In this document: in pieces, positions 1 to 58,736 of the stretch
Numbering within the stretch: position 1 is the first letter of the stretch
Layout: the number at the start of each line of letters is the position of its first letter
Origin: an uncultured Aquificales bacterium
GTDB lineage: Bacteria; Thermosulfidibacterota; Thermosulfidibacteria; Thermosulfidibacterales; Thermosulfidibacteraceae
Reading direction: 5' to 3'
Length of the DNA: 58,736 bases
NCBI GenBank assembly: GCA_964453345.1
Contig: CAYVOC010000002.1
Span: forward strand, 27,424 to 86,159
Translations under genes and position numbers: made by a program
The notes under the pieces: generated by a model
What the model was told of the DNA's origin: nothing
What the model saw: only the letters and a program-made list of their open reading frames with translations
Database searches by the model: none

Positions 1-1455
1 TTAAAAGAAAGACTTCACAGACAGCTGGGCCAGATTTATCAGGGGATGGGGGTAGAGGCCCAAGGCTAAGGTCAAAACACCCAGGGCAAAGACCGCAAAC
101 TTCAAACCGGCCCCTGCCACAAAGGGCTCATCAACCTCAGGATTCTCCATATACATAACCTTGGCTATCTTAAAGTAGTAGTAAAGCGATATCACCGAAT
201 TCAAAACAGCTATGACCACAAGCCAGTAGAACCCGGCCTTCACGGCAGCGGAAAAGAGCAAAAATTTGCCCACAAATCCCACAGTAGGTGGAATACCCGT
301 AAGGGAAAGCAGAAAGATAACCATCACCAGAGCAAGCATGGGATGCACCTGGGCAAGACCCTTGAAATCCTCTATCTCGTCCCCCGCTATACCCTTGCGC
401 CTGAGGTATATAACCGTTGCAAAGGCGCCCACATTCATCAAACAGTAGGCGAAGAAATAGAAGATCAGGGCAGCCAACCCCACCTTGTTATAGGCAAGTA
501 TTCCCAAAAGCATGTAACCAGCATGGGCGATGGAGGAATAGGCCAAAAGCCTCTTCACATTGTTCTGAAGGACAGCCGTGACATTTCCTATGGTCATGGT
601 GAGGGCCGCAACAAGCCACAGGATCTGCTGCCAGTAGGGGGCCATAAGGTTAAAGGCCTCAACATAGATCCTGAAAAGGGCCGCTATTGCCGCGATCTTG
701 GGAGCAACGGATATAAAGGCGGTAACGGATGTGGGAGCACCCTCATAAACATCCGGCGCCCAGAAATGGAAGGGAGCCATGGCTATCTCAAGTCCAAGAC
801 CGGCCGCAACGAGCAAAACGGCGGCCCCAAGAACCGGATTCTTAAGCCCATGCATGGTAATGTATTTGGAAACATCCTTCAGGTTGGTGCTGCCCACAAC
901 CCCGTAAACAAGGGCGATTCCGTAGAGGAAGATGCCTGATATGAAAACTCCCATCAGGAAATACTTCAAGGCCGCCTCGGCACTTTTATCGGTCATCTTG
1001 GTGAATCCGGCAAGCACATAGACAGACAGGGCCATGGTCTCAAGCCCGAGATAGACCATTATAAGATCATTGGCCGAGGCCATTATCATCATGCCCACGG
1101 TGGCAAAGATCAGAAGGGCGTAATACTCACCAAGGCTCACATTCTCCAGCTCGAGATACCTTAAAGATATCAGTATAACCACAACCGCTGTAAGCAGAAA
1201 CAGCTCTTTAAGGACAACGGCAAAGGGATCAAGGATAAACATGCCGGAGAAGGTTACAACCTTCTCGTTTATATAACCAAAGGTAACAACCCCGACAATC
1301 ACACAGCCAACTAAGGCTGCTATCCCCACAAGTCTCTTTCTATCCTTGGGAACAAAAAGGTCGAACATCAAAAGGAAACACGCCAGCGCAGTTGCCAGTA
1401 TCTCCGGAACTATAGCCGAAAGATTCGGAACAGGAACATTTATCACAGTGTTCAT
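1..1455 (-). CDS. nuoN: NADH-quinone oxidoreductase subunit N
   Basis: Hydrophobic antiporter-like subunit; motifs EAALKYFL, PFHFWAPDVYEGAP, KRLLAYSSIAHAGY; last gene of the nuo operon in the window. Confidence 0.97.
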   Translation of the reverse strand: MNTVINVPVPNLSAIVPEILATALACFLLMFDLFVPKDRKRLVGIAALVGCVIVGVVTFGYINEKVVTFSGMFILDPFAVVLKELFLLTAVVVILISLRYLELENVSLGEYYALLIFATVGMMIMASANDLIMVYLGLETMALSVYVLAGFTKMTDKSAEAALKYFLMGVFISGIFLYGIALVYGVVGSTNLKDVSKYITMHGLKNPVLGAAVLLVAAGLGLEIAMAPFHFWAPDVYEGAPTSVTAFISVAPKIAAIAALFRIYVEAFNLMAPYWQQILWLVAALTMTIGNVTAVLQNNVKRLLAYSSIAHAGYMLLGILAYNKVGLAALIFYFFAYCLMNVGAFATVIYLRRKGIAGDEIEDFKGLAQVHPMLALVMVIFLLSLTGIPPTVGFVGKFLLFSAAVKAGFYWLVVIAVLNSVISLYYYFKIAKVMYMENPEVDEPFVAGAGLKFAVFALGVLTLALGLYPHPLINLAQLSVKSFF

Positions 1456-1467
1456 CCTCTCACCCCC

Positions 1468-3084
1468 TTAGTCCACAAGCCCCTCATTGGCCTCTCTTGC
1501 AGCAAGCTTCACTCCCCCCTCTATCAGCTTCTTCACCTTGGCCTCATGCTCGGCCTTCTTCTGGAAGTATTCGGGATTGACCTGCTCAACCACATGCTTG
1601 ACCGAAACCTCCATCATCTTGAAGAAGGGCTTGGGATAGATACCTATCCAGATGAAGCAGATAACAAGAGGAGTCATATACACCCACTCCCTGAGGGTCA
1701 TATCCTTAAGGTGCTTGTTCTCCTCCTTGGTTATGGTTCCAAACATGGTCCTCTGGTATAGCCAGAGCATGTAAGAGGCTCCAAGAATAACACCTGTGGC
1801 GGCAAAGGCGGCATACTTCCAGTTGGTCTTAAACACACCGGCAAGGCAGGTGAATTCACCGATAAATCCGTTCAGACCGGGAAGACCAATGGAAGAGAGC
1901 ATGGCAAACATGAAGAAGGTGGCGAAGGCAGGCATAACCTTGGATATACCGCCGTATTCCTTTATGAGCCTGGTATGCCTTCTCTCATATATGATACCCA
2001 CGATAAGGAACAAGGCGCCTGTGGAAAGCCCGTGGTTTATCATCTGAAGGATGCTTCCCTCAATGGCGGTGGGATTGAGCATGAACATTGCAAGCATAAC
2101 AAGACCCATGTGGGAAACCGAGGAGTAGGCCACAAGCTTCTTCATGTCCTCCTGGGCAAGGGCACACAAGGCTCCGTAGATAATGGCTATTATGGATAGA
2201 ACGGCAACCAAGGGCACGAAGAACTTGGTGGCTGTGGGGAAGAAGGGCAGTGAAAACCTCAAGAAACCGTAGGTTCCCATCTTCAGCAGGACACCGGCAA
2301 GGATGACTGAACCGGCGGTCGGCGCCTCAACGTGGGCATCGGGCAACCATGTGTGGAAGGGCCACAGGGGCACCTTTATGGCAAATCCTAAGAAGAAGGC
2401 CAAGAAGAACCAGAACTGATACTTCAAGGGAAGTCCCGACAGAACATGGACCCACTTAACATAGTTGAAGGACCACTCCCCGGTCTTGGAGTGGTATAGG
2501 AAATACATGGCGATTATGGCAACGAGCATGAACAGAGAACCGAACAGGGTATAAAGGAAGAACTTTATGGCAGCGTAAAGCTTTCTCGGCCCACCCCATA
2601 TACCGATGATGAAATACATGGGAACCAGCATAACTTCCCAGAAGACATAGAAGAGGAACATATCAAGGGCGCAGAAAACTCCCATCATTCCCGTTTCAAG
2701 AACCAGCAGGGCAATATAGTATTCCTTCTCCCTCTCCTGTATGTAGTTGAAGGAGCAAAGCACAGCTATGGCGGAAAGGAAGGTGGTCAAAAGAACAAGC
2801 AGAACAGAGATACCATCGATACCGAAGTAATACTCAACGCCCAGCTTCTTTATCCAGACAAATCTCTCAACGAACTGGAAGTGCCAGGTGGATCTGTCAA
2901 ACTTAAACCAGATTATGATGGAGACGAGAAAGTTTATCAAAGCTACTATAAAGGCAAACCATTTGATGAAGTTCACCTTTTCTCTGTTCACGAACAGCAG
3001 AATCACAGCGCCCAGCAACGGGAAATAGGTCAAGAAGGAAAGCAACGGGAAGTTTAAGACATTTGTCCCAAAGTGCAGCTCCAT
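1468..3084 (-). CDS. nuoM: NADH-quinone oxidoreductase subunit M
   Basis: FWEVMLVPMYFIIGIWG, PFHTWLPDAHVEAPT, LLKMGTYG, AYSSVSHMG. Confidence 0.97.
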   Translation of the reverse strand: MELHFGTNVLNFPLLSFLTYFPLLGAVILLFVNREKVNFIKWFAFIVALINFLVSIIIWFKFDRSTWHFQFVERFVWIKKLGVEYYFGIDGISVLLVLLTTFLSAIAVLCSFNYIQEREKEYYIALLVLETGMMGVFCALDMFLFYVFWEVMLVPMYFIIGIWGGPRKLYAAIKFFLYTLFGSLFMLVAIIAMYFLYHSKTGEWSFNYVKWVHVLSGLPLKYQFWFFLAFFLGFAIKVPLWPFHTWLPDAHVEAPTAGSVILAGVLLKMGTYGFLRFSLPFFPTATKFFVPLVAVLSIIAIIYGALCALAQEDMKKLVAYSSVSHMGLVMLAMFMLNPTAIEGSILQMINHGLSTGALFLIVGIIYERRHTRLIKEYGGISKVMPAFATFFMFAMLSSIGLPGLNGFIGEFTCLAGVFKTNWKYAAFAATGVILGASYMLWLYQRTMFGTITKEENKHLKDMTLREWVYMTPLVICFIWIGIYPKPFFKMMEVSVKHVVEQVNPEYFQKKAEHEAKVKKLIEGGVKLAAREANEGLVD

Positions 3085-3108
3085 GGGTCAATCCTCCTCA
3101 CACATTTT

Positions 3109-5103
3109 TTAGAAAAATCTCGCAAAGACATATATGCTGAACAGGCCGAAAAGCCCTGCTGCCACAAAAGCCATGTAGTGGGAAACCACTCCGGTCTGAA
3201 GCCTCCGCAAAACCCTGGCGGTGAGATCAACCACATAGGAAGCACCGTTTACAGCACCATCCACCACGAAGGGCTCCGTGCAGTATCTGGTAACCCAGGC
3301 CAAGCCCCTGGCCAAATAGGCCGCTCCGTTGACAATGCCGTCGATGATGAACTGATCAAACTTCCAAGAGACATAGGCAAGATCAAGGAGTCTATTGATG
3401 AACAGGGCAAAGTATATCTCATCAACATAGTATTTGCGGTAAAGCACCCTGTGAATGAGCCACATCTTGGGCAGAAGCTTTTCGGGATCGATAAGTCTTT
3501 TGAGGTGAACGATGTAAGCGATAAGAATTCCCGTCAACCCCACCGCAACGGATATGGCTATCAGAGCCCAGGCAGGAATAACCTCGGCATGCTCGGCAGC
3601 ATGGGCAAGATGCTCATGCCCATGATGGGCCGCATGGATCACAGGGGCAAGAAACTCGGCGAAGTAGGACTCCCCATGCCCGCTCTTTAGTCCAAAGAAT
3701 CCGACAGTGGCGGAACCTATGGCCAGAACTATAAGAGGAATGGTCATCACCTTGGGAGACTCGTGGAGATGATGCTTTATCTTCTCCGGTATGCGCTCCT
3801 TACCGAAGAAGGTCATAAATATGGCCCTGAAGGTGTAGTAGGCGGTGATGCCGGCCGTAAGGGTTCCCAAGAACCACAAGAAGTAATGGCCCGTGGTGAA
3901 GGCGTGGTGCAGTATCTCATCCTTGGACCAGAATCCGGCAAAGGGCGGTATACCAGACAGGGCAAGACCACCCACAATGAAGGTGGCAGCCGTTATGGGC
4001 ATGTATTTCTTAAGATTACCCATAAGCCTCATGTCGAGCACATCGCTCATGGCGTGCATAACGCTACCGGCAGAAAGGAAGAGCAACCCCTTGAAGAAGG
4101 CATGGGTCATGAGGTGGAAGACACCGGCGGCATAGGCTCCCACACCGCAGCCCAAAAACATGTATCCGAGCTGGGAAACGGTTGAGTAGGCCAGAACCCT
4201 CTTCAGATCAAACTGGCTTGTGCCGATGGTTCCGGCAAAGAAGGCGGTAAGACATCCGACAACGGCCACGACCTCCAGGGAGAGGGGTGCCATGTTATAC
4301 AGGATATTGGAACGGGCAACCATGTAAACACCTGATGTAACCATGGTAGCAGCGTGGATCAGAGCGGAAACGGGAGTGGGACCCTCCATGGCATCGGGCA
4401 ACCACACATACAGGGGAATCTGAGCCGACTTTCCGGTGGCACCCATGAAGAGACAAAGGGTGGCTATGGTCACCACTTCCGGAGAAAGGTGATGGGCCTT
4501 CTCAAAGACTTCCTTGAAGTCCAAGCTACCCAGATAATACCAGAGGGTAAACATACCTAAGATAAAGAAGGCATCGCCAACCCTGTTGGTGATGAAGGCC
4601 TTCATTCCGGCCTTCCAGGCTGACTCCCTCTCATACCAGAAACCTATGAGCAGGTAGGAACAGAGACCAACGCCCTCCCATCCAACGAAGAGCAGAAGAT
4701 AGGAGCTTCCAAGAACGAGAATAAGCATGAAGAAGACGAACATGTTGAGATAGGTGAAATACCTGGGATAACCAGGATCATGCCCCATGTAACCTATGGA
4801 GTAGACATGAATGAAGAAGGAGAGGGTGGTAACCACCATCAGCATAACAGCTGTAAGCTGATCAACCCAGAAGGCAACCTTTACATGAACATCCGGGGTT
4901 ACGATCCAATCCCAGAGAACAACCTCCCCGGTATGCCCATGAAGAACATCTATGAAGACCAGAATGGCGGTAAGCCACGCAAGCCCTAAAGCCGGAACGG
5001 CTATAAGGTGAGCCCTCTTCTTTATATACTTAACCCCGAACAGACCGTTTATGGTGAAACCCAAAAGCGGGAAAAGCGGAACCAGCCACACATACTTGAT
5101 CAT
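3109..5103 (-). CDS. nuoL: NADH-quinone oxidoreductase subunit L (extended lateral helix)
   Basis: GWEGVGLCSYLLIGFW, GKSAQIPLYVWLPDAMEGPTPVSALIHAATMV, C-terminal LQTG. Confidence 0.97.
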   Translation of the reverse strand: MIKYVWLVPLFPLLGFTINGLFGVKYIKKRAHLIAVPALGLAWLTAILVFIDVLHGHTGEVVLWDWIVTPDVHVKVAFWVDQLTAVMLMVVTTLSFFIHVYSIGYMGHDPGYPRYFTYLNMFVFFMLILVLGSSYLLLFVGWEGVGLCSYLLIGFWYERESAWKAGMKAFITNRVGDAFFILGMFTLWYYLGSLDFKEVFEKAHHLSPEVVTIATLCLFMGATGKSAQIPLYVWLPDAMEGPTPVSALIHAATMVTSGVYMVARSNILYNMAPLSLEVVAVVGCLTAFFAGTIGTSQFDLKRVLAYSTVSQLGYMFLGCGVGAYAAGVFHLMTHAFFKGLLFLSAGSVMHAMSDVLDMRLMGNLKKYMPITAATFIVGGLALSGIPPFAGFWSKDEILHHAFTTGHYFLWFLGTLTAGITAYYTFRAIFMTFFGKERIPEKIKHHLHESPKVMTIPLIVLAIGSATVGFFGLKSGHGESYFAEFLAPVIHAAHHGHEHLAHAAEHAEVIPAWALIAISVAVGLTGILIAYIVHLKRLIDPEKLLPKMWLIHRVLYRKYYVDEIYFALFINRLLDLAYVSWKFDQFIIDGIVNGAAYLARGLAWVTRYCTEPFVVDGAVNGASYVVDLTARVLRRLQTGVVSHYMAFVAAGLFGLFSIYVFARFF

Positions 5104-5113
5104 AGCGCCCTCC

Positions 5114-5416
5114 TCACCACTTCAACAGATTGAAGGAGTCTATGTTAACACTGAGCCTGTTTCTGAATATAGAGACCACTATGGCAAGGCCCACCGCAGC
5201 CTCACCCGCAGCAACAGTTATAACAAATATGGCCATTATCTGCCCGGCAACACTCCCCAGATGGGAAGCAAGCCCTATAAAGGCGATATTCACGGCATTC
5301 AACATAAGCTCTATGCCCATCAGCACTATAAAGACATTCCTCCTGCCCAAGGCCCCAAAAAGCCCTATGGCAAACATTAAGAAGGAGTATATCAGCACAT
5401 GGTTCAAGGGTATCAT
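5114..5416 (-). CDS. nuoK: NADH-quinone oxidoreductase subunit K
   Basis: 100 aa; [20 protein letters not shown]. Confidence 0.97.
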
Positions 5417-5419
5417 GGC

Positions 5420-5938
5420 CTACCTCTCCAGCTTGTTTTTGGCAAGAACTATAGCGCCAACCATGGCAGCAAGCAAAAGAACGGATGCCACCTCAAAGGG
5501 GAACAGATACTTGGTATAGAGAAGGGCACCTATACCCTCTGTGTTTCCGCCGTATTTGGCCGCCTCAGCCGCAACAGCTCCTGCCGTCTTGCCTGAAAAG
5601 CCCACATAGGCTATGGCGGCGAACTGGGCGAAAAGCAGAAAGGCCAAAAAGGCTGCTATTATCCTTTGCCCCATGTCCGGCTTCAGCTTGTCCGTCTCCC
5701 CGGCCTTAACCAGCATGATCACATACAGCATCAATCCCACAACTCCACCCGCATAGACGAGCACCTGGATAGCCGCCAGAAGCTCCGCCTTCAGCAGGAC
5801 AAAGACAGCGGCCATGAAGAAGAAGGTTATTATAAGACATATGGCCGAGTGAACCGGATTACGCCTGGTCACCACCAAAAGGGCAAATATCAGGGACAAA
5901 GCGGCAAATATATAGAAGAAGATCTGTGTTGAACCCAT
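5420..5938 (-). CDS. nuoJ: NADH-quinone oxidoreductase subunit J
   Basis: [24 protein letters not shown]. Confidence 0.96.
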
Positions 5939-5950
5939 CCTACTCCCCCT

Positions 5951-6391
5951 TCACTTCTTGAAAGTCCTTTCCCACTTCTTATAGTCCTCGGTGAGCTTGT
6001 CTATATCAAACTTAAACCAGTCTCTCTTATAGGTGGCACCCTCATAGAAGGTGGTCGTTTCAAGGGCGTTAACCGGACATATCTCCACGCAGAAGGCGCA
6101 ATATATGCACCTTGAAAAATCTATGTTGAACTCAACCGGATGCCTCTCCTTGCCCTTGCCCTCACCCTTCAGGCTTATACACTGGGCCGGACAAACCCTG
6201 GCGCACTGACCACAGGCTATACACTTAAAGGACCCATCCTCGTTCTTCACAAGCCTTATGAAACCGCGGAATCTGGGAAAGGGTTCCAGCTTCTCCTTGG
6301 GATACTGGACGGTTATGGGCTTGGTAAAGAAGTAGTGCAATGTTCTTCTCAAACCGGTTATCAGATCCTTCATCAAGACCTTGGCAACCAT
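5951..6391 (-). CDS. nuoI: NADH-quinone oxidoreductase subunit I (2x[4Fe-4S])
   Basis: Two CxxCxxCxxxCP motifs; TVQYP...RFRG. Confidence 0.97.
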
Positions 6392-6401
6392 CGGCTCCTC
6401 C

Positions 6402-7352
6402 TCACACCAGCATCATCACAATGCCTGTAACAAGGATGTTGGCCAGCACTATGGGCAACATGATCTTCCAACCTATCCTCATAAACTGATCATACCTGTA
6501 TCTCGGGAAGGTAGCCCTGACCCATATGAAGAAGAAGACGAAGATGAACATCTTTATAAGGAACCAGAGCCATCCCGGAAGTATGGGACCCTTCCAGCCC
6601 GCAAGGAAAACTATGGTGGCGATGGCGGAAACTATCAGCATATTCGCATATTCAGCCAGGAAGAAGTAGGCAAACTTCATGCCGCTATACTCGGTATGGA
6701 AACCAGCGACCAGCTCCGATTCAGCCTCGGGCAGGTCAAAGGGAACCCTGTTGATCTCACCCAAGGCAGCTATAATGTAGATGACAAAGGCCACAGGCTG
6801 ATAAACGATCAAAGGAACCTTCTGAACCTCAACTATCTTAGCGAGATCAAGGGATCCGGCTATCATAAGAGGGCCTATGAGAGAAAAGCCGAGAAATATC
6901 TCATAGGAGAACATCTGGGCCGCGGATCTCAGCCCTCCCAAGAGGGAGTATTTGCTACCGGAGGACCACCCGGCAAGGATTATACCCATAACGCCAACCG
7001 AGGCAATGGAAAGAATGTAAAGAAGACTTATGTTCACTCTGGTTATCATGAAATTCTTGTCTATGGGAATAACCGCAATAAGTGGCAAGGCGCACACCAA
7101 ACAGAGTATAGGCGCAAAGTAGAAGGTAAGCCTGTAGGCCTCGGTGGGAACTATATCCTCCTTGAAGAAGAGCTTCAAACCGTCGGCTATGGGTTGAAGC
7201 AAACCATGGGGACCAACCCTCATGGGCCCCATTCTCACCTGCATGTGTCCTATAACCTTCCTTTCCAGATAGGTGAGATAGGCCACAAAGAGCAGAGTGA
7301 TAACAAAAACCACTATGATTCTTAAAAGAGCAAGCCCGATGTCATGCCACAT
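6402..7352 (-). CDS. nuoH: NADH-quinone oxidoreductase subunit H
   Basis: [49 protein letters not shown]. Confidence 0.98.
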
Positions 7353-7361
7353 CTTCGCCTC

Positions 7362-8552
7362 CTACCTGTCAACCTCACCAAGCACTATGTCTATGCTTCC
7401 TATGGCGGCTATAACGTCCGCCACCATGTGTCCCTTAACAAGCTCCGGCAAAGCGATAAGATTGGCAAAAGAGGGTGTTCTGATCTTCAACCTGTAGGGT
7501 CTGGTCGAACCATCCGAAACGATATAATACCCCAGCTCTCCCTTGGGAGCCTCGGTGGCCATGTAAACCTCACCAGCAGGCGGCTTTATCACCTTGGGGA
7601 CCTTGGCCATGACGGGGCCTTCCGTCTTTTCAAGATACTCGACGCACTGCTTCACTATCTTGCAGGACTCAAGCATCTCCTTGCGCCTGACAAGATACCT
7701 GGCGTAAACATCGCACCCATCAAAGACCGCCACCTCAAAGTCCAGCTCGGGATAGACAGAATAGGGCTGATTGCGCCTCAGATCCCAGTTCACACCGGAA
7801 CCCCTCAAGCTCGGACCGGAAAGCCCAAGGGCCTTTGCCTTCTCAGCGGATATCTTGGATATGTTCACCGTTCTGGAGAGCCATATACGGTTGGAATAGA
7901 GCAGATCGTCGTAGTCCTTCACCCTTGAGGGGAATATCTCGCAGAACTCCTTAACCCTATCGAGAAAACCCTCGGGCAAATCGGCAGCCACACCACCTAT
8001 CCTGTAGAAAGAGGTGATGAGCCTTCCTCCCGTAAGCATCTCAAACATATCGAGAATCATTTCCCTTTCACGGAAACAGTAGAGGAAGACGGTCATGGCA
8101 CCGATATCAAGGGCGTGGGTTGCAAGCCAGAGAAGGTGGCTTGAAATCCTGGCAAGCTCGGCCAGCAAAACCCTTATGTATTCTGCCCTTTTCGGAACCT
8201 CTATACCCATGAGCTTCTCAACGGCCAGAACGTATCCAAAGTTCATGGCGGGAGACGCCAAGTAATCCAGCCTGTCGGTCAAAGGTATTATCTGGTGGTA
8301 GGTCCTGGCCTCTGCGAGCTTCTCGGTTCCTCTGTGAAGGTATCCTATGACAACCTCCGTATCAACGATCCTTTCACCCTGAAGCGACAGGATCAAACGC
8401 AGCACTCCGTGGGTGGAGGGGTGTTGAGGACCCATATTCACCCAGAGATCCTGGGTCTTTATAGTCTCCCTCATCAAATCATCTTCAACCTGACCGAGGG
8501 AAGTGCCCTTAGCCATAAGCTCCTTGAACTGCTGCTCCTCCTTCACGGCCAT
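7362..8552 (-). CDS. nuoD: NADH-quinone oxidoreductase subunit D
   Basis: NMGPQHPSTHGVLRL, GYLHRGTEK, DRLDY, DIVLGEVDR; no NiFe CxxC ligands; start moved to ATG 8552 behind a GAGGAG SD. Confidence 0.97.
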   Translation of the reverse strand: MAVKEEQQFKELMAKGTSLGQVEDDLMRETIKTQDLWVNMGPQHPSTHGVLRLILSLQGERIVDTEVVIGYLHRGTEKLAEARTYHQIIPLTDRLDYLASPAMNFGYVLAVEKLMGIEVPKRAEYIRVLLAELARISSHLLWLATHALDIGAMTVFLYCFREREMILDMFEMLTGGRLITSFYRIGGVAADLPEGFLDRVKEFCEIFPSRVKDYDDLLYSNRIWLSRTVNISKISAEKAKALGLSGPSLRGSGVNWDLRRNQPYSVYPELDFEVAVFDGCDVYARYLVRRKEMLESCKIVKQCVEYLEKTEGPVMAKVPKVIKPPAGEVYMATEAPKGELGYYIVSDGSTRPYRLKIRTPSFANLIALPELVKGHMVADVIAAIGSIDIVLGEVDR

Positions 8553-8563
8553 GACCACGCTCC

Positions 8564-9148
8564 TCAAAGCTTGTTATAGTAAGGCAAGTGCTCTCTGAGC
8601 CACTTCTCCCTGTATCCGGGAGGCCCCTCCAAGGGATAATCCTTCCTGAGAGGATGCCCCTCCCAATCCTCCGGCAGCAGAATTCTCCTCAGATCCGGAT
8701 GGTTTGCAAACCTTATTCCAAGCATGTCAAAGGCTTCCCTCTCAAACCAGTTGGCAGAGGGCCAGACCTCGCATACGCTCGGGACCTCTTCGTCCTCGGC
8801 TAAAGAGACCTTCAACCTCACCCTTTTGGCATGGGGAATGGAAAGCAGGTTATAGACCACCTCAAGGGGCTTTTCCCTCTTGGGATAGTGAACGCCACAA
8901 AGATCCGCCAAGTAATCGTATTTCAAGTCTTCATCGTCCCTGAGAAGCTTGCACACATCCACTATAAACTCCTTCTTTATCCTCAAACACAGGCAATCAC
9001 AGTGGAGTTCAGCCTCCTCTATAGCCTCCGGGAATTTAGACTTCACCTTCCTGTATTCGGGAAACTTGTTGAAATCCACCTTGGGTTTTTCCTGCTGCTC
9101 CTCTTTGGGTTTCTCCACCTTCTTAGCCTTGGGCTTCTCCTCAGCCAT
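8564..9148 (-). CDS. nuoC: NADH-quinone oxidoreductase subunit C
   Basis: [41 protein letters not shown]. Confidence 0.97.
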
Positions 9149-9151
9149 CTG

Positions 9152-9628
9152 CTACCTCCTGAGCACCTTTTCCTGGAAGATCTTCTCCTGAAGCCTTACC
9201 ACACCATACATGAGACCTTCAGGTCTGGGAGGACAACCGGGAACATACACATCCACCGGAACTATCTTATCCACCCCCTGAACCACATGGTAGGTGTTGT
9301 AGATACCCCCAGAATTGGCACAGGAACCCATAGATATAACCCACCTGGGCTCAGGCATCTGATCGTAAACCTTCCTCAGCACCGGAGCCATTTTGAGGGT
9401 AAGGGTTCCGGCGACAATCATCACATCGGACTGTCTGGGAGTGGCCCTGAAGATAACACCGAACCTGTCAAAGTCAAAGCGGGACGCACCCGCCGCCATC
9501 ATCTCAATGGCGCAACAGGCAAGACCAAAGGTCATGGGCCAAAGGGATGACGCCCTGGCCCAGTTAACAACCTTGTCAATCACCTCAAAAAGCTTGTTAT
9601 CCGGCAAGCTCCTCTCTATCACTCCCAT
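9152..9628 (-). CDS. nuoB: NADH-quinone oxidoreductase subunit B
   Basis: [26 protein letters not shown] (N2 cluster ligands). Confidence 0.98.
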
Positions 9629-9984
9629 TCCAACGCTCCTTTCGCCCAGGCATAGATATATCCAATAAGAAGAATCACAATAAACAGAAACATTTCAACA
9701 AAACCCCAGAGGCCAAGCTTCTTATACATGGCCGCCCAGGGATACATGAAAACCGCTTCAACATCAAAGAGCAAAAAGAGCAGGATTATCACAAAGAACC
9801 TGATAGGAACCCTGACCTTGGCGGGCATAAGGGGATTGATACCACATTCATAGGCGGAGAGCTTCTCATCATAGGGCTTATTCGGCCTGACCAGATAGGA
9901 AACGATAAGGGTAACGACACCAAATGCAATAGCAAGCACAAAAAGGATCAAAACTGGAACATACGGACTTATGTGCTGATACAT
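9619..9984 (-). CDS. nuoA: NADH-quinone oxidoreductase subunit A
   Basis: [26 protein letters not shown]. Confidence 0.97.
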
Positions 9985-10025
9985 GGCTCACCCTCCCACA
10001 AGATGCCGTTTAGCCTGTTAGCACA

Positions 10026-10043
10026 TTGTGATATTCTTTGCAA
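10026..10043. promoter_or_regulatory. Possible Rex-type operator upstream of the nuo operon
   Basis: TTGTGATATTCTTTGCAA vs Rex consensus TTGTGAA-N4-TTCACAA (11/14 conserved positions), about 40 nt upstream of nuoA. Confidence 0.35.
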
Positions 10044-10096
10044 GCACAAGCTTCCACCTATTCACCAAAAGCCGTTTGATATTTTCAAAACAGGAA

Positions 10097-11293
10097 TTAT
10101 TTTCTTTTTGCCAGAACCGCATAGGGCAAGCCCCAGATTCTGCAAAAGCCTTCTCCATGCTTGTGCTCAAAGGCATCAGCAGCATCATAGGTTGCAAGTT
10201 CATACTCATAGAGGGCCTTGGGCGATCTTCTGCCAACCGGAACCACCTGTCCCTTGTAGAGCTTAACCCTCACCTCTCCGGTCAGCCTCTCGTTAACCTT
10301 GTCCATAAAGGCGTCAAGCCCCTCCCTCACAGGAGAGAACCAGAGACCGTAATACACCAGATCGGCATACTTTATGGAAAGATACTCCTTCAATCTGAAG
10401 GTTTCTCTATCAAGACATAGATGCTCAAGCTCCCTGTGGGCAACGTAAAGTATGGTGGCACCTGGAGCCTCGTAAACCTCCCTGGACTTTATCCCAACCA
10501 GCCTGTCCTCAACTATATCAACACGCCCCACTCCGTGCTTAGCCCCTATCTCGTTCAGCCTCTCAACAAGGGGAACCGGATCCAGCCTCTCACCGTTCAC
10601 AGAAACGGGAATCCCCTGCTCAAAGCCTATGGTCAAATACTCAGGCTCATCAGGAGCATCCTTCGGAGACTTCGTTATGAGGAAGGCATCCTCGGGCGGT
10701 TCCTGCCAGGGATCCTCCAGCACACCGCACTCTATAGATATGCTCCAGATGTTTCTGTCTATGGAGTAGGGTTTCTCTTTTGTCACCTCAACCGGTATCC
10801 CGTGCTTCTGGGCGTATTCGATCTCCTCCTCCCTGGATTTAAACTCCCAATCCCTCACAGGAGCCAATATTTTGAGATTGGGATTCAGGGCCATCACCCC
10901 CACCTCAAACCTCACCTGATCGTTGCCCTTACCCGTTGCCCCGTGAACAACCGCATCCGCCCCTTCCTTTTCTGCGATCTCAACCAGATACTTGGCAATG
11001 AGGGGTCTGTTCAAGGCGGTTCCCAAGGGATACTTCCCCTCATACAGGGCCTGGGCCTTCAAGGCCCTGAAACAGTAATCCGTCAGGAACTCCTCCTTCA
11101 GATCCAGAACATAGGCCTTTGAAGCCCCCGTCTTCAAAGCCTTCTGCCTGACCTCTTCCAGATCCTCCTGCTGGCCCACATCGGCCGCAAAGGCGATAAC
11201 CTCACAGCCATACTTCTCTATCAGCCATCTGAGTATTACTGAAGTATCAAGACCACCTGAATAAGCCAGAACCACCTTCTTTATCTCACCCAT
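10097..11293 (-). CDS. argG: Argininosuccinate synthase
   Basis: LAYSGGLDTS, HGATGKGNDQVRFE, RLVGIKSREVYEAP; ATG 11293 behind SD. Confidence 0.98.
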   Translation of the reverse strand: MGEIKKVVLAYSGGLDTSVILRWLIEKYGCEVIAFAADVGQQEDLEEVRQKALKTGASKAYVLDLKEEFLTDYCFRALKAQALYEGKYPLGTALNRPLIAKYLVEIAEKEGADAVVHGATGKGNDQVRFEVGVMALNPNLKILAPVRDWEFKSREEEIEYAQKHGIPVEVTKEKPYSIDRNIWSISIECGVLEDPWQEPPEDAFLITKSPKDAPDEPEYLTIGFEQGIPVSVNGERLDPVPLVERLNEIGAKHGVGRVDIVEDRLVGIKSREVYEAPGATILYVAHRELEHLCLDRETFRLKEYLSIKYADLVYYGLWFSPVREGLDAFMDKVNERLTGEVRVKLYKGQVVPVGRRSPKALYEYELATYDAADAFEHKHGEGFCRIWGLPYAVLAKRK

Positions 11294-11332
11294 GACCTCT
11301 CCTCCCAAAAATTTGTAGCCAGAATACCCCTC

Positions 11333-12415
11333 TCACCCTCTATCTTCAAGCACCGCATCCCTCGATGCCAAAAACTTCTGCTCGTAGATCTTGGCAAGGG
11401 TGAAAAGCAGGTTGAACAGAATGGGCCCTAAGAACATGCCTATAAAACCGAACTTTATAAGACCACCAAAGATAGAGAAAAATATCACTATATAAGGAGC
11501 GTTCACCCTGTTCTTCATTATCATGGGCTTAACAACATTGTCCAAGGAGGAGATCAAACCTACCCCCACCACCAACATGGCAGCGGCCCTGATCCAGCTC
11601 ACCTTTACCAGAAGATAGACGGCTACGGGAAACCACACCATCGAGGCACCAAAGGGCGGGATAAAGGAGGCATAGGAGGTGGCCAGGGCCCAAAGGTAGG
11701 GATAGGGCACTCCCAGAAGAAGATAGGCGACGAGGGAGACAGCCCCCTGGGAAATCGCAGTGCCCACCGTTCCATACACCACACTTATGGTGGTGGTGTA
11801 TATGCTGTTCAAAATATCCCTCTTATCCTCATCCCCCAAGGGAGTGAACCTGTATATGTATTCCCCGAAGATGTGGGCATCTTTTAACAAAAAGAACAGG
11901 GCGAACAGAAAGATGAAGAGTTCCGACACAAGAACACCCATTGAAAAGAAAAGCTCCTTTATCTGAGAAGCGGAAAAGTTCGCCACAGCCTTAAGGTTTG
12001 CCATGAGGCTCTTTAAAAGAACCTGGGAATCTATCACTCCCTCCGGCAGAGACTTAATTGCAAACTTAACAACCGGCGCCGAAAGGAGTCTGTGCTGGAG
12101 CTCAGCCGGCGAGATCTGCTTGTATTTGGCTATTAGATACCTGGAAAGCTCCATAACTTCCTTAAAGGCCATTATACCGGCCGCCGTCAGGGGAACCACA
12201 AACAGAAAAAGGGTGAAGGCGGTGATAATAACGGAAACCAAAACCGGGCGTTTGATCCTTGCAATCAGAAAGTTCCTCAGGGGATTAAATATTATGGTAA
12301 ACAGAACGGCCCATAGGATGGGTTTAAAGAAGGGGGAAAGTATATAAAGCACCGATCCGGCGATGAGAACACATATGGTGAGGAAGAACAGGGTAAACAA
12401 CCTTTGCCTTTCCAT
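11333..12415 (-). CDS. AI-2E family transporter
   Basis: Multi-[32 protein letters not shown]. Confidence 0.9.
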
Positions 12416-12459
12416 GGCAATTTGGATAGTATTCCATAAAAAGTCGGGAGTAAAGAAGC

Positions 12460-13278
12460 ATGAAGGTTCTGGGGATAGTGGGAAGCACCAGAAGATACGG
12501 TAACACAGAAGTGGCCGTAAAGGAGGCCCTCATAGGGGCAAAGGAGGCGGGAGCCGAGGTGGAGATCATCAGACTCACCGATTTCAAGATAGAGCCGTGC
12601 AGAGGCTGCATGAGATGTGTGTTCAAGGGATCTCCCTGTCCGATAAACGATGATGTATCAGAAATCTTCAAAAAGCTGAGAGAAGCCGATGCCTTGGTTC
12701 TCGGAGTCCCCGTATACATACTGGGGGCTGCAGGAATCCTGAAAATGCTCCTCGACAGAAGCATGCCCTTCATGTTCAAAAACAGGGATCTGTTGAACAG
12801 AAGAGCGGCGGCCATAATCCCCTACGGGGTTGCGGGATGGGAGGGACTTGCAAGGGCCCAGGTGATGGTGTTCTTACTCTCCTTGGGCTACAGGGTAATA
12901 GACGTCTTTATGCCCCGCTGTCAGGGACCAGGCGAGATCCTGCTGAAGGAGGAAGATGTTAAGAGATGCTACGAAATGGGCAGGAAACTCGCCTTGAATG
13001 AAGATAAATACACGGGGGAACCCGGTGTCTGCCCCATATGTCACAACAGTGTGTTTGAAATAGAAGGGCTAAGGGTGAAGTGTCCCGTGTGCAACATATA
13101 CGGACACATAATAATTGAAGATGGAAAGCTGGGAGTGAAGTTTGAGAACCCAGAGAACCACCGCTGGCAGCCTGAAAACTTAAGGATACACTTCGAGCAA
13201 GAGGTATTGCCATCCGCCGAAAGATATCTGAAGAACAGAGATGTCATTAAAGAAAAGCTATCAAGATACCGCTGGTGA
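12460..13278 (+). CDS. Flavodoxin-family (iron-sulfur flavoprotein / NADPH-dependent FMN reductase) protein with C-terminal Cys4 ribbon
   Basis: [12 protein letters not shown] loop, CRGCMRC-x5-[13 protein letters not shown]-terminal CPIC...CPVC. Confidence 0.88.
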
Positions 13279-14151
13279 AAAGAGCTTCAGGAAGATCAGA
13301 AAAAGGGGAAAGGCTGCGGTTGACACGAATATAATCGATGCGGCAATCTCCGGCTCCTCCCCCATCTGCTCGCACAGCACATAATTCATGACGGCGGAGG
13401 GCAAAGCCGCCTGCACGGCAAGCACGTTTCTCAAGTCGTGGGGGCATCCTGCTATCCCACACACAACAAGGGATCCCACAAAGCCTCCCCCGAAACGGAG
13501 AAGCGTGGCCCAGAGTCCCAGAACCAGATGGGATGCGGTTATGCGTGAAAGACTGATCCCGATAGCCACAAGCATAACAGGCAAGGTGGCGTTTCCAGTA
13601 AGAGCCAGCATCTTCTCCACACCCGGGGGCAGAAAAACTTTCCTGAAAAGCAGTCCAAGGGGAATGGCCCAGACAACCGGCATCCTCAACACCTTGGCAA
13701 TTCCACTAAAAATGGACCCCTTCTGAAGAAGAACCAGCCCCATGGTAAAGTGCAACATGGTCATAGAGACAGAAAAGGCAATGGCGTAAACCATCGCCCT
13801 ATCCCCAAAGAGGAGATATATCAGCGGAAGGCCAAGGTATCCTGAATTCATGAAGACCGATGAGATCTCAAAGGCCCTGCTTCTTCTCCTGAGAAAGAAG
13901 ATCTCAAAAAGAAAAACCAGCACGTAACAGACGACAACTATCCCCAAAGAGACGGCAAAAACCCTCACCAAGGAATCAACGGAGAAATCCGATCTTCTAA
14001 AGAAATGCAGCACCAAGGCGGGGGCAAAGACGGTGAGAACCAGCTCGGACACGTCCTTAGTGTCAAGCTCCCTTTTAAGCCAGCCCAAGAAAAAACCTAT
14101 GGCCATAAGACCATAAACGGGAAGAAGCACCTCTATTATCAGCCCCTTCAC
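13261..14151 (-). CDS. AEC (auxin efflux carrier) family transporter
   Basis: About 10 [17 protein letters not shown] motifs. Confidence 0.9.
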
Positions 14152-14162
14152 AGCCTCCCCCT

Positions 14163-14189
14163 TTAAGTTTCACAGGCAATAGCCGATAT
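14163..14189 (+). promoter_or_regulatory. Sigma-28 (FliA) promoter
   Basis: TTAAGTTT-N11-GCCGATAT vs consensus TAAAGTTT-N11-GCCGATAA, directly upstream of a flagellin-like gene with AAGGAGG SD. Confidence 0.85.
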
Positions 14190-14227
14190 TAAACTTAGGG
14201 TTTCTATAAAGGCAAGGAGGTGCCGAA

Positions 14228-14956
14228 ATGAGGGTGGAGAACAAGGGATTATTTTACAACCTGAATAGATACATGGATGAGCTTAACAGAACCTCCAGAA
14301 AAATATCAACCGGAAGGGCGATAAACACGGCCAGTGACAACCCCGCAACGGCCGCAATAGCCGAAAAGATGGATGCGATTATAAGGGAACTGCTCAAAAG
14401 AGAAGGCAACGTTCAGGACATGGTGAACATGATGCAAACCGCAGAGGGAGGGTTGTCAAACATAGGAGAGATACTTCAGAGAATGAGGGAGCTTGCGGTT
14501 CAGGCGTCCAACGGGACCCTCACCCAGGAGGACAGGAACCAGATCCAGGCGGAATTTGAACAGCTCAAAGAAGAGCTTAACAGAATCTCCAGTAACACCC
14601 GATTCAACAACAAACCCCTGCTTGATGTGAACACCGAAAAACTGGATCTTGACAAGCTGGATCTGACCAATCCCGCACAGGCCGAAAAAGCCATCAGCAG
14701 GCTTGACAGCGCCATAAAAACCATCTCCTCTGACAGGGGCAACCTCGGAGCCATCATAAACGGATACAGGGCAAGGCTTTCGAACTACCAGGTGCAGAGG
14801 GAAAACACCACGGCATCCTACTCAAGGATAATGGACACCGACATGGCCGAGGCCATCACCAAATACAATCAGTTCCAGACCCTTTCACAGATCAGCCTGC
14901 AGACTATAAGGAAGATGAATCAGCTGCTGAAGATGAAACTGAACCTGCTGACATAG
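14228..14956 (+). CDS. Short flagellin-family protein (D0/D1 only)
   Basis: [51 protein letters not shown]; 242 aa. Confidence 0.9.
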
Positions 14957-15937
14957 TCAAATCCAGGATCTTGACGACACATCAAGATCGAGGGAAGCCC
15001 TGTCCCCCTGCTTGTATCTGTAGGTGGCCACATAGGCCACCATGGCTCCGTTATCGGTGCAGAATTTGGGACTCGGAAAGAAGACCTCCATACCCAGCCT
15101 GCCCGCCTCCTCCAGAAACCGCTCCCTCAACCTCGAATTGCAGGCGACCCCTCCCGAAACCACCACCCTCGCCGCTCCGGTATCCACGGCGGCCTTCAGG
15201 GTCTTTGAAACAAGAGCCTCAACCACAGCCTCCTGAAAGGAGGCCGCCACATCTTCCGGCCTTGCATCCGGATTCTTCTTAAGATAGACAGCAACCGCCG
15301 TCTTTACCCCGGAAAAGCTGAAATCGTAGCCCTTGGTTCTGGCAACCGGAAACTTCACAGCCCCGGGATCGCCCATCTTTGACACCCTGTCTATAGCAGG
15401 GCCTCCAGGGTATCCAAGGCCCAGCAACTTCGCCACCTTATCAAAGGCCTCCCCCGCCGCATCATCCAGGGTCTGCCCAAGCCTCTTCAAGCTTCCGAAC
15501 CCCTCAACGTAAAAGAGGCTCGTGTGCCCCCCCGAAACCACAAGGGCCACAAAGGGAAACTCCACCTCCCTCTCGAGAAAGATGGCAAAGGCATGGGCCT
15601 CAAGATGGTCAACGGCCACTATGGGTTTGTCCAGGGCATAGGCCAATCCCTTGGCAAAGGTCACCCCCACAAGGAGGGAGGGAATAAGGCCGGGCCGGTT
15701 TGTAACTCCTATGCAGTCTATATCCTTGAAGGAGACACCCGCCTCCGACAGGGCCTCATCCACCAAAGGCAACAGGGCATCAAGATGCTTCCTTGCGGCA
15801 AGCTCCGGAACCACGCCACCAAAAATCCCGTGTAGATCAACCTGGGAGGAGAGGAGATTTGACAGAAGCACCCTGCCGTCCTCAAGAACGGCCACCCCTG
15901 TATCATCGCACGAGGTCTCTATTCCCAGGACCTTCAA
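14957..15937 (-). CDS. tsaD: tRNA N6-adenosine threonylcarbamoyltransferase
   Basis: GIETSCDDT, GGVVPELAARKH, HLEAH, SGGHT, DDAAGEAFDK, TDNGAMV. Confidence 0.98.
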   Translation of the reverse strand: MKVLGIETSCDDTGVAVLEDGRVLLSNLLSSQVDLHGIFGGVVPELAARKHLDALLPLVDEALSEAGVSFKDIDCIGVTNRPGLIPSLLVGVTFAKGLAYALDKPIVAVDHLEAHAFAIFLEREVEFPFVALVVSGGHTSLFYVEGFGSLKRLGQTLDDAAGEAFDKVAKLLGLGYPGGPAIDRVSKMGDPGAVKFPVARTKGYDFSFSGVKTAVAVYLKKNPDARPEDVAASFQEAVVEALVSKTLKAAVDTGAARVVVSGGVACNSRLRERFLEEAGRLGMEVFFPSPKFCTDNGAMVAYVATYRYKQGDRASLDLDVSSRSWI

Positions 15938-17529
15938 TTTTCCACCTCTATCCTATACTTCCTCTCATCTTTAGGAATATACCAATCCTCAAAATTATAC
16001 CATATGCCGGCCTTTTTTGGCCTAACATTCTTAAACCTTTTGTGAAGAATGGAAAGGGAATCGGGAACATACAAGAAGGTGTAGGGCTGATCCTCGTAGA
16101 TTATGCGCTGAATCCTGTGGTAGATGCGCGCCCTCTTTTCGCGATCCAATATTCCCCTGGCTTCCTCCAGGAGTCTATCCACCTCAGGATTGCTGTATCC
16201 AACGAAGTTGAACTCGCCCGGCCCCGTCTTTGAAGAGTGCCATATATCGTAGGGATCCGGATCGTAGCCCAAGGCCCATCCCAGAATAACCGCCTGAAAG
16301 TTTCTCTCCATGATCCTTTTCAAAAGAGCCTGCCATTCAAGGACCCTTATCTTAACCCTTATCCCCACCCTTGACAGCTGATACTGGATTATCTCGGCGG
16401 TGGATATCCTCTGAAGGTTGCCCTGGTTTGTTATTATGGTGAACTCAAAGGGCCTGCCATTTTTGTCAATGATCCCATCGCCGTCGTGATCCTCCCAACC
16501 AGCCTCCCTAAGAAGCCTCTTCGCCCTCTCAGGATCGTAGGGAAAGGGCTTCAAGGACCTATCGCATGCCCAGGAGGAGGGAGGAAAGATACCGTTGGAA
16601 ACACTGCCCAGACCAAGTAGGACAACATCCACTATCAGTTTTCTGTCTATGGCATAGGTCAGAGCCTGTCTGACCCTCCTATCCCTAAACAGGGGAAGCC
16701 TCAAGTTATACCCCAAATAGGTGTAGCCGAAGGAGGGGAAGCGAAACTTGCGAAAGTTCCTTTTAAAATACGGGGTATCTGTCTGCCTCTTATACTGGAA
16801 GGGAGTCAACCCCATGTAGTCCAGATTCCCGGATTGCAGTTCCAGAAACATGGTGGCGCTATCGGGTATTATTCTGTAGATGATCCGATCAATTCCCGGT
16901 CTTCCCCTGAAGTAGTTGGGGTTGGCTTCGAGAACAAGCTCTCTGCCCGTTATCCATCTTTTCAGTATATAGGGTCCGGTTCCCACCGGCCTTCTATTGT
17001 ATTTGGTGGTATTCAGATCCTCCCCTTCAAGCAGATGCTTGGGAATTATTCCCATGGTCCAGGAAGAGAGGGCCCCCGAGAAAGGGCGTTTGTAAACCAC
17101 CTTCACGGTGTAGTCGTCTATCTTCTCCATCCTCTCCACAAGTTCATAATCGCCGCTGTAGGGCGTTGCCACCTTTGGATCGATAAGCTTCTTATAAGTA
17201 AAGATCACATCATCGGCGGTGAAGGGATGGCCATCCTGCCACTTGACACCCTTCCTCAGGTGAAAGATTATAACTCTGCCCCCCTCCCTCACCTCCCAGC
17301 TTTTAGCAAGGTCCCCAACAAGGTTAAGATCCCCATCATACCTCAGAAGGCCGTTGAATATAAAGCCGGATATGGTCGCAGAGGCACTATCACTGGCCAG
17401 AAGGGGAAGAAGCCTTTTGGGCTCACCTATGGAGCCGAGAACTATTACACCACCGTATTCCTTAGAGAGAGAGGGGAATGCAGCGAGAAACAGCAGAAGA
17501 ACCGCAAGAACTATTCTACCTTTCGCCAT
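15934..17529 (-). CDS. Peptide/nickel ABC transporter substrate-binding protein (family 5)
   Basis: Signal peptide; LRKGVKWQDG-PFTADDV, PVGTGPY, VRQAL-YAIDR. Confidence 0.92.
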   Translation of the reverse strand: MAKGRIVLAVLLLFLAAFPSLSKEYGGVIVLGSIGEPKRLLPLLASDSASATISGFIFNGLLRYDGDLNLVGDLAKSWEVREGGRVIIFHLRKGVKWQDGHPFTADDVIFTYKKLIDPKVATPYSGDYELVERMEKIDDYTVKVVYKRPFSGALSSWTMGIIPKHLLEGEDLNTTKYNRRPVGTGPYILKRWITGRELVLEANPNYFRGRPGIDRIIYRIIPDSATMFLELQSGNLDYMGLTPFQYKRQTDTPYFKRNFRKFRFPSFGYTYLGYNLRLPLFRDRRVRQALTYAIDRKLIVDVVLLGLGSVSNGIFPPSSWACDRSLKPFPYDPERAKRLLREAGWEDHDGDGIIDKNGRPFEFTIITNQGNLQRISTAEIIQYQLSRVGIRVKIRVLEWQALLKRIMERNFQAVILGWALGYDPDPYDIWHSSKTGPGEFNFVGYSNPEVDRLLEEARGILDREKRARIYHRIQRIIYEDQPYTFLYVPDSLSILHKRFKNVRPKKAGIWYNFEDWYIPKDERKYRIEVEN

Positions 17530-17741
17530 TCACCTCCAGGTTCCTTCCACTGTATGTAGCCAGACAAAAATTCCTGCAGGGCCACGAAGTATTCCTTGGA
17601 GGATTCAGGCTTGACCAAAGGCTGATCTCCCTGATTTATGGCCTTCGCCCTTTTGAAAAGGATCACCGAGAGCCTGTATCTGCTGTCCACCTTCTCCATG
17701 GCCTCGTTTATAAGTCTCACCCTATCCATCATGCTCTTCAT
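17511..17741 (-). CDS. rpoZ: RNA polymerase omega subunit
   Basis: VDSRYRL-----KRAKAI-QG--PLV, ALQE; ATGA overlap with secF stop. Confidence 0.85.
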   Translation of the reverse strand: MKSMMDRVRLINEAMEKVDSRYRLSVILFKRAKAINQGDQPLVKPESSKEYFVALQEFLSGYIQWKEPGGEWRKVE

Positions 17742-18673
17742 GATGTCGCCTCCTTAGCAACCGGGGCTTTCTTAATCAACCTCTCCCAGTATATCACAAC
17801 GGGACTTGCTATAAACACCGAAGAGTAGGTTCCCACAATTATACCAATGGTAAGCGCAAGGGCAAATCCCCTTATCACCTCATTACCCAGTATCAGCAGG
17901 GACAGAACCGCAAACAGGGTTGTTAGAGAGGTAAGAAGGGTTCTGCTGAGGGTTTCGTTTATGCTTATGTTTATGGTCTCAACTATATCCTTGCCCTTTT
18001 TGCCCATATTCTCCCTTATCCTGTCATAGACAACGATGGTGTCGTTTATGGAGTAACCAAGGATGGTCAAAAGCGCAGCCAGAATCTCAAGGTCCATCTG
18101 CAACCTGAAAAGGGCGAAGACACCAGCGGTTATTATAACATCGTGGAAAAGGGCGACTATGGCCCCGATCCCAAACCTGAATTCAAACCTCCATGCTATA
18201 TATATAAGCATGGCTATAAGGGACAGTATTATGGCCTTCACACCCTTCCTCTTCAGCTCCTTGCCCACCTTGGGACCAACCATCTCCACCCTTCTTATCT
18301 CAAAGCCCTTGCCGTAAACCTTGGCAATGGCCGATTTCGCCCTCTCCTGAAGCCCCTTAAGTTCCCCAGAACTCTGGGGGGTTCTTATTATAACCTCATT
18401 GGGAGAGCCGAAGGACTGAATGACAAAATCCTTGAATCCAGCCTGCTTCAAGGCCTTCCTCAGTCTGTCTATGTCAGGAGGAGTATCGAACCTCACCTGT
18501 ATGAGGGTTCCGCCGGCGAAGTCCACTCCATAGTTGAAGAAGCTTCCCATGGTAAGCTTGTTGTAGATCATGGCGCCCAAGGATATGAGTATCAAGGCCG
18601 CCGAGATCGCCATGGCCTTGGTTCTGACGGCCATAAAATCTATTCTTGTGTCCGGCTTGATTATCTGAAACAT
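17738..18673 (-). CDS. secF: Protein translocase subunit SecF
   Basis: GVDFAGGT, VGPKVGKEL, GYSINDTIVVYDRIRE, TLSRT. Confidence 0.98.
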   Translation of the reverse strand: MFQIIKPDTRIDFMAVRTKAMAISAALILISLGAMIYNKLTMGSFFNYGVDFAGGTLIQVRFDTPPDIDRLRKALKQAGFKDFVIQSFGSPNEVIIRTPQSSGELKGLQERAKSAIAKVYGKGFEIRRVEMVGPKVGKELKRKGVKAIILSLIAMLIYIAWRFEFRFGIGAIVALFHDVIITAGVFALFRLQMDLEILAALLTILGYSINDTIVVYDRIRENMGKKGKDIVETINISINETLSRTLLTSLTTLFAVLSLLILGNEVIRGFALALTIGIIVGTYSSVFIASPVVIYWERLIKKAPVAKEATS

Positions 18674-18683
18674 AGCGACACCC

Positions 18684-20231
18684 CTATATGCTCAGCCTCT
18701 TTATTTTGAAGACATCCACCAGAAGGTCGAAAACGCCTCTGCAAAAGACTATGGCCGTGAACATGCTGGCCAAAATACCTATGCTCAGGGTAACCGCGAA
18801 TCCCTTTATGGGACCGGTTCCATACTGGAAGAGTATAAGGGCCGCTATCAGGGTGGTTATGTTGGCATCGAGGATGGTTATGGTCGCCCTCTCAAATCCG
18901 GCATCAATTGCCGCCTTTATGGTTCTGCCGAGGCGCAGCTCCTCCCTTATCCTCTCAAAAATCAGAACATTGGCGTCAACCGACATACCGATGGTGAGAA
19001 CTATACCGGCTATGCCCGGAAGGGTCAGGGTAGCGTTGAAAGCTGCCAGCGCCCCAAGGACAAGGATCATGTTCAAAATAAGGGCCACATCCGCTATCAG
19101 ACCCGAAACTCTGTAATAGATCCCCATGAAGAGCATGACAACCAGAAGGCCTACCACGGCCGCCCTGATCCCCCTCCTTATGGAATCCATACCGAGGGAA
19201 GGACCAACGGTTCTATTTTCAAGCACCTTAACGGGAGCAGGAAGGGCACCCGCCCTCAGAACAATGGCGAGATCGTGGGCCTCCTCAAAGGTGAAACTGC
19301 CCGTTATGCTGGCCTCACCTCCAAGGATCGGCTCCCTTATAACAGGGGCGGAATAGACCGTGTTGTCAAGTATGATTGCAAGCCTTCTGCCCACATTATT
19401 GCTGGTTATCTGGGCAAAGATCTTTGTTCCTATCTTATCAAACTTTATGGCAACATAGGGCTCATTGGTCCTGCTGTCTATCATAACCCTCGCATCAACG
19501 AGATGATCACCGGTCAGAAGGGTTTGCTTTTTAACAAGATAGGGAACCTTCTTCACCCTACCCGTCTGCCTATCCACAACCCTTCCGTATAGTATCTCAT
19601 CCCCGGGCGGGATGTTTCCCGCAAGGGCCTCTTCAACGCTGTGCTCCTCATCAAGCAGCTTGAATTCCAAACGGGCGGTCCTGCCTATAATCTTTATGGC
19701 CCTTTCCGGGTCCTTTATACCCGGAATCTGCACAATTATTCTATCGGAGCCGGCCTTTCTTATCTCCGGTTCCGCAACCCCAAACTCATCTATCCTGTTC
19801 CTTATAACCTCAAGGGTCTGATCCAAAGCGTTCTTCTTTATCCTCTCAACGGCCTTGGGAGAAAGTTTTACGTAAATTGTATCGCCCTCTACCCTATCTA
19901 TAACAAGATCGTCGTAATCCTTTAAAATCTTCTTTACCTTAGGAACATCCTCCTTCAGAAGAAGCTTTATTCTTATGGCGTCCTTCTCCCTTGAGATCTC
20001 ATCAACATCTATCTTGGCATTTTTAAATTCTTCCTGAAGCACCAGCACATACTTATCAAGATCCGCCTCAACCGCCTTCTCAAGATCCACTCCAAGGGCG
20101 AGATAGACTCCACCCTTCAGGTCCAGACCAAGCCTGATCCTCTCCTTTTTTCCAGAAAGGGGGCTGAGATATAAAAGAGAGATTCCAACAAGCAGCAGAA
20201 CGGAAAGGAGTCTGATCTTATAGCCCTTCAT
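18684..20231 (-). CDS. secD: Protein translocase subunit SecD
   Basis: LGLDLKGG, RIDEFGVAEP, LRAGALPAP, VDANVLIFERIREE. Confidence 0.98.
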   Translation of the reverse strand: MKGYKIRLLSVLLLVGISLLYLSPLSGKKERIRLGLDLKGGVYLALGVDLEKAVEADLDKYVLVLQEEFKNAKIDVDEISREKDAIRIKLLLKEDVPKVKKILKDYDDLVIDRVEGDTIYVKLSPKAVERIKKNALDQTLEVIRNRIDEFGVAEPEIRKAGSDRIIVQIPGIKDPERAIKIIGRTARLEFKLLDEEHSVEEALAGNIPPGDEILYGRVVDRQTGRVKKVPYLVKKQTLLTGDHLVDARVMIDSRTNEPYVAIKFDKIGTKIFAQITSNNVGRRLAIILDNTVYSAPVIREPILGGEASITGSFTFEEAHDLAIVLRAGALPAPVKVLENRTVGPSLGMDSIRRGIRAAVVGLLVVMLFMGIYYRVSGLIADVALILNMILVLGALAAFNATLTLPGIAGIVLTIGMSVDANVLIFERIREELRLGRTIKAAIDAGFERATITILDANITTLIAALILFQYGTGPIKGFAVTLSIGILASMFTAIVFCRGVFDLLVDVFKIKRLSI

Positions 20232-20244
20232 AGCTCTCCTCTAT

Positions 20245-20562
20245 TCAGGATTTTTTCTCAACTATACTGGCTATAGCTCCCTTGCTTACCTCAAGCTTGG
20301 TGTTTTCGTCAACCTTGAGGATAACGGTGTTGTCCCCAATGTAGGTGACCACCCCGTAAATTCCGCCTATGGTGACCACCTTGTCGCCCTTTCTTAGACT
20401 TTCCAGCATCTTTCTGTGCTGCTTCTGGCGCCTCTGCTGGGGCCAGATGAGAATGAACCAGAAGACCACAAAAATCAGGATAAGGGGAATTATCTGCATC
20501 CAGCCTGAAGGCCTGGAGGCAGGCTGAGAAGCAGCGTAGGCCACAGAAACAAAAAGCTCCAT
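20245..20562 (-). CDS. yajC: Preprotein translocase subunit YajC
   Basis: Single TM, then PQQRR...LRKGDKVVTIGGIYG; upstream of secDF. Confidence 0.96.
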   Translation of the reverse strand: MELFVSVAYAASQPASRPSGWMQIIPLILIFVVFWFILIWPQQRRQKQHRKMLESLRKGDKVVTIGGIYGVVTYIGDNTVILKVDENTKLEVSKGAIASIVEKKS

Positions 20563-20593
20563 CCCTCAACCTCCTAAGGGTATCCCATACGGT

Positions 20594-21313
20594 CTAACTT
20601 GAATAACCTCTAAGAAGATAAAAAACAAGCCCCAGATACTCGTGAAGGGCAAGCTCCACCTTCCTCACATTTCTCGCTCTTGGGAAAAAATCGGCAAAAG
20701 TGTATCTGTCCTCCGAAAGGTAATCCGAAGGATAGGGAAGGGGCCTTGTCCCCAGATGCTTGAAGAGCATCACGCTTCTCGGCATGTGATAGGCCGAGGT
20801 GACAAGGTAAAAGGGTTCGTCCCCCACAATCCTCGCCACTGCAGCAGCGTTCTCGTAGGTGGTTTTCGAACGATCCTCCACCACATACCTGTATCTACCA
20901 AGCATGGACACAACCTCAGAATAGACCCTTGCACCGGCCCTCTTACCAAACAGACTGCCACCGGAAAAAATGAGGGTGCAGTTGGAGAGCATACGGCACA
21001 GGGCAACGCCAGCAACAAGCCTTTTTATAGAGGAGCAACCGCAGCTTGACACAGGATCAGGCCTTTCAAAGATGCCACCTGTAAGGACCACAACCTTTTT
21101 AACTTCAGGATTTACGGCTGCGGGATCAACCATCAGCTCCAAGGGTTTTACAATCATATCGGCCACAGGGGTTATCCCCGCAAAATATAAGACAGCGGCC
21201 GTGAGAAGGGCCATACGGGATCTCCTCCAGACAGAAGCCAGAAGAAGAGTTAGAACCAGAAGCGAGAGAGGATCGAGCAGATAGACCGCAAGCTTTCTAA
21301 GCCAAAAGAGCAC
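20594..21313 (-). CDS. YdcF/ElyC (DUF218) family protein
   Basis: VVLTGG, IFSGG, EDRSKTTYENA, LVTSAYHMPRS, HEYLGL. Confidence 0.9.
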   Translation of the reverse strand: MLFWLRKLAVYLLDPLSLLVLTLLLASVWRRSRMALLTAAVLYFAGITPVADMIVKPLELMVDPAAVNPEVKKVVVLTGGIFERPDPVSSCGCSSIKRLVAGVALCRMLSNCTLIFSGGSLFGKRAGARVYSEVVSMLGRYRYVVEDRSKTTYENAAAVARIVGDEPFYLVTSAYHMPRSVMLFKHLGTRPLPYPSDYLSEDRYTFADFFPRARNVRKVELALHEYLGLVFYLLRGYSS

Positions 21314-21978
21314 TAACCCAAAACCTCCGCCGCAAGCCTCTTCAACAGGGCAACCCTCGCTGCAGGATCATCAGAGGCGAAGACGGAAGACCCCGCCACG
21401 ATAACGTTGGCGCCAGCCTTCACCACATCCCTGACATTTGTAGGTCCTATTCCACCATCCACCTCTATATCAACTTTAGCCCCCTTATCATCCACCATCT
21501 CCCTCAACCTGCGTATCTTATCCAGCACAAAGGGAATAAACTTCTGCCCACCAAAGCCCGGATTGACCGACATCAGAAGAACCATGTCCACATCCTGCAG
21601 TATGTAATCGAGGGTGCACAGGGGGGTCGTGGGATTCAAAACCACCCCCACCTTCGCCCCCATGGATTTGACAATCTGGATAACCCTGTTGGGATGAGGG
21701 GTCGCCTCAACATGGAAGGTGACTATATCTGCACCAGCCTCCACAAATCTCGGTGCATATCTCTCAGGATCAGAGACCATCAGATGAACATCCAGAGGAA
21801 GCCTTGTTCTCCCCTTGACAGCCTTAACCACGGGTATCCCAACGCTTATGTTGGGGACAAAGCTACCATCCATAACATCAATGTGAAGAAGATCGGCACC
21901 ACCCTCCTCCACCCTCCTTATCTGTTCACCAAGACGCCAAAAATCAGCGCTGAGAATGGAAGGAGCAATCTTCACCAT
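21313..21978 (-). CDS. rpe: Ribulose-phosphate 3-epimerase
   Basis: [36 protein letters not shown]. Confidence 0.98.
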
Positions 21979-21980
21979 CC

Positions 21981-23315
21981 CTACACCCTCCTGAACTTGG
22001 CCACAAAAAATCCATCGGTGTTGTATTTGTGGGGAAAAAGGTAGGCAAATCCCCTCTCACAAAAGGCATCCTTCAAGGGATCCGGCATAAGATCGGAAAA
22101 ATTCACAGGCTCAAGCCCCAAGGCGACGATTTTCTCAAACACCTCCAGGGTCTCCTCCCTCTCAAGGGAGCATACACTGTAAACGAGCTCCCCACCGGGT
22201 CTCAACTTCGGCAGAACAGAGTCAACTATGGAAAGTTGCTTCTCCGAAAAGGCCCTCACATCCTCCGGACTTCTTTTCCACTTTATCTCGGGCCTTCTCC
22301 TCACGGTTCCCAAATCGCTGCAGGGAGCATCCACAAGGATCCTGTCAAAGAAGCCATCCTCAAAATCGCCAGCCAGCTTGTTCACATCGCCCAGTCTTGC
22401 CTCAACCACAGCGGCCCCCAGCCTCATGCAGTTCTCGGTGAGCAGCCTGTATCTTTCAGGATCGATCTCACAGGCCACCACCAGCCCCTCATTACCCATG
22501 GAGAGCGCTATCTGCGCCGATTTTATCCCCGGGGCTGCGCAGGCATCAAGAACCCTCTCACCGGGCTTGGGATCAAGTATTTTAACAACAAGCCTTGACG
22601 CCAGATCCTGGGGAACAAGGATTCCCTCTTTATAAAGGGGGTGATCCACAATATCCACGGTGCTCAATATCTCCAGCATCTCCCCCTCCGCTCCCCTGAG
22701 GGGCCTGCACTCTATCCCCTCAGCCCTAAGCTCCTTCCTGACCTCTCTGAAATCAGCGTGATGAATATTGACCCAGACAGTATAGGGAGCAGGTTTAAGC
22801 TGACTCCTCAAAAGGGACACCGTCTCCTCCACGCCCCACCACTTCCTGTATCTCGCCACCATCCATTCCGGAAAGGAGTAGGCAACAGAGGCCAGCTCAT
22901 CAACGGAACCGTCCCCCTTGACCACCGGATAGGGTAGCCTGGCGGCCTTCCTCAAAACGGCATTGGTGAACTTGTGGTATTTGGCAGGAAGATAGGCCTT
23001 TGCAAGCTCCACCGTCTCATTAACCGCACTATAGGGAGGGATCCTGTCAAGCACAACGATCTGATAGTATCCCAATCTCAGGAGTATCTTCACCTCCTCA
23101 GGAAGCCTTTTGTATCTTTTGATCTGCCTTGAAAGCCCATAATCGATCCTTCTAAGCCACCTCAAAACCCCTAAAACCAGCTCCCACAAAAGCTTCCTGT
23201 CCTTAAGGGAGACTCCGCCTTCAACATGCGCCCACTTTTTCAGAGAAGCGGAGGAATACCCCCCCTCAAGCAGTATCTCCTTTAAGCAAAGGTAAGCCCT
23301 TTCTCTAACCTTCAT
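21981..23315 (-). CDS. rsmB: 16S rRNA m5C967 methyltransferase RsmB/Sun
   Basis: NusB-like N-terminus ([15 protein letters not shown]), DACAAPG-K, DAPCS, YSVCS; start taken at ATG 23315 (23321 also possible). Confidence 0.93.
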
Positions 23316-24360
23316 AGCCATACACCCTTTGATAATCCCTGACCAACCTTTCGCAGGAAAAATTCTCAGCCATTGTCTTAGCATTCACGGACATCTTCTT
23401 CTTAAGCACCGGATACCTCCACAGAGAGAGAAGATAAAAGGCCATTTTCTCAACATCCCCCGGATCGACTCCAAAGCCGGTTTTTTCATGACGGCATATC
23501 TCTCCAACAGCCCCTACCTTGTGAAAAACAAGAGGCACACCGTAAAGGGTGGCCTCAATAGCGACCCTGCTTGATCCCTCAGACGAAACCGACGTCAAAG
23601 CCAGAACATCGGCACCGTAAAGGTAATCTATATCCTCCACAAATCCCTTCAAGTCCAAAACCCCTTCAAGGCCCAGATCCCTCCTTAAAGCCTTCAACTT
23701 AACATAGTAGGGATTCTCATCCACCGCCATCCTGCCAACCACATCTGCGCTAAAGGAGATAAGCCTGTTCAACTCGGCCAGGGCAAGAAGAAAAAACTCC
23801 AGCCCCTTGACCCTGCTGTATCGGGAAACATTGCGAACAACAAATTCTCTTTCCCTACGCGGCGATCCCACAGATCCACAAAAGGCATCGTATACAACCT
23901 TTGCCTTAGAAGAGCACCTGATCCCCATATCTCTTTTAACCGCATGGGAAACAGCCACAATCGCATCGGCAAAACTGCACTGCAGGGAGTCCTTTATGGC
24001 AACGGGAACATGCCTTGTTCTTACAAATTTAAGCCCCGGAAAAATCAGTTTTAGCAAAAGCGCCAGCTTGGTATCCGGAGAGGAATGGGAGTGAACCACG
24101 GTTATCCTCTCCTTCCTGACAAGCCCCACCAGCCTGATGAGGTCCGCCGCAATCTTAAAGGGCCTGAAGCCAGCAGAAAGATTGAGATCAGTAACAAGCC
24201 TGATCCCCCGCTCCTTCCCCAGGGCCCTGGCCACCTGACTGTGGGACCAGCACCCCACCCATACCTCATGACCCGCCCTCACAAGGGCACGGGCAAGCCC
24301 CACAACACTTGCCCCTGTTCCGCCTCTCCCACCTATGGCAACGAGCTGAAGTATCCGCAA
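23305..24360 (-). CDS. Glycosyltransferase family 4 protein
   Basis: GT-B motifs (GHEV, VHSH, VRTRH, IVAVS, KG, EG--RVAIEA--YGVP); real start probably TTG 24360 behind GGGAG; the longer ORF call runs antisense through the tRNA and SRP RNA. Confidence 0.88.
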   Translation of the reverse strand: MRILQLVAIGGRGGTGASVVGLARALVRAGHEVWVGCWSHSQVARALGKERGIRLVTDLNLSAGFRPFKIAADLIRLVGLVRKERITVVHSHSSPDTKLALLLKLIFPGLKFVRTRHVPVAIKDSLQCSFADAIVAVSHAVKRDMGIRCSSKAKVVYDAFCGSVGSPRREREFVVRNVSRYSRVKGLEFFLLALAELNRLISFSADVVGRMAVDENPYYVKLKALRRDLGLEGVLDLKGFVEDIDYLYGADVLALTSVSSEGSSRVAIEATLYGVPLVFHKVGAVGEICRHEKTGFGVDPGDVEKMAFYLLSLWRYPVLKKKMSVNAKTMAENFSCERLVRDYQRVYGYEG

Positions 24361-24414
24361 GACAACTCCCGAAGGCCCGGATTTTCTGAGGTGGATTATC
24401 ACAAACGGCAAGGG

Positions 24415-24443
24415 TTGACAAAGGATAAAGTGGTTTTTATCTT
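24415..24443 (+). promoter_or_regulatory. Sigma-70 promoter for tRNA-Ser/ffs
   Basis: TTGACA-N17-TATCTT, 12 nt before the tRNA 5' end. Confidence 0.75.
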
Positions 24444-24455
24444 TCTTGTGAGCGC

Positions 24456-24548
24456 GGAGAGGTGCCCGAGTGGACGAAGGGGCTCGCCTGGAAAGCGAGT
24501 GACCGGCGAAGAGCCGGTCCGCGGGTTCGAATCCCGCCCTCTCCGCCA
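24456..24548 (+). tRNA. tRNA-Ser (anticodon GGA)
   Basis: Acceptor GGAGAGG/CCTCTCC plus GCCA; anticodon arm CTCGC-CTGGAAA-GCGAG; long variable arm; GGTTCGAATCC T-loop. Confidence 0.97.
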
Positions 24549-24568
24549 TATTTTTCTTTAGAAGGCAT

Positions 24569-24677
24569 GGTTGCTGTGGGGTCCTGTGCAACGGAGCCCC
24601 GTGAACCCCGCCAGGCCCGGAAGGGAGCAACGGTAAGCGGTGTGCTCCGTGTGCCGCAGGGTCGCCTCACAGCAACC
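24569..24677 (+). ncRNA. ffs: Signal recognition particle RNA (4.5S, small type)
   Basis: Terminal helix GGTTGCTGTG/CACAGCAACC; domain IV CCAGGCCCGGAAGGGAGCAAC with GGAA tetraloop. Confidence 0.95.
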
Positions 24678-24685
24678 TTAAAAGT

Positions 24686-25234
24686 ATGAAGGAGAAGCTC
24701 GCAGAAATAGGAAGGGTTCTGTGGGAGGAGGGACTTGTCACCTCCCACGGTGGAAACCTTTCTGTCAGAACATCCCCAAGACAAATTCTGATAACAAAAA
24801 CAGGAACAAAACTGGGCTTTCTCAAGCCCGACGATTTCTTAAAAGTTCCCATACCGTCCAGCAAGGAAGAGTTTCCGGAGGCCTCTTCAGAACTGATAGT
24901 CCACTCTGAAATATACATGCAGACAGATCACAAAGCCGTGGTTCACGCCCATCCACCCCACACTGTGGCCCTATCCTTTTTGCAGGAAAAGATCATTCCT
25001 CCCGACACAGAAGGCAGACTCACCTACAAGGAGTGTCCGGTGATAGAGGTCAAAAGACCCCACGCCTCCGAAGAACTCGCCGAAGCGGTTGCAAGGGCTT
25101 TGAGAACGAACAGAATAGTCTGCGTAAAAGGCCACGGCACCTTCGCCGCAGGCCAAAACGTGGAAGAGGCCCTGTTCTTCACATCCGCGGTGGAGTTTTC
25201 AGCAAGACTCATATTTTTGCTGAAGCAGCTTTAA
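24686..25234 (+). CDS. Class II aldolase/adducin family protein
   Basis: GGNLSVR, ASSELIVH, VVHAHPP, KGHG-F--G. Confidence 0.92.
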   Translation: MKEKLAEIGRVLWEEGLVTSHGGNLSVRTSPRQILITKTGTKLGFLKPDDFLKVPIPSSKEEFPEASSELIVHSEIYMQTDHKAVVHAHPPHTVALSFLQEKIIPPDTEGRLTYKECPVIEVKRPHASEELAEAVARALRTNRIVCVKGHGTFAAGQNVEEALFFTSAVEFSARLIFLLKQL

Positions 25235-26380
25235 ATATCCCCAAACTCCATCTATCAAAAGCCTCTCAGAAGCATCAAAATCCTCAAAAAGCTTTCTTTG
25301 CTTAGCAGTCATATCCTGTCCATATTTGGCCTCCACAAGAACCCTATCCTCGGTGAAAAAGTCTATCTCCACCCCATCCTTGTAAACATAGCAAGGTTTT
25401 TTTTCCTTTATCTCCAAAAACACCAGATTCTCAAAAACCGCCCCCTTATCCCTAAAACCCGTTATGAGATTTCTGATACCAACATCGCCCGAGTATACTT
25501 TTTTGGGACTCTTCAACCTCTCATTCAACTTTCCGCATCTCTCAATGGTGTAAACGAGAAAGGCCTCTTCGAAGAATCCAACAAATCTTCTGGCCGTATC
25601 GACACTTATACCCAGAACCTTAGCAATGCGATTGTAACTCAACTGTTTGCCGGATCTCTCCATAAGCAGTCTGAAGACATCTCTCAGTAGCAACTTATCC
25701 CTCACATTATGCACACCAACGATATCCTTATAAAGGATATCATCCACAAGCTGCTTTATATACTCGGGATCTCCAGTTAAGACATACTCAGGGATTCCAC
25801 CCGTTTCCATATATTCTTCAAAATACCCTTCAAGCAGATGGTAATCATAGCTCTTCACCCTGATTCCCTTAAAAGAGAGATACTCCAGAAAATCGAGGGG
25901 CATCACCTCTATAACTCTCTCCCTTCCCGTCAAAAACGACTTTCCGAGCCTGAGAATAGAGGAAGAGGACGAAGAGGCAAAAACCTTCACATTATACAAA
26001 TCGTAAAGATTCTTAAGCTGCACGGCAAAATTCTCTTTGTAAGCAACCTCATCTAAAAACAGATAGGATTTTTCGGAAAAGGAAATCTTCTGTATCTTCA
26101 TAAACTCTTCCACAATATCAATTATGGACATCCCCTCAATCCCGTAAAAATCCAGCGATACATAGAACACTCTTCCTGGAGCAATACCAGAATCCAACAG
26201 CTCCTTAATCAGCATTTTCATGATGGTGGTTTTACCAGAACGGCGGAGCCCAGTTATATAAACCACATCCTTAGTATTCAACAACCGCTTGAGTCTTTTG
26301 AGATACCTCTCCCTCACTATGAAGCTGAAAGGGAAATCACCATCCCACCACGGGTTGAACCTATACAGGAAGCTTAACAT
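25199..26380 (-). CDS. AAA+ ATPase (AAA_14) with DUF4143-type wHTH/nuclease-like C-terminus
   Basis: Walker A GLRRSGKT, Walker B YLFLDEV, GGIPE, HTH-like SYNRIAKVLGISVDTARR, SPKKVY--D-G, FENLV, EIDF...VEAK. Confidence 0.88.
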   Translation of the reverse strand: MLSFLYRFNPWWDGDFPFSFIVRERYLKRLKRLLNTKDVVYITGLRRSGKTTIMKMLIKELLDSGIAPGRVFYVSLDFYGIEGMSIIDIVEEFMKIQKISFSEKSYLFLDEVAYKENFAVQLKNLYDLYNVKVFASSSSSSILRLGKSFLTGRERVIEVMPLDFLEYLSFKGIRVKSYDYHLLEGYFEEYMETGGIPEYVLTGDPEYIKQLVDDILYKDIVGVHNVRDKLLLRDVFRLLMERSGKQLSYNRIAKVLGISVDTARRFVGFFEEAFLVYTIERCGKLNERLKSPKKVYSGDVGIRNLITGFRDKGAVFENLVFLEIKEKKPCYVYKDGVEIDFFTEDRVLVEAKYGQDMTAKQRKLFEDFDASERLLIDGVWGYLKLLQQKYESC

Positions 26381-26381
26381 G

Positions 26382-26433
26382 TATACGACTCCATCGTATA
26401 GTTTTTGGAAAAACTATACGACACCATCGAACA
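26382..26433. promoter_or_regulatory. Nested inverted and direct repeats (candidate operator) upstream of the AAA+ gene
   Basis: TATACGA-N5-TCGTATA (26382-26400); degenerate copy TATACGA-N5-TCGAACA (26415-26433); perfect 13-bp arms TCGTATAGTTTTT-GG-AAAAACTATACGA (26394-26421). Confidence 0.7.
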
Positions 26434-26435
26434 AA

Positions 26436-27119
26436 TCAAGCCTTGGGCTGAGAGGCCTTTCTGAAGCGGTTTACCTCAATGTGGGCCCGTCTTGTGGGTT
26501 CCGGTAATCTATAGCCCCTGCAACAGTTCGTCACAAACCTTACGGCAAACTCAAGGGATACCCTGTGCCCTACAGAAACGAACACAGGTTTAACCTTCCT
26601 TTTGGTTCTGAGTATCGCCCCGACTGTTTCGCCCTTATAGATCAGGGGTTCCCAGCTACCTGGATCCTCGGGCGGCTCTCTGTATTCCCCAACAAGTATG
26701 CTTTTTGCCACACCTATTGCCGGCTTGTCGTATATGACGCCTATGTGGGATGCGATGCCAAATCCCCTGGGATGGGCAATACCCTGTCCGTCAACCATCA
26801 AAAGATCCGGCTCCCTCTTCAACCCCTCAAGAGCCTTCATTATCACAGGCGTCTCCCTAAAGGACAGAAGCCCTGGAATATAGGGCATCGAAATTCTGAA
26901 GGATGCCGTGCTCACCTCCACCACCCTTAGGGCGGGATAATCCATCACAACAACGGCGGCGAACCCAACGTCCGACCCCTTGGAAACGGAAACATCTATG
27001 CCCGCCACAAGTCTGACTGCAGGCTCCCCAAAAGGGACAACCCTTGAGGAAAGCTCCCTCTGAAGCGCCATGGCATCGGATGGAGCCAGATCCCAGGGAT
27101 GCTGGACGAGGGGTCTCAA
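26436..27119 (-). CDS. nfi: Endonuclease V (deoxyinosine 3' endonuclease)
   Basis: [48 protein letters not shown]. Confidence 0.97.
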
Positions 27120-28540
27120 ACCCTTACCTCCTCCACCTCCCCGATAAGATGCCCGTATTTTTTCAAAATAGGCTCAACCTCCACCTCCACAAACTCCACA
27201 ACCTGAGAAGGTGCCCTTCCAATGAATCTGGACGGATTCATAAGCTTCGAAATATCCTCTTCGGTGAGTCCGAAGTCAGGATCCTCCGCTATCCTCTCAA
27301 GAAGCCTGGGTTTCTCTCCCTCCTTTTCCCTTTGGGCCTCCTCAAAGGCATAGCGCCTTATCTTCTCGTGGAGAAGCTGCCTGTCCCCTCCCCTTTTTAC
27401 GGCCTCCATGAGTATCTCCTCAACCGCAACAAAGGGGAGCTTCTCCTTAAGCCTTCTCTCTATAACCCTGGGATGGACCACCAGCCCCTTCACCACATTG
27501 ATTGCGAGTATCAGAATGGCATCGGTGGCCATAAAGGCCTCAGGTATAGTGACCCTCCTGATTGCAGAATCATCCAGGGTTCTTTCCATCCACTGTAGAG
27601 ACGGAGTATACTCAAAGGTTTCTAAATAGGCTATCACAAGCCTGGCTATAGAGCAGATCCTCTCGCACTTCATGGGATTGCGCTTATAGGGCATGGCGGA
27701 CGATCCCACCTGCCTTTTACCGAAGGGCTCCTCGAGCTCCCCGAAGGACATAAGTATCCTTATATCCGTGGCCATCTTATGGCAGGACTGGGCGATTCCT
27801 GAAAGCACCTGGGCGACCATGTAATCCTGCTTTCTGGTGTAGGTCTGCCCGGTTATCAAAAACCTTCTCTCAAAGCCGAACTTGGCGGCAACAAGCTCAT
27901 CAAGCCTTCTGACCTTCTCCTCATCCCCGTTAAACAGCTTCATAAAGCTGTCCTGGGTGCCCGTGGTCCCCTTGACCCCCCTGAACTTCAGATTCTCCAT
28001 GGCAAACTCTAAGGCCTTCAGATCCTCCACAAACTCCTGAAGCCAGAGGGCGGCCCTCTTTCCTACAGTGGTGGGCTGGGCGAACTGAAGATGGGTATAG
28101 CCCAAGCAGGGAAGATCCCTGTATTTCAGGGCAAAGTCCTTCAGAGCAGCGATGAGATTGACCAGCCTCTTCAACACTATTCTCAAAGCATCCCTTATAA
28201 TAATTACATCGGCATTATCCGTGACATAGCAGCTTGTGGCTCCCAGATGTATTATGGGTCTGGCCTTCGGGCACTGCTCTCCAAAGGCGTGTATGTGGGC
28301 CATAACATCGTGCTTCAGCTCCCTCTCAAGCTCCTTTGCCCTATCAAGGTTGAGGTTATCCACGTTTGCGCGCATCTCCTCTATCTGCTCTTCAGTAATG
28401 GGCAACCCCAGCTCCCTTTCGGCCTCCGCAAGAGCCACCCACAGTTGCCTCCAGATCTTGAACCTCCTTTCGGTCGCAAAAACGGAAAGCATCTCAGAGG
28501 AAGCGTATCTTTCCACAAGGGGATGCTCAAACATCTCCAC
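27116..28540 (-). CDS. purB: Adenylosuccinate lyase
   Basis: [32 protein letters not shown]. Confidence 0.97.
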
Positions 28541-29102
28541 CTCCCACCGGCAACCTGCTCAGGATAAGCTCCACAACCCTCTCAAAGGGTTCCACCACCC
28601 CCACCCCTTTGTGGGCAACAGACTCAAAGCTGTCAACACCCCCCAAATTCAATTTCTCCTCCAGCACCTCCACAGGGAGGGCATCCTCAAGATCCCTCTT
28701 GTTGTATTGAAAAACCAAAGGCATGTAGTTCAGATCCAGCCCCACCTCCCTGCAAAAGACCTCGAGTTCCTTCAAGGTCAAAAGGTTATCCTCAAGTCTT
28801 TTGGCAGAGGAATCAGCAACAAAGACTATGCCATCCGCCCCTCTAAGAACGAGCTTCTTTGTGGAGGCATACACCACCTGGCCGGCCACAGTGTAGGCGG
28901 AAATCAAAACCCTCTTTCCATTCATCCTTTTCTCAACGGGCAGATAGTCGAAAAAGACGGTCCTTCCAGAGGTCTCCCTCAGCTTCACAGGTAGAGACCC
29001 GCCCAGGGACTCCGCAATCTTCTCTAAGGTTGTGGTCTTCCCCGAACCACCCGGACCGTAATACACAACCTTTATCCGCACAGCATCAGGGGTTACTATC
29101 AT
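28527..29102 (-). CDS. MglA-family small Ras-like GTPase
   Basis: [14 protein letters not shown] (G1), RTVFFD (G2 with intrinsic Arg), TVAGQ (G3), [15 protein letters not shown] (G4). Confidence 0.93.
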
Positions 29103-29881
29103 CTTCTCTTCCTTAACCTGTCTATAGCAGCCTTAAGAGACACCCTCATCCTCTCAAGGGCTTCAGCCAGCAGATCTATATCGTCCCCATCCTCCACAAA
29201 CTCTATCTCAACATCAAGATCGCCAAGGGAGATGGCCTCGGCCTTATCCCTCAAATACTCAAGCCTATCGGCGATATCCTTCCCCACAACCGTTATCAGC
29301 ACCACCGCAATCAATATAACAAGCAGGGAAACGCCCGTGGTCATAAAGACAAGCTTTTTCTGAGTTTTTATAACAGTCTCAAAGGCGGTGGGCATAACCA
29401 CAAATATGTGAGCAAGCCTGCCCCCGTAAACCTTCCTATGAAGTATAAAGACCTTGGAATAGGAGAGCCCTTTAAAGCTGACGCTATCAGGCAGGCTATA
29501 CAGTATAAGATGCTCGTTGCCGGGTTGATCCATAAGCCTTTTAAACTCAGGCTCAAGCACCTTCAGCGCCCTCTCGTTTTTGGGCGCATAGGCCGCAAGG
29601 GTCTTATCCCCCCTGTAAACAACATCCATCAGTATGGAAAAGGGCCTTGAAAAGGATGAAACAATTTTATCAATTGCGGCAATGTCGTTGGCCAAAAGCG
29701 GTTCCTTAAGAGAGGTCTCCAAGCTCTCCACCATATTCCTTCCGCTGTCCTGGATCTGCCGGGTAAGGACCTTGGTGTGAAAGAGCACCGCCAGAAGCCC
29801 TATCACAAAGGAAACAACAAAGACTGAGCCAACGCTTATCAAGATCAGCTTCTTCCTTATCCTCATCCTTCTCAAAAGCAT
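29099..29881 (-). CDS. Two-TM membrane receptor ending in a HAMP domain, with no output domain
   Basis: TM1, ~140-aa extracytoplasmic domain, TM2, HAMP ([10 protein letters not shown]...[17 protein letters not shown]), then stop. Confidence 0.85.
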
Positions 29882-29898
29882 TTCATCCCTCCAGCATC

Positions 29899-30438
29899 TT
29901 ACTCAGAAAGTCCTTCTTCTATCTCCTTTTTCAACAGGCTGATTATATCATCAAGCGACTCCCTTTCAGGGGGTCTATCCGCCTTCTCCACAACCTCCTC
30001 AGGAACCTTCCCGGACAGAAAATCTCCCACGGCCCGTGAAACATCCATACTCTCCACAATAGGAAGGATCTTTTTTCTAAACTGGGAAACGTGCAATTTT
30101 AACACCCCAAAGCGGACCTCGTCCGTGGGGTAAAGCACAAAGGCAAAGGTGTCCCCCGAAACCTTAAAGGCGTAAACCGAGACCCCTGAACCCTCCATAA
30201 GCACAGTATTCGCCCCAGAAAGACCGGAAAGGGAAAAGAGTTCCTGAACCGCAGAAAAGATACCGGCCATAAGAGCCGCCATTGCATCAACCGGAAGCTT
30301 TCTGCTGGAGGAGAACCCCACTATCTGTCCCGAAATATGGGCGAGAACCACCAAGGAGGCACCGGACTTGTTCCTGAAATCCATAAGAAGCCTCTTCAAC
30401 TGTCCCATCTGCTCCTCTGAAAGGCCCACAACCTCCAT
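29899..30438 (-). CDS. MglB-like roadblock/LC7 protein
   Basis: [31 protein letters not shown]-terminal acidic helix LDDIISLL; in an operon with the MglA GTPase. Confidence 0.85.
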
Positions 30439-30439
30439 C

Positions 30440-31396
30440 TCACTCCCCCACAAGGGCGTCAAACAGCTCGCTCACAGCCTCGCTATCCTTAACCAGCCTG
30501 GCCGCAGAAGCCGAGGCCAGCTTCCTGACTTCATCCGGAATCTGAGAAGCTATCTCCGTTAGCAGAGCGGCCATACCCTCTATAAGCCTATCCGTATCAA
30601 TCCCCTCCTCTATAATGATCCTGCCATCCCTGAAATAAACATCGGGATCAAAGGGATCGAGGAAGGGATAATCCTCAGCAAGCTTCAAAGCGGCCCTTTT
30701 GAATCCCCTCTCACCAATGTGGGGCCATATCTCCGGGAGAATGGCGTTAAAGAACTCCTTCACCGCCCCAACCACATCAGCGGTGGTCTTTGCCGACTCC
30801 ATATCCTCAGCCTCAAATTTTCTGTCAAAAACCGCCTCTATCAAGGAAAAAGAGGCGGTTTCAGAGCTGTTCAATTGATGCATCATCTCCATGGCATCAT
30901 CGCCGGCAAGGGTCGCTTCAGGATCTTCATAGAGAAAATCAAAGGGCTCACCCGAAAAGAAAAAGGCCATAAAAGTAGCCCCCTTCTTCTCATCCTCAAC
31001 CAGAAGCACACCTGTAAACTCTTTTTTTGAGAGGTGCTCCATAAGCCTTTCGGTGTCCACTATCCCAAAGGGAACATTACTGAACAGAGGCTCTGCCGAA
31101 TACACAGCGGAAATCACACTCAGAAGCTCCGGATCCAGTGAATATACACTTATCAGGCCTGACCCATCCGAAATTCCTCTCTTTATAAGTTCAGACAACG
31201 CATCCCTGCCACCGCTCCCCCTATGAACCCCAACCACCCTTCCCTTCTCAAGGAAGATAACCCCCTCATCATCCTCAAAATCGAGCTTCACATAACCGCT
31301 GAATCCCTCCTCGGACAGTTCCTCAAGAAGGCTATCCAGCTTAACCACCTTGGTTTTAAGGTTGGTATAGACCGGCTTACCCCTTGGAAGCACCAT
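30440..31396 (-). CDS. Hypothetical protein with two tandem DUF2226/DUF4388-like domains
   Basis: Internal repeat LLEELSEEGFSGYVKL...IFLEKG / LMEHLSKKEFTGVLLV...FFFSG; ATG 31396 behind GGGGAGG. Confidence 0.7.
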   Translation of the reverse strand: MVLPRGKPVYTNLKTKVVKLDSLLEELSEEGFSGYVKLDFEDDEGVIFLEKGRVVGVHRGSGGRDALSELIKRGISDGSGLISVYSLDPELLSVISAVYSAEPLFSNVPFGIVDTERLMEHLSKKEFTGVLLVEDEKKGATFMAFFFSGEPFDFLYEDPEATLAGDDAMEMMHQLNSSETASFSLIEAVFDRKFEAEDMESAKTTADVVGAVKEFFNAILPEIWPHIGERGFKRAALKLAEDYPFLDPFDPDVYFRDGRIIIEEGIDTDRLIEGMAALLTEIASQIPDEVRKLASASAARLVKDSEAVSELFDALVGE

Positions 31397-31505
31397 CGCA
31401 GCCCTCCCCAAAGGCTTCCTTCAAAAATTAGCAAAAAGGGAAAGCCACAAAAAGTCAACAGAAAAACGCCTTGCCGAAATCCTAAAAGTAGAATACAAAG
31501 CAGGT

Positions 31506-31775
31506 ATGAAAGAGAAAAAGAACACCCCTGAGTTCTTCTGGAAGAGCCTCAAAGATCTGCTTGTTGAACACACAGGAATCATAGCAGATCTCCTTATAGA
31601 AGAGGCACTCCTTGAGATGAACAAAAGCTCGGTGGAGGAGATAACCATACCCGAGGTGCCGGTATTCCTTGACAGGCTCTACAGAGAGCTTGAAAAGATC
31701 ATGTCTCCGGCCTTTCTGGAGAGATTCAAGGAGAAAACCATAAAACTATTCAACGAAACCTTCACATCCCTTTAA
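31506..31775 (+). CDS. Small helical hypothetical protein divergent from the Mgl module
   Basis: 89 aa; amphipathic helices LKDLLVEHTGIIADLLIEEAL / VFLDRLYRELEKIM; fills the intergenic gap. Confidence 0.7.
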   Translation: MKEKKNTPEFFWKSLKDLLVEHTGIIADLLIEEALLEMNKSSVEEITIPEVPVFLDRLYRELEKIMSPAFLERFKEKTIKLFNETFTSL

Positions 31776-31782
31776 AAGAAAT

Positions 31783-31812
31783 AAAAAAGCCCCGGCGCAA
31801 AAGCACCGGGGC
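31783..31812 (-). terminator. Intrinsic terminator after hppA
   Basis: Stem GCCCCGG/CCGGGGC (31789-31812) followed by T6 on the minus strand. Confidence 0.8.
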
Positions 31813-31828
31813 CTATTCCTTTCCAGAA

Positions 31829-33817
31829 CTATTTCACCATGTGCTTGAGCAGGGGAGCTATGGTCAGCGAAACTATGGACATGAGCTTGATGAGGATGTT
31901 CATGGCGGGACCGGTTGTATCCTTGAAGGGATCACCCACAGTATCACCGACAACGGCAGCCTTGTGGGCCTCGGATCCCTTACCGCCGAAGTGTCCGGCC
32001 TCAATGTATTTCTTGGCGTTGTCCCAGGCACCACCGGCGTTGGCCATCAGTATTCCCAGAAGCACGCCGGAAAGGGTTGCGCCGGCAAGCATTCCACCGA
32101 GGGCCTCGGGACCAAGCAGGAAGCCCACAAGCACGGGAGCTATGATGGCACCCACACCGGGAGCGATCATCTCCTTAAGGGCGTTGACGGTGGCGATGTC
32201 AACGCACCTGGCGGGATCGGGCTTGGCCTTACCCTCAAGCAGCCCGGGAATCTCCCTGAACTGACGCCTTATCTCCTCAACCATGGCGAAGGCAGCCCTA
32301 CCAACCGCCCTCATGGTCATGGCGCCGAGCACGAAGGGAATGGCGCCGCCGATGAACACGCCGGCAACCACATCCGCCTTTGTAACGTCAATGCTCTTGA
32401 GGCCAACCGTGCTGGAGTAGGCGGAGAAGAGAGCCAGAGCGGTCATGGCAGCGGAACCGATGGCGAATCCCTTACCTATGGCAGCGGTGGTGTTGCCGAG
32501 GGCATCCAAGCTATCGGTTATCCTTCTGGTTTCGGGACCAAGCTCCGCCATCTCAGCGATACCACCGGCATTGTCGGCAACGGGACCGTAGGCGTCAACG
32601 GACATGGTAACACCAATGGTTCCAAGCATACCCACCGCGGTCAAAGCTATTCCGTAAAGGCCAGCGGCCTTGTAGGCGAAGAAGACGCCCAAAGCAATAA
32701 GGAGCAGGGGCAGACCAACGCTCTCCATACCCACGGCGAATCCCTGAATAATGTCAGTTGCGGCACCGGTCTGGGCGGACTCGGCTATAGTGACAATGGG
32801 CTTACCAGAGGTGTAGTATTCGGTGATGAGACCGATGGCAATACCAACAACGGTTCCTATCAGTATGGCCCAGAAGACTCCAGTGGGAAGTCCAAGTCCC
32901 TTGGAAACGGGATAGGCCAGAACCACAAAGAGTATAGCCGCCACAAAGGTCGAATACCTCAAGGCAGCGGCGGGGTTCATGTTCTTGAAGATAACCATGG
33001 AGAGAACCGCAATGATGGAGGCACACAGACCGATCATTATCATGATGATGGGGAAGACCATCCAGCGGAAGGTCTCCTGAGGAGCAAGCCCCATGGAAAC
33101 GGCAATGGCTATACAGGCAACAACCGACTCAACATAGGACTCGAAAAGGTCGGCTCCCATTCCGGCGACATCACCCACATTGTCACCAACGTTATCGGCG
33201 ATAACACCAGGATTTCTGGGGTCATCCTCAGGGATTCCCGCCTCAACCTTACCAACAAGATCCGCTCCCACATCGGCGCTCTTGGTGTAGATACCACCGC
33301 CAACCCTGGCGAACAGGGCAAAGAAGGAGGCACCCATGGCGAAGCCGTTCAACACCGAAGGCTGAACTTCACCGAAGAGCAGGAAGAGCACACTCAGCCC
33401 CAGAAGGCCCAGGCTGGCGACGGAAAGCCCCATCACAGCGCCGCTGAAGAAGGCTGTGGCAAGGGCCCTGTCCTGTCCATACTGGTTGGCAGCAGCCGCA
33501 GTTCTCACATTACCCCTGGTGGCGGCCTTCATGCCGAAGAACCCTGCCAGGGCGGAGCAGAAGGCACCGATCACAAAGGCAACACCCGTCCAGAATCCAA
33601 GGAAGATGGCTAAAAGAACGGCCACGATGATCACAAAAATGGAAACGATTTTATACTCCCTCTTCAGGAAAGCCATGGCACCGGCGTGAATCATCTCGGA
33701 AATCTCATACATAACCTCGGTGCCGGTGGGTTGGGACTTCACGTAGAGAAAGATCAGTCCAGCGATCACCAACCCCAGGATTCCCAACAACGGCGCATAG
33801 ACTACCCAGTATTCCAT
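31829..33817 (-). CDS. hppA: Membrane-integral cation-pumping pyrophosphatase (K+-dependent)
   Basis: [47 protein letters not shown] (K+-dependent Ala), [11 protein letters not shown]. Confidence 0.97.
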
Positions 33818-33850
33818 GACACACCTCCTAAATGGGGTAAGTTAAATTTT

Positions 33851-34435
33851 TCAAACCCTGTTTCTTCTATTGCACCTCTCCATGGCTCTATCTATACCAT
33901 AAAGGACGAATTCTTCAATACAGCTCTGGGCCTTAGCAAAAGAAGATTCCAATTCCTTAATTTTCTCAGAACTTAAAGGACTTAGGAGCCACTCCACTAT
34001 CGCCTCCCTGTCCCTCTCCCTTCCCGGAGGACGCCCCGTCCCTATCCTGACCCTCGCAAAGTCCCTTTCGCCCGTCTCCTCAATTATGGACATAAGCCCC
34101 CTGTGCCCACCGTGACCCCCACCCTTCTTCATCCTCACATCCCCTTCGGGCAGATCAAGATCGTCGTGAACCACGAGGAACCTGTCTGGTGTAACCTTCT
34201 GCCCTTCAAACCAGTATCTCACAGCAACTCCGGAGGCGTTCATGTAGGTCATGGGCTTAACCAGAACCACTTTCCGATCCTTAAAGAACCCCTCTCCCCA
34301 CCAAAAAAAATCCCCCTCCCGAGAGAGGGGGATTCTCCAGGCCTCAGAGAGTCTGTCAACAACTATAAAACCAAAATTATGCCTGGTGAAGCGATACTCT
34401 TCACCGGGATTGCCAAGTCCAATTATAATCTTCAT
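33851..34435 (-). CDS. pth: Peptidyl-tRNA hydrolase
   Basis: GLGNPG--Y--TRHN-GF, KPMTYMN-SG, VHDDLDLP, GGHRGL. Confidence 0.97.
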   Translation of the reverse strand: MKIIIGLGNPGEEYRFTRHNFGFIVVDRLSEAWRIPLSREGDFFWWGEGFFKDRKVVLVKPMTYMNASGVAVRYWFEGQKVTPDRFLVVHDDLDLPEGDVRMKKGGGHGGHRGLMSIIEETGERDFARVRIGTGRPPGRERDREAIVEWLLSPLSSEKIKELESSFAKAQSCIEEFVLYGIDRAMERCNRRNRV

Positions 34436-35031
34436 TCGGCGGTAAGCTCTTCCTCCTCACCCTCAGAGGGCTGCTCCTCCTCTTCCGGCGCAACGATGGT
34501 AACCACGGGCTGCTCAGGATCCTCGGTTACCCTTATACCCTCAGGCACCTGCAGGTCCCTGACGAAGAGGGTGTCTCCAAGATCAAGGGCGCTAACATCA
34601 ACAACCAGCTCTTCAATAATGTTCTTAGGCAGACACTCAATCTCTATCTCGTCCTTGAGTATCTCGAGGGTTCCGCCCTTCTTCACACCAACCGCCTCGC
34701 CAACCACCCTTATGGGCACGGCAAGGGAAATCATCTGGCCGTAGGTGATCTCATAGAAATCAACATGCAGAATCTCACCTGTCACAGGATGCTTCTGCAC
34801 ATCCTTTATAATAACATCCTTCTCCCCAACCCCCTCTATGTTCAGCTTCCATATCTTTGCTTCGCTCACCTCGCCCTTGAGGTAGTTAACAATGCTCTTC
34901 GCCAGAACCGCCAGGGGCCTGTTACCAAGCTCTCCGCCGTATATAACGGCGGGGATATATCCCTGCCTTCTCAACTTCCTCGCCTCTCCCTTGCCCCTTC
35001 CCTCTCTGAAAACCGCCTGAAAAACTGCCAT
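34432..35031 (-). CDS. rplY: 50S ribosomal protein L25/Ctc
   Basis: RKLRRQGYIPAVIYG, QKHPV--ILHVDF, GVKKGG; ATG 35031 behind GGAGG. Confidence 0.96.
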   Translation of the reverse strand: MAVFQAVFREGRGKGEARKLRRQGYIPAVIYGGELGNRPLAVLAKSIVNYLKGEVSEAKIWKLNIEGVGEKDVIIKDVQKHPVTGEILHVDFYEITYGQMISLAVPIRVVGEAVGVKKGGTLEILKDEIEIECLPKNIIEELVVDVSALDLGDTLFVRDLQVPEGIRVTEDPEQPVVTIVAPEEEEQPSEGEEEELTAE

Positions 35032-35046
35032 CTTCACCACCTCCAG

Positions 35047-35985
35047 CTATCTAAATAGTGAACTTACCGACTCTTCGTGATGTATTCTCCTTATAGCCTC
35101 GCCCAGAAGATGGGCTATTGAAAGCACCTTAACCTTGGTAAACTCCTTCCTAAGGGGAATCGTATCGGTCACTATGACCTCAACAAGATCCGAGGATTCT
35201 ATCCTCTCGTGAGCCGGACCAGAAAAGACGGGATGGGTGGCCGCAGCGTAAACCTCAACCGCCCCATTCTCGAGCAGAGCCTTTGCAGACTTAACAAGGG
35301 TTCCTGCCGTGTCAATCATATCATCAAGGATGAAGGCCCTTTTCCCCTTCACATCCCCTATAACATGAACAACCTCTGCCACATTGGGCTGATCACGCCT
35401 CTTGTCTATTATGGCCAAGGGCCAGCCCATTTTTTTCGCAAAGAGCCTCGCCCTCTCAACCCCACCCGCATCGGGGGAGACCACAACGAAATTATCCCCC
35501 TCCTTAAAGTTCTTCTGGACGTAATCTATGAAGATGGGGAAGGCCGCAAGGTTATCCACAGGGATGCTGAAAAAGCCCTGGATCTGGCCCGCATGCAGGT
35601 CAACCGTTAAAACCCTGTCGGCACCGGCTGCCGTGATAAGATCGGCAACCAATCTGGCACTTATGGGCACCCTCGGCATGACCTTTCTGTCCTGACGGGC
35701 ATAGCCGAAATAGGGAATAACTGCAGTTATCCTTCCCGCGGAGGCCCTTCTGAAGGCATCTATCATAACCAGAAGCTCCATCAGATTCTCGTTCACAGGG
35801 GGGCATGTTGGCTGAATAACAAAGACATCGTCTCCCCTGACGCTCTCCTTTATCTGGACGTTCACCTCCCCGTCGCTGAACCTGCCGACGAAAGCATCCC
35901 CAAGCTCAATGCCCAAATAGGAACAGACAGCCTCCGCAAGCGCCCTGTTGGCATTCCCCGTAAAAACCTTCAGCGAAAAGGACAT
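35047..35985 (-). CDS. prs: Ribose-phosphate pyrophosphokinase
   Basis: [43 protein letters not shown]. Confidence 0.98.
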
Positions 35986-36017
35986 CTTCCGCCTCCCCAA
36001 CCTCAAGCTGGATTCGT

Positions 36018-36044
36018 AAAAAAACGGGGACCCAACGGCCCCCG
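36018..36044 (-). terminator. Intrinsic terminator after rpsU
   Basis: Minus strand CGGGGGCC-GTTG-GGTCCCCG followed by T7. Confidence 0.75.
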
Positions 36045-36071
36045 CAAGATACCAATGATCAAGACAGAAGA

Positions 36072-36290
36072 CTAATACATCTCCATCTGCTTCATCTTCT
36101 GCTGAAGCTTTCTGAGCTTCTTGCGCGCCTTGAGAAGCTTCTTTCTGCGCCTCTGGGTGGGCTTCTCATAATACATGGCCCGCTTGATCTCCTTGATCAA
36201 ACCTTCCTTCTCAATCTTTTTGCGCAGCTTCTTCAAGGCGGCGTCAATATCCCCATCAACCACAACAGCAGCGTTAACGACCCTGCTCAC
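36072..36290 (-). CDS. rpsU: 30S ribosomal protein S21
   Basis: [29 protein letters not shown]. Confidence 0.93.
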
Positions 36291-36309
36291 CTACAACATC
36301 CCCCCTTTC

Positions 36310-37974
36310 CTAAGCGGTTTCTTCGCAAAGGTTATCCATTTTGCTTCCAAAGTCAAGCTCGGAAAGAATTTTTCCTATTTCATCCAGCAACCTGTCAAGC
36401 CCTTCCCTTTTAAGAGCGGATACCAGAATGCCTCCCGATTCCCCAATCACCCTCTTCATGCCCTCATCCAGAAGATCAGCCTTGTTGTAAACCACTATCC
36501 TGGGCTTATGGGAAAGCCCCAGCTCCGACAGTATCTCCTCCACCGCTTCCATCTCCTCCTCCATAAAGGGACTCGTCACATCAACCACATGAAGAAGCAA
36601 ATGGGCATCCTCCAGCTCCTCAAGGGTGGCCCTGAAGGCGACCTTGAGATCCTCGGGCATGCTTCTTATGAAGCCCACTGTATCGGTCAGAATACAGCGG
36701 CCCACTCCGGGGACAAAGAGGACCCTGTTGGTGGGATCGAGGGTCGCGAAGAGCTTATCCTCGGCAAAGGCGTCCGCCCCGGTAAGGGCGTTAAGAAGGG
36801 TGGTTTTGCCCGCATTGGTGTAACCCACAATGGAAACAACGGGAACACTCGACTTCTGCCTCCTCTTCCTTCTCTCCCTCCTCTGCTTCCTCAACTCCTC
36901 AAGCTGATCCTCAAGAACCGCTATCCTTTTCTTGATCCTTCTTCGATCAATCTCCAGCTTGGTCTCACCGGGTCCCCTTCCACCGATGCCACCTGCAAGC
37001 CGGGACATGGCCTCTCCCCTGCCAATTATCCTCGGATACATGTATTTGAGCTGTGCAAGCTCCACCTGTATCTTACCCTCACGGGAAATGGCCCTTTTGG
37101 CGAAGATATCCAGGATCAGCTGATTCCTGTCTATCACCTTGAGGTCCGTAAGCTCGCTTATGGCGTTCACCTGGGCGGGGGAGAGGGCCTGATCAAATAT
37201 CAGCATGGTGGCTCCCAAGTAAAGGGCCTTTATGATAAGCTCCTGAAGCTTTCCCTTGCCCATCAAGTATTTGGGGTTGTATCTCGCCACCCTCTGTATG
37301 ACGGTATCAAGGACCTTCACCCCGGCCGACTCGGCAAGCCTGACAAGCTCCTGCATGGAGTATTCCGCATCCATCCTCGATGCCTTGGCAACCACAGAAA
37401 CAAGAATCGCCCTCTCCTCATAGCTTTCCGTCTCCTTGAGCTGCATATACCTTTCCATCTCGGCCTCAAGATCCGCCACAAACCCCTCAAAATCCAGATC
37501 CACCCTTGAGGGATGGGGCCACCTCATAAAGTCCCACCTTTTGCCCTCGGGATTCGGAGGAAGAAGATAGGCCATCTCAACCTCCCCGGGAAGCCCGTCC
37601 TCCCCAACCCTCACAACCACCATGGCGTCAAGCCTCAGCATGGCAAGATCGGTAAGATCCTCCTCATCCACCATGGTCTTCCCGAAATGGGTGTGGATAC
37701 AGCGTAACCCCTTCAGCCTCCCCGGGAAGTATCTGAAAACGGAAAGATCCGGAATAACTATGCGGTGTCTATCCCCCACTATCACGTGCGTGATGTTGCC
37801 CCTCCTGTCCACAAGAAGACCTACCTGTCTGCCTATGCTGTGGGACACCTCAGAAAGGGCCCTGGCAAGCTCCGGCGTCACAAGAAGGCCCCTGCACCTT
37901 CTCCTGTAAAGGCGTTCGAGGGCCCTTATCTCGCTTTTCTGCAACCCCTTCAGTTCACCGTAAACCCTGCCTAT
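36310..37974 (-). CDS. hflX: GTPase HflX (long N-terminal form)
   Basis: LILDIFAKRA, RGPGETKLE-DRR, GYTNAGKT, LFATLDPT, DTVGFI, NKAD; start inferred at ATA 37974 behind GGAGGT. Confidence 0.93.
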   Translation of the reverse strand: MGRVYGELKGLQKSEIRALERLYRRRCRGLLVTPELARALSEVSHSIGRQVGLLVDRRGNITHVIVGDRHRIVIPDLSVFRYFPGRLKGLRCIHTHFGKTMVDEEDLTDLAMLRLDAMVVVRVGEDGLPGEVEMAYLLPPNPEGKRWDFMRWPHPSRVDLDFEGFVADLEAEMERYMQLKETESYEERAILVSVVAKASRMDAEYSMQELVRLAESAGVKVLDTVIQRVARYNPKYLMGKGKLQELIIKALYLGATMLIFDQALSPAQVNAISELTDLKVIDRNQLILDIFAKRAISREGKIQVELAQLKYMYPRIIGRGEAMSRLAGGIGGRGPGETKLEIDRRRIKKRIAVLEDQLEELRKQRRERRKRRQKSSVPVVSIVGYTNAGKTTLLNALTGADAFAEDKLFATLDPTNRVLFVPGVGRCILTDTVGFIRSMPEDLKVAFRATLEELEDAHLLLHVVDVTSPFMEEEMEAVEEILSELGLSHKPRIVVYNKADLLDEGMKRVIGESGGILVSALKREGLDRLLDEIGKILSELDFGSKMDNLCEETA

Positions 37975-38036
37975 AGCTACACCTCCCTTGGCTTTTTCTG
38001 CTACTAATTTTATATTCGGATGCCTCAGGAGGGAAG

Positions 38037-39116
38037 ATGAAAAGGATCGCATACTACATATCCGACGTCGGCTGGGGGCATGCCGCAAGAAGCATAGAGG
38101 TGGTAAAGGCCCTAAAGAGGCTGGGAAGGTGCAGGTTCCTTATCGTAAACTCAAGCGCCAAAGAACTTCTCAAGGCCGAGCTGAGTCAGGAAGAGCACAT
38201 GGAATCCCCGAATCCCAAGGAACCCGGCTGGGGAAGCGAATACATCATAGACAGAGAAGGGCTCAAAAGCAGAATCCGGGAATGGGCCCTGAACTTAGAG
38301 AGGGTTGCAGAAGGGGAAGCCGAAAGGATAGCCGGCTTTAAACCCGACCTTGTGATATGCGATGTCAACCCCGTGGCTCCCCTTGTAGCAGAGAGGCTGA
38401 AGGTTCCATGTGTGGTTGTGAGCAACTTCAACTGGTGGGACGAATACATGCACATGTTCGAGGACGAAGACCTGCTAAAGCCCCTGAAAAGGGCCTACGA
38501 CAAAAGCCACTGGAACTTTATACTGCCCTTAGAGAGCGAAAACAGGGCCTTCAGGCTCAAGGAAAGGGTTGAACTTGTCGCCAAGGAGCACGATGCGGAA
38601 AGGGTCAGAGAGATAAGGAGGAAACTGATCCGCACCTACAGACCGGAGATCATAGCCATGGTGGCAGCGGGAGGATGGAAAATGCCTCTTCCTACAAGCG
38701 TCGAAAGGGCCATGGAAGAGGCCTCCCGAAAGGCAAAGATACTGTGGGTGATTCCCCACGGTCTGAGCATAAAAAGCGAAGGGCTTACAACGCACCGGCT
38801 CTCTAAGGGGAGCGACTTCAGAAACACCCTTGCCGCCTGCGATTTTGTTATTTCAAAATACGGATACAGCACCGCCTCTGAAGCCCTGATCTCGAGGATT
38901 CCCATGCTGCTTATCTACAGACCGGAGGTGCCGGAGGACAGCTTCGCAACAGAGGATCTGGTAATGTCAGGCTGTGCCCTCAGGTTCCCCTACTGGGAGA
39001 GTATCAGCATACCCCTTGAAACCATTCACGAACTTAAATGCCACAACAGAAGCAGTCGCTTAGAGAACAGGGGAGCCCAGAGGATAGCAACCAGGATCTG
39101 GGAAAGATTCCTGTAG
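38037..39116 (+). CDS. Glycosyltransferase-like protein (GT-B fold, GT28/arabinokinase N-domain-like)
   Basis: YYISDVGWGHAARS, PDLVICD, SNFNW, DFVISKYGYSTASEAL. Confidence 0.7.
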   Translation: MKRIAYYISDVGWGHAARSIEVVKALKRLGRCRFLIVNSSAKELLKAELSQEEHMESPNPKEPGWGSEYIIDREGLKSRIREWALNLERVAEGEAERIAGFKPDLVICDVNPVAPLVAERLKVPCVVVSNFNWWDEYMHMFEDEDLLKPLKRAYDKSHWNFILPLESENRAFRLKERVELVAKEHDAERVREIRRKLIRTYRPEIIAMVAAGGWKMPLPTSVERAMEEASRKAKILWVIPHGLSIKSEGLTTHRLSKGSDFRNTLAACDFVISKYGYSTASEALISRIPMLLIYRPEVPEDSFATEDLVMSGCALRFPYWESISIPLETIHELKCHNRSSRLENRGAQRIATRIWERFL

Positions 39117-39119
39117 CCC

Positions 39120-39992
39120 ATGCACTGGTCCATACCCGCAATAACGGCCGCAACAAGCTGGGCAACGGCGGATCTCCTATCCAAGATAGCCATGAACCGA
39201 AAGGGCTACGGGGAACACACAACCCTCTACGCACGATTCTCGCACTCCATACCCTTCATGCTCATCCCCTTTTTCGCAACGTGGCCCCACGAAGTTGATC
39301 CCCTCTTCTGGCTCATGTGCCTTCTAACGATTCCCGGAGACATAGTAGCATCAACCCTATACATAAAGGCCCTGAAGATAAGCCCCATATCCATAGTGGT
39401 CCCGCTAATGGGTTTCGCACCCGTCTTCATGCTCGTCACCTCGTGGCTCATGCTGAAGGAACCTCCAAACATCTTTGGCATAGCAGGGGTGCTCATGGTT
39501 GCAGCAGGCGCTTATCTTTTAAACCTTGACAGGGCAAGGGGAGGCATCCTTGAACCGATCAAGGCCATAGTCAAAGAGAGGGGACCCCTGATGGTGCTTG
39601 CAGCCGCCTTTATCTTCAGCATTGACACCGCCTTCGGCAAAAGGGCAACCCAGCTATCGGATCCCATCTTCTTTTCGCTATTCTACTGCATCTTCATGGC
39701 GCTGGGCTATTTACCACTATTGAAAAGGGAGATCACAAGAGAGAATGTAAAGATGATGCTGTCCTCCAGGATTCTGTGGGGGATAGGGGCGTGCTTCGCC
39801 TGCGGAGTAACATCCTTTCTTTACGCAATAAAGGTTGCAAACATCGCCTATGTCTCCGCCACCGGCAAGATGAGCATGCTCATAGCCATAATCTACGGCA
39901 GGATATTCTTTGGCGAAACCCACATAAGACAAAAAATTTTTGGTGCCCTTCTGATGATCACCGGCATCTATATGGTGTTAGGATTGACTTGA
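39120..39992 (+). CDS. EamA/DMT family transporter
   Basis: 10-TM, two-repeat pattern; YIKALKISPISIVVPL, LKE, FFGE. Confidence 0.9.
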   Translation: MHWSIPAITAATSWATADLLSKIAMNRKGYGEHTTLYARFSHSIPFMLIPFFATWPHEVDPLFWLMCLLTIPGDIVASTLYIKALKISPISIVVPLMGFAPVFMLVTSWLMLKEPPNIFGIAGVLMVAAGAYLLNLDRARGGILEPIKAIVKERGPLMVLAAAFIFSIDTAFGKRATQLSDPIFFSLFYCIFMALGYLPLLKREITRENVKMMLSSRILWGIGACFACGVTSFLYAIKVANIAYVSATGKMSMLIAIIYGRIFFGETHIRQKIFGALLMITGIYMVLGLT

Positions 39993-40006
39993 TAAGCAAT
40001 TGCTCA

Positions 40007-40028
40007 TAGCTTAAAGTTAGCTTAAAGT
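40007..40028 (+). repeat. 11-bp tandem direct repeat upstream of GATase-glnB
   Basis: TAGCTTAAAGT x2 exact, preceded by palindrome AGCAATTGCT (39995-40004). Confidence 0.6.
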
Positions 40029-40041
40029 CAGCGGAGGAATC

Positions 40042-40728
40042 ATGATAGCGGTCATTAAAAATATAGAGATAGAAGCCTTGGGTCTGTGGGAGGAGGTGCT
40101 GAGGGAAGAGGGATACCCCTACCGCTACTTTGAAGCCTACAAAGATGAATTCCCCTCCTCAACAGACGATTACACCCACTTGGTTGTCTTGGGAGGTCCC
40201 CAGAGCGCAAACGACGATTCAAGGTTCCCCTACATAAAAAGGGAACTCGAGCTGATAGAAAGATTTATACGGTCCGATAAGCCCGTTCTTGGGGTGTGTT
40301 TGGGAGCCCAGCTCATAGCGAGGGTCCTGGGGGCAAGGGTATACAAAGGACCTGTGGAGATAGGCTGGTTCAACATAGAGCTGACAAGACCCGCCCTGAT
40401 AGACTACCTCTTCGCCTTCTTCCCGAAAAGGGTAAAGGTCTTCCAGTTTCACGATGAGACCTTTGATCTGCCCCACAGCTGCGTCAGGCTTGCATCGAGC
40501 AACCTTGTTCCCAATCAGGCCTTCAAATACGGCAGGGCTGTATACGGGCTGCAGTTCCACTTGGAAATAACCCCCACCATGATACACCACTGGCGCGAAT
40601 ACTACCGGGATTACTTGGCCGAAAGGAAGGAGTTTGAGATACCGAGTTTCGTCCCGGACGGAACCTACTTTCCCCTCTCATGGGAGTTCTTTAGAAGATT
40701 CATACAACTTCCATACAAGGAGGAGTGA
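40042..40728 (+). CDS. Type 1 glutamine amidotransferase (GuaA-like, stand-alone)
   Basis: LGGP, LGVCLGAQ (catalytic Cys), QFHLE (His-Glu). Confidence 0.92.
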   Translation: MIAVIKNIEIEALGLWEEVLREEGYPYRYFEAYKDEFPSSTDDYTHLVVLGGPQSANDDSRFPYIKRELELIERFIRSDKPVLGVCLGAQLIARVLGARVYKGPVEIGWFNIELTRPALIDYLFAFFPKRVKVFQFHDETFDLPHSCVRLASSNLVPNQAFKYGRAVYGLQFHLEITPTMIHHWREYYRDYLAERKEFEIPSFVPDGTYFPLSWEFFRRFIQLPYKEE

Positions 40729-40731
40729 TAA

Positions 40732-41642
<911 letters not shown>

Positions 41643-42221
41643 CTATCCACACATAAAAAGATGCAGAACACAGCCCACAAATAAGGGAATACTCAGGTTG
41701 TCGTCAATCCTAAAAACCGTTTCCGCAAGACTTCCCAGAACCCCGGCGATCACAGAAACCTCAAATCCAACAAAGAGACTGCCCAGGACAGAGGTAAGCG
41801 CCACAAAGGCCAAGGCTCCCTCCCAGCTCAACCTCCTGTTCCAAGGTATGGGCCTTCGCCCCAAAAGCTTACCAAAAACCGTGGAAGCAGCATCCCCATA
41901 GGCTAAGGCACACACCGCCGCCTTGGCAGCCACAGGACAAAAAAGCAGCAGCGCCAATCCGGCACCGAAGCCGTAGATAATGGCCCCCCTGCCCGGAAGC
42001 CCCATGTTCTGGGGCCTTTCAAGCAGTTTCAAAAGGGGATCGGCAAAGCCTATGGGGGACACCATACTGTGCCACAGGGAAAGTCCCAGACCGAGAAGGG
42101 CCGCCAGCACCAGAATCCAGCCAACAGAAGAACCCCACCTGTCGAAGGCCAGAAGGATCACCGTTCCGTTGAAGGCGTGAAACAGCTGCCTCCTCAACTC
42201 AAGGCCCGATAGGACACCCAT
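41643..42221 (-). CDS. CTP-dependent polyprenol/diacylglycerol kinase family protein (phytol/dolichol kinase-like)
   Basis: RRQLFH, GDAASTVFG, SWEGALA, IDDNLSIP; true start ATG 42221. Confidence 0.82.
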   Translation of the reverse strand: MGVLSGLELRRQLFHAFNGTVILLAFDRWGSSVGWILVLAALLGLGLSLWHSMVSPIGFADPLLKLLERPQNMGLPGRGAIIYGFGAGLALLLFCPVAAKAAVCALAYGDAASTVFGKLLGRRPIPWNRRLSWEGALAFVALTSVLGSLFVGFEVSVIAGVLGSLAETVFRIDDNLSIPLFVGCVLHLFMCG

Positions 42222-43138
42222 CAAACCACCCCGCAGAGGATTAAGCCCACAACCACCCCCACCATCCCTCTGAAGAGCTGCACAAACATCCAGGCCCTCG
42301 CTCCCCTTTTCACCCCATACATGGCCGTATACCGGGGAAGAATATTTATCAAGCCTCTTATGGGAACGCCAAACACATAGCCCCAAACCATTCCAAGCAG
42401 CACCTTTCCCGGAGGAAGGCCAAGATCCATGAGCCTGCCGGCCACCACAGCCCCAGCCGCAAGATGAAGGGCGTGGGCCAAGGATATGGACATCACATCG
42501 GCGGAAAGACACCTCAAGGGGATCCTGGAAAGAAAGCCCTTTACAACATCCATAACTCCGAATTTAAAGAGAAAGTGGATTACAAAAAGGGAAGCCATGA
42601 CCACCGCAGAAACCCTCAAGGACATCCTCAAGGACTCCTTAAAGGCCTCCATGGCACTTTTGGGTTCAGGCGCCACCTCAGCAAGGTCAGACTTCACCGG
42701 CCTTCCAGAGCCGGCGCGCCTCATCCGGTAGAAGACGAGCATTCCCGTAAGAGAAACCACAAGGCTTATAGAGAGCTGGACGCAGAGGTAGGCAAGCCCC
42801 ACCCACCCCACCAGGGGAACCGTGATAGCGATAACAAGAGGGGCGAAGGAAAAGAAAACGGGAAAATTTATAAACATAAGCCCGGGGATAAGCTCCCTCT
42901 CATCTATCCTGCCCTCGTTCAGGACCAAAGCCAGGAGAGCCTCTCCCGCGAAACCTGCGACAAGGGAAGTGAAGAATATCAGCACAAACTCCCTCGGTAT
43001 CCCGAACCTGACAAAGACCGGAGAAAATCTGGACTCAAGCCACCCCGCTACACCCCTACCCTGAAGATAGCGGGACACAAAAAGACCACCCAAAAGTATG
43101 ACAAAAACCTCCAGCGGCACCTTCACAAAGTAGGGCAT
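42221..43138 (-). CDS. Membrane protein, nucleoside-recognition (Gate) domain-like
   Basis: Multi-[26 protein letters not shown]. Confidence 0.65.
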
Positions 43139-43214
43139 AACCCAAAGCTATCCCACAAACAAAAGAACAGTCAACATCTATACAAGTCCTCCCCAAAGCT
43201 GTATAAATAACGGC

Positions 43215-43670
43215 ATGAGGGCCGTGCTGCAGAGGGTGAACAAGTCCTGGGTCACCGTAGACGGCAGGATTGTTGGCGTTATACAGAAGGGGATCAACTG
43301 CCTTCTGGGCGTCGCCCACGGGGATACTGAAGAGGAAGCCCGCTGGCTGGCGGACAAAATCGTCAACCTGCGCATATTCGAAGACGAAAAGGGAAAAATG
43401 AACCTGTCCCTGCTCGATGTGGAGGGAGAACTCCTCGTCATCTCCCAGTTCACCCTGCTCGGGGACTGCATAAAGGGAAGAAGGCCCAGCTTCACAAGGG
43501 CCGCCCCTCCGGAGGAGGCCGAAAGGCTATACAACTACTTTGTTGACTACATAAAAGACAAATACAAGATAAAGGTTGAAACGGGTGTATTCAGGGCGCA
43601 CATGATGGTGTATATAGAAAACGACGGACCCGTAACACTCATTATAGACACGAAGGAGAAGTTCAAATGA
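43215..43670 (+). CDS. dtd: D-aminoacyl-tRNA deacylase
   Basis: [36 protein letters not shown]. Confidence 0.98.
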
Positions 43671-44314
43671 GAATTGAGACCGTTGTGGTAGGTCCCCTTG
43701 AGGTCAACTGCTACATCATTTGGGATGCGGAAACGAAAGAAGGAGCCGTAATAGATCCGGGGGCAGAAGGCAAAAGGATCATCCGCATTCTGGAGGTGGA
43801 GGGAATAACTCCCCTTTACATCATCAACACCCACGGCCATGTGGACCACATAGGAGCCAACAAGGACCTCAAGGAGGCCTTCCCCGAGGCAAAGCTGATT
43901 ATCCACCCCAAGGATATACCGCTTCTCGAAAACGCCATGAACTCCTTTATAGCCCCCATGGTAGGGGCAAAACCCTCGCCCGAACCCGATGAGACCTTCG
44001 AAGAGGGGGACACCGTAAAGTTCGGGAGCGTGGAGCTAAAGGTAATCCACACCCCGGGGCACACACCGGGATCCGTATGCCTCTACAACGAGGAAAAGGG
44101 GATTATGTTCACCGGAGACACCCTCTTTGCAGGATCCGTGGGCAGGGTGGATCTACCCATGGCCGAGCCGGAAAAGCTGATACCCTCAATAAAGGAGAAG
44201 ATCCTCATATATCCAGACGACACGGTGATTCTACCCGGACACGGGCCGGAAAGCACCATAGGACAGGAAAAGAGATACAACCCCTTTCTTAGAGGCTCAA
44301 TCATACTTTTCTAA
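43667..44314 (+). CDS. MBL-fold metallo-hydrolase (glyoxalase II-like)
   Basis: [30 protein letters not shown]. Confidence 0.93.
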
Positions 44315-44331
44315 AGAAAGAAGAGGGAGCC

Positions 44332-44817
44332 ATGCAGGAAGAGAGGCTGGAAATATCCCATAAGAGAAGAATAACGAGGCTCATAGACCACATAGAAACC
44401 AGCATACAGATCCTCATAGCCTTCAGTCTGCTCCTCATCGCCCTTGCCCTTCTCATCCACACCATAATACACACCGTTCAACAGCTATCCACAGGGAAGA
44501 ATGTGATACACACCACCATAAAGGGGATTCAGGACATACTCTTAGTGATCATAATCCTCGAGATACTGTGGACGGTGGTGAGCTTCATAGAATCAAGCAC
44601 CATCCCCTTAGAACCCTTCCTCATAATAGCAATCATCTCAAGCGTCAGAGGCCTCATCCTTCAGAGCACCAAAACCATAGAAGCCACAGGGCATGAACTG
44701 AACCAGGTGATAATAGAGATCGGAATCCACGGATTATCCATTTTAGTGCTTGTGATAGCTCTATACATCCTGAGGAAAAGCAGGAAGTTTACCTCTCAAA
44801 CAGTTAAAAAGGGCTGA
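44332..44817 (+). CDS. PsiE-like membrane protein
   Basis: 4 [29 protein letters not shown]. Confidence 0.8.
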
Positions 44818-44844
44818 GGGAGGAAATCTCCCTCAGCCGGTTTA
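44806..44844. terminator. Bidirectional intrinsic terminator
   Basis: 11-bp stem GGCTGAGGGAG-GAAAT-CTCCCTCAGCC (44812-44838) between convergent genes. Confidence 0.85.
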
Positions 44845-44845
44845 C

Positions 44846-46177
44846 TCAAATCACCCCCTCTTCCTTCAACTCCTCCAGTTCCTTTTTGGCGTAGTTCATG
44901 AAGATCTTGTAGATGTATTCGTTATCGGCACCAACAGGGCGGCAGATCCACTTTACCCTGGGCGGGGTTTCCGTCATCTTCCAGGGCTGGGTGCATATCA
45001 CAAGCTCGCCATACACAGGATCGTTGAACTTAATGAGCGTTCCCCTCTCCCACCAGTTTTCCGTGTGCATGGCATCCCAGGCGGAAACCACCTTTCCGGG
45101 AACCACAACACCGCCCTTGCCGCTTTCCTTGGCCTCCTTGTTTGCCTTCATGACTATATCAAAGATCTCCTGATAGTTCTTATCCACCGTCCACTTCTCT
45201 ATCTCATGATAGGCGGCCTTCTGGTTCTCGAAGTTCAGCCTTTCAAAGACCGTTGGATACTTCTCCTTCAGATCCGGACGCTCTATAATTTCACACAGCA
45301 AGGCCCAGTTGGGATCGGCAAAACCGGACAGGAAGCAGTATCCATCCTTGCACTTAAAGTAAGTGTAGCAGAAAACTCCCGCATCAAGGTTTCCAACCCT
45401 CTCCACATTCTCTCCGTAAACCTGGTAATAGGTCAGGTTGTAATTTATCATTCTGCCGTATGCCTCAGCGGGAGAAAGATCTATCATCTGTCCCTTACCG
45501 GTCTTGTGCCTGTAGTGAAGGGCCACCAGTATGGCGAAGGCGGCGTAGGCACCACCCGCATACCAGCCCATCCAGTTGCCCTGCTTTGTGGGAACCTCCC
45601 ACTCCTTGGGATCGCTCGGATCCTCCACATACTCTCCGGAAACATAGGTGATACCGCTCATGGCCTGGTCAATCACATCAACATCGGCCTTGTTGCATGC
45701 GGCCTTTGGTCCAAACTGTCCGTAGGTGTATATGGCGCAGTAGATAAGACCGGGATTCTCCTCCCTCAACTGTCTGTAACCTATACCCCACTCATCCATC
45801 GTTCCGGGAAGGAAGCTCTCTATAACCACATCCACCTTCTTGGCAAGCTTTTTGAAGATTTCCCTTCCCTTCTCGGTCTCAAGGTTGAGGGTTATGTGAT
45901 ACTTGTTCCTGCCCTCATTCAAATACCCGAGACCCTCTCCCTTGTGGGTAACCCCGAAGGGAGTGAACTTTCTGGCCGGATCCCCCTCGGGCGGCTCTAT
46001 CTTTATAACATTGGCCCCAAGCTCCGCCAGAATGGAGGAGCAGAAGGCACCGGCTATATTCGCACAGGAACAGTCTATAACCCACAGATCATCCAGGGCC
46101 TCTGGCTTACGCCAGGCCTCCCTCGGATCGTCATGCTCCCTTATCCAATCTGCCCAAGGCTTTTTGATCTCAGTCAT
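44846..46177 (-). CDS. Family III (CaiB/BaiF) CoA-transferase, type B subunit (catalytic Asp replaced by Trp)
   Basis: [38 protein letters not shown] at the Asp position. Confidence 0.9.
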   Translation of the reverse strand: MTEIKKPWADWIREHDDPREAWRKPEALDDLWVIDCSCANIAGAFCSSILAELGANVIKIEPPEGDPARKFTPFGVTHKGEGLGYLNEGRNKYHITLNLETEKGREIFKKLAKKVDVVIESFLPGTMDEWGIGYRQLREENPGLIYCAIYTYGQFGPKAACNKADVDVIDQAMSGITYVSGEYVEDPSDPKEWEVPTKQGNWMGWYAGGAYAAFAILVALHYRHKTGKGQMIDLSPAEAYGRMINYNLTYYQVYGENVERVGNLDAGVFCYTYFKCKDGYCFLSGFADPNWALLCEIIERPDLKEKYPTVFERLNFENQKAAYHEIEKWTVDKNYQEIFDIVMKANKEAKESGKGGVVVPGKVVSAWDAMHTENWWERGTLIKFNDPVYGELVICTQPWKMTETPPRVKWICRPVGADNEYIYKIFMNYAKKELEELKEEGVI

Positions 46178-46201
46178 CCTTCCATACCTCCCAACCTGTT
46201 T

Positions 46202-47542
46202 TTAGGGATAAAGGACTCCAGATTTGCCATCCCAATCTTCAGGCGGCTTTCTTCCCGGCATATCGTTCCACTTGCCTATAATGCCCTTCTCCTCCAGCTC
46301 CTTGATCCTATCCCAGCTCAAACCAAGGAACTTGGTGAGGACATAGTAGGTGTCAAAGCCCACGGGTCTTCCGGCCCACTTGATCCTTCCGGGAGTCTCA
46401 CTGAGCTTTGGAGCAACCCCTTCAAGGTAAAACTCTCCATAAATGGGATCCTTAACCAGCCACTTAAAGCCGCGCACCTCAAAGTGGGGATCGGTGTATA
46501 TGTCCTTGGCGCTGTGGACCTTCTCAGCGCCAAACCCGTATTTCTGGGCCAGTTTATCAATGTCGGGCCACACCAGGCTTGCCACCCACTCCTTCACTAT
46601 CTTGAGCAACTCCTCGGCATTCTCAGGCTTTGTCCTTTCAATGTTCGTGGCAAACCTGGGATCGTCGGCAAGCTCAGGCCTGCCCATTGCCTGGCACAGG
46701 CCCCTGAACTGCTCATCGGTGGCGCAACCTATGGCAACGAACTCCTTGTCCTTGGAGAGGAAGATATCGCTGGGGCATATGGCCACATCCCTGTTCCCGT
46801 ATCTGTCCCTGGGTTTTCCGGTAAGGTGCTGGTAGATCCAGGTCCAGTCCATTGCCCTCATGATATTTTCGGCCTGGGACAGCTCTATATACTGACCCTT
46901 GCCGGTCTTCTCCCTGTAGTGAAGGGCCGCAAGCACACCCACAGCCGCCATTATTCCGCCGTAAAAATCACACAGCCAGATCCCCGATTTCATGGGAAGC
47001 CTTCCGGGGAAACCGGAAATCCAGGCCTCTCCCGACTCAGACTGAGCAATGGCATCGTAGGAAGGCCTGTCAACATAGGGTCCCCACTGACCGAATCCGT
47101 TGTTGGCAATGTAGATGAGCTGAGGGTTGATCTCCTTCATCTGGCGGTATCCTATGCCCCACCTGTCCAAGGTTCCCGCCCTCAAGTTCTCCACGAAGAC
47201 ATCCGCCCTTCTTATAAGCTCCATGAAGATCTCTTTGCCCTCATCGTAGTGCAGATCCAGGCCAATACTGTATTTGTTCCTGGCCACCTTGATAAAACCG
47301 ATGGCCTGATTCTTGTAGAAGCGTCCCCAGGGGGTAAGGGACCTCATGGTGTCGCCCATGCCGGGCATCTCGATCTTTATCACCTTGGCCCCGAACTCCG
47401 CGAGCAACCCGGGGGTTTCGGGACCAAGGATGAGGGTGCAGAACTCAACAACAGTGATATCGTCCAGAGCCTCCGGCTTTTCAAACACCTTCTCAATAGA
47501 AAACTCCTGCTCAGCCCATTTCAGGAAATCTTCCTGTGCCAT
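46202..47542 (-). CDS. Family III (CaiB/BaiF) CoA-transferase, type A subunit (catalytic Asp present)
   Basis: [45 protein letters not shown] 47542 behind GGAGG. Confidence 0.92.
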
Positions 47543-47574
47543 AAGTTTTCCTCCCTTGGCTGTTTTTCGGAAGT

Positions 47575-47606
47575 TTAATAAAATCAAACGGGCATTATTT
47601 TGTCAA
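47575..47606 (-). promoter_or_regulatory. Possible sigma-70 promoter for the second CoA-transferase pair
   Basis: TTGACA (47606-47601) with AT-rich TTTTATTAA at about 17-nt spacing. Confidence 0.45.
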
Positions 47607-47634
47607 GAACAGGGCTTAAAAATTTTTGCAATTC

Positions 47635-48987
47635 TCAAATAACCCCGGACTCCTTCAACTCTCTGAGTCTGGTCGGCCCGTATCCTAACAGTTTTTTATA
47701 TACAAATTGGTTGTCTGCACCCACGGGCCTGCACACCCACTTTACCCTGCCCGGCGTTCTGGACATGGCGTGGAAGGAGGAATCCTGAATCAACACTTTG
47801 CCGTAGTGGGGATCCTCCACTTCAATAAAGGTCTTCCTGATCCTCCAGTGCTCCCTTTCAAGGACATCCTTAGGCTCCTCAAGTCTTCCGGTGACAACCG
47901 TTCCCTTCTTATCAGGACGCCTGCTGTATTCGGTTATTATCTCCAGAAGCTCATCGGAGGTGTGGTTCTGGGTCCACTTCTCTATCTCGTGTTGGATCTT
48001 GGGCTGATTCTCAGGCGTCAATCTTTCCTTAATAGTGGGGAACCGCTCCTTCAAATCGGGCCTGTTCATAATCTCACACAGAGCAGTCCAGTTGGGATCG
48101 GTAAAGCCTGAAATGAAGGCGTATCCATCCTTGCACCTGAAATAGGAATAGGGGAAGACCGCGTAATCGTAGTTTCCGGCCCTGACCATCTTCCTTCCGG
48201 TCATGTGATAAAACTGGAAGAGGTAGTTTGCTATGGAGAAGAGTCCCTCAGGAGGCGAACAGTCTATAAACTGGCCCTTACCGAACCTATACCTGTGGAA
48301 CAGGGCAAGGTTTATGCCAAAGGCGGCCCAGGCGCCCGCAACATACCAGCCCATCCAGTTGCCATGCTTCAGGGGCCTTTTATACTCCTCTGGCACCTCC
48401 GGATCCAGCTCAGGCTCACCCGTAACGGACATTATAACGCCCCTTGCCTGATCATTCAGATCGTAATCGGGCTGGTTGGAGTGCTTTTCAGATTCACAGC
48501 CGAAATGCCCGTAGGTGTGAATGGCGCAGTATATGAGCTTGGGGTTTATCTTATTTAAAACATCGTAACCCAGCCCGAGAGAATGCATATAGCCCGGCTT
48601 GAAGGTCTCTATCAAAACATCGGCTTTAAGAACGAGCTTTTTGAAGATCTCCCTTCCCTCTTGGGTCTCAAGATTGAGGGTGATGTGATACTTGTTTCTG
48701 CCCTCAACTATGTAGGGAAGGCCGGCGTCCTTTATCATCATGCCATAGGGGGTCATCTTCCTCGCTATATCGCCACCGGGGGGCTCTATCCTTATAACCT
48801 CTGCCCCCAGCTCCGCCAGAATGGAGGAGCAGAAAAGCCCCGCAAAGCTGCCGTAGCTTACATCCAGAACGGTGATGTCGCTGAGGGCTTCAGGTTTGTA
48901 GGGTATATCCTCGGGCTTTGTTATGCTGTATATAAACTTTGCATAATCCTCGTTTATTGCCATTCCCACGATCTTCTTCTCATCCAT
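47635..48987 (-). CDS. Family III (CaiB/BaiF) CoA-transferase, type B subunit (catalytic Asp replaced by Trp)
   Basis: Close paralog of 44846..46177; GNWMGWY at the Asp position. Confidence 0.9.
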
Positions 48988-49014
48988 CTTCCCACCTCCA
49001 AGATCTTGCTAAAA

Positions 49015-50349
49015 TTAAGGATACTTTACTCCAGATTTGCCGTCCCAGTCGGGAGGCGGACAGGTTGAGGGGATATTGGGGTTCCACTTAAATATAACCC
49101 CCTCTTGCTCCAGCCTTTTCACCTCTTCCAGGGGAAGCCCCAGGATATTCACGAATACATACTCGTTATCAAAGCCCACGGGCCTTGCACCCCACTTAAC
49201 GCGGCTGGGGGTCTGGCTCATCCTCGGAGGATAGGCCTGCTCCTTGAAGAAGCCGTAAACCTCGTCCTCATACTCCTGAATGGCCTTTCTCTCGTTGAAG
49301 TGCTCAGAATGATAGACGTCATCCACCTCAAGGACCCTGGTGGCGGCAAACCCGTATTTGTCAGCAAGCCTTATGATATACTCAGAACTCTTATCCTTAA
49401 CCCAGTCGGCTATCTCCTTCAGAAGGGCCCTGGCGTTCTCGTCCTTGAGCCTCTCAAGGGGATCCTTATACTTCTCAAACAGGTCCATTCTACCCATGGC
49501 CTTACACAGGCCCTCAAACTCCTCTTCGGTGAATGCGGTTATGGCAACCCAGCCATCGGCGCAGTCAAAAAGATCCGAGGGGCATATGGCGAGATCCCTG
49601 TTTCCAGCGCGGGGCCTGTTCTTACCCGTGAGATAGACGTATAACCAGGTCCAGTCCAGCATCCTTATAACGTTCTCCACCTGCTGCATATCTATGAACT
49701 GTCCCTCTCCCGTCTTTTCCCTGTAGTTCAGAGCGGCCACTATGGCCACCGCACACATCAAACCGTTTATCCAGTCTGCAATCCAGACACCGCTCTTTAT
49801 GGGCCCCCTATCCTCAAACCCTGTTATATAAGCCAAGCCTCCCATGGACTGGGCGATGGCGTCATAGGACGTCCTTCCCGTCCAAGGGCCCCAGCTCCCG
49901 AAACCGGACACGTGAAGATACACGATTCTGGGGTTAACCTCCCTCAGGACGCTGTAATCCACCCCCCACTGGGCCATCCTTCCGGGGGTGAGGTTGTCCA
50001 CCACCACATCTGCCTTCTCCACAAACTTCAAAAACAGCTCCTTCGCCTTGGGATGGCCAAGGTGCATGCCCACCCAGTAGCGGTTGTGCTGCTGCTCCCA
50101 CAAACCGGGGGACATATTCTTCCAGAAGTAAGCAAAAGGAGTAACAAAACGCATCTGATCCCCATGGGCGGGCTCAAACTTTATAACCTCAGCCCCGAAC
50201 TCCGCCAAAAAATCAACCGCAGCCGGTCCAAGAACAACGGCCGTGACATCAAGGACCCTGATGCCCTTCAAAACCTCCGGTTTTTCAAACAGCTTCTCCG
50301 GATCAAAAAGATTCCTAATAAGTTCTTGATAAGATGAAGCTTGTTTCAT
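49015..50349 (-). CDS. Family III (CaiB/BaiF) CoA-transferase, type A subunit (catalytic Asp present)
   Basis: [27 protein letters not shown]; close paralog of 46202..47542 (shared C-terminus [12 protein letters not shown]). Confidence 0.92.
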
Positions 50350-50387
50350 GGATCACCTCCCAGAAACTACAGAGATGTAGATTGAAA

Positions 50388-50418
50388 AATTTATTACATT
50401 GGGTTCTACTTCTGTCAA
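50388..50418 (-). promoter_or_regulatory. Possible sigma-70 promoter for the first CoA-transferase pair
   Basis: TTGACA (50418-50413) followed by AT-rich TAATAAATT in the -10 region. Confidence 0.45.
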
Positions 50419-50462
50419 GGACAATCAGAAAAGGCAGGGTTTAGTGAGACTTAACAAAGAAC

Positions 50463-50498
50463 AAAAATAAATAAAAACGGGGCGGTTTTACCCGCCCC
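50463..50498 (-). terminator. Intrinsic terminator after the abfD-like gene
   Basis: Stem GGGGCGG/CCGCCCC (50479-50498) followed by a long T-rich tract on the minus strand. Confidence 0.8.
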
Positions 50499-50506
50499 AA
50501 AAATTT

Positions 50507-51934
50507 CTAACCAAGGTTTAATAAATCTCTAACCAGTTTCACCTTCTCCTCAACGTTGGCGAGGCGCTTGATGAAGAGGTTGGGTGTTATGGGGGAGCCG
50601 CCACCGTGCACCGCTCCTCCCTCGTGGGGACCGGCAACCCAGTATTCTATGAACTTTATCACCTTCATACGGGCTTCCGTGGGCACATCCGACCTTCCCT
50701 TGAGATAATGTTCTATGTATTTGCCTATCTCCGGATTCTTCAAATCTCTTTCGGAGGGGCAGGTGACGCATATACCGCCCGCAATATCCGCAAGATAAAC
50801 GATGGCGTCCCCGATGGCGGTGAAGCCCAGAATCTTTGAAACATTTGAATAGAGTCCATCGGGAAGCCATACACCGGAGGAAGTCTGCTTGGCCTCATAC
50901 CCCGCAGCCAAGGCGCAGGCGTAGCATCCCTCACAGCCCCTTATCATCTCGGTGATCTTGGCCTGTATATGCGAAGCATTGGGGACCCCATTATAGTCAG
51001 CCATAAGCTCCGCAGCACCGATTATTGTGTCTATGAAGCCCGCCTTACAGCCAGAGCCAACGTATCTGTGTATATTGGCAAAGTTGCCCACAAGGGGCGC
51101 GGCAAACTTATACTCCTCACACATGAAAACCCGCTCCCAGGGGATGAAAACATTGTCAAAAATCATAAGGCATGTGCCCCTGACGCCGTAGGGGTTGCCA
51201 AACTCCCACTCTCCATCCTCCCTTCTCTTTGCCTCAAAGGCGTTGTTCTGCATCACATAGATAAGCCCCTCGGCACCCGCCTCCACGGCAAAGGCAACAG
51301 CATAAGCCTTATCCTCCTCCTTCAAAGCAATGGTAGGCATAACAATAGTCTCATCCGCAGCCACAGCCCCGGACTGATGGGCCTTGGCGCCCCTCACCAC
51401 AATTCCGTCGGAGCGCTTCTCCACTATCTTCAGATACATGTCGTCCTGCTCGTGGGGCTTCTTGCTCCTGTCCCCCTTCACATCGGTGAGGGCACCGGAA
51501 AGGGCAAGGTCGTTCTTCTGGGCATACTTTATGTATTCCACAAGCCTCTTGTGGTATTCGGTTCCGAGCTGCTTATCCATCTCATAGGTGACGGTGTAGA
51601 GGGCGTTAAGGGCATCGGAGCCCACACACCTGTAGTTGCAGGTGGCAAGCCTCTGGCTGTAAAAACGGGCAAGCTTCAATCTTGCAAGCAGATCCTCCTT
51701 GGTGGTGTAAATATGCAGGAACCTGTTGACGGGCTCGTCTATAAACTGGGAGTGGGCGGTCGTCAGATCCTTATACTCATCGTGAAGGGCAAGCTCGTAG
51801 GTCAAGCCTATGGAGTCAACTATGGGCTTGATATTTGGATGATTCACAAAATCTGAAACCTTTTCCCCGTTTACATAAACCTTCAGCTGTTTTTTTGATA
51901 ACCTCTCCACGTATTGCTCTTTTGTGATTAACAT
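50507..51934 (-). CDS. 4-hydroxybutyryl-CoA dehydratase (AbfD)/HpaB-family FAD and [4Fe-4S] protein
   Basis: CNYRC and H-x6-C (HRYVGSGC) Fe-S ligands, [32 protein letters not shown]. Confidence 0.88.
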
Positions 51935-51950
51935 CTTCCAACCTCCCTTA

Positions 51951-51979
51951 TTGATTTTTAATTATACTAACCGTATAAT
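51951..51979. promoter_or_regulatory. Promoter and candidate MarR operator between the abfD-like gene and marR
   Basis: Plus strand TTGATT-N17-TATAAT; palindrome ATTATAC-N5-GTATAAT (51961-51979) carrying TATAAT on both strands. Confidence 0.7.
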
Positions 51980-52031
51980 ATCCAAAAGATCAAGTTTTCA
52001 AAAACGCAGAATATTTCATTCGGAGGAAGAA

Positions 52032-52469
52032 ATGCAGCAGACGAACCCGGCCGTTGAGGAAATCATACTGGGTATGAGAAACATGCGTCCATACATAAGA
52101 AAACTTTTCTCCTATGCCACAGACATGGCGGATGCTGAAATGCTTATTCTTTCACTGCTTTACAACTCACCGGACGGTAAGATGCTGTTAAGTCAGCTGC
52201 ACAACGAACTTGTCCCGGTAAGGGCAAGCAAACTCACCAACATCACCAACAAGCTTGAAGACAAGGGATACATAAAGAAGCAGCGCCTGAAGAGCGACAG
52301 GAGAAAGGTGATCATATCCATCACCCCCAAGGGCAGACACGCCTACGAAAAGTTTGAGGACGCCTTAAGAGAGGTGATCTCGAAAAACATTGACAGGCTA
52401 ACCGACGAGGAAAAGGAGACCCTTAAGAGGAGCTTCGTCATCTGGACAAAGCTCCTTGAGAACGTGTAG
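52032..52469 (+). CDS. MarR-family transcriptional regulator
   Basis: [25 protein letters not shown] wing motif; ATG 52032 behind GGAGG. Confidence 0.92.
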
Positions 52470-52543
52470 TTTTTAATCTGATACCTTATTGACACGATCA
52501 CCCCTGGATTGTATTAGGCTTTGCACAGCTTGAGGGGTGAGGT

Positions 52544-53908
52544 ATGTTTGAGGCACTATCCGACAGATTACAAAAGGTTCTGGGAAAGGCCGGTAGAAAG
52601 AGTAGGCTTTCGGCTTCGGAGATAGATGCAGTCCTCAGGGAAGTGAGGATTGCCCTGCTCGAAGCAGACGTCAACGTTCAGGTCGTCCGTTCCGTTGTAG
52701 AGGAGCTGAAGGGCGAGCTACTGGGCCAGGAGGTTTCAGAAGCCCTCACCCCCGCACAGCAGGTGGTAAAGTCCGTCCACGAAAAGCTCGTTCAGCTCCT
52801 CGGGGAGAAGCACGAGCCTTTAAACTTGAGCGGCACACCCCCGGTTGCGGTGATGCTCGTGGGACTGCAGGGTTCCGGTAAGACCACCACCGCAGCCAAG
52901 CTCGCAAGGATGCTGAAATCCCAGGGCAGACATCCCATGCTCGTTGCCGCAGATATATACAGACCTGCGGCCATAGACCAGCTTAAGGTCCTGGGCAACG
53001 AGGTGGGGGTTCCCGTTTTCCACATAGAAAAGGATCCTGTTGAGATATCAATGGAAGCCCTGAAAACGGCCAAATCCTTAGGAAACGATGTGGTGATTAT
53101 AGATACCGCCGGTAGATTGCACATAGACGAAGAGATGATGGCGGAGCTTGAGAGGATAAAGGCGGCGGTTAACCCCGCCGAGGTCCTGCTTGTTGTTGAC
53201 GCCATGACCGGTCAGGAAGCCGTCAATGTGGCGAAAACCTTCGACGAGAGGGTTGGAATAACAGGGGTCATACTCACCAAGATGGACGGCGACGCCAGAG
53301 GCGGTGCGGCCCTGTCCATAAAGAGGGTGGTGGGCAAACCCATAAAGTATGTGGGAACCGGGGAGAAACTCGACGGGCTTGAACCCTTCCATCCGGACAG
53401 AGTCGCCAACCGCATACTCGGCATGGGAGACCTCCTGTCCCTGATAGAGAAGGCCCAGAAGGCCTTTGACGAAAAGAAGGCCGCCGAGATGGAGCGGCGC
53501 CTGCTCGAAGGGGAGTTCACCCTTGAGGATATGAGGGAACAGCTCAGGGCCTTGAGAAACATGGGATCCATAGAAAGCATTCTCGATATGATTCCCGGTA
53601 TGGGTGGATTGAAGCAGGCGCTTAAAGGGGCAAGGATAAACGAGAAAGAGCTGATACACATGGAAGCTGTGATAAACTCCATGACCCCGGAGGAGAGACG
53701 CAATCCATCCATCATCAACTCAAGCCGCAAAAGGCGCATAGCAAAAGGCTCCGGCACCAGCGTCCAGATGGTGAACAGGGTTCTCAAGCAGTATCAACAG
53801 ATGAAAAAGATGATGAAGGGCTTGAAAAAGGGCAAAAAAGGAAAGAAAAAGATTATGGGATTGCCCTTTGGCGGCATGAACTTTGATATCACAAAAATGC
53901 TTCACTAA
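52544..53908 (+). CDS. ffh: Signal recognition particle protein
   Basis: [38 protein letters not shown], Met-rich M domain. Confidence 0.99.
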
Positions 53909-53921
53909 AGGGGGTGATTGA

Positions 53922-54167
53922 GTGATCCGCATACGCCTTATGAGGATGGGCAAGAAGCACAGACCCTTCTACAGGGTGGTTGTGGCAGATGCCAGGGCTC
54001 CCAGGGATGGCAAATTCATAGAGATACTGGGCTACTACGATCCCCTCAAGGAACCACCCGAAATCCAGATTGACGCCGAGAAAACAAAGGAGTGGCTCAA
54101 GAAGGGCGCTCAGCCCACGTCTCAGGCCCGCTGGGTCCTCAGAAAGGCCGGAGTCACCGTAAGCTAA
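53922..54167 (+). CDS. rpsP: 30S ribosomal protein S16
   Basis: IRL-RMG-K-RPFYR-VVAD-R--RDG, GYYDP, GAQPT. Confidence 0.98.
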
Positions 54168-54214
54168 AGCGTCTCCCTAACCCCGAAACTGGAAGTTGAA
54201 GATGGAGGTGGGGC

Positions 54215-54448
54215 ATGTTTAAGGAGCTGGTTGAGCAGATTGCTAAGGCCATAGCAGATCATCCGGATCAGGTTCAGGTCACAGAGGTTGTGGGAGAGAG
54301 GACCTGTGTGCTTGAACTGAGGGTTGCACCCGAAGACCTTGGAAAGATCATTGGCAGGCAGGGCAGAACCGCCCGGGCCATAAGAACCATACTATCCGCC
54401 GCTGCTACCAAGCAGGGCAAAAGAGCCGTTCTGGAGATTCTGGAGTAG
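54215..54448 (+). CDS. khpA: KH-domain RNA-binding protein KhpA
   Basis: [17 protein letters not shown]; located between rpsP and rimM. Confidence 0.94.
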
Positions 54449-54519
54449 ATAAAGAGCGCGGGGTTAGGGAGAAAATTCGCAACTTAGGGGCGGGGCCTCC
54501 GCCCCATCCCTTTTCAGCC

Positions 54520-55023
54520 ATGAAGAAGGATGGGTTTGCGATAGTAAGCAAAATCCTCGGTCCCTTCGGCCTGCAGGGAGAAGCCAAGTGTTCCATAGAA
54601 ACCGATCTGCCCGAGAACATCACCCAGCAGGTGGGATTCTACCTCAGAAAGGGAACAAGAAGGATATACATGGAGGTTGAATACATAAGGCCCGTCCACA
54701 GGGCCTTCATCATAAAGTTCAAGGGACTTGATACCCCGGAAGCCGTCAAGTTCTTCAAGGGATGGTTTCTGGAGGTAAGATACGAAGATCTCGTCCCCCT
54801 GGAGGAAGGCGAGCACTACTGGTTCGAGCTTATAGGCCTGAAAGTCTTCACAAAGAGCGGGGAGTTCGTGGGCACGGTTGAGGATATAATGGCAACCGGC
54901 GCCCATGATGTTTTTGTAATAAAAGATGGTGAAAGGGAGGTGCTTGTCCCCTCCGTCTTTACGGAGAAGATAGACACCGATGAAGGCATCATGATCATAG
55001 ATCCTGTTGAGGGGCTGCTGTGA
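54520..55023 (+). CDS. rimM: Ribosome maturation factor RimM
   Basis: [23 protein letters not shown]. Confidence 0.94.
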
Positions 55024-55763
55024 CCTTCTGCGTCGTAACCATCTTCCCCGAGATCTTCTCCGCCCTTAACCACGGCGTCATAGGAAAGGCCCTTGAAAGG
55101 GGGATTGTAAAGCTTGTTCTGATCAACCCCCGGGACTTCACCACCGACAAGCACAGAACCGTTGACGACGAACCCTACGGCGGCGGAGCCGGCATGGTGA
55201 TGAAGCCGGAACCCTTAGTTGCAGCCATAGAGAGGGCAAAAGAGATCCTCAAAGAAACCAGGGTGTTTCTACTTTCCCCAAGGGGCGAAACCTTCAACCA
55301 GTCCATGGCCCTGAGACTCTCAAAGGAGAAGAGCCTGACATTGGTGTGCGGAAGATACGAGGGCATAGACGAAAGGGTGAGCTTTTTCGTTGATGGATCG
55401 ATATCCATAGGCGACTACGTCCTTTCAGGCGGGGAATTCGCTGCGCTGAGCATAATAGATGCCGTCTCCCGCCACATTCCGGGGGTTCTCGGGTGTCAGG
55501 GTTCCCTTGTGGATGAATCCTTTAACCACGGACTTTTGGAGTATCCACAATACACCAGACCGGCACACTTCAGGGGATACAGCGTTCCGGAAGTCTTGAG
55601 ATCCGGAAACCACGCCCAGATAGAGCGCTGGAGGAGATTCCAGAGGATCAAGGAAACCTTCTTCAAAAGGCCGGATCTACTGGCAAGGGCGGATCTGACC
55701 AGGGAGGACAAGGAGTTTCTCGGGCACGTGATAAGGGGCAAACAATGGGAGAATTCTACCTGA
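55020..55763 (+). CDS. trmD: tRNA (guanine37-N1)-methyltransferase
   Basis: [44 protein letters not shown]. Confidence 0.98.
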
Positions 55764-56341
55764 TACTGGTTCACTACCCCGTATACAACAAAAGGGGAAA
55801 GGTGGTGGCCTCCTCAATAACGAACCTCGATATCCACGATCTATCGCGGCTTGTCAGAACCTACGAGGGAAAAGGCCTGATCATGACAACACCCCTTAAG
55901 GCCCAGAGGGCAATGATCGAGCGGATAACCTCCCACTGGAAAAGCGGCTTCGGAGCGGTATACAATCCAAACAGGGACGAGGCCCTAAAACTTGTCAAGG
56001 TGGTTCCATACCTTGAGGACGCCGTTGAGCTGATAGAGAAAGAGACGGGCAAAAGACCAATTCTTGTGGCAACCTCTGCAAGGGAACTTCCGGGAAAAAG
56101 AATCAGCTACGATAAGCTCGGCAGGATGATGGCGGAAACCGACGATGTTTTCGGCATCGTTCTGGGAACGGGCTGGGGGCTCACCGACGAAGTGGTGGAA
56201 AAGTGCGATTATCTTCTTGACCCTATTAAAGGTTTAGGTAATTATAACCACCTGTCCGTCAGGTGTGCGGCGGCAATAATTGTTGACAGATTGCTTGGTT
56301 GGAGGGAAAGCCATGAAGATGGATCCCGTGTTGGAGATTGA
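55745..56341 (+). CDS. SPOUT RNA methyltransferase (Methyltrn_RNA_4/TM1570-like)
   Basis: [46 protein letters not shown]. Confidence 0.88.
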
Positions 56342-56723
56342 GAAGGAGCAGCTTGAAAAGCTCAAAAAGGACTTCCCCGAGTTCTGGGTGGGAGACACCG
56401 TGAGGGTCTACTTCAGGATCATCGAGGGAAACAAGGAGCGCGTCCAGCCCTTCGAAGGTGTGGTGATAAAGTTCTCCGGCGGAATGCACAGGAGGACCTT
56501 CACCGTCAGAAGGACAACAGGCGGCATAGGCGTGGAGAGAACCTTCCCCCTGTATTCCCCGAGACTTGAAAAGATAGAGGTGATAAGAAGGGGTAAAGTT
56601 AGAAGGGCCAAGCTCTACTACCTCAGACAGCTCTCCGGAAAGGCTGCGAGGATCAAGGAGCGCTGGAGCTACACCAAGAAGAGCGAGCAGAAACAAGAAC
56701 AGGCCCAGGAAAGCGCCGAATAA
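56313..56723 (+). CDS. rplS: 50S ribosomal protein L19
   Basis: [38 protein letters not shown] 56313 behind GGAGG. Confidence 0.98.
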
Positions 56724-57211
56724 TGAAGAGGTTCGGCCCGTCACCACTATACATAATTCCCTCTGTGGTGATCTGGGCCGTTGTCCTCTTTTTAAACCTT
56801 GCCTTCCTGCAGAAGGGCAGGGTCTGGGGTGTAGGCTTTTTCGTGCTTTTTTTAGCCCCCATAACGGTCCTCTTGCTCTTTGTGAATTTCAGATACCTCA
56901 TTCTCAAAGAGGACAGCTTATGCTTCAGAACCATCCTCGGCACAAGGTGCATACCCCTTGATGAGATAGAGGGGGTGGAGCTGAAAAGGCTTGGCATAAG
57001 AAAGGTTATATGGGTCAGGGCAAGGGACGGGGTTATAATAAGCCCTCTGATATTCGGGAACCTTGAAGCCCTGAAAACGGCTCTCAGCGAAAGGCTCGGG
57101 GACAGATGTCAGAGGGAGGGCTGGGATCGTTCCATGGGAGACGCCCTCTTGCTTTATCTAACCGCCCTTTTCCTCCTGACCATAGTGGCTTCAAAACTTA
57201 TTTTGGGATAG
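56723..57211 (+). CDS. Hypothetical membrane protein (possible bacterial PH-like domain)
   Basis: Two N-terminal TMs, beta-rich core ([11 protein letters not shown]), C-terminal TM; TAATG coupling to rplS. Confidence 0.65.
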
Positions 57212-57215
57212 AGGG

Positions 57216-58736
57216 ATGATAGCGGTAATAGACTTTGGATCCCAATACACACAGCTCATAGCAAGAAGGATAAGGGAACTTGGCATATACAGCGAGATAT
57301 TCCCTCCAACCATCCCAACAGACAAGATACCCCCTGAAGCCAGAGGGATCATTCTATCCGGTGGACCTGCAAGCGTGCACGATGAAAAGGCCCCCAGATG
57401 CTCTTCCCAGATACTCCAGATGGGCATTCCCATCCTGGGCATATGCTACGGAATGCAGCTGATAACCCACATGCTCGGCGGCGTGGTGGAAAGATCCTCC
57501 AAAAGAGAATACGGATACGCAGAGCTTGAGGTTCTGGATCACAGCGACATTTTCAAAGGCCTCCCCAAAAGATTTCAGGTCTGGATGAGCCACGGAGACA
57601 GGATCCTTGAGATGCCCCCCGGTTTTGAAGCCATAGCAAGAACCGCCAACAGCCCCATAGCCGCCTTCAGAAACAGGGAAAGGAAAATCTTCGGCCTGCA
57701 GTTCCACCCGGAGGTGGCCCACACAAGCCACGGCACCGAAATCCTTGAAAACTTCTCCGTCGGGATATGCGGCGCCCCAAGAAACTGGAACATGGAAGAC
57801 TTCGTGCAGAAAACGATAGAGGAAATCCGGGAAAGGGTAAAGGATGCAAAGGTCATCTGCGCCCTGTCGGGGGGTGTGGATTCTTCTGTAGTCACGGTTT
57901 TGATGCACAGGGCCATAGGGGACAACCTCATACCCATATTCGTTGACAACGGCCTTTTGCGCAAGAACGAAGCGCGCAATGTGCTTGAGACAATGAAGAA
58001 ACTCGGGGTCAAGGTCCACTTTGTTGACGCATCGGAAAGATTCCTTGAGGCCCTCAAGGGTGTCACCGATCCGGAAAAGAAGAGAAAAATCATCGGGGAG
58101 CTGTTCATAAGGGTCTTTGAAGAAGAGGCGAAGAAATTCCAAGGGGTGAAGTTCTTGGCCCAGGGAACCCTATACCCCGACGTCATAGAAAGCGTGTCCG
58201 TGTGGGGACCATCCGCAACCATAAAGAGCCACCACAACGTGGGAGGCCTTCCGGAAAGATTTGACTTTGAGCTGATAGAACCTCTGCGCTTCCTCTTCAA
58301 GGACGAGGTCCGAAAGATCGGAAAGATCCTCGGCATACCCGACAGAATAATAAACAGGCATCCCTTCCCGGGACCGGGGCTGGCGATAAGGGTGGTGGGA
58401 GAGGTGACCAAAGAAAAACTCGACATACTCCGCGAGGCGGACGCCATAGTTGTTGAAGAGATAAAAGGGGCAGGGCTCTACGAAAAGCTCTGGCAGGCCT
58501 TTGCGGTGCTTCTCCCGGTCAAAAGCGTTGGAGTAATGGGTGATGAGAGAACCTACGAGTATGTGATTGCCGTCAGGGCCGTTGAAAGCGTTGACGGCAT
58601 GACAGCAGACTGGGCCAAGCTGCCCTACGAAGTTCTACAGCGCATCTCCAACAGAATCATAAACGAGGTGCACGGGGTAAACAGGGTCGTATACGACATA
58701 TCCTCCAAACCCCCAAGCACCATAGAGTGGGAGTGA
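57216..58736 (+). CDS. guaA: GMP synthase (glutamine-hydrolysing)
   Basis: [49 protein letters not shown]. Confidence 0.99.

Follow-up and report, generated by a model that had tools for sequence, protein, structure and literature searches.

The window (the whole stretch of 58,736 nucleotides that was analysed) carries four minus-strand genes which constitute a real and conserved module, coupling a membrane sensor to the small GTPase MglA; how it works, from ligand sensing and HAMP-PATAN contact to the effect on MglA and an output in motility, we infer. The same gene set is present in nine other genomes of the phylum and in other phyla, and the cluster is therefore more than a chance association. 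Its features are as follows:

30440..31396, minus strand: PATAN-family protein, 318 aa (Pfam DUF4388 and DUF2226, AlphaFold2 model, 28-sequence alignment)
29899..30438, minus strand: MglB-type roadblock protein, 179 aa (family-level Robl_LC7 and MglB profile matches)
29099..29881, minus strand: HAMP-terminal receptor, 260 aa (Pfam HAMP, hydropathy, AlphaFold2, Foldseek)
28527..29102, minus strand: Group-1 MglA small GTPase by its motifs, 191 aa (PDB MglA matches, invariant motifs)
31787..31814, minus strand: terminator-like hairpin of 12 pairs (9 G-C) with a T-run (consensus scan; pattern match only)

In the ORF list of the window the genes correspond to frames 30440-31411, 29899-30462, 29099-29881 and 28527-29102. 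The first two open at internal ATG codons, at 31396 (giving 318 aa) and 30438 (giving 179 aa); the ATG starts had been picked in an earlier sequence-only reading of this DNA and are backed by ortholog alignments. The tight packing described in that reading was also seen when the junctions were read: the PATAN and MglB-type genes are joined as TGA-G-ATG with a 1-nt gap, 17 nt separate the MglB-type gene from that of the receptor, and the receptor stop overlaps the MglA start (ATGA), an overlap found in the window's genus. Each of the four starts is preceded by a GGAGG-like motif. The cluster is flanked by purB and an H+-pyrophosphatase gene, with no motility genes around it. The hairpin, which sits after the upstream H+-pyrophosphatase gene, is the probable 5' boundary of a four-gene transcription unit; the consensus scan revealed no comparable hairpin at the junctions of the four genes or ahead of purB.

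By hydropathy the receptor possesses two hydrophobic segments, residues 12-34 (TM1) and 177-203 (TM2), with an extracytoplasmic single-Cache/PDC-like domain at about 35-176. The HAMP domain spans residues 204-257 (Pfam match at 203-250, 33.3 bits, cut-off 25) and is followed by three more residues to the end of the protein, as expected of the two-TM receptor with a HAMP-only cytoplasmic part that had been proposed. Pfam and NCBIfam reveal no kinase, MCP, cyclase or other cytoplasmic output domain; in particular, no HisKA/HATPase_c or MCPsignal domain was found by Pfam after the HAMP domain. Fourteen orthologs all terminate 0-3 residues past RLRKR, within a conserved and nearly invariant basic tail, ERMRxSLKAAIxRLRKR, and across the phylum, at identities of 33-76%, the length (255-270 aa) and the place of the stop are preserved. 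Among the HAMP matches genome-wide the receptor is the only one in a short frame (267 aa).

In the AlphaFold2 model of the receptor (pLDDT 81.5) the extracytoplasmic domain has the PAS-like alpha/beta fold of Cache/PDC sensors, and ligand sensing is predicted. Its Foldseek matches include the WalK extracellular domain (7dud_A, E=1.9e-6, TMt 0.66), 4ywz_A (E=5.7e-6, TMt 0.67) and other Cache/PDC sensors. Pfam gave no sensor-domain match, sCache_3_2 included, in the window's own extracytoplasmic domain. The latter model matches two short family members recovered in the tail search, P0042 (45.4 bits) and P0047 (36.1 bits), and a Bacteroidota relative aligned with the window receptor (L037) at 25.5 bits, below the cut-off of 28.4.

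The GTPase belongs, on the strength of its sequence motifs, to Group-1 MglA, and stimulation of its GTP hydrolysis by the cognate MglB is predicted. It has the P-loop GPGGSGKT, a G2 motif GRTVFFD with an intrinsic Arg beside Thr (R47-T48), G3 TVAGQ and G4 NKRD; the Arg adjacent to the G2 Thr is part of the Group-1 definition in the available text of Wuichet and Sogaard-Andersen 2014 (PMC4316618). In the alignment of 26 cluster MglAs (A5) residues R47, T48, T71, G74, Q75, N134, K135 and D137 are invariant. Ala in place of Pro in G3 (TVAGQ vs the Group-1 motif TVPGQ) is confined to the window's genus (3/26 sequences). Searches of the PDB with phmmer gave M. xanthus MglA [5ymx_A, E=1.9e-42, residues 8-190] and T. 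thermophilus MglA [3t12_A, E=3.7e-38], and with the motif invariance these bear out the MglA-type motifs noted at the outset.

The roadblock protein is presumed to be the GAP of the adjoining MglA. Taken singly it matches PDB MglB at E=0.0095 and the NCBIfam MglB model at 17.7 bits (cut-off 200), and Pfam Robl_LC7 gave no match to it at E<=0.01. At the family level Robl_LC7 is matched by 23 of 25 aligned relatives, and the family profile aligns with M. xanthus MglB [6izw_B, E=4.1e-40] over positions 3-152 of 163. The acidic amphipathic C-terminal helix recognized in the sequence-only reading is kept in most of the relatives.

The first gene of the cluster likely specifies the cytoplasmic adaptor of the receptor. 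Its product matches Pfam DUF4388 (31.7 bits, cut-off 25, residues 18-72) and DUF2226 (24.1 bits, cut-off 22), both falling on the first domain; in an ortholog, DUF4388 matches the second. Together with the AlphaFold2 model (pLDDT 91.1), which displays tandem alpha/beta domains at 7-98 and 103-187, these matches support the tandem DUF2226/DUF4388-like protein that had been suggested. Next come a long helix at 199-239 and the C-terminal domain, which bears the invariant motif PFLDPF (residues 244-249), of which L246, D247, P248 and F249 are invariant in the 28-sequence PATAN alignment (A2). No solved fold resembling this protein was found, the best Foldseek match having E 1.9e-3 and TM 0.12 and the best VIA-align match only Z 6.7 (rmsd 3.2, 83 aligned). 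Its relatives are annotated "hypothetical protein," and a search for a fused HAMP-PATAN protein recovered none.

Two motifs from the receptor tail led to 80 loci, many of them close kin, and the counts thus overstate independent support. In 79 of the 80 the frame stops no more than five residues from the HAMP end; the gene is no truncated kinase or MCP, the outcome that the sequence-only reading had named as refuting. Likewise, among 150 matches listed from a search of 1.84 billion proteins (table read by eye), 94 of the 96 single-HAMP matches stop within the same five residues of the HAMP end. The receptor family has 2,509 matches at E<=1e-10 among cluster representatives, poly-HAMP proteins included. 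MglA is found in 51/80 loci, always on the same strand as the receptor and within about 4 kb, and is joined by an MglB-like gene in 50/80. Outside the window's phylum (70 loci, genes within 8 kb) a PATAN-type gene is present in 64, a roadblock-type gene in 66, MglA in 43 and all three in 43. Since gene order varies between phyla, the linkage points to selection rather than to inheritance of a single arrangement. By record labels the proposed kinase-free pathway would occur in at least six named groups (Aquificota-labelled, Chloroflexota, Bacteroidota, Acidobacteriota, Thermodesulfobacteriota-like and Pseudomonadota-labelled).

Within the 18-genome phylum ten genomes carry the receptor, and eight of these also possess MglA (E<=1e-70); seven of the eight genomes without the receptor are without MglA at the same threshold. 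The HAMP gene is thus syntenic with mglA/mglB elsewhere, as the sequence-only reading needed it to be, in 8/10 receptor-carrying genomes of the phylum (G000 included) and in the 43/70 loci of other phyla. Periplasmic binding-protein genes (Peripla_BP_6 or Phosphonate-bd) lie beside the receptor or MglA in six of nine relatives' loci in the phylum. Between phyla the kept HAMP tail bears varied sensor domains, namely 4HB_MCP/TarH, sCache_3_3, sCache_3_2 and dCache_2, a pattern typical of receptors sharing one output. The cross-phylum linkage suggests a route by which outside signals could reach the GTPase switch without a kinase; our literature search found no published description of a HAMP-terminal receptor linked to a PATAN/MglA module.

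The linkage of receptor to MglA is mainly one-way. Of 20 MglA loci not selected for HAMP only one has a receptor of this kind, and 12 have an MglB-like gene. A genome of the same family as the window (G004, 94% complete) has contiguous PATAN, MglB and MglA genes without the receptor, and none was found elsewhere in it at E<=1e-12. Conversely, the 13 acidobacterial loci have receptor, PATAN and roadblock-like genes, yet none has MglA or MglB-type genes within 8 kb, nor do any of the four "Clostridia"-labelled loci; because of these a receptor-PATAN core may work without MglA.

Prediction of the complex gave a score of 0.38 (runs 0.38, 0.37 and 0.39) vs 0.10 for the best of three controls, with at least 90% of the contacts in agreement between runs and a partner pLDDT of at least 76. 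In calibration the tool's mark was reached by 58/80 solved complexes and 2/110 mismatched pairs; at 0.60 or below it was reached by only 7/80 solved complexes and by both mismatches, and a pass at such a score is, on that calibration, false more often than true except where the guess was already probable. The job comprised six chains, unlike the calibration set, and its support for a contact within the module is weak. When the PATAN chain was replaced and MglA and MglB were kept the score fell to 0.00, which makes any receptor contact more likely to involve the PATAN protein. That the receptor may signal directly to the GTPase, as first suggested, is a hypothesis against which part of the evidence speaks: the weak complex score points to the PATAN protein, and all 13 acidobacterial loci are without MglA within 8 kb.

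On balance, and with modest confidence, we regard the four genes as one signalling module running from sensor through HAMP and the PATAN and MglB-type proteins to MglA. A dimeric inner-membrane sensor would bind its signal with the Cache-like domain or, in relatives, via a periplasmic binding protein, and the signal would run through TM2 into the HAMP four-helix bundle, which is the entire cytoplasmic part of the sensor. Since the receptor has no enzymatic output, this bundle, with the conserved basic tail, would act by protein contact, the tandem-PATAN protein being the most likely partner. Jointly with the MglB-type GAP, the latter would then determine whether MglA carries GTP or GDP, or where on the membrane it sits, and the target of MglA-GTP would be a polar machine, with type IV pili the most plausible candidate. 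A role of the module in motility or polarity is suggested by knowledge of MglA and PATAN proteins from other systems. The position of the cluster away from motility genes and the negative search for a fused HAMP-PATAN protein count against this reading. The genome encodes PilB/PilT-type ATPases; it also encodes flagellin and a full Che/MCP set (MCPs, CheA/CheW), so that the output may lie with another machine.

Two other readings have to be weighed. The HAMP protein might be a membrane or polar anchor which tethers the PATAN, MglB and MglA proteins, its extracytoplasmic domain being structural and engaged in no regulated sensing. MglA systems usually require polar landmarks, as in M. xanthus (available text of PMC9481161), the window's domain has no Pfam sensor match, and G004 manages with PATAN, MglB and MglA alone. 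We nevertheless think this unlikely: the fold of the domain resembles known Cache/PDC sensor domains, relatives in other phyla bear different recognized ligand-binding modules on the same tail, six of nine relatives' loci contain binding-protein genes, and a canonical HAMP domain is needless for mere anchoring.

There is a similarly small chance that the receptor signals to a partner encoded elsewhere (in kinase or MCP heterodimers or arrays, or with PATAN proteins directly on the pilus motor), MglA and MglB being merely co-regulated. The acidobacterial loci fit this, as do the MCPs and CheA/CheW of the genome, the REC-PATAN response regulator and CheW-domain protein within the Thermodesulfobacteriota-like clusters, and the failure of complex prediction to place HAMP on MglA or MglB. 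It accounts poorly for a same-strand MglA within about 4 kb in 51/80 loci, for the overlap of the MglA start with the receptor stop in the window's genus, or for receptor and MglA being present and absent together within the phylum. Finally, that the HAMP gene is what remains of a histidine kinase or chemoreceptor, or lies here by chance in a compact genome, is most improbable: NCBIfam kinase models give weak partial matches confined to the TM-HAMP part (26.5 bits at best, cut-off 450) and databases name relatives generically, for example "histidine kinase" or "methyl-accepting chemotaxis protein," but the kept length and stop position, the nearly invariant tail and a linkage seen again in several phyla, where the genes are ordered differently, contradict it.

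To our knowledge, bacterial transmembrane signalling known so far ends in an enzyme or a chemoreceptor array. Input to the MglA switch is thought to be indirect, through Che-like phosphorelays, and HAMP-terminal sensors have been taken as output-less curiosities or mislabelled kinases and chemoreceptors. We tentatively propose, at somewhat less than even chances, that they provide the input to a widespread transmembrane pathway without a kinase, in which the HAMP bundle is the output, docking a PATAN adaptor and so steering roadblock proteins and Group-1 MglA. If so, HAMP bundles can serve as outputs in their own right, and small-GTPase polarity switches can take their input straight from environmental sensors, in what would be the prokaryotic equivalent of a receptor coupled to a G protein. 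The proposal offers a testable function for the 2,509 matches of the receptor family, now annotated generically, and for the PATAN-336 "hypothetical proteins," and a simple system, free of kinases, in which to study the read-out of HAMP conformational changes by a partner.

With MglA/MglB of Myxococcus xanthus and Thermus thermophilus the window GTPase shares the Group-1 hallmarks (G2 Arg-Thr, G3 TxxGQ, NKxD), with TVAGQ in its genus in place of TVPGQ; the roadblock family matches MglB, C-terminal region included, at E=4e-40, and the two genes are neighbours. In M. xanthus, according to the available text of PMC4316618 and PMC3441718, MglA receives input from the Frz chemosensory system via response regulators such as RomR, and the partners of mglA are encoded elsewhere, whereas the window cluster has a membrane sensor gene between or beside the MglA-MglB pair.

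The comparison with Streptomyces conservons (CvnA-D, also called G protein systems, of actinobacteria) made in the sequence-only reading is apt, the GTPase having been proposed there as output in place of a response regulator (available text of PMC4316618 and PMC12236503). As described in those texts, CvnA combines the ATPase module of a histidine kinase with a C-terminal LPxR motif, and the window receptor stops after HAMP and has no HATPase domain by Pfam; CvnD is of Group 2 (G2 Thr for Arg, GTPGQ, NxFD), whereas the window GTPase is of Group 1 (RT, TVAGQ, NKRD). The cluster differs from a conservon on both counts. The third protein (CvnC vs PATAN) and the gene order also differ.

The prototype of HAMP-terminal membrane proteins, Archaeoglobus fulgidus Af1503, likewise has a C-terminal HAMP domain for its cytoplasmic part and no output domain (available text of PMC3585426). 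Residues 205-257 of the window receptor match the HAMP chains of Af1503 at E=5.1e-4; the likeness is at the general HAMP level, and HtrII scores slightly better (E=1.1e-4). No paper treating both Af1503 and MglA was found in the literature search.

Genes for MglA/MglB homologs frequently lie close to PATAN genes (PMC4316618, with reference to Makarova et al. 2006, and bioRxiv 10.1101/2021.06.11.447907, both as far as the available text goes), and the latter preprint reports binding of PATAN regulators to the motor of type IV pili in Synechocystis. The PatA-type PATAN-REC regulators (PixG, PixE) have the PATAN/DUF4388 domain in common with the window protein, which differs from them in having no receiver domain and in possessing two PATAN-like domains and the PFLDPF C-terminal domain.

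The four genes lie on the minus strand of the window and are packed as tightly as the sequence-only reading had them, the ORF list and the junctions giving the same 1-nt gap, 17-nt gap and ATGA overlap:

30440-31396, minus strand, PATAN gene (318 aa), its stop 1 base ahead of the roadblock ATG
29899-30438, minus strand, roadblock gene (179 aa), 17 bases from the receptor gene
29099-29881, minus strand, receptor gene (260 aa), its TGA overlapping the GTPase ATG as ATGA
28527-29102, minus strand, GTPase gene (191 aa), its ATG within the ATGA shared with the receptor stop
31814-31787, strong terminator-like hairpin after the upstream H+-pyrophosphatase gene (pattern scan)

The four-gene observation is confirmed. 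A GGAGG-like motif can be read upstream of each of the four starts, and the scan that revealed the hairpin found none between the four genes. A promoter scan returned 4 sites, little different from the 3.0 expected from shuffles. The purB gene (27116-28540) overlaps the GTPase gene at the latter's end and is perhaps transcribed together with the cluster, an arrangement restricted to the window's genus; the other surrounding genes are of the housekeeping type (nuo operon, secDF, rpe, endonuclease V, pth and prs). An 89-aa ORF on the opposite strand (31506-31775, plus) lies in the 430-nt spacer ahead of the PATAN gene; neither Pfam nor NCBIfam gave a match for it, and it is possibly no true gene.

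The GTPase belongs to the MglA family: among PDB sequences it matches the MglA proteins of M. xanthus (E=1.9e-42) and T. thermophilus (E=3.7e-38), and it possesses the Group-1 hallmarks given by Wuichet and Sogaard-Andersen (PMC4316618), namely an Arg beside the G2 Thr and T-x-x-G-Q in G3, which are invariant in an alignment of 26 cluster MglAs. In G3 of the window's genus Ala replaces Pro. The roadblock protein taken alone gave at best a weak family match in Pfam, NCBIfam and PDB sequence searches. Its relatives match Robl_LC7 in 23 of 25 cases, the family profile finds M. xanthus MglB at E=4e-40, and on such comparisons the family is clearly MglB. The acidic C-terminal helix pointed out earlier is retained in most relatives.

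The proposed tandem DUF2226/DUF4388-like protein also holds up. Pfam DUF4388 (the PATAN domain) and DUF2226 both match its first domain, and its model (pLDDT 91.1) displays two alpha/beta domains in tandem, followed by a long helix and a C-terminal domain, the last marked by a PFLDPF motif invariant in the ortholog alignment. Foldseek of the model against the PDB returned sliding-clamp rows only (TM about 0.1), the highest Z from VIA-align wide was 6.7 (rmsd 3.2, 83 aligned), inside the tool's stated noise range, and the sequence had no PDB match below E=0.2. No solved structure convincingly resembles this protein, and these results are evidence neither for a new nor for a distinct fold. In a Rosetta-stone search for fusions no PATAN-family relative exceeded 605 aa, by the tool's own grading weak evidence.

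The receptor contains hydrophobic segments at 12-34 and 177-203 and a HAMP domain above the Pfam cut-off, with nothing after it. Its AlphaFold2 model (pLDDT 81.5) has an alpha/beta domain between the TM helices, and this domain matches the extracellular Cache/PDC domain of WalK [7dud_A; Foldseek E=1.9e-6, TMt 0.66]. Full-length orthologs (frames of 255-270 aa, 33-76% identity) were found in nine other genomes, all from the window's phylum, which numbers only 18 genomes in the collection searched. The 14 aligned orthologs all end 0-3 residues past RLRKR, and their ERMRxSLKAAIxRL tail hardly varies; E243, R246, K250 and R255 are among its conserved residues. Two tail motifs scanned over 185,579 species genomes matched 244 stretches, with 89 relatives by tblastn, of which 80 loci were kept; in 79 of these the stop lies at most 5 residues from the end of the HAMP domain, and the remaining one is a fragment. 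A profile of 76 tails searched against 1.84 billion cluster representatives matched 72,826 proteins at E<=1e-3, 2,509 at E<=1e-10 and 27 at E<=1e-30. Among the 150 matches listed, 96 are single-match proteins, and by a reading count the match lies within 5 residues of the C-terminus in 94 of them, the two exceptions being a 94-aa piece and P0083, a metagenome protein of 195 aa. Since the stop position is kept in all three sets, we reject the receptor as a truncated kinase or MCP gene, and the description of a receptor with HAMP only and no output domain stands.

Proteins with this tail are annotated at source as "HAMP domain-containing," "cache domain-containing," "histidine kinase" or "methyl-accepting chemotaxis protein," and their sensor domains vary (4HB_MCP/TarH, sCache_3_3, sCache_3_2, dCache_2). 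One member, P0056, comes from the culturable Chloracidobacterium thermophilum. Poly-HAMP proteins rank highest for the tail profile (as many as 18 matched stretches in 2,344 aa; top 30 rows), so that the same HAMP subtype also serves in tandem arrays. In P0083 one ORF joins a HAMP tail, by way of a linker some 35 residues long, to the N-terminal part of PATAN-336, a relative of the window's PATAN protein. We do not take it for a true HAMP-PATAN fusion, because it is a lone sequence on one contig and its similarity to PATAN is lost after some 75 residues; a gene pair merged by a frameshift is the probable explanation.

Within the window's phylum the receptor is present in 10 of the 18 genomes, eight of which also have MglA at E<=1e-70; the other two are 88% and 77% complete. 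Seven of the eight genomes without the receptor are also without MglA at this threshold. The eighth, G004, belongs to the same family and carries a divergent MglA (E=5e-38) in a locus (L152, contig C4, 7546-9592) where PATAN-312, roadblock-173 and MglA-188 are contiguous with no receptor, nor was a receptor found elsewhere in this genome at E<=1e-12, making this a natural variant that lacks the receptor. The PATAN-roadblock-receptor-MglA order is retained in G002, G003 and G008, and in G009 with one additional gene; the loci of G005, G011 and G013 are truncated at contig ends, and a canonical DUF4388 gene is added in G012 and G016. The loci of six of nine relatives include periplasmic binding-protein genes (Peripla_BP_6 or Phosphonate-bd), either between receptor and MglA or just after MglA (L010 2281-3411; L011 610-1479; L012 921-1706; L007 3-638; L027 1494-3763; only a 129-aa remnant in L009), which suggests binding-protein-mediated sensing in these relatives.

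Outside the phylum, loci were searched over 8 kb with local HMMs based on the orthologs and on DUF4388 and roadblock proteins verified with Pfam. The HAMP gene proved syntenic with mglAB here too: the 70 loci include MglA in 43, a PATAN-type gene in 64, a roadblock-type gene in 66 and all three in 43.

Receptor loci outside the phylum in which all three families occur within 8 kb, grouped by record label
Chloroflexota: 25 of 30 loci
Bacteroidota: 9 of 10 loci
Thermodesulfobacteriota-like: 5 of 7 loci
Pseudomonadota-labelled: 2 of 2 loci
Acidobacteriota: 0 of 13 loci
"Clostridia"-labelled: 0 of 4 loci
Deinococcales: 0 of 1 locus
Unclassified: 2 of 3 loci

PATAN-type and roadblock-like genes are found in 13/13 of the acidobacterial loci. 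Over the whole set of 80 loci, MglA is on the receptor strand in 51 of the 51 that bear it, and in four all three families are missing, although in three of those four the contig stops a short way from the gene. Clusters outside the phylum are larger and differ in gene order, that of the window being the minimal four-gene version. An Anaerolineales locus reads REC-PATAN regulator, PATAN-334, small roadblock-like, DUF4388-264, receptor, MglB, MglA, roadblock; those from Bacteroidota DUF4388, roadblock-like, DUF4388, receptor, MglB, MglA; and the Thermodesulfobacteriota-like ones roadblock-like, receptor, REC-PATAN, PATAN-355, MglB, MglA and then a CheW-domain protein. This last, which comes after mglA, has 446 aa and a C-terminal CheW-like domain (L043 11556-12896); together with the REC-PATAN regulators this hints at cross-talk with Che-type systems.

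The link runs mainly one way. Receptors are nearly always accompanied by PATAN and roadblock genes, and usually by MglA, while most MglA systems are without the receptor: among 20 MglA loci from 11 genomes not selected through HAMP, covered up to 9 kb on each side, a HAMP-terminal tail protein occurs in one (L149), an MglB-like gene in 12 and a PATAN/DUF4388 gene in 10. Chance co-occurrence of these families within 16 kb would be expected at about a few per cent because they are low in copy number, the window's 1.5-Mb genome giving two DUF4388 hits and one Robl_LC7 hit.

No kinase, cyclase or MCP domain is found in the window's cluster, and therefore the HAMP bundle, if active at all, must act by contact. 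For complex prediction with small unpaired alignments we combined the PATAN protein, two MglB and MglA 5-188 with two copies of receptor 203-260 as the partner. Support was weak, with a score of 0.38 against 0.10 for the best of three controls, in a range (<=0.60) where the calibration mark was reached by only 7 of 80 solved complexes and both of the mismatches that reached it (58/80 and 2/110 in all); 90% or more of the contacts were common to the runs, and partner pLDDT was at least 76. Replacing the PATAN chain alone gave 0.00, and we tentatively read PATAN, not MglA or MglB, as the receptor's predicted contact. This would be consistent with the acidobacterial loci, where receptor, PATAN and roadblock-like genes are kept and MglA is absent, and with P0083, in which the PATAN-336 gene directly follows that for the receptor. 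Pairing of the basic HAMP tail with the acidic roadblock helix was dropped, this helix being the conserved MglB C-terminal region and PATAN replacement alone abolishing the predicted interface. The sequence-only reading, in which the receptor may signal straight to the GTPase switch, is partly supported: the conserved sensor-linked module stands, but the prediction points to PATAN as the partner.

Five PilB/PilT-type hits occur in the window's genome, which also encodes flagellin, CheA/CheW and at least eight MCPs. In M. xanthus MglA sorts pilus ATPases. In Synechocystis, PATAN domains bind the pilus motor (bioRxiv 10.1101/2021.06.11.447907). Based upon these pilus-related points, type IV pili would be our preferred output for the module.

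An MglA-MglB pair with occasional PATAN neighbours was already known (PMC4316618, with reference to Makarova et al. 2006). Among sensor-coupled small-GTPase systems the actinobacterial conservon comes nearest; it has a membrane HAMP histidine-kinase-like ATPase, a Group 2 GTPase and CvnC in PATAN's place; unlike it, the window's cluster has none of these defining features. The HAMP-terminal architecture is shared with Af1503 of Archaeoglobus fulgidus, which PMC3585426 describes as non-signalling. The open literature searched gave no description of a HAMP-terminal receptor tied to PATAN/MglB/MglA; Makarova et al. 2006 may mention neighbours of this kind, and table S2 of PMC4316618, on MglA neighbourhoods, may bear on novelty. 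We regard the module as a new form of sensor-coupled small-GTPase signalling having a conserved, kinase-free HAMP-terminal sensor, the mechanism of which we infer.

Outside the window, contig C4 of the same genome carries a second small-GTPase cluster at about 57300-59900 (L103 638-3267, minus strand) with no HAMP gene. It encodes a PilM_2 protein (354 aa), a Robl_LC7 protein (102 aa), a DUF4388 protein (238 aa) and a GTPase (215 aa; Pfam ATP_bind_1/Arf), whose GTPGQ and NKQD motifs make it a Group 2-5 type MglA relative. Two further genes of the window may be mentioned:

25199-26380, minus strand, AAA_14 / DUF4143 ATPase (393 aa; weak matches also to ATPase_2 and nSTAND3), flanked by the genes for the aldolase and endonuclease V
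14228-14956, plus strand, short flagellin gene (242 aa; Flagellin_N and Flagellin_C), isolated amid housekeeping genes 14 kb from the cluster

Follow-up and report, generated by a model that had tools for sequence, protein, structure and literature searches.

Two putative BbsEF-type heteromeric family III CoA-transferases, each pairing an Asp-bearing subunit with an Asp-less partner, in an uncultured bacterium of the Thermosulfidibacteraceae

Several family III CoA-transferases with which our proteins can be compared, including YfdE, SUGCT, Frc, CaiB and the succinyl-CoA:mesaconate and succinate-glutarate CoA-transferases, are homodimers with two identical active sites. The toluene-pathway enzyme BbsEF is built differently, from two paralogous family III subunits, which are encoded by adjacent genes and form an alpha2beta2 quaternary structure. 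In the solved benzylsuccinate CoA-transferase, one chain (9fn0_A) has Tyr at the column of the catalytic Asp; the second chain (9fn0_B) never aligned across this column in our PDB searches with sub-regions and paralogs, and we infer that it carries the Asp. DddD-type CaiB-CaiB proteins (~800 residues) contain two family III domains, usually with one Asp, and amount to a built-in pseudo-heterodimer; the two CaiB domains of DddD have been described (PMC7174347), as have the catalytic mechanism of family III enzymes and the location of their active sites at the dimer interface (PMC9813914). In our non-exhaustive literature search, neither the BbsEF structure, nor an Asp-less family III subunit, nor the A/B clade described below appeared as the subject of a paper.

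Here, we analyzed four co-oriented genes in a 58,736-nucleotide stretch of DNA (hereafter, the window) from an uncultured bacterium of the Thermosulfidibacteraceae. The eight sequencing runs listed for this stretch are DNA, and those labelled by organism are hydrothermal vent metagenomes. The initial annotation had described four CaiB/BaiF paralogs in the order A1-B1-A2-B2, and all four open reading frames were found on the minus strand: A1 (49015..50349), B1 (47635..48987), A2 (46202..47542) and B2 (44846..46177). PF02515 matched each protein end to end (profile positions 1-365/366, 328-380 bits, E 1e-98 to 2e-113), with E values of 3.5e-113 for A1, 7.4e-102 for B1, 1.9e-113 for A2 and 9.9e-98 for B2, and none of the four reached an NCBIfam equivalog cut-off (best 238 bits vs 700). 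The longest frame of A2 opens at a TTG at 47587; the ATG at 47542, with a GGGAGG ribosome site ahead of it, is the likely start. The A and B genes are separated by only 27 and 24 nt. A1 and A2 share 48% identity and B1 and B2 share 52%, compared with 35-37% between A and B, which bears out the likeness previously claimed within each type. Additionally, A1 has a C-terminal extension of ~25 residues that is specific to A-type proteins, and B1 has a conserved insertion of ~9-10 residues ahead of Trp214.

The two types differ at the catalytic column. A1 and A2 both carry D192 (codons 49774-49776 and 46967-46969), whereas B1 has W214 (48346-48348) and B2 has W205 (45563-45565), exactly at the codons named in the initial annotation. 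When aligned to solved enzymes, Asp192 of A1 fell in the column of the Asp of YfdE and SUGCT, and Trp214 of B1 fell in the column of the Asp of 4ed9 and SUGCT. Moreover, when profiles of 40 A-type and 40 B-type sequences were aligned with hhalign, KSGVWIAD fell on KHGNWMGW with a probability of 100%, so that the proposed Asp-to-Trp equivalence agrees across three independent alignments. D192 is invariant in the A-type rows (40/40). Among 120 close B1 homologs, 117 retain the Trp and 99 contain the GNWMGWY motif; the same division extends to the orthologs of the second pair (A2-type with Asp, 10/10; B2 with Trp, 8/8). In family III enzymes, this catalytic Asp opens the last Rossmann helix; A1 and A2 have it, and B1 and B2 do not. 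B1 and B2 are family members by fold and at most putative enzymes; because the Asp is missing, the B subunits are presumably catalytically inactive. Alpha-methylacyl-CoA racemase likewise needs the Asp. An assignment of B as a racemase-like enzyme of this kind was rejected, since the PDB matches to the racemase are far weaker.

The B subunits are conserved as strongly as the A subunits, with orthologs that are 66-73% identical across domains of life. A decaying pseudogene was rejected as an explanation for B, as the frames are intact and identity remains at 66-73% across phyla. B retains many family-conserved residues, namely, GD..R, the equivalents of N89 and D163/Q167, and the GN loop, and four residues of the insertion just before the Trp (E191, D195, P196 and P199) are conserved at 90% or above. 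This purifying selection, as strong on B as on A, together with the retained residues and the conserved insertion, would also suit a model in which both subunits are catalytic: B would act either through another carboxylate able to reach its pocket, such as E191 or D195 of the B-specific insertion, or by a non-covalent ternary-complex route, giving two differing sites and two substrates. However, no Asp occupies the column in any of the 17 B-clade members of our tree, insertion residues 192-201 lie mostly outside the confident interface contacts of the complex model, although family active sites are at the interface, and fused relatives repeat the one-Asp pattern. We therefore regard catalysis by both subunits as distinctly unlikely.

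The A and B genes are strictly paired. All 47 related loci with enough sequence ahead of B1 (1400 nt or more) have an A-type gene immediately upstream, at a median gap of 36 nt, and they represent Archaeoglobi, Syntrophobacterales, Desulfobaccales, Desulfobacterales and Aquificota-labelled MAGs. In a FastTree phylogeny of 80 rows, which left out two-domain proteins after P0150 and domain matches of <330 residues, A and B formed separate clades, with A1 and A2 in the former and B1 and B2 in the latter. All members of the A clade have Asp; the 17 rows of the B clade have Trp, His, Phe, Thr or Ser, and never Asp. Among two-domain relatives, 102 of 115 contain exactly one Asp, as in P0129 (1037 aa, from a cluster of 34 members), where an Asp-less B-like domain is joined to an Asp domain. 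P0125 is the sole fusion in A-then-B order; this singleton was found in a single MAG and may be an artefact of read-through. An 851-aa open frame in a related genome (G006:C61) was rejected as an A-B fusion, since a stop codon divides it into an ordinary A3-B3 gene pair.

The complex model of A1 with B1 scored 0.97, compared with 0.00 for the best of three controls, although homodimers or cross pairs would likely pass as well; 116 of 157 solved complexes attained this mark, as did 2 of 215 mismatched pairs. The model has ~600 cross-chain contacts and a partner pLDDT of at least 94, and its runs share at least 98% of contacts. Because family III proteins always dimerize, the model is blind to the distinction between heterodimer and homodimer, and its pass may reflect mere likeness to solved family III dimers. 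A scheme in which A is an ordinary homodimeric transferase, and B a separate homodimer that serves the same pathway in some way other than CoA transfer (acyl-CoA binding, regulation or other chemistry), could draw on this property of the model and on the fact that, BbsEF apart, the solved family members that were matched are all deposited as single proteins. Against it stand the invariable A-then-B order, with short gaps, at 47/47 loci, the existence of fused forms, and BbsEF itself, a solved complex with one Asp-less chain, which together make separate homodimers improbable.

Based on the conserved A-then-B order, the separate clades, the fused relatives, the passing complex model and the BbsEF precedent, we propose, with a probability of roughly 0.7, that A1-B1 and A2-B2 are two BbsEF-type heteromeric family III CoA-transferases in which A alone holds the nucleophile. 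Each pair would probably form an interlocked A·B dimer, possibly (AB)2. The A subunit alone would supply the aspartate for the acyl-aspartyl anhydride and aspartyl-CoA thioester intermediates, and B would keep the fold and most family-conserved residues but have Trp in place of the nucleophile. Of the two interface cavities, one would then be catalytic and the other an altered, non-nucleophilic pocket. The heterodimers may also be obligate, with B possibly shaping specificity and the two pairs possibly acting on different acids, as the initial annotation suggested. The initial annotation had proposed two heterodimers with one active subunit each; the A/B pairing and the single Asp per pair stand, along with the BbsEF precedent, and complex modelling was favorable to the cognate A1-B1 pair with a score that is insensitive to heterodimer versus homodimer.

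On this predicted architecture, the Asp-less partner subunit is a known build rather than a new kind of enzyme, with its precedent in BbsEF. Both systems combine two paralogous family III subunits and place an aromatic residue where the nucleophile would be: Tyr there, and Trp here (His in another pair of this genome). However, the proteins are not orthologous to BbsEF (81-121 bits), A1 and B1 both score higher against chain B than against chain A of 9fn0, and the substrate is surely another one. No bbs beta-oxidation genes or benzylsuccinate synthase lie nearby, where the neighbours are an AbfD-like gene, a MarR-type gene and housekeeping genes. Since B1 matches 9fn0 chain B (101 bits) better than the Asp-less chain A (90 bits), the Asp was probably lost in B1 and B2 independently of its loss in BbsEF. 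In contrast to the DddD-type proteins, the halves are encoded here by separate genes; the fused proteins belong to a different clade, and they usually carry the Asp-less domain at the N-terminus, the reverse of the order at our locus, where the gene with the Asp leads. With YfdE, SUGCT and the other homodimeric enzymes, the four proteins share the fold, and A1 and A2 the same catalytic Asp. By sequence, they match dicarboxylate enzymes best (YfdE, 7e-44; SUGCT, 2e-43; NF041294 and NF052585).

The two pairs had been taken to suggest a duplicated two-gene unit, and a recent tandem duplication is contradicted by our data: A1-B1 is closer to its orthologs in Archaeoglobi and Desulfobacterota/sulfate reducers (66-73% identity) than to A2-B2 (48-52%). 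Two further pairs lie outside the window in this 1.5-Mb genome, one with His in place of Trp and the other with Asp in both subunits; their surroundings (contigs C34, C23 and C4) are mostly housekeeping genes that indicate no pathway. The four-gene block is kept in eight related loci (L001-L006, L018 and L052), in either order and sometimes with overlapping genes, and a ninth (L036) has a partial block with a truncated B1. This linkage would be compatible with a single larger assembly of all four subunits (such as A1B1·A2B2) in which CoA would be handed from one acid to another over successive steps. Nevertheless, in most other lineages A1-B1 is present and A2-B2 is not, the pairs in L018 are divided by a terminator-like hairpin, and A2 has a conserved TTGACA box ahead of it. 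We consider a four-subunit assembly very improbable.

As previously noted, such a box lies ahead of each pair on the minus strand, at 50413..50418 before A1 and at 47601..47606 before A2. The A1 box occupies the same place in two related loci, as TTGACA in L001 and TTGCCA in L039. The A2 box, a possible internal promoter, is followed after a 17-nt spacer by a T-rich second element, and both box and spacer length are kept in L001, L002 and L003. Both boxes thus recur in close relatives despite diverged flanks. TTGACA occurs 43 times in the window, and a generic promoter scan missed both sites while finding 7 promoters overall against 6.8 expected, which is chance level. Promoters at the two boxes are therefore plausible candidates. 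Downstream of B2, a terminator-like hairpin (44812..44838, minus strand) has an 11-bp stem with 8 G-C pairs and a T tail.

A hint at the substrate comes from the gene just upstream of A1 (50507..51934, minus strand), a separate transcription unit that encodes an AbfD-like homolog of 4-hydroxybutyryl-CoA dehydratase/vinylacetyl-CoA isomerase (HpaB_N and HpaB; 1u8v, E 6e-121). The columns of Cys99, Cys103, His292 and Cys299 (1u8v numbering), which we take to be the [4Fe-4S] ligands, are conserved in the alignment. A divergent MarR-type regulator gene (52032..52469, plus strand; MarR and winged-helix Pfam matches) follows, and it also adjoins the cluster in L001, L039 and L052. The usual partner of AbfD is AbfT. 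AbfT/Cat2 belongs to the acetyl-CoA hydrolase/transferase family PF13336, which is unrelated to family III, and a PF13336 (AbfT/Cat1-type) transferase was not found in this 99.9%-complete genome; the partner role may be filled here by the A-B pairs. At other sites, the genome encodes the enzymes that lead from crotonyl-CoA to acetyl-CoA. Probable substrates are C4-C5 hydroxy- or dicarboxylic acids that enter crotonyl-CoA metabolism. Given the adjacent AbfD-like gene and the absence of an AbfT-type transferase, 4-hydroxybutyrate is the leading, still tentative, candidate for at least one pair; the CoA would be donated by succinyl-CoA or acetyl-CoA. AbfD-like genes also lie near A1-B1 in six Desulfobaccales-type loci. 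The link is nonetheless a weak one, because the AbfD-like gene has its own terminator-like hairpin (50478..50499, minus strand; 8-bp stem, 7 G-C pairs, T tail), because within the order it adjoins the pairs only in the nearest relatives, whose homologs on G002 and G005 are 90-93% identical, and because the neighbours elsewhere vary among AMP-forming ligases, enoyl-CoA hydratases, thioesterases and a carboxyltransferase.

A broader and rather unlikely reading is that A1-B1, ~70% identical from Archaeoglobi to bacteria, is a heteromeric transferase that has spread horizontally among thermophilic and sulfate-/iron-reducing anaerobes and stands in for AbfT in activating 4-hydroxybutyrate or a related C4-C5 acid, which would feed a crotonyl-CoA-forming route, with the invariant Trp making the second cavity a dedicated binding or gating pocket instead of a simply dead site. 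If so, single-site heteromeric transferases would handle much of the organic-acid metabolism of this vent lineage, whose genomes of 1.2-2 Mb carry three to four such pairs. That a 4-hydroxybutyryl-CoA dehydratase homolog adjoins the pairs in a genome lacking the usual 4-hydroxybutyrate CoA-transferase provides a concrete hypothesis that is cheap to test. Moreover, with its unusual conservation in both archaea and bacteria and its unassigned substrate, A1-B1 is a reasonable target for biochemical work. As exactly one Asp is found in most two-domain relatives, loss of one nucleophile appears to be common in family III once the two halves differ, which generalizes the picture drawn from BbsEF and DddD. 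All such proteins are currently annotated as "CaiB/BaiF CoA transferase", and each is counted as an enzyme of its own. Taking into account that B-type proteins lack the nucleophile and occur only alongside an A partner corrects gene counts and pathway models for many anaerobes.

Overall, our analysis suggests, with a probability of roughly 0.7, that the neighboring A (Asp-bearing) and B (Asp-less) CaiB/BaiF proteins work together as a BbsEF-type two-subunit CoA-transferase with one Asp-bearing subunit. Four such genes lie on the minus strand in the order A1 (49015-50349), B1 (47635-48987), A2 (46202-47542) and B2 (44846-46177), each with a ribosome-binding site in front of its start and with A-to-B gaps of 27 and 24 nt. 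Upstream of A1 lies an HpaB-fold gene (50507-51934, minus strand) followed by a strong terminator-like hairpin (50499-50478), and a second hairpin (44838-44812) lies 3′ of B2; a MarR-type regulator (52032-52469, plus strand) diverges from the cluster. An antisense open frame of 837 aa runs across B2 and A2 (45065-47578, plus strand), and 18 loci, the window among them, show long antisense frames of this kind over their transferase genes; these are probably a by-product of codon composition. All four A and B proteins matched CoA-transferase family III (PF02515) across the whole Pfam profile, with E values from 1e-98 to 2e-113. None of the four reached an NCBIfam equivalog cutoff, the best being succinyl-CoA:mesaconate CoA-transferase (238 bits against a cutoff of 700). 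The best solved or curated matches of the A subunits were dicarboxylate enzymes, namely YfdE, SUGCT, and the mesaconate and glutarate transferases. Identity is 48% between A1 and A2, 52% between B1 and B2, and 35-37% between A and B.

The initial annotation had placed Asp at the catalytic position of both A subunits and Trp at that of both B subunits. The codons that it named were exact (A1 D192, A2 D192, B1 W214 and B2 W205), and the Asp-to-Trp equivalence was confirmed by phmmer alignments to solved enzymes and by hhalign profiles. The Asp of the A1 motif GVWIAD matched the catalytic-loop Asp in YfdE (4hl6) and SUGCT (9br6), and in B1 the Trp of GNWMGW occupied the position held by Asp in 4ed9 and SUGCT. 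When 40 A-type sequences were compared with 40 B-type sequences by hhalign, KSGVWIAD was matched to KHGNWMGW with a probability of 100%; D192 was invariant (40/40 rows) in the A-type alignment, and W214 was present in at least 90% of the 40 B-type rows. Among the best 120 B1 homologs (67-88% identity), 117 carried Trp and one carried Cys, the residue pattern being unmatched in two. The related loci held Asp in 44/45 A1-type and 10/10 A2-type orthologs, and the Trp pattern in 43/50 B1-type orthologs (the other seven rows were unmatched by the pattern) and 8/8 B2-type orthologs. A B2 ortholog from the same genus (G002:C23:12348-13685) was reported to have one in-frame TAG, which could be a sequencing error or the sign of a broken gene.

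Gene order, phylogeny and structural modeling all bear on the partnership of A and B. In every related locus with 1400 nt or more of sequence ahead of the B1 homolog (n=47), an A-type gene ended just upstream of that homolog (47/47; median gap 36 nt). Judged by record title, these loci belong to Archaeoglobi, Syntrophobacterales (Desulfacinum, Desulfosoma), Desulfobaccales, Desulfobacterales and Aquificota/Thermosulfidibacter-labelled MAGs. In an 80-row FastTree phylogeny, which took in two-domain proteins up to P0150 and domain matches of at least 330 residues, A1, A2 and a third paralog formed one clade with Asp in every member. B1, B2 and a third paralog fell in a clade of 17 rows carrying Trp, His, Phe, Thr or Ser, and Asp in none of the 17. 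Modeled as a complex from 40-row alignments, A1 and B1 reached a score of 0.97 over three runs compared with 0.00 for the best of three controls, a result that does not separate heterodimer from homodimer in a family that always dimerizes. The 0.97 mark was reached by 116/157 solved complexes and 2/215 mismatched pairs, and the pass may reflect likeness to solved dimers. Contact agreement among the runs was at least 98% and the partner pLDDT at least 94; in the model, the helices after D192 and W214 pack together, with, for example, A1 residue 197 on B1 residue 219.

Fused relatives were also found. We searched 1.84 billion proteins with B1 and took the best 150 representatives. One or more domain matches of over 250 residues were present in 144 of them, and 115 of these 144 were two-domain proteins of about 800 residues. 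Exactly one domain carried the Asp in 102 of the 115, both domains in 12 and neither in one. In the two-domain relatives among P0131-P0274, the single Asp is usually in the C-terminal domain, and the Asp-less domain carries Glu, Tyr, Ala, Gln, Ser, His, Trp or other residues. A B-like His domain is joined to an Asp domain in P0129 (1037 aa), whose cluster counts 34 sequences from many contigs. P0125 (916 aa) has an A(Asp)-then-B(Trp) arrangement, the gene order of the window; only one sequence, from one MAG, represents it, and the fusion could be a read-through artifact.

Aligned with a paralog from the genome of the window, chain A of the solved benzylsuccinate CoA-transferase (9fn0) has Tyr at the Asp column; thus, an Asp-less subunit also occurs in a known heteromeric enzyme. 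The window pairs and BbsEF probably work in a similar manner, but the window pairs are not BbsEF orthologs, with scores of only 81-121 bits. Of the two BbsEF chains, the Asp-less one gave the lower score with B1, so the Asp was probably lost independently in the two cases. DddD is described in PMC7174347 as carrying two CaiB domains. DddD-type proteins resemble A plus B, but in the window the halves are separate genes and come from a different clade. In a nonexhaustive literature search, no publication dealing with this A/B clade turned up. The window pairs are probably further members of a known heteromeric CoA-transferase build and not a new build.

The initial annotation had read the cluster as two obligate heterodimers, each with a catalytically dead partner, derived from a duplicated two-gene unit. 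The A/B partnership and the Asp-less B subunit largely stood, but a recent tandem duplication did not, because A1-B1 are 66-73% identical to archaeal and Desulfobacterota orthologs and 48-52% identical to A2-B2. A2-B2 orthologs were found only in the Aquificota-labelled lineage. The four-gene block is conserved in eight related loci (L001-L006, L018 and L052), with the pairs in either order and the genes sometimes overlapping; in L018, a hairpin lies between the pairs. The genome itself (G000; 1.5 Mb, 99.9% complete) encodes nine PF02515 genes, four of them in the window. Outside it lies a third A/B pair (C34:158-2779, locus L057), with an A-type Asp (WIGD) and a B-type His (GNWMAH) that is kept by the ortholog in the related genome G006 (L060:3-1226); this pair adjoins genes for a 4HBT thioesterase and a symporter of the sodium/bile-acid family. 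Also outside the window, a more distant fourth pair in tandem (C23:1627-4559, locus L058) has Asp in both members (GVWLAD and TNWCID), both of which bear long N-terminal extensions, and one lone PF02515 gene is on contig C4. B-like genes occurred in 17/17 searched genomes of the same order, mostly with 4-8 matches per genome of 1.2-2.0 Mb, counts that are non-independent since the genomes are kin; at E 1e-60 or better, they occurred in 0/23 genomes searched outside the order.

Several features of the surroundings were observed. Small 4HBT-fold thioesterase genes recur beside or inside A/B clusters in unrelated lineages (L039:5628-6092, L052:9361-9873 and L057:4423-4899), including Desulfobaccales and Desulfobacterales loci (e.g., L020:1823-2281 and L028:3988-4539). 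On the contig that holds the window, 8-14 kb before the window start (C2:13111-19227), tblastn gave clustered matches to an enoyl-CoA hydratase, to both subunits of a family I CoA-transferase and to an acyl-CoA dehydrogenase. An NADH:quinone oxidoreductase block occupies 1-9984 (minus strand) and extends past the window start; its Pfam hits are of the types NuoN, M, L, J, I, H, D and A, and 1-9984 yielded none of the types NuoE, F and G. Pfam gave no hit at E ≤1e-8 for four consecutive ORFs of 191, 260, 187 and 323 aa at 28527-31411 (minus strand).

The product of the HpaB-fold gene is closely related to 4-hydroxybutyryl-CoA dehydratase (1u8v, E 6e-121), and its alignment keeps the columns of Cys99, Cys103, His292 and Cys299, which we take to be the Fe-S cluster ligands. 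The genome encodes a thiolase, homologs of acyl-CoA dehydrogenase, enoyl-CoA hydratase and 3-hydroxyacyl-CoA dehydrogenase, two Fe-type alcohol dehydrogenases and aldehyde dehydrogenases, but no PF13336 (AbfT/Cat1-type) transferase was found in it. Thus, of the enzymes needed to convert 4-hydroxybutyrate via 4-hydroxybutyryl-CoA and crotonyl-CoA into acetyl-CoA, only the activating one is missing, a gap that the adjacent A/B pairs could fill. Six Desulfobaccales-type loci likewise have dehydratase homologs (39-42% identity) no more than a few kb from A1-B1. The A1-B1 neighbors in such loci include an acyl-CoA dehydrogenase, two enoyl-CoA hydratases, a carboxyltransferase, a thioesterase, family I CoA-transferase subunits and a thiolase, a set that looks like a glutaryl/glutaconyl-to-crotonyl-CoA module. 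However, the dehydratase gene of the window ends in its own hairpin, and neighboring genes vary among close relatives. Within the order, a 90-93%-identical dehydratase homolog adjoins the transferase genes only in the related genomes G002 and G005, and homologs of 37-48% sit on other contigs. In Archaeoglobi and Desulfobacterales, the A1-B1 pair is followed by AMP-forming acyl-CoA synthetases instead. Weighed together, these points for and against the dehydratase link make 4-hydroxybutyrate a tentative, rather doubtful candidate substrate of at least one pair; it is nevertheless one concrete substrate hypothesis that merits a bench test.

Follow-up and report, generated by a model that had tools for sequence, protein, structure and literature searches.

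A predicted AbfD-like [4Fe-4S] flavoenzyme with retained cluster ligands and replaced catalytic residues belongs to a separate, widespread clade

Introduction

What does an enzyme do that carries the [4Fe-4S] ligands of 4-hydroxybutyryl-CoA dehydratase but differs at the residues central to the mechanism proposed for that dehydratase? Two archaeal carbon-fixation cycles are recognised by this dehydratase as their key marker, and so is the fermentation of GABA and of succinate. The mechanism proposed for the enzyme of Clostridium aminobutyricum (AbfD) is based on Tyr296, Glu455 and Glu257, and its Thr190 is hydrogen-bonded to flavin N5. The gene considered here lies in a 58,736-nt stretch of DNA (hereafter the window) from an uncultured Aquificales bacterium placed in the Thermosulfidibacterota. 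An earlier note, made by eye from the sequence, had read its product as AbfD-like with intact ligands, yet probably not a true 4-hydroxybutyryl-CoA dehydratase, and had proposed a related radical enzyme acting on another acyl-CoA, plausibly one produced by the neighbouring CoA-transferases. These claims were followed up by alignment, phylogeny, structure modelling and genomic context.

Results

The gene (50507..51934, minus strand) starts with ATG behind a GGAGG ribosome-binding site, has an intact open frame and, at a GC content of 0.494 against 0.50-0.52 nearby, presents no compositional anomaly. Its 475-aa product contains the Pfam domains HpaB_N and HpaB and aligns end to end with AbfD chain 1u8v (HMMER, residues 1-470 on 1-485, E 6e-121). 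It is a predicted [4Fe-4S]/FAD enzyme of the AbfD family, in the clade that we call YTG-type, after Y101, T254 and G293. A two-component HpaB monooxygenase was considered and rejected, since the cluster ligands are present and the protein falls far under the NCBIfam equivalog cut-offs: 171.9 bits against 480.2 for TIGR02309 and 91.7 against 885.2 for a second equivalog. The earlier argument from the ligand pattern against a simple HpaB monooxygenase is thereby upheld. Relatives of the protein form 16 clusters at 67-91% identity. A metagenome scan for such relatives returned only 4 loci, 2 of them close, and from the Protein Atlas came only generic 4-hydroxybutyryl-CoA dehydratase cluster names. 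Literature searches on AbfD-like homologues, family members and paralogues, and on mutants and residue names, returned no match and otherwise general papers only.

In the alignment to 1u8v all four cluster ligands are kept (C99, C103, H292 as H289 and C299 as C296 of the window protein), as is K300, now K297. The surroundings differ: Q101 becomes Y101, T190 becomes S188 with its hydroxyl group retained, E257 becomes T254 with Gly at position 253, Y296 becomes G293 and A460 becomes G445, while E455 falls inside a 4-residue gap (Y-R-T-E in AbfD), with window G440 standing three residues ahead of H443. The window protein also bears R252, W432 and H437; its Glu438 is not conserved (6/26 close relatives), and R90 and K300 (AbfD numbering) are kept in 26/26. 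Of the four residues to which importance has been attributed, the protein lacks three: Glu257, Tyr296 and Glu455. The motif changes listed in the earlier note (HQT to HQS, GGQEAL to VRGTCL, HRQSY to HRYVG, ESMHG to GAVHG) are all found in the translation, its AbfD motifs agree with the PDB sequence, and the proper alignment that it had called for places the changes at T190, E257, Y296 and E455, with the Glu257, Glu455 and Tyr296 equivalents not retained.

The same replacements recur well beyond this genome. The comparison set comprised 285 family sequences, 144 of them in the YTG clade and 56 canonical, and trees were computed with FastTree, whose local support values are given. The YTG clade separates with local support of 99-100 from the branch on which the two enzymes with solved structures and known activity lie, and the window protein stands outside the clade of canonical QEY-type sequences that have the motifs of both. 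C99, C103, H289, C296 and K297 are invariant in the YTG clade (144/144), where Y101, S188 and T254 occur in 142/144 each, R252 in 143/144, G293 in 139/144, W432 in 144/144 and H437 in 142/144. In the canonical set the positions of Y101, S188, R252, T254 and G293 hold Q, T, G, E and Y (56/56 each), that of W432 holds M/L/I and that of H437 mostly A. The change of Q101 to Tyr is coupled with that of Y296 to Gly, both being found in at least 139/144 clade members and in 0/56 canonical sequences. A Glu stands one residue ahead of T254 in half of the clade (72/144), where the window protein has Gly. Since the replacement pattern recurs in 139/285 family members and the YRTE segment with E455 is deleted in all 144 clade members, the pattern is neither chance nor decay, and its conservation in both archaeal and bacterial members points to a function under selection. 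As the tree has it, the YTG type is a separate, widespread and uncharacterised clade of the AbfD fold.

An AF2 model of the window protein (pLDDT 87.3) superimposes on 1u8v and on 6vjr with a Foldseek TM of 0.95 and is weakest (pLDDT <50) at 439-448, which is the deletion site. A preprint places the Gly-Gly stretch just ahead of the E257 equivalent on a 'tunnel 1' behind the cluster, so Arg252 should be located near the leaving-group side.

The window order is a divergent MarR gene, the AbfD-like gene and then four family-III CoA-transferase genes, all on the minus strand, paired A-B-A-B: CoAT1 (type A, 49015..50349, 444 aa, Pfam CoA_transf_3 E 3.5e-113), CoAT2 (type B, 47635..48987, 450 aa, E 7.4e-102), CoAT3 (type A, 46202..47587, 461 aa as listed, with a true start that may be later, E 2.1e-113) and CoAT4 (type B, 44846..46177, 443 aa, E 9.9e-98). 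The CoA_transf_3 domain spans all four (profile positions 1-366). CoAT1 shares 48% identity with CoAT3 and 34-35% with the type B proteins, and CoAT2 is 51% identical to CoAT4. Asp163, a candidate for the catalytic Asp of CaiB/Frc, does not vary in the alignment of the four, nor does Gln167 (CoAT1 numbering). This order of two sequence types is as expected for two-subunit enzymes, and the genes may pair accordingly. A terminator-like hairpin closes the array (44812..44838, minus strand, terminator scan; 11-bp stem, 8 G-C pairs, T-run). Another (50478..50499, minus strand, consensus scan; 8-bp stem, 7 G-C pairs, T-run) lies 8 nt past the stop codon of the AbfD-like gene and some 128 nt ahead of the first CoA-transferase gene; it is weak on its own, as the scan found 10 sites in the region against 8.8 expected, and two relatives (L003 and L100), whose spacer is shorter, lack it. 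A 2-hydroxyacyl-CoA dehydratase operon of the genome was considered as an explanation of the array and set aside, being paired with an AMP-forming ligase instead.

The regulator gene (52032..52469, plus strand) encodes 145 aa from an ATG behind GGAGG, with matches to Pfam MarR and to SarA/Rot winged helices. Its 97-bp divergent spacer holds a 7-5-7 inverted repeat, read from the sequence, with arms ATTATAC and GTATAAT (51961..51979), which overlaps a sigma-70-like promoter (51951-51979, 10/12 matches in a promoter scan) at the -10 hexamer, is partly conserved in three related loci (L003, L001 and L100) and is a candidate MarR operator. The MarR orthologue is present as a single copy in 17 of the 18 genomes of the phylum, adjoining the AbfD-like gene in 7 and the CoA-transferase array in 2. 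The four-gene array occurs throughout this small phylum, in most genera without an adjacent AbfD-like gene. The substrate link to the neighbouring CoA-transferases suggested in the earlier note is thus moderately supported: the shared MarR orthologue speaks for it, and the conservation of the array apart from the AbfD-like gene and the hairpin between them speak against it.

Orthologues elsewhere sit in other surroundings. In Desulfurella (67-70% identity) the gene lies between an AbfT/But-like CoA-transferase and a crotonase in 4/4 loci, and the best PDB matches of that transferase are 4-hydroxybutyrate CoA-transferases (E ~1e-43). Thiolase genes belong to the same cluster, and further along one locus (L005) are genes for a 3-hydroxyacyl-CoA dehydrogenase and for an acyl-CoA dehydrogenase together with ETF. 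Close orthologues are therefore flanked by two unrelated CoA-transferase families, family III in the window and AbfT/But-like in Desulfurella. Three Archaeoglobaceae loci have the AbfD-like gene with crotonase, methylmalonyl-CoA mutase, epimerase, carboxyltransferase and an ADP-forming acyl-CoA synthetase. In Syntrophales the clade adjoins HdrD-like CCG/ferredoxin proteins, Pyr_redox_2 proteins and a conserved small protein, and Fe-S maturation-type genes lie downstream in Hippea and others. Crotonase, the commonest neighbour, is at most two genes away in 8 of the 76 loci. Over these loci the neighbours vary widely and are frequently housekeeping genes, so that context says little on the substrate. 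A '2-Hacid_dh' Pfam match adjoining the gene in six Archaeoglobi loci had prompted the idea of a 2-hydroxyglutaryl-5-CoA-type substrate, which lost its support, and is pure speculation, once a PDB search identified that neighbour as a short S-adenosylhomocysteine-hydrolase-like protein.

The genome of the window encodes crotonase, Bcd/Etf, 3-hydroxyacyl-CoA dehydrogenase and thiolase, with which crotonyl-CoA could be used; crotonase-family isomerases are also present. Within this genome a search for an AcetylCoA_hyd_C (AbfT-type) gene found none, and no Fe-ADH or aldehyde dehydrogenase scored high enough to pass as an equivalog of 4-hydroxybutyrate dehydrogenase or succinate-semialdehyde dehydrogenase.

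Discussion

Because the window protein stands outside the canonical clade and lacks three of the four important residues, it is fair to suppose a changed substrate or mechanism. To that extent the earlier judgement that it is probably not a true dehydratase stands; the classical arrangement around the Desulfurella orthologues pulls the other way. In the reading that we prefer, at about even chances, the gene encodes an AbfD-type Fe-S flavoenzyme acting on an acid other than 4-hydroxybutyrate that is activated by CoA transfer. It would be a working enzyme of AbfD fold, with [4Fe-4S] and FAD as predicted cofactors and with the near-invariant Tyr101, Arg252, Thr254, Trp432 and His437 around cluster and flavin in place of Tyr296, Glu455 and Glu257. 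AbfD-type chemistry on a short acyl-CoA is most likely, presumably loss of a gamma substituent and/or shift of an allylic double bond, and the product would be a 2-enoyl-CoA passed to crotonase and the beta-oxidation enzymes. The substrate would start as a free acid activated via CoA transfer, probably not plain 4-hydroxybutyrate; we infer both its nature and the tie to the CoA-transferases. Against this best reading count the Desulfurella operon, which looks as a true 4-hydroxybutyrate route would; the conservative change of T190 to Ser, with R90 and K300 kept in close relatives; the Glu ahead of T254 in half of the clade, though not in the window protein; and the mixed neighbours across loci, with the CoA-transferase array standing apart from any AbfD-like gene in most genera. 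More tentatively, the clade may be a second class of Fe-S/flavin ketyl-type enzymes, widespread and with its own radical start (Tyr101, His437) and its own substrate, in which Arg252 would hold the leaving group or a neighbouring anion beside the cluster; carboxylated or otherwise gamma-substituted butyryl-CoA would be candidate substrates.

The chief rival, which we consider rather unlikely, is a genuine 4-hydroxybutyryl-CoA dehydratase/vinylacetyl-CoA isomerase whose catalytic residues have moved in sequence and not in space, Tyr101 serving for Tyr296, His437 for Glu455, and Ser188 with Thr254 for the Thr190-Glu257 relay. The tight coupling of the changes at positions 101 and 296, the placement of the Desulfurella genes directly between an AbfT/But-like transferase and crotonase, the three Archaeoglobaceae loci with their methylmalonyl-CoA mutase set and the crotonyl-CoA-using genes of the window's genome all fit it; against this, the whole clade lacks three of the four residues to which a part in dehydration has been attributed, a new invariant Arg stands near the cluster, the window's genome yielded neither an AbfT-type gene nor a clear 4-hydroxybutyrate dehydrogenase, and Archaeoglobus with such homologues is reported, in passages of two sources (PMC9802188, PMC3949148), to fix carbon solely via Wood-Ljungdahl, with an unclear role for the homologues. 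Dropping the radical step altogether would leave a delta-3/delta-2 isomerase (vinylacetyl-CoA type) without redox chemistry, in which the cluster would serve as a structural or Lewis-acid element. AbfD is also an isomerase, as its PDB name states, the protein lacks the residues tied to forming the radical while it conserves the framework that binds the thioester, and crotonase is the commonest neighbour; we nevertheless find this improbable, as it gives no reason for the strict conservation of the four ligands and of the new Tyr/Arg/His set, and the genome already has crotonase-family isomerases. Least credible, and very improbable in our estimate, is a protein that is no lyase at all, either a redox or reductive flavin/Fe-S protein fed electrons by partners or an inactive relic: the HdrD-like, Pyr_redox_2 and small-protein neighbours in Syntrophales and the Fe-S maturation-type genes in Hippea and others would suit the former, but neither the window nor its close relatives have such partners, and the intact frame and the 16 clusters of relatives speak against the latter.

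Homology-based pathway calls from AbfD-like genes may be wrong, and genes of the YTG branch should, pending tests, not be used as 4-hydroxybutyrate pathway markers. One survey deduced that the cycle operates in Archaeoglobus and Bathyarchaeia, while itself noting an unclear role in Archaeoglobus. If the clade is indeed a second class, the '4-hydroxybutyryl-CoA dehydratase' genes of Archaeoglobi, Bathyarchaeia, Syntrophales, Dehalococcoidia, Desulfurellales and this vent phylum would not be markers of 4-hydroxybutyrate carbon fixation or fermentation and would instead point to a step in acid breakdown that has yet to be described. What the homologues of Archaeoglobus do, a long-standing question, can be tested directly through the cultured Desulfurella acetivorans, which has a close orthologue in a clear operon, and a natural clade with the cluster but without Tyr296, Glu455 and Glu257 is a ready-made test of the AbfD mechanism.

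Comparison with known systems

AbfD of C. aminobutyricum (1u8v) has, along its entire length, the same two-domain HpaB-type fold as the window protein (Foldseek: 41% identity, TM 0.95), and it shares the Cys-Cys-His-Cys ligands and the Lys after the last Cys. It differs in that the window protein has Thr254 for Glu257, Gly293 for Tyr296, Tyr for Gln101 and a new Arg252, has lost Glu455 with three neighbours and falls in a different clade, and in that the window gene has neither AbfT nor 4-hydroxybutyrate dehydrogenase as a neighbour. The oxygen-tolerant 4-hydroxybutyryl-CoA dehydratase of Nitrosopumilus maritimus (6vjr; E 3e-111, TM 0.95) likewise agrees in fold and ligands, but in the alignment it keeps the Glu, Tyr and Glu equivalents, whereas the window protein is without the Glu; a preprint reports that E260Q and T194V reduce the activity of that enzyme. 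HpaB-type monooxygenases (4-hydroxyphenylacetate 3-hydroxylase, 2yyg and others) have the HpaB_N and HpaB domains and reach TM 0.83-0.87, but they are only 18-25% identical to the window protein and lack the cluster ligands, forming the ligand-less outgroup of the tree.

For the array, benzylsuccinate CoA-transferase BbsEF (9fn0, chains A and B) is a heteromeric family III enzyme with two sequence types, as in the window, but is distant from the window CoA-transferases (E 1e-22 to 1e-34), whose best PDB matches are YfdE, SUGCT and formyl-CoA transferase (E ~1e-44). A parallel in chemistry is offered by the gamma-eliminases of acyl-CoA-dehydrogenase type, which, unlike the window enzyme, belong to another family and have no Fe-S cluster; neither a kinase nor a betaine transporter was found near the window AbfD-like gene. 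These flavoenzymes turn an acyl-CoA into an enoyl-CoA by driving off its gamma substituent, which is phosphate for 4-phosphoacyl-CoA in the breakdown of levulinate and 4-hydroxy acids and trimethylamine for gamma-butyrobetainyl-CoA, so that leaving groups besides water do exist.

Identity and active-site residues of the AbfD-like protein

The sole ORF at 50507-51934 (minus strand) encodes a 475 aa protein that carries the Pfam domains HpaB_N and HpaB (E 3.9e-91 and 1.6e-54, respectively) and falls far short of the NCBIfam HpaB equivalogs (171.9 bits, cut-off 480.2). Its top PDB match is AbfD, the 4-hydroxybutyryl-CoA dehydratase of Clostridium aminobutyricum (1u8v, E 6e-121, 1-470 on 1-485), and the Nitrosopumilus maritimus dehydratase 6vjr matches with E 3e-111, whereas true HpaB monooxygenases come behind both, at E 1e-41 or weaker. 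An AlphaFold2 model from a 24-row alignment (mean pLDDT 87.3, below 50 solely at the shortened loop 439-448) gave a Foldseek TM of 0.95 to both 1u8v and 6vjr, against 0.81-0.87 for HpaB-type monooxygenases.

In the 1u8v alignment, the AbfD cluster ligands C99, C103, H292 and C299 correspond to C99, C103, H289 and C296 of the window protein, and K300, next after the last ligand, to K297. The same alignment places Y101 at AbfD Q101, S188 at T190, T254 at E257, G293 at Y296 and G445 at A460, while E455 falls within a four-residue gap of the window protein. The earlier note had read, by eye, intact cluster ligands and changes at Thr190, Glu257, Tyr296 and Glu455; the alignment confirms both observations, the equivalents of Glu257, Tyr296 and Glu455 not being retained. 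Zhang et al. 2015 are said to have proposed that Tyr296 is deprotonated by Glu455 and reduces FAD, the proton coming from Glu257 via Thr190. According to a preprint on AbfD-type enzymes, E260Q and T194V lower the activity of the archaeal enzyme. The preprint also assigns the Gly-Gly stretch that directly precedes the Glu257 equivalent to a tunnel at the back of the cluster, so that Arg252 of the window protein should lie on the leaving-group side.

A clade with its own residue set

A word-indexed search with the window protein returned 16 clusters at 67-91% identity, the next lying at 52% or less, and a full scan of representatives returned 263 proteins (E up to 1e-30). The family alignment holds 285 sequences of 430-560 aa, a sample biased because 79 genome loci were retrieved with variant-specific patterns; 139 of them combine the ligands with Y101, T254 and G293 (hereafter YTG), 56 show the canonical residues Q, E and Y, and the remainder show other combinations or miss ligands. 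In FastTree trees, which carry local supports only, the 144 YTG-type sequences (138 exact, 6 near) group as a single clade with support 100, next to which a few other Fe-S variants of mixed type branch as sister; the two combined (n=160, support 98) stand apart from the group containing the canonical clade. The YTG and canonical clades are each conserved but differ at positions 85, 100, 101, 188, 229, 252, 254, 293, 300, 427 and 428. Additional YTG hallmarks are W432 (144/144) and H437 (142/144), and the YRTE segment carrying E455 is absent from all 144 members. R90 occurs in 71 of the 144, yet in 26/26 close relatives; position 253 is Glu in half of the clade and Gly in the window protein and 25 of the 26 close relatives. 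A search of openly available article texts returned no description of a YTG-type clade and no 'AbfD-like' or 'homolog' wording.

Gene surroundings and distribution in the phylum

A divergent MarR-family gene (52032-52469) lies upstream of the AbfD-like gene, and the 97-bp spacer holds a predicted sigma-70-like promoter whose -10 hexamer is covered by a 7-5-7 inverted repeat. Downstream, on the same minus strand, four family-III CoA-transferase genes (44846-50349) follow in the order A-B-A-B as judged by identity (A/A 48%, B/B 51%, A/B 34-37%). The genome has a third A-B pair and one more distant pair elsewhere, and nine family-III genes in 1.5 Mb. Given a terminator-like hairpin 3' of the AbfD-like stop codon (absent in two close relatives) and a conserved TTGACA-like box ahead of the first transferase gene, the AbfD-like gene may be its own transcription unit. 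An antisense open frame of 837 codons (45065-47578, plus strand) spans two of the transferase genes; long antisense frames occur elsewhere too, e.g. at 31841-33613 over the H+-pyrophosphatase gene, and are most likely not genes, though misleading to a longest-ORF gene caller.

A single AbfD homologue is present in the window's genome (99.9% complete), and 17 of the 18 genomes of the GTDB phylum have a homologue. Only two genera of the phylum, the window's included, have the window-type form (90-93% identical); in the others the homologue is 40-47% identical to it, lies alone among housekeeping genes and also belongs to the YTG clade, in a different sub-branch. The window's form joins Desulfurellales in a clade of 28 (FastTree support 100), is present in 8/28 Desulfurellales genomes, and looks like the product of a gene transfer that displaced a resident copy. 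Other paralogues exist in the family: one at phylum loci L133-L137 has Tyr instead of the His ligand, and its conserved operon also encodes a PaaK-like ligase, a product of 141-148 aa that in L135 is a universal-stress protein, a ~470 aa protein of unknown kind, ETF and acyl-CoA dehydrogenase. In another type (L131, L132) the E257 position is occupied by Asp and the Y296 position by Tyr.

The A-B-A-B array is conserved throughout this small phylum: homologues of the first transferase, CoAT1, occur in 18/18 genomes and four-gene arrays in 13/18 by coordinates; the five mapped A-B-A-B loci outside the window (L163, L164, L165, L167, L169) have no AbfD-like neighbour. Depending on the genus, the array adjoins an aminotransferase gene, genes for branched-chain-type binding proteins, a POR-gamma-like gene together with that of a PaaK-like ligase, or a 4HBT thioesterase gene. 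These arrangements suggest a pair of heteromeric transferases that would serve the catabolism of amino acids or organic acids. A 4HBT-fold thioesterase gene lies between AbfD-like gene and transferases in one close relative (L001:5628-6092); in another genus (L165:7707-8219) such a gene, encoded on the opposite strand, separates the two transferase pairs.

The MarR orthologue, one per genome in 17/18 genomes, adjoins the window-type AbfD-like gene in four genomes, the other YTG form in three (one genus), the transferase array in two (two genera) and an adenine deaminase gene in at least four. That these three recur side by side hints at a single regulon of MarR, AbfD-like genes and array, a hint to which we give moderate weight only, since the genomes are kin and the MarR neighbours vary.

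Neighbourhoods outside the phylum

ORF calling around the gene followed a simple longest-ORF rule; in L023, L051 and L077 no AbfD-like ORF fell into the family cluster, and these loci were excluded from the neighbour counts. In all four Desulfurella loci the orthologue belongs to a single same-strand cluster with the order thiolase, DUF35, crotonase, ETF, three biotin carboxylase system parts, methylmalonyl-CoA epimerase, an AbfT/But-like CoA-transferase, the AbfD-like gene and crotonase; in L005 there follow 3-hydroxyacyl-CoA dehydrogenase, acyl-CoA dehydrogenase with ETF, and succinyl-CoA synthetase. After the operon of one Desulfurella genome, two AbfD-similar short ORFs (L159:13564-14585; 97 and 245 aa) look like the remains of a second copy that was broken.

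The most frequent enzymatic neighbour of the YTG-type gene is a crotonase, no more than two genes away in 8/76 loci; methylmalonyl-CoA mutase/epimerase/carboxyltransferase sets, read from maps, lie near the YTG-type gene in 12/76. Further neighbours are URO-D with DUF169 and Fe-S maturation-type genes. In Archaeoglobi a nucleoside-type ABC transporter accompanies an SAH-hydrolase-like gene, in Dehalococcoidia the neighbours are ribosomal genes, and in Syntrophales they are a small conserved protein of unknown kind and proteins of the HdrD-like and Pyr_redox_2 types. The small protein (~100-150 aa, no Pfam match) is encoded directly upstream on the same strand in nine Syntrophales/Syntrophomonas loci (L047, L050, L054, L060, L071, L072, L073, L075, L078), often alongside the HdrD-like CCG and Pyr_redox_2 proteins, and may be a partner subunit of the YTG-type enzyme.

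Metabolic background

Crotonases, thiolase, acyl-CoA dehydrogenases and a Bcd/Etf-like cluster are all encoded in the window's genome. It also has two genes of methylmalonyl-CoA-mutase type and a 2-hydroxyacyl-CoA-dehydratase-like pair accompanied by an activator and a ligase. The operon at C61:54-4862, outside the window, comprises an AMP-forming ligase, two HGD-D subunits (2-hydroxyacyl-CoA dehydratase/benzoyl-CoA reductase-like) and a BcrAD/BadFG-type activator, with related loci L179-L182; within the phylum, three genera have the HGD-D pair, the window's among them. Within the window, a complex-I row (1-9984, minus strand) runs through three antiporter-like subunits, chain 6, a 4Fe-4S ferredoxin-type protein, an NADHdh-family protein, the 49, 30 and 20 kDa subunits and chain 3, without NuoE, F and G genes in the row, which suggests an 11-subunit complex of ferredoxin- or other-donor type. 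The ORFs at 36175-37509 (plus), 41643-42512 (minus) and 42464-43210 (plus), which encode 248-444 aa, lack a Pfam match at E up to 1e-6.

Function and comparison with known enzymes

With its ligands kept, its sequence strongly conserved and a complete set of functional residues exchanged, the protein looks like an active enzyme that would perform AbfD-type chemistry with an altered catalytic apparatus; that it is an isomerase only seems improbable, and a redox role or a relic more improbable still. The Desulfurella operon argues for a true 4-hydroxybutyryl-CoA dehydratase with relocated residues, a reading that we hold less likely in view of the pattern of residues, the newly gained Arg, the puzzlement over Archaeoglobus homologues in PMC3949148 and PMC9802188, and the 4-hydroxybutyrate genes missing from the window's genome, where we found no AbfT-type transferase and no alcohol/aldehyde dehydrogenase at equivalog cut-off for that route. 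To a substrate other than 4-hydroxybutyrate we give roughly even chances.

The substrate would be an acid activated by CoA transfer, and the product would feed a crotonase. Asp163 and Gln167 are present in all four CoA-transferases, which may form two-subunit enzymes; a precedent is the solved benzylsuccinate CoA-transferase, built from two different chains.
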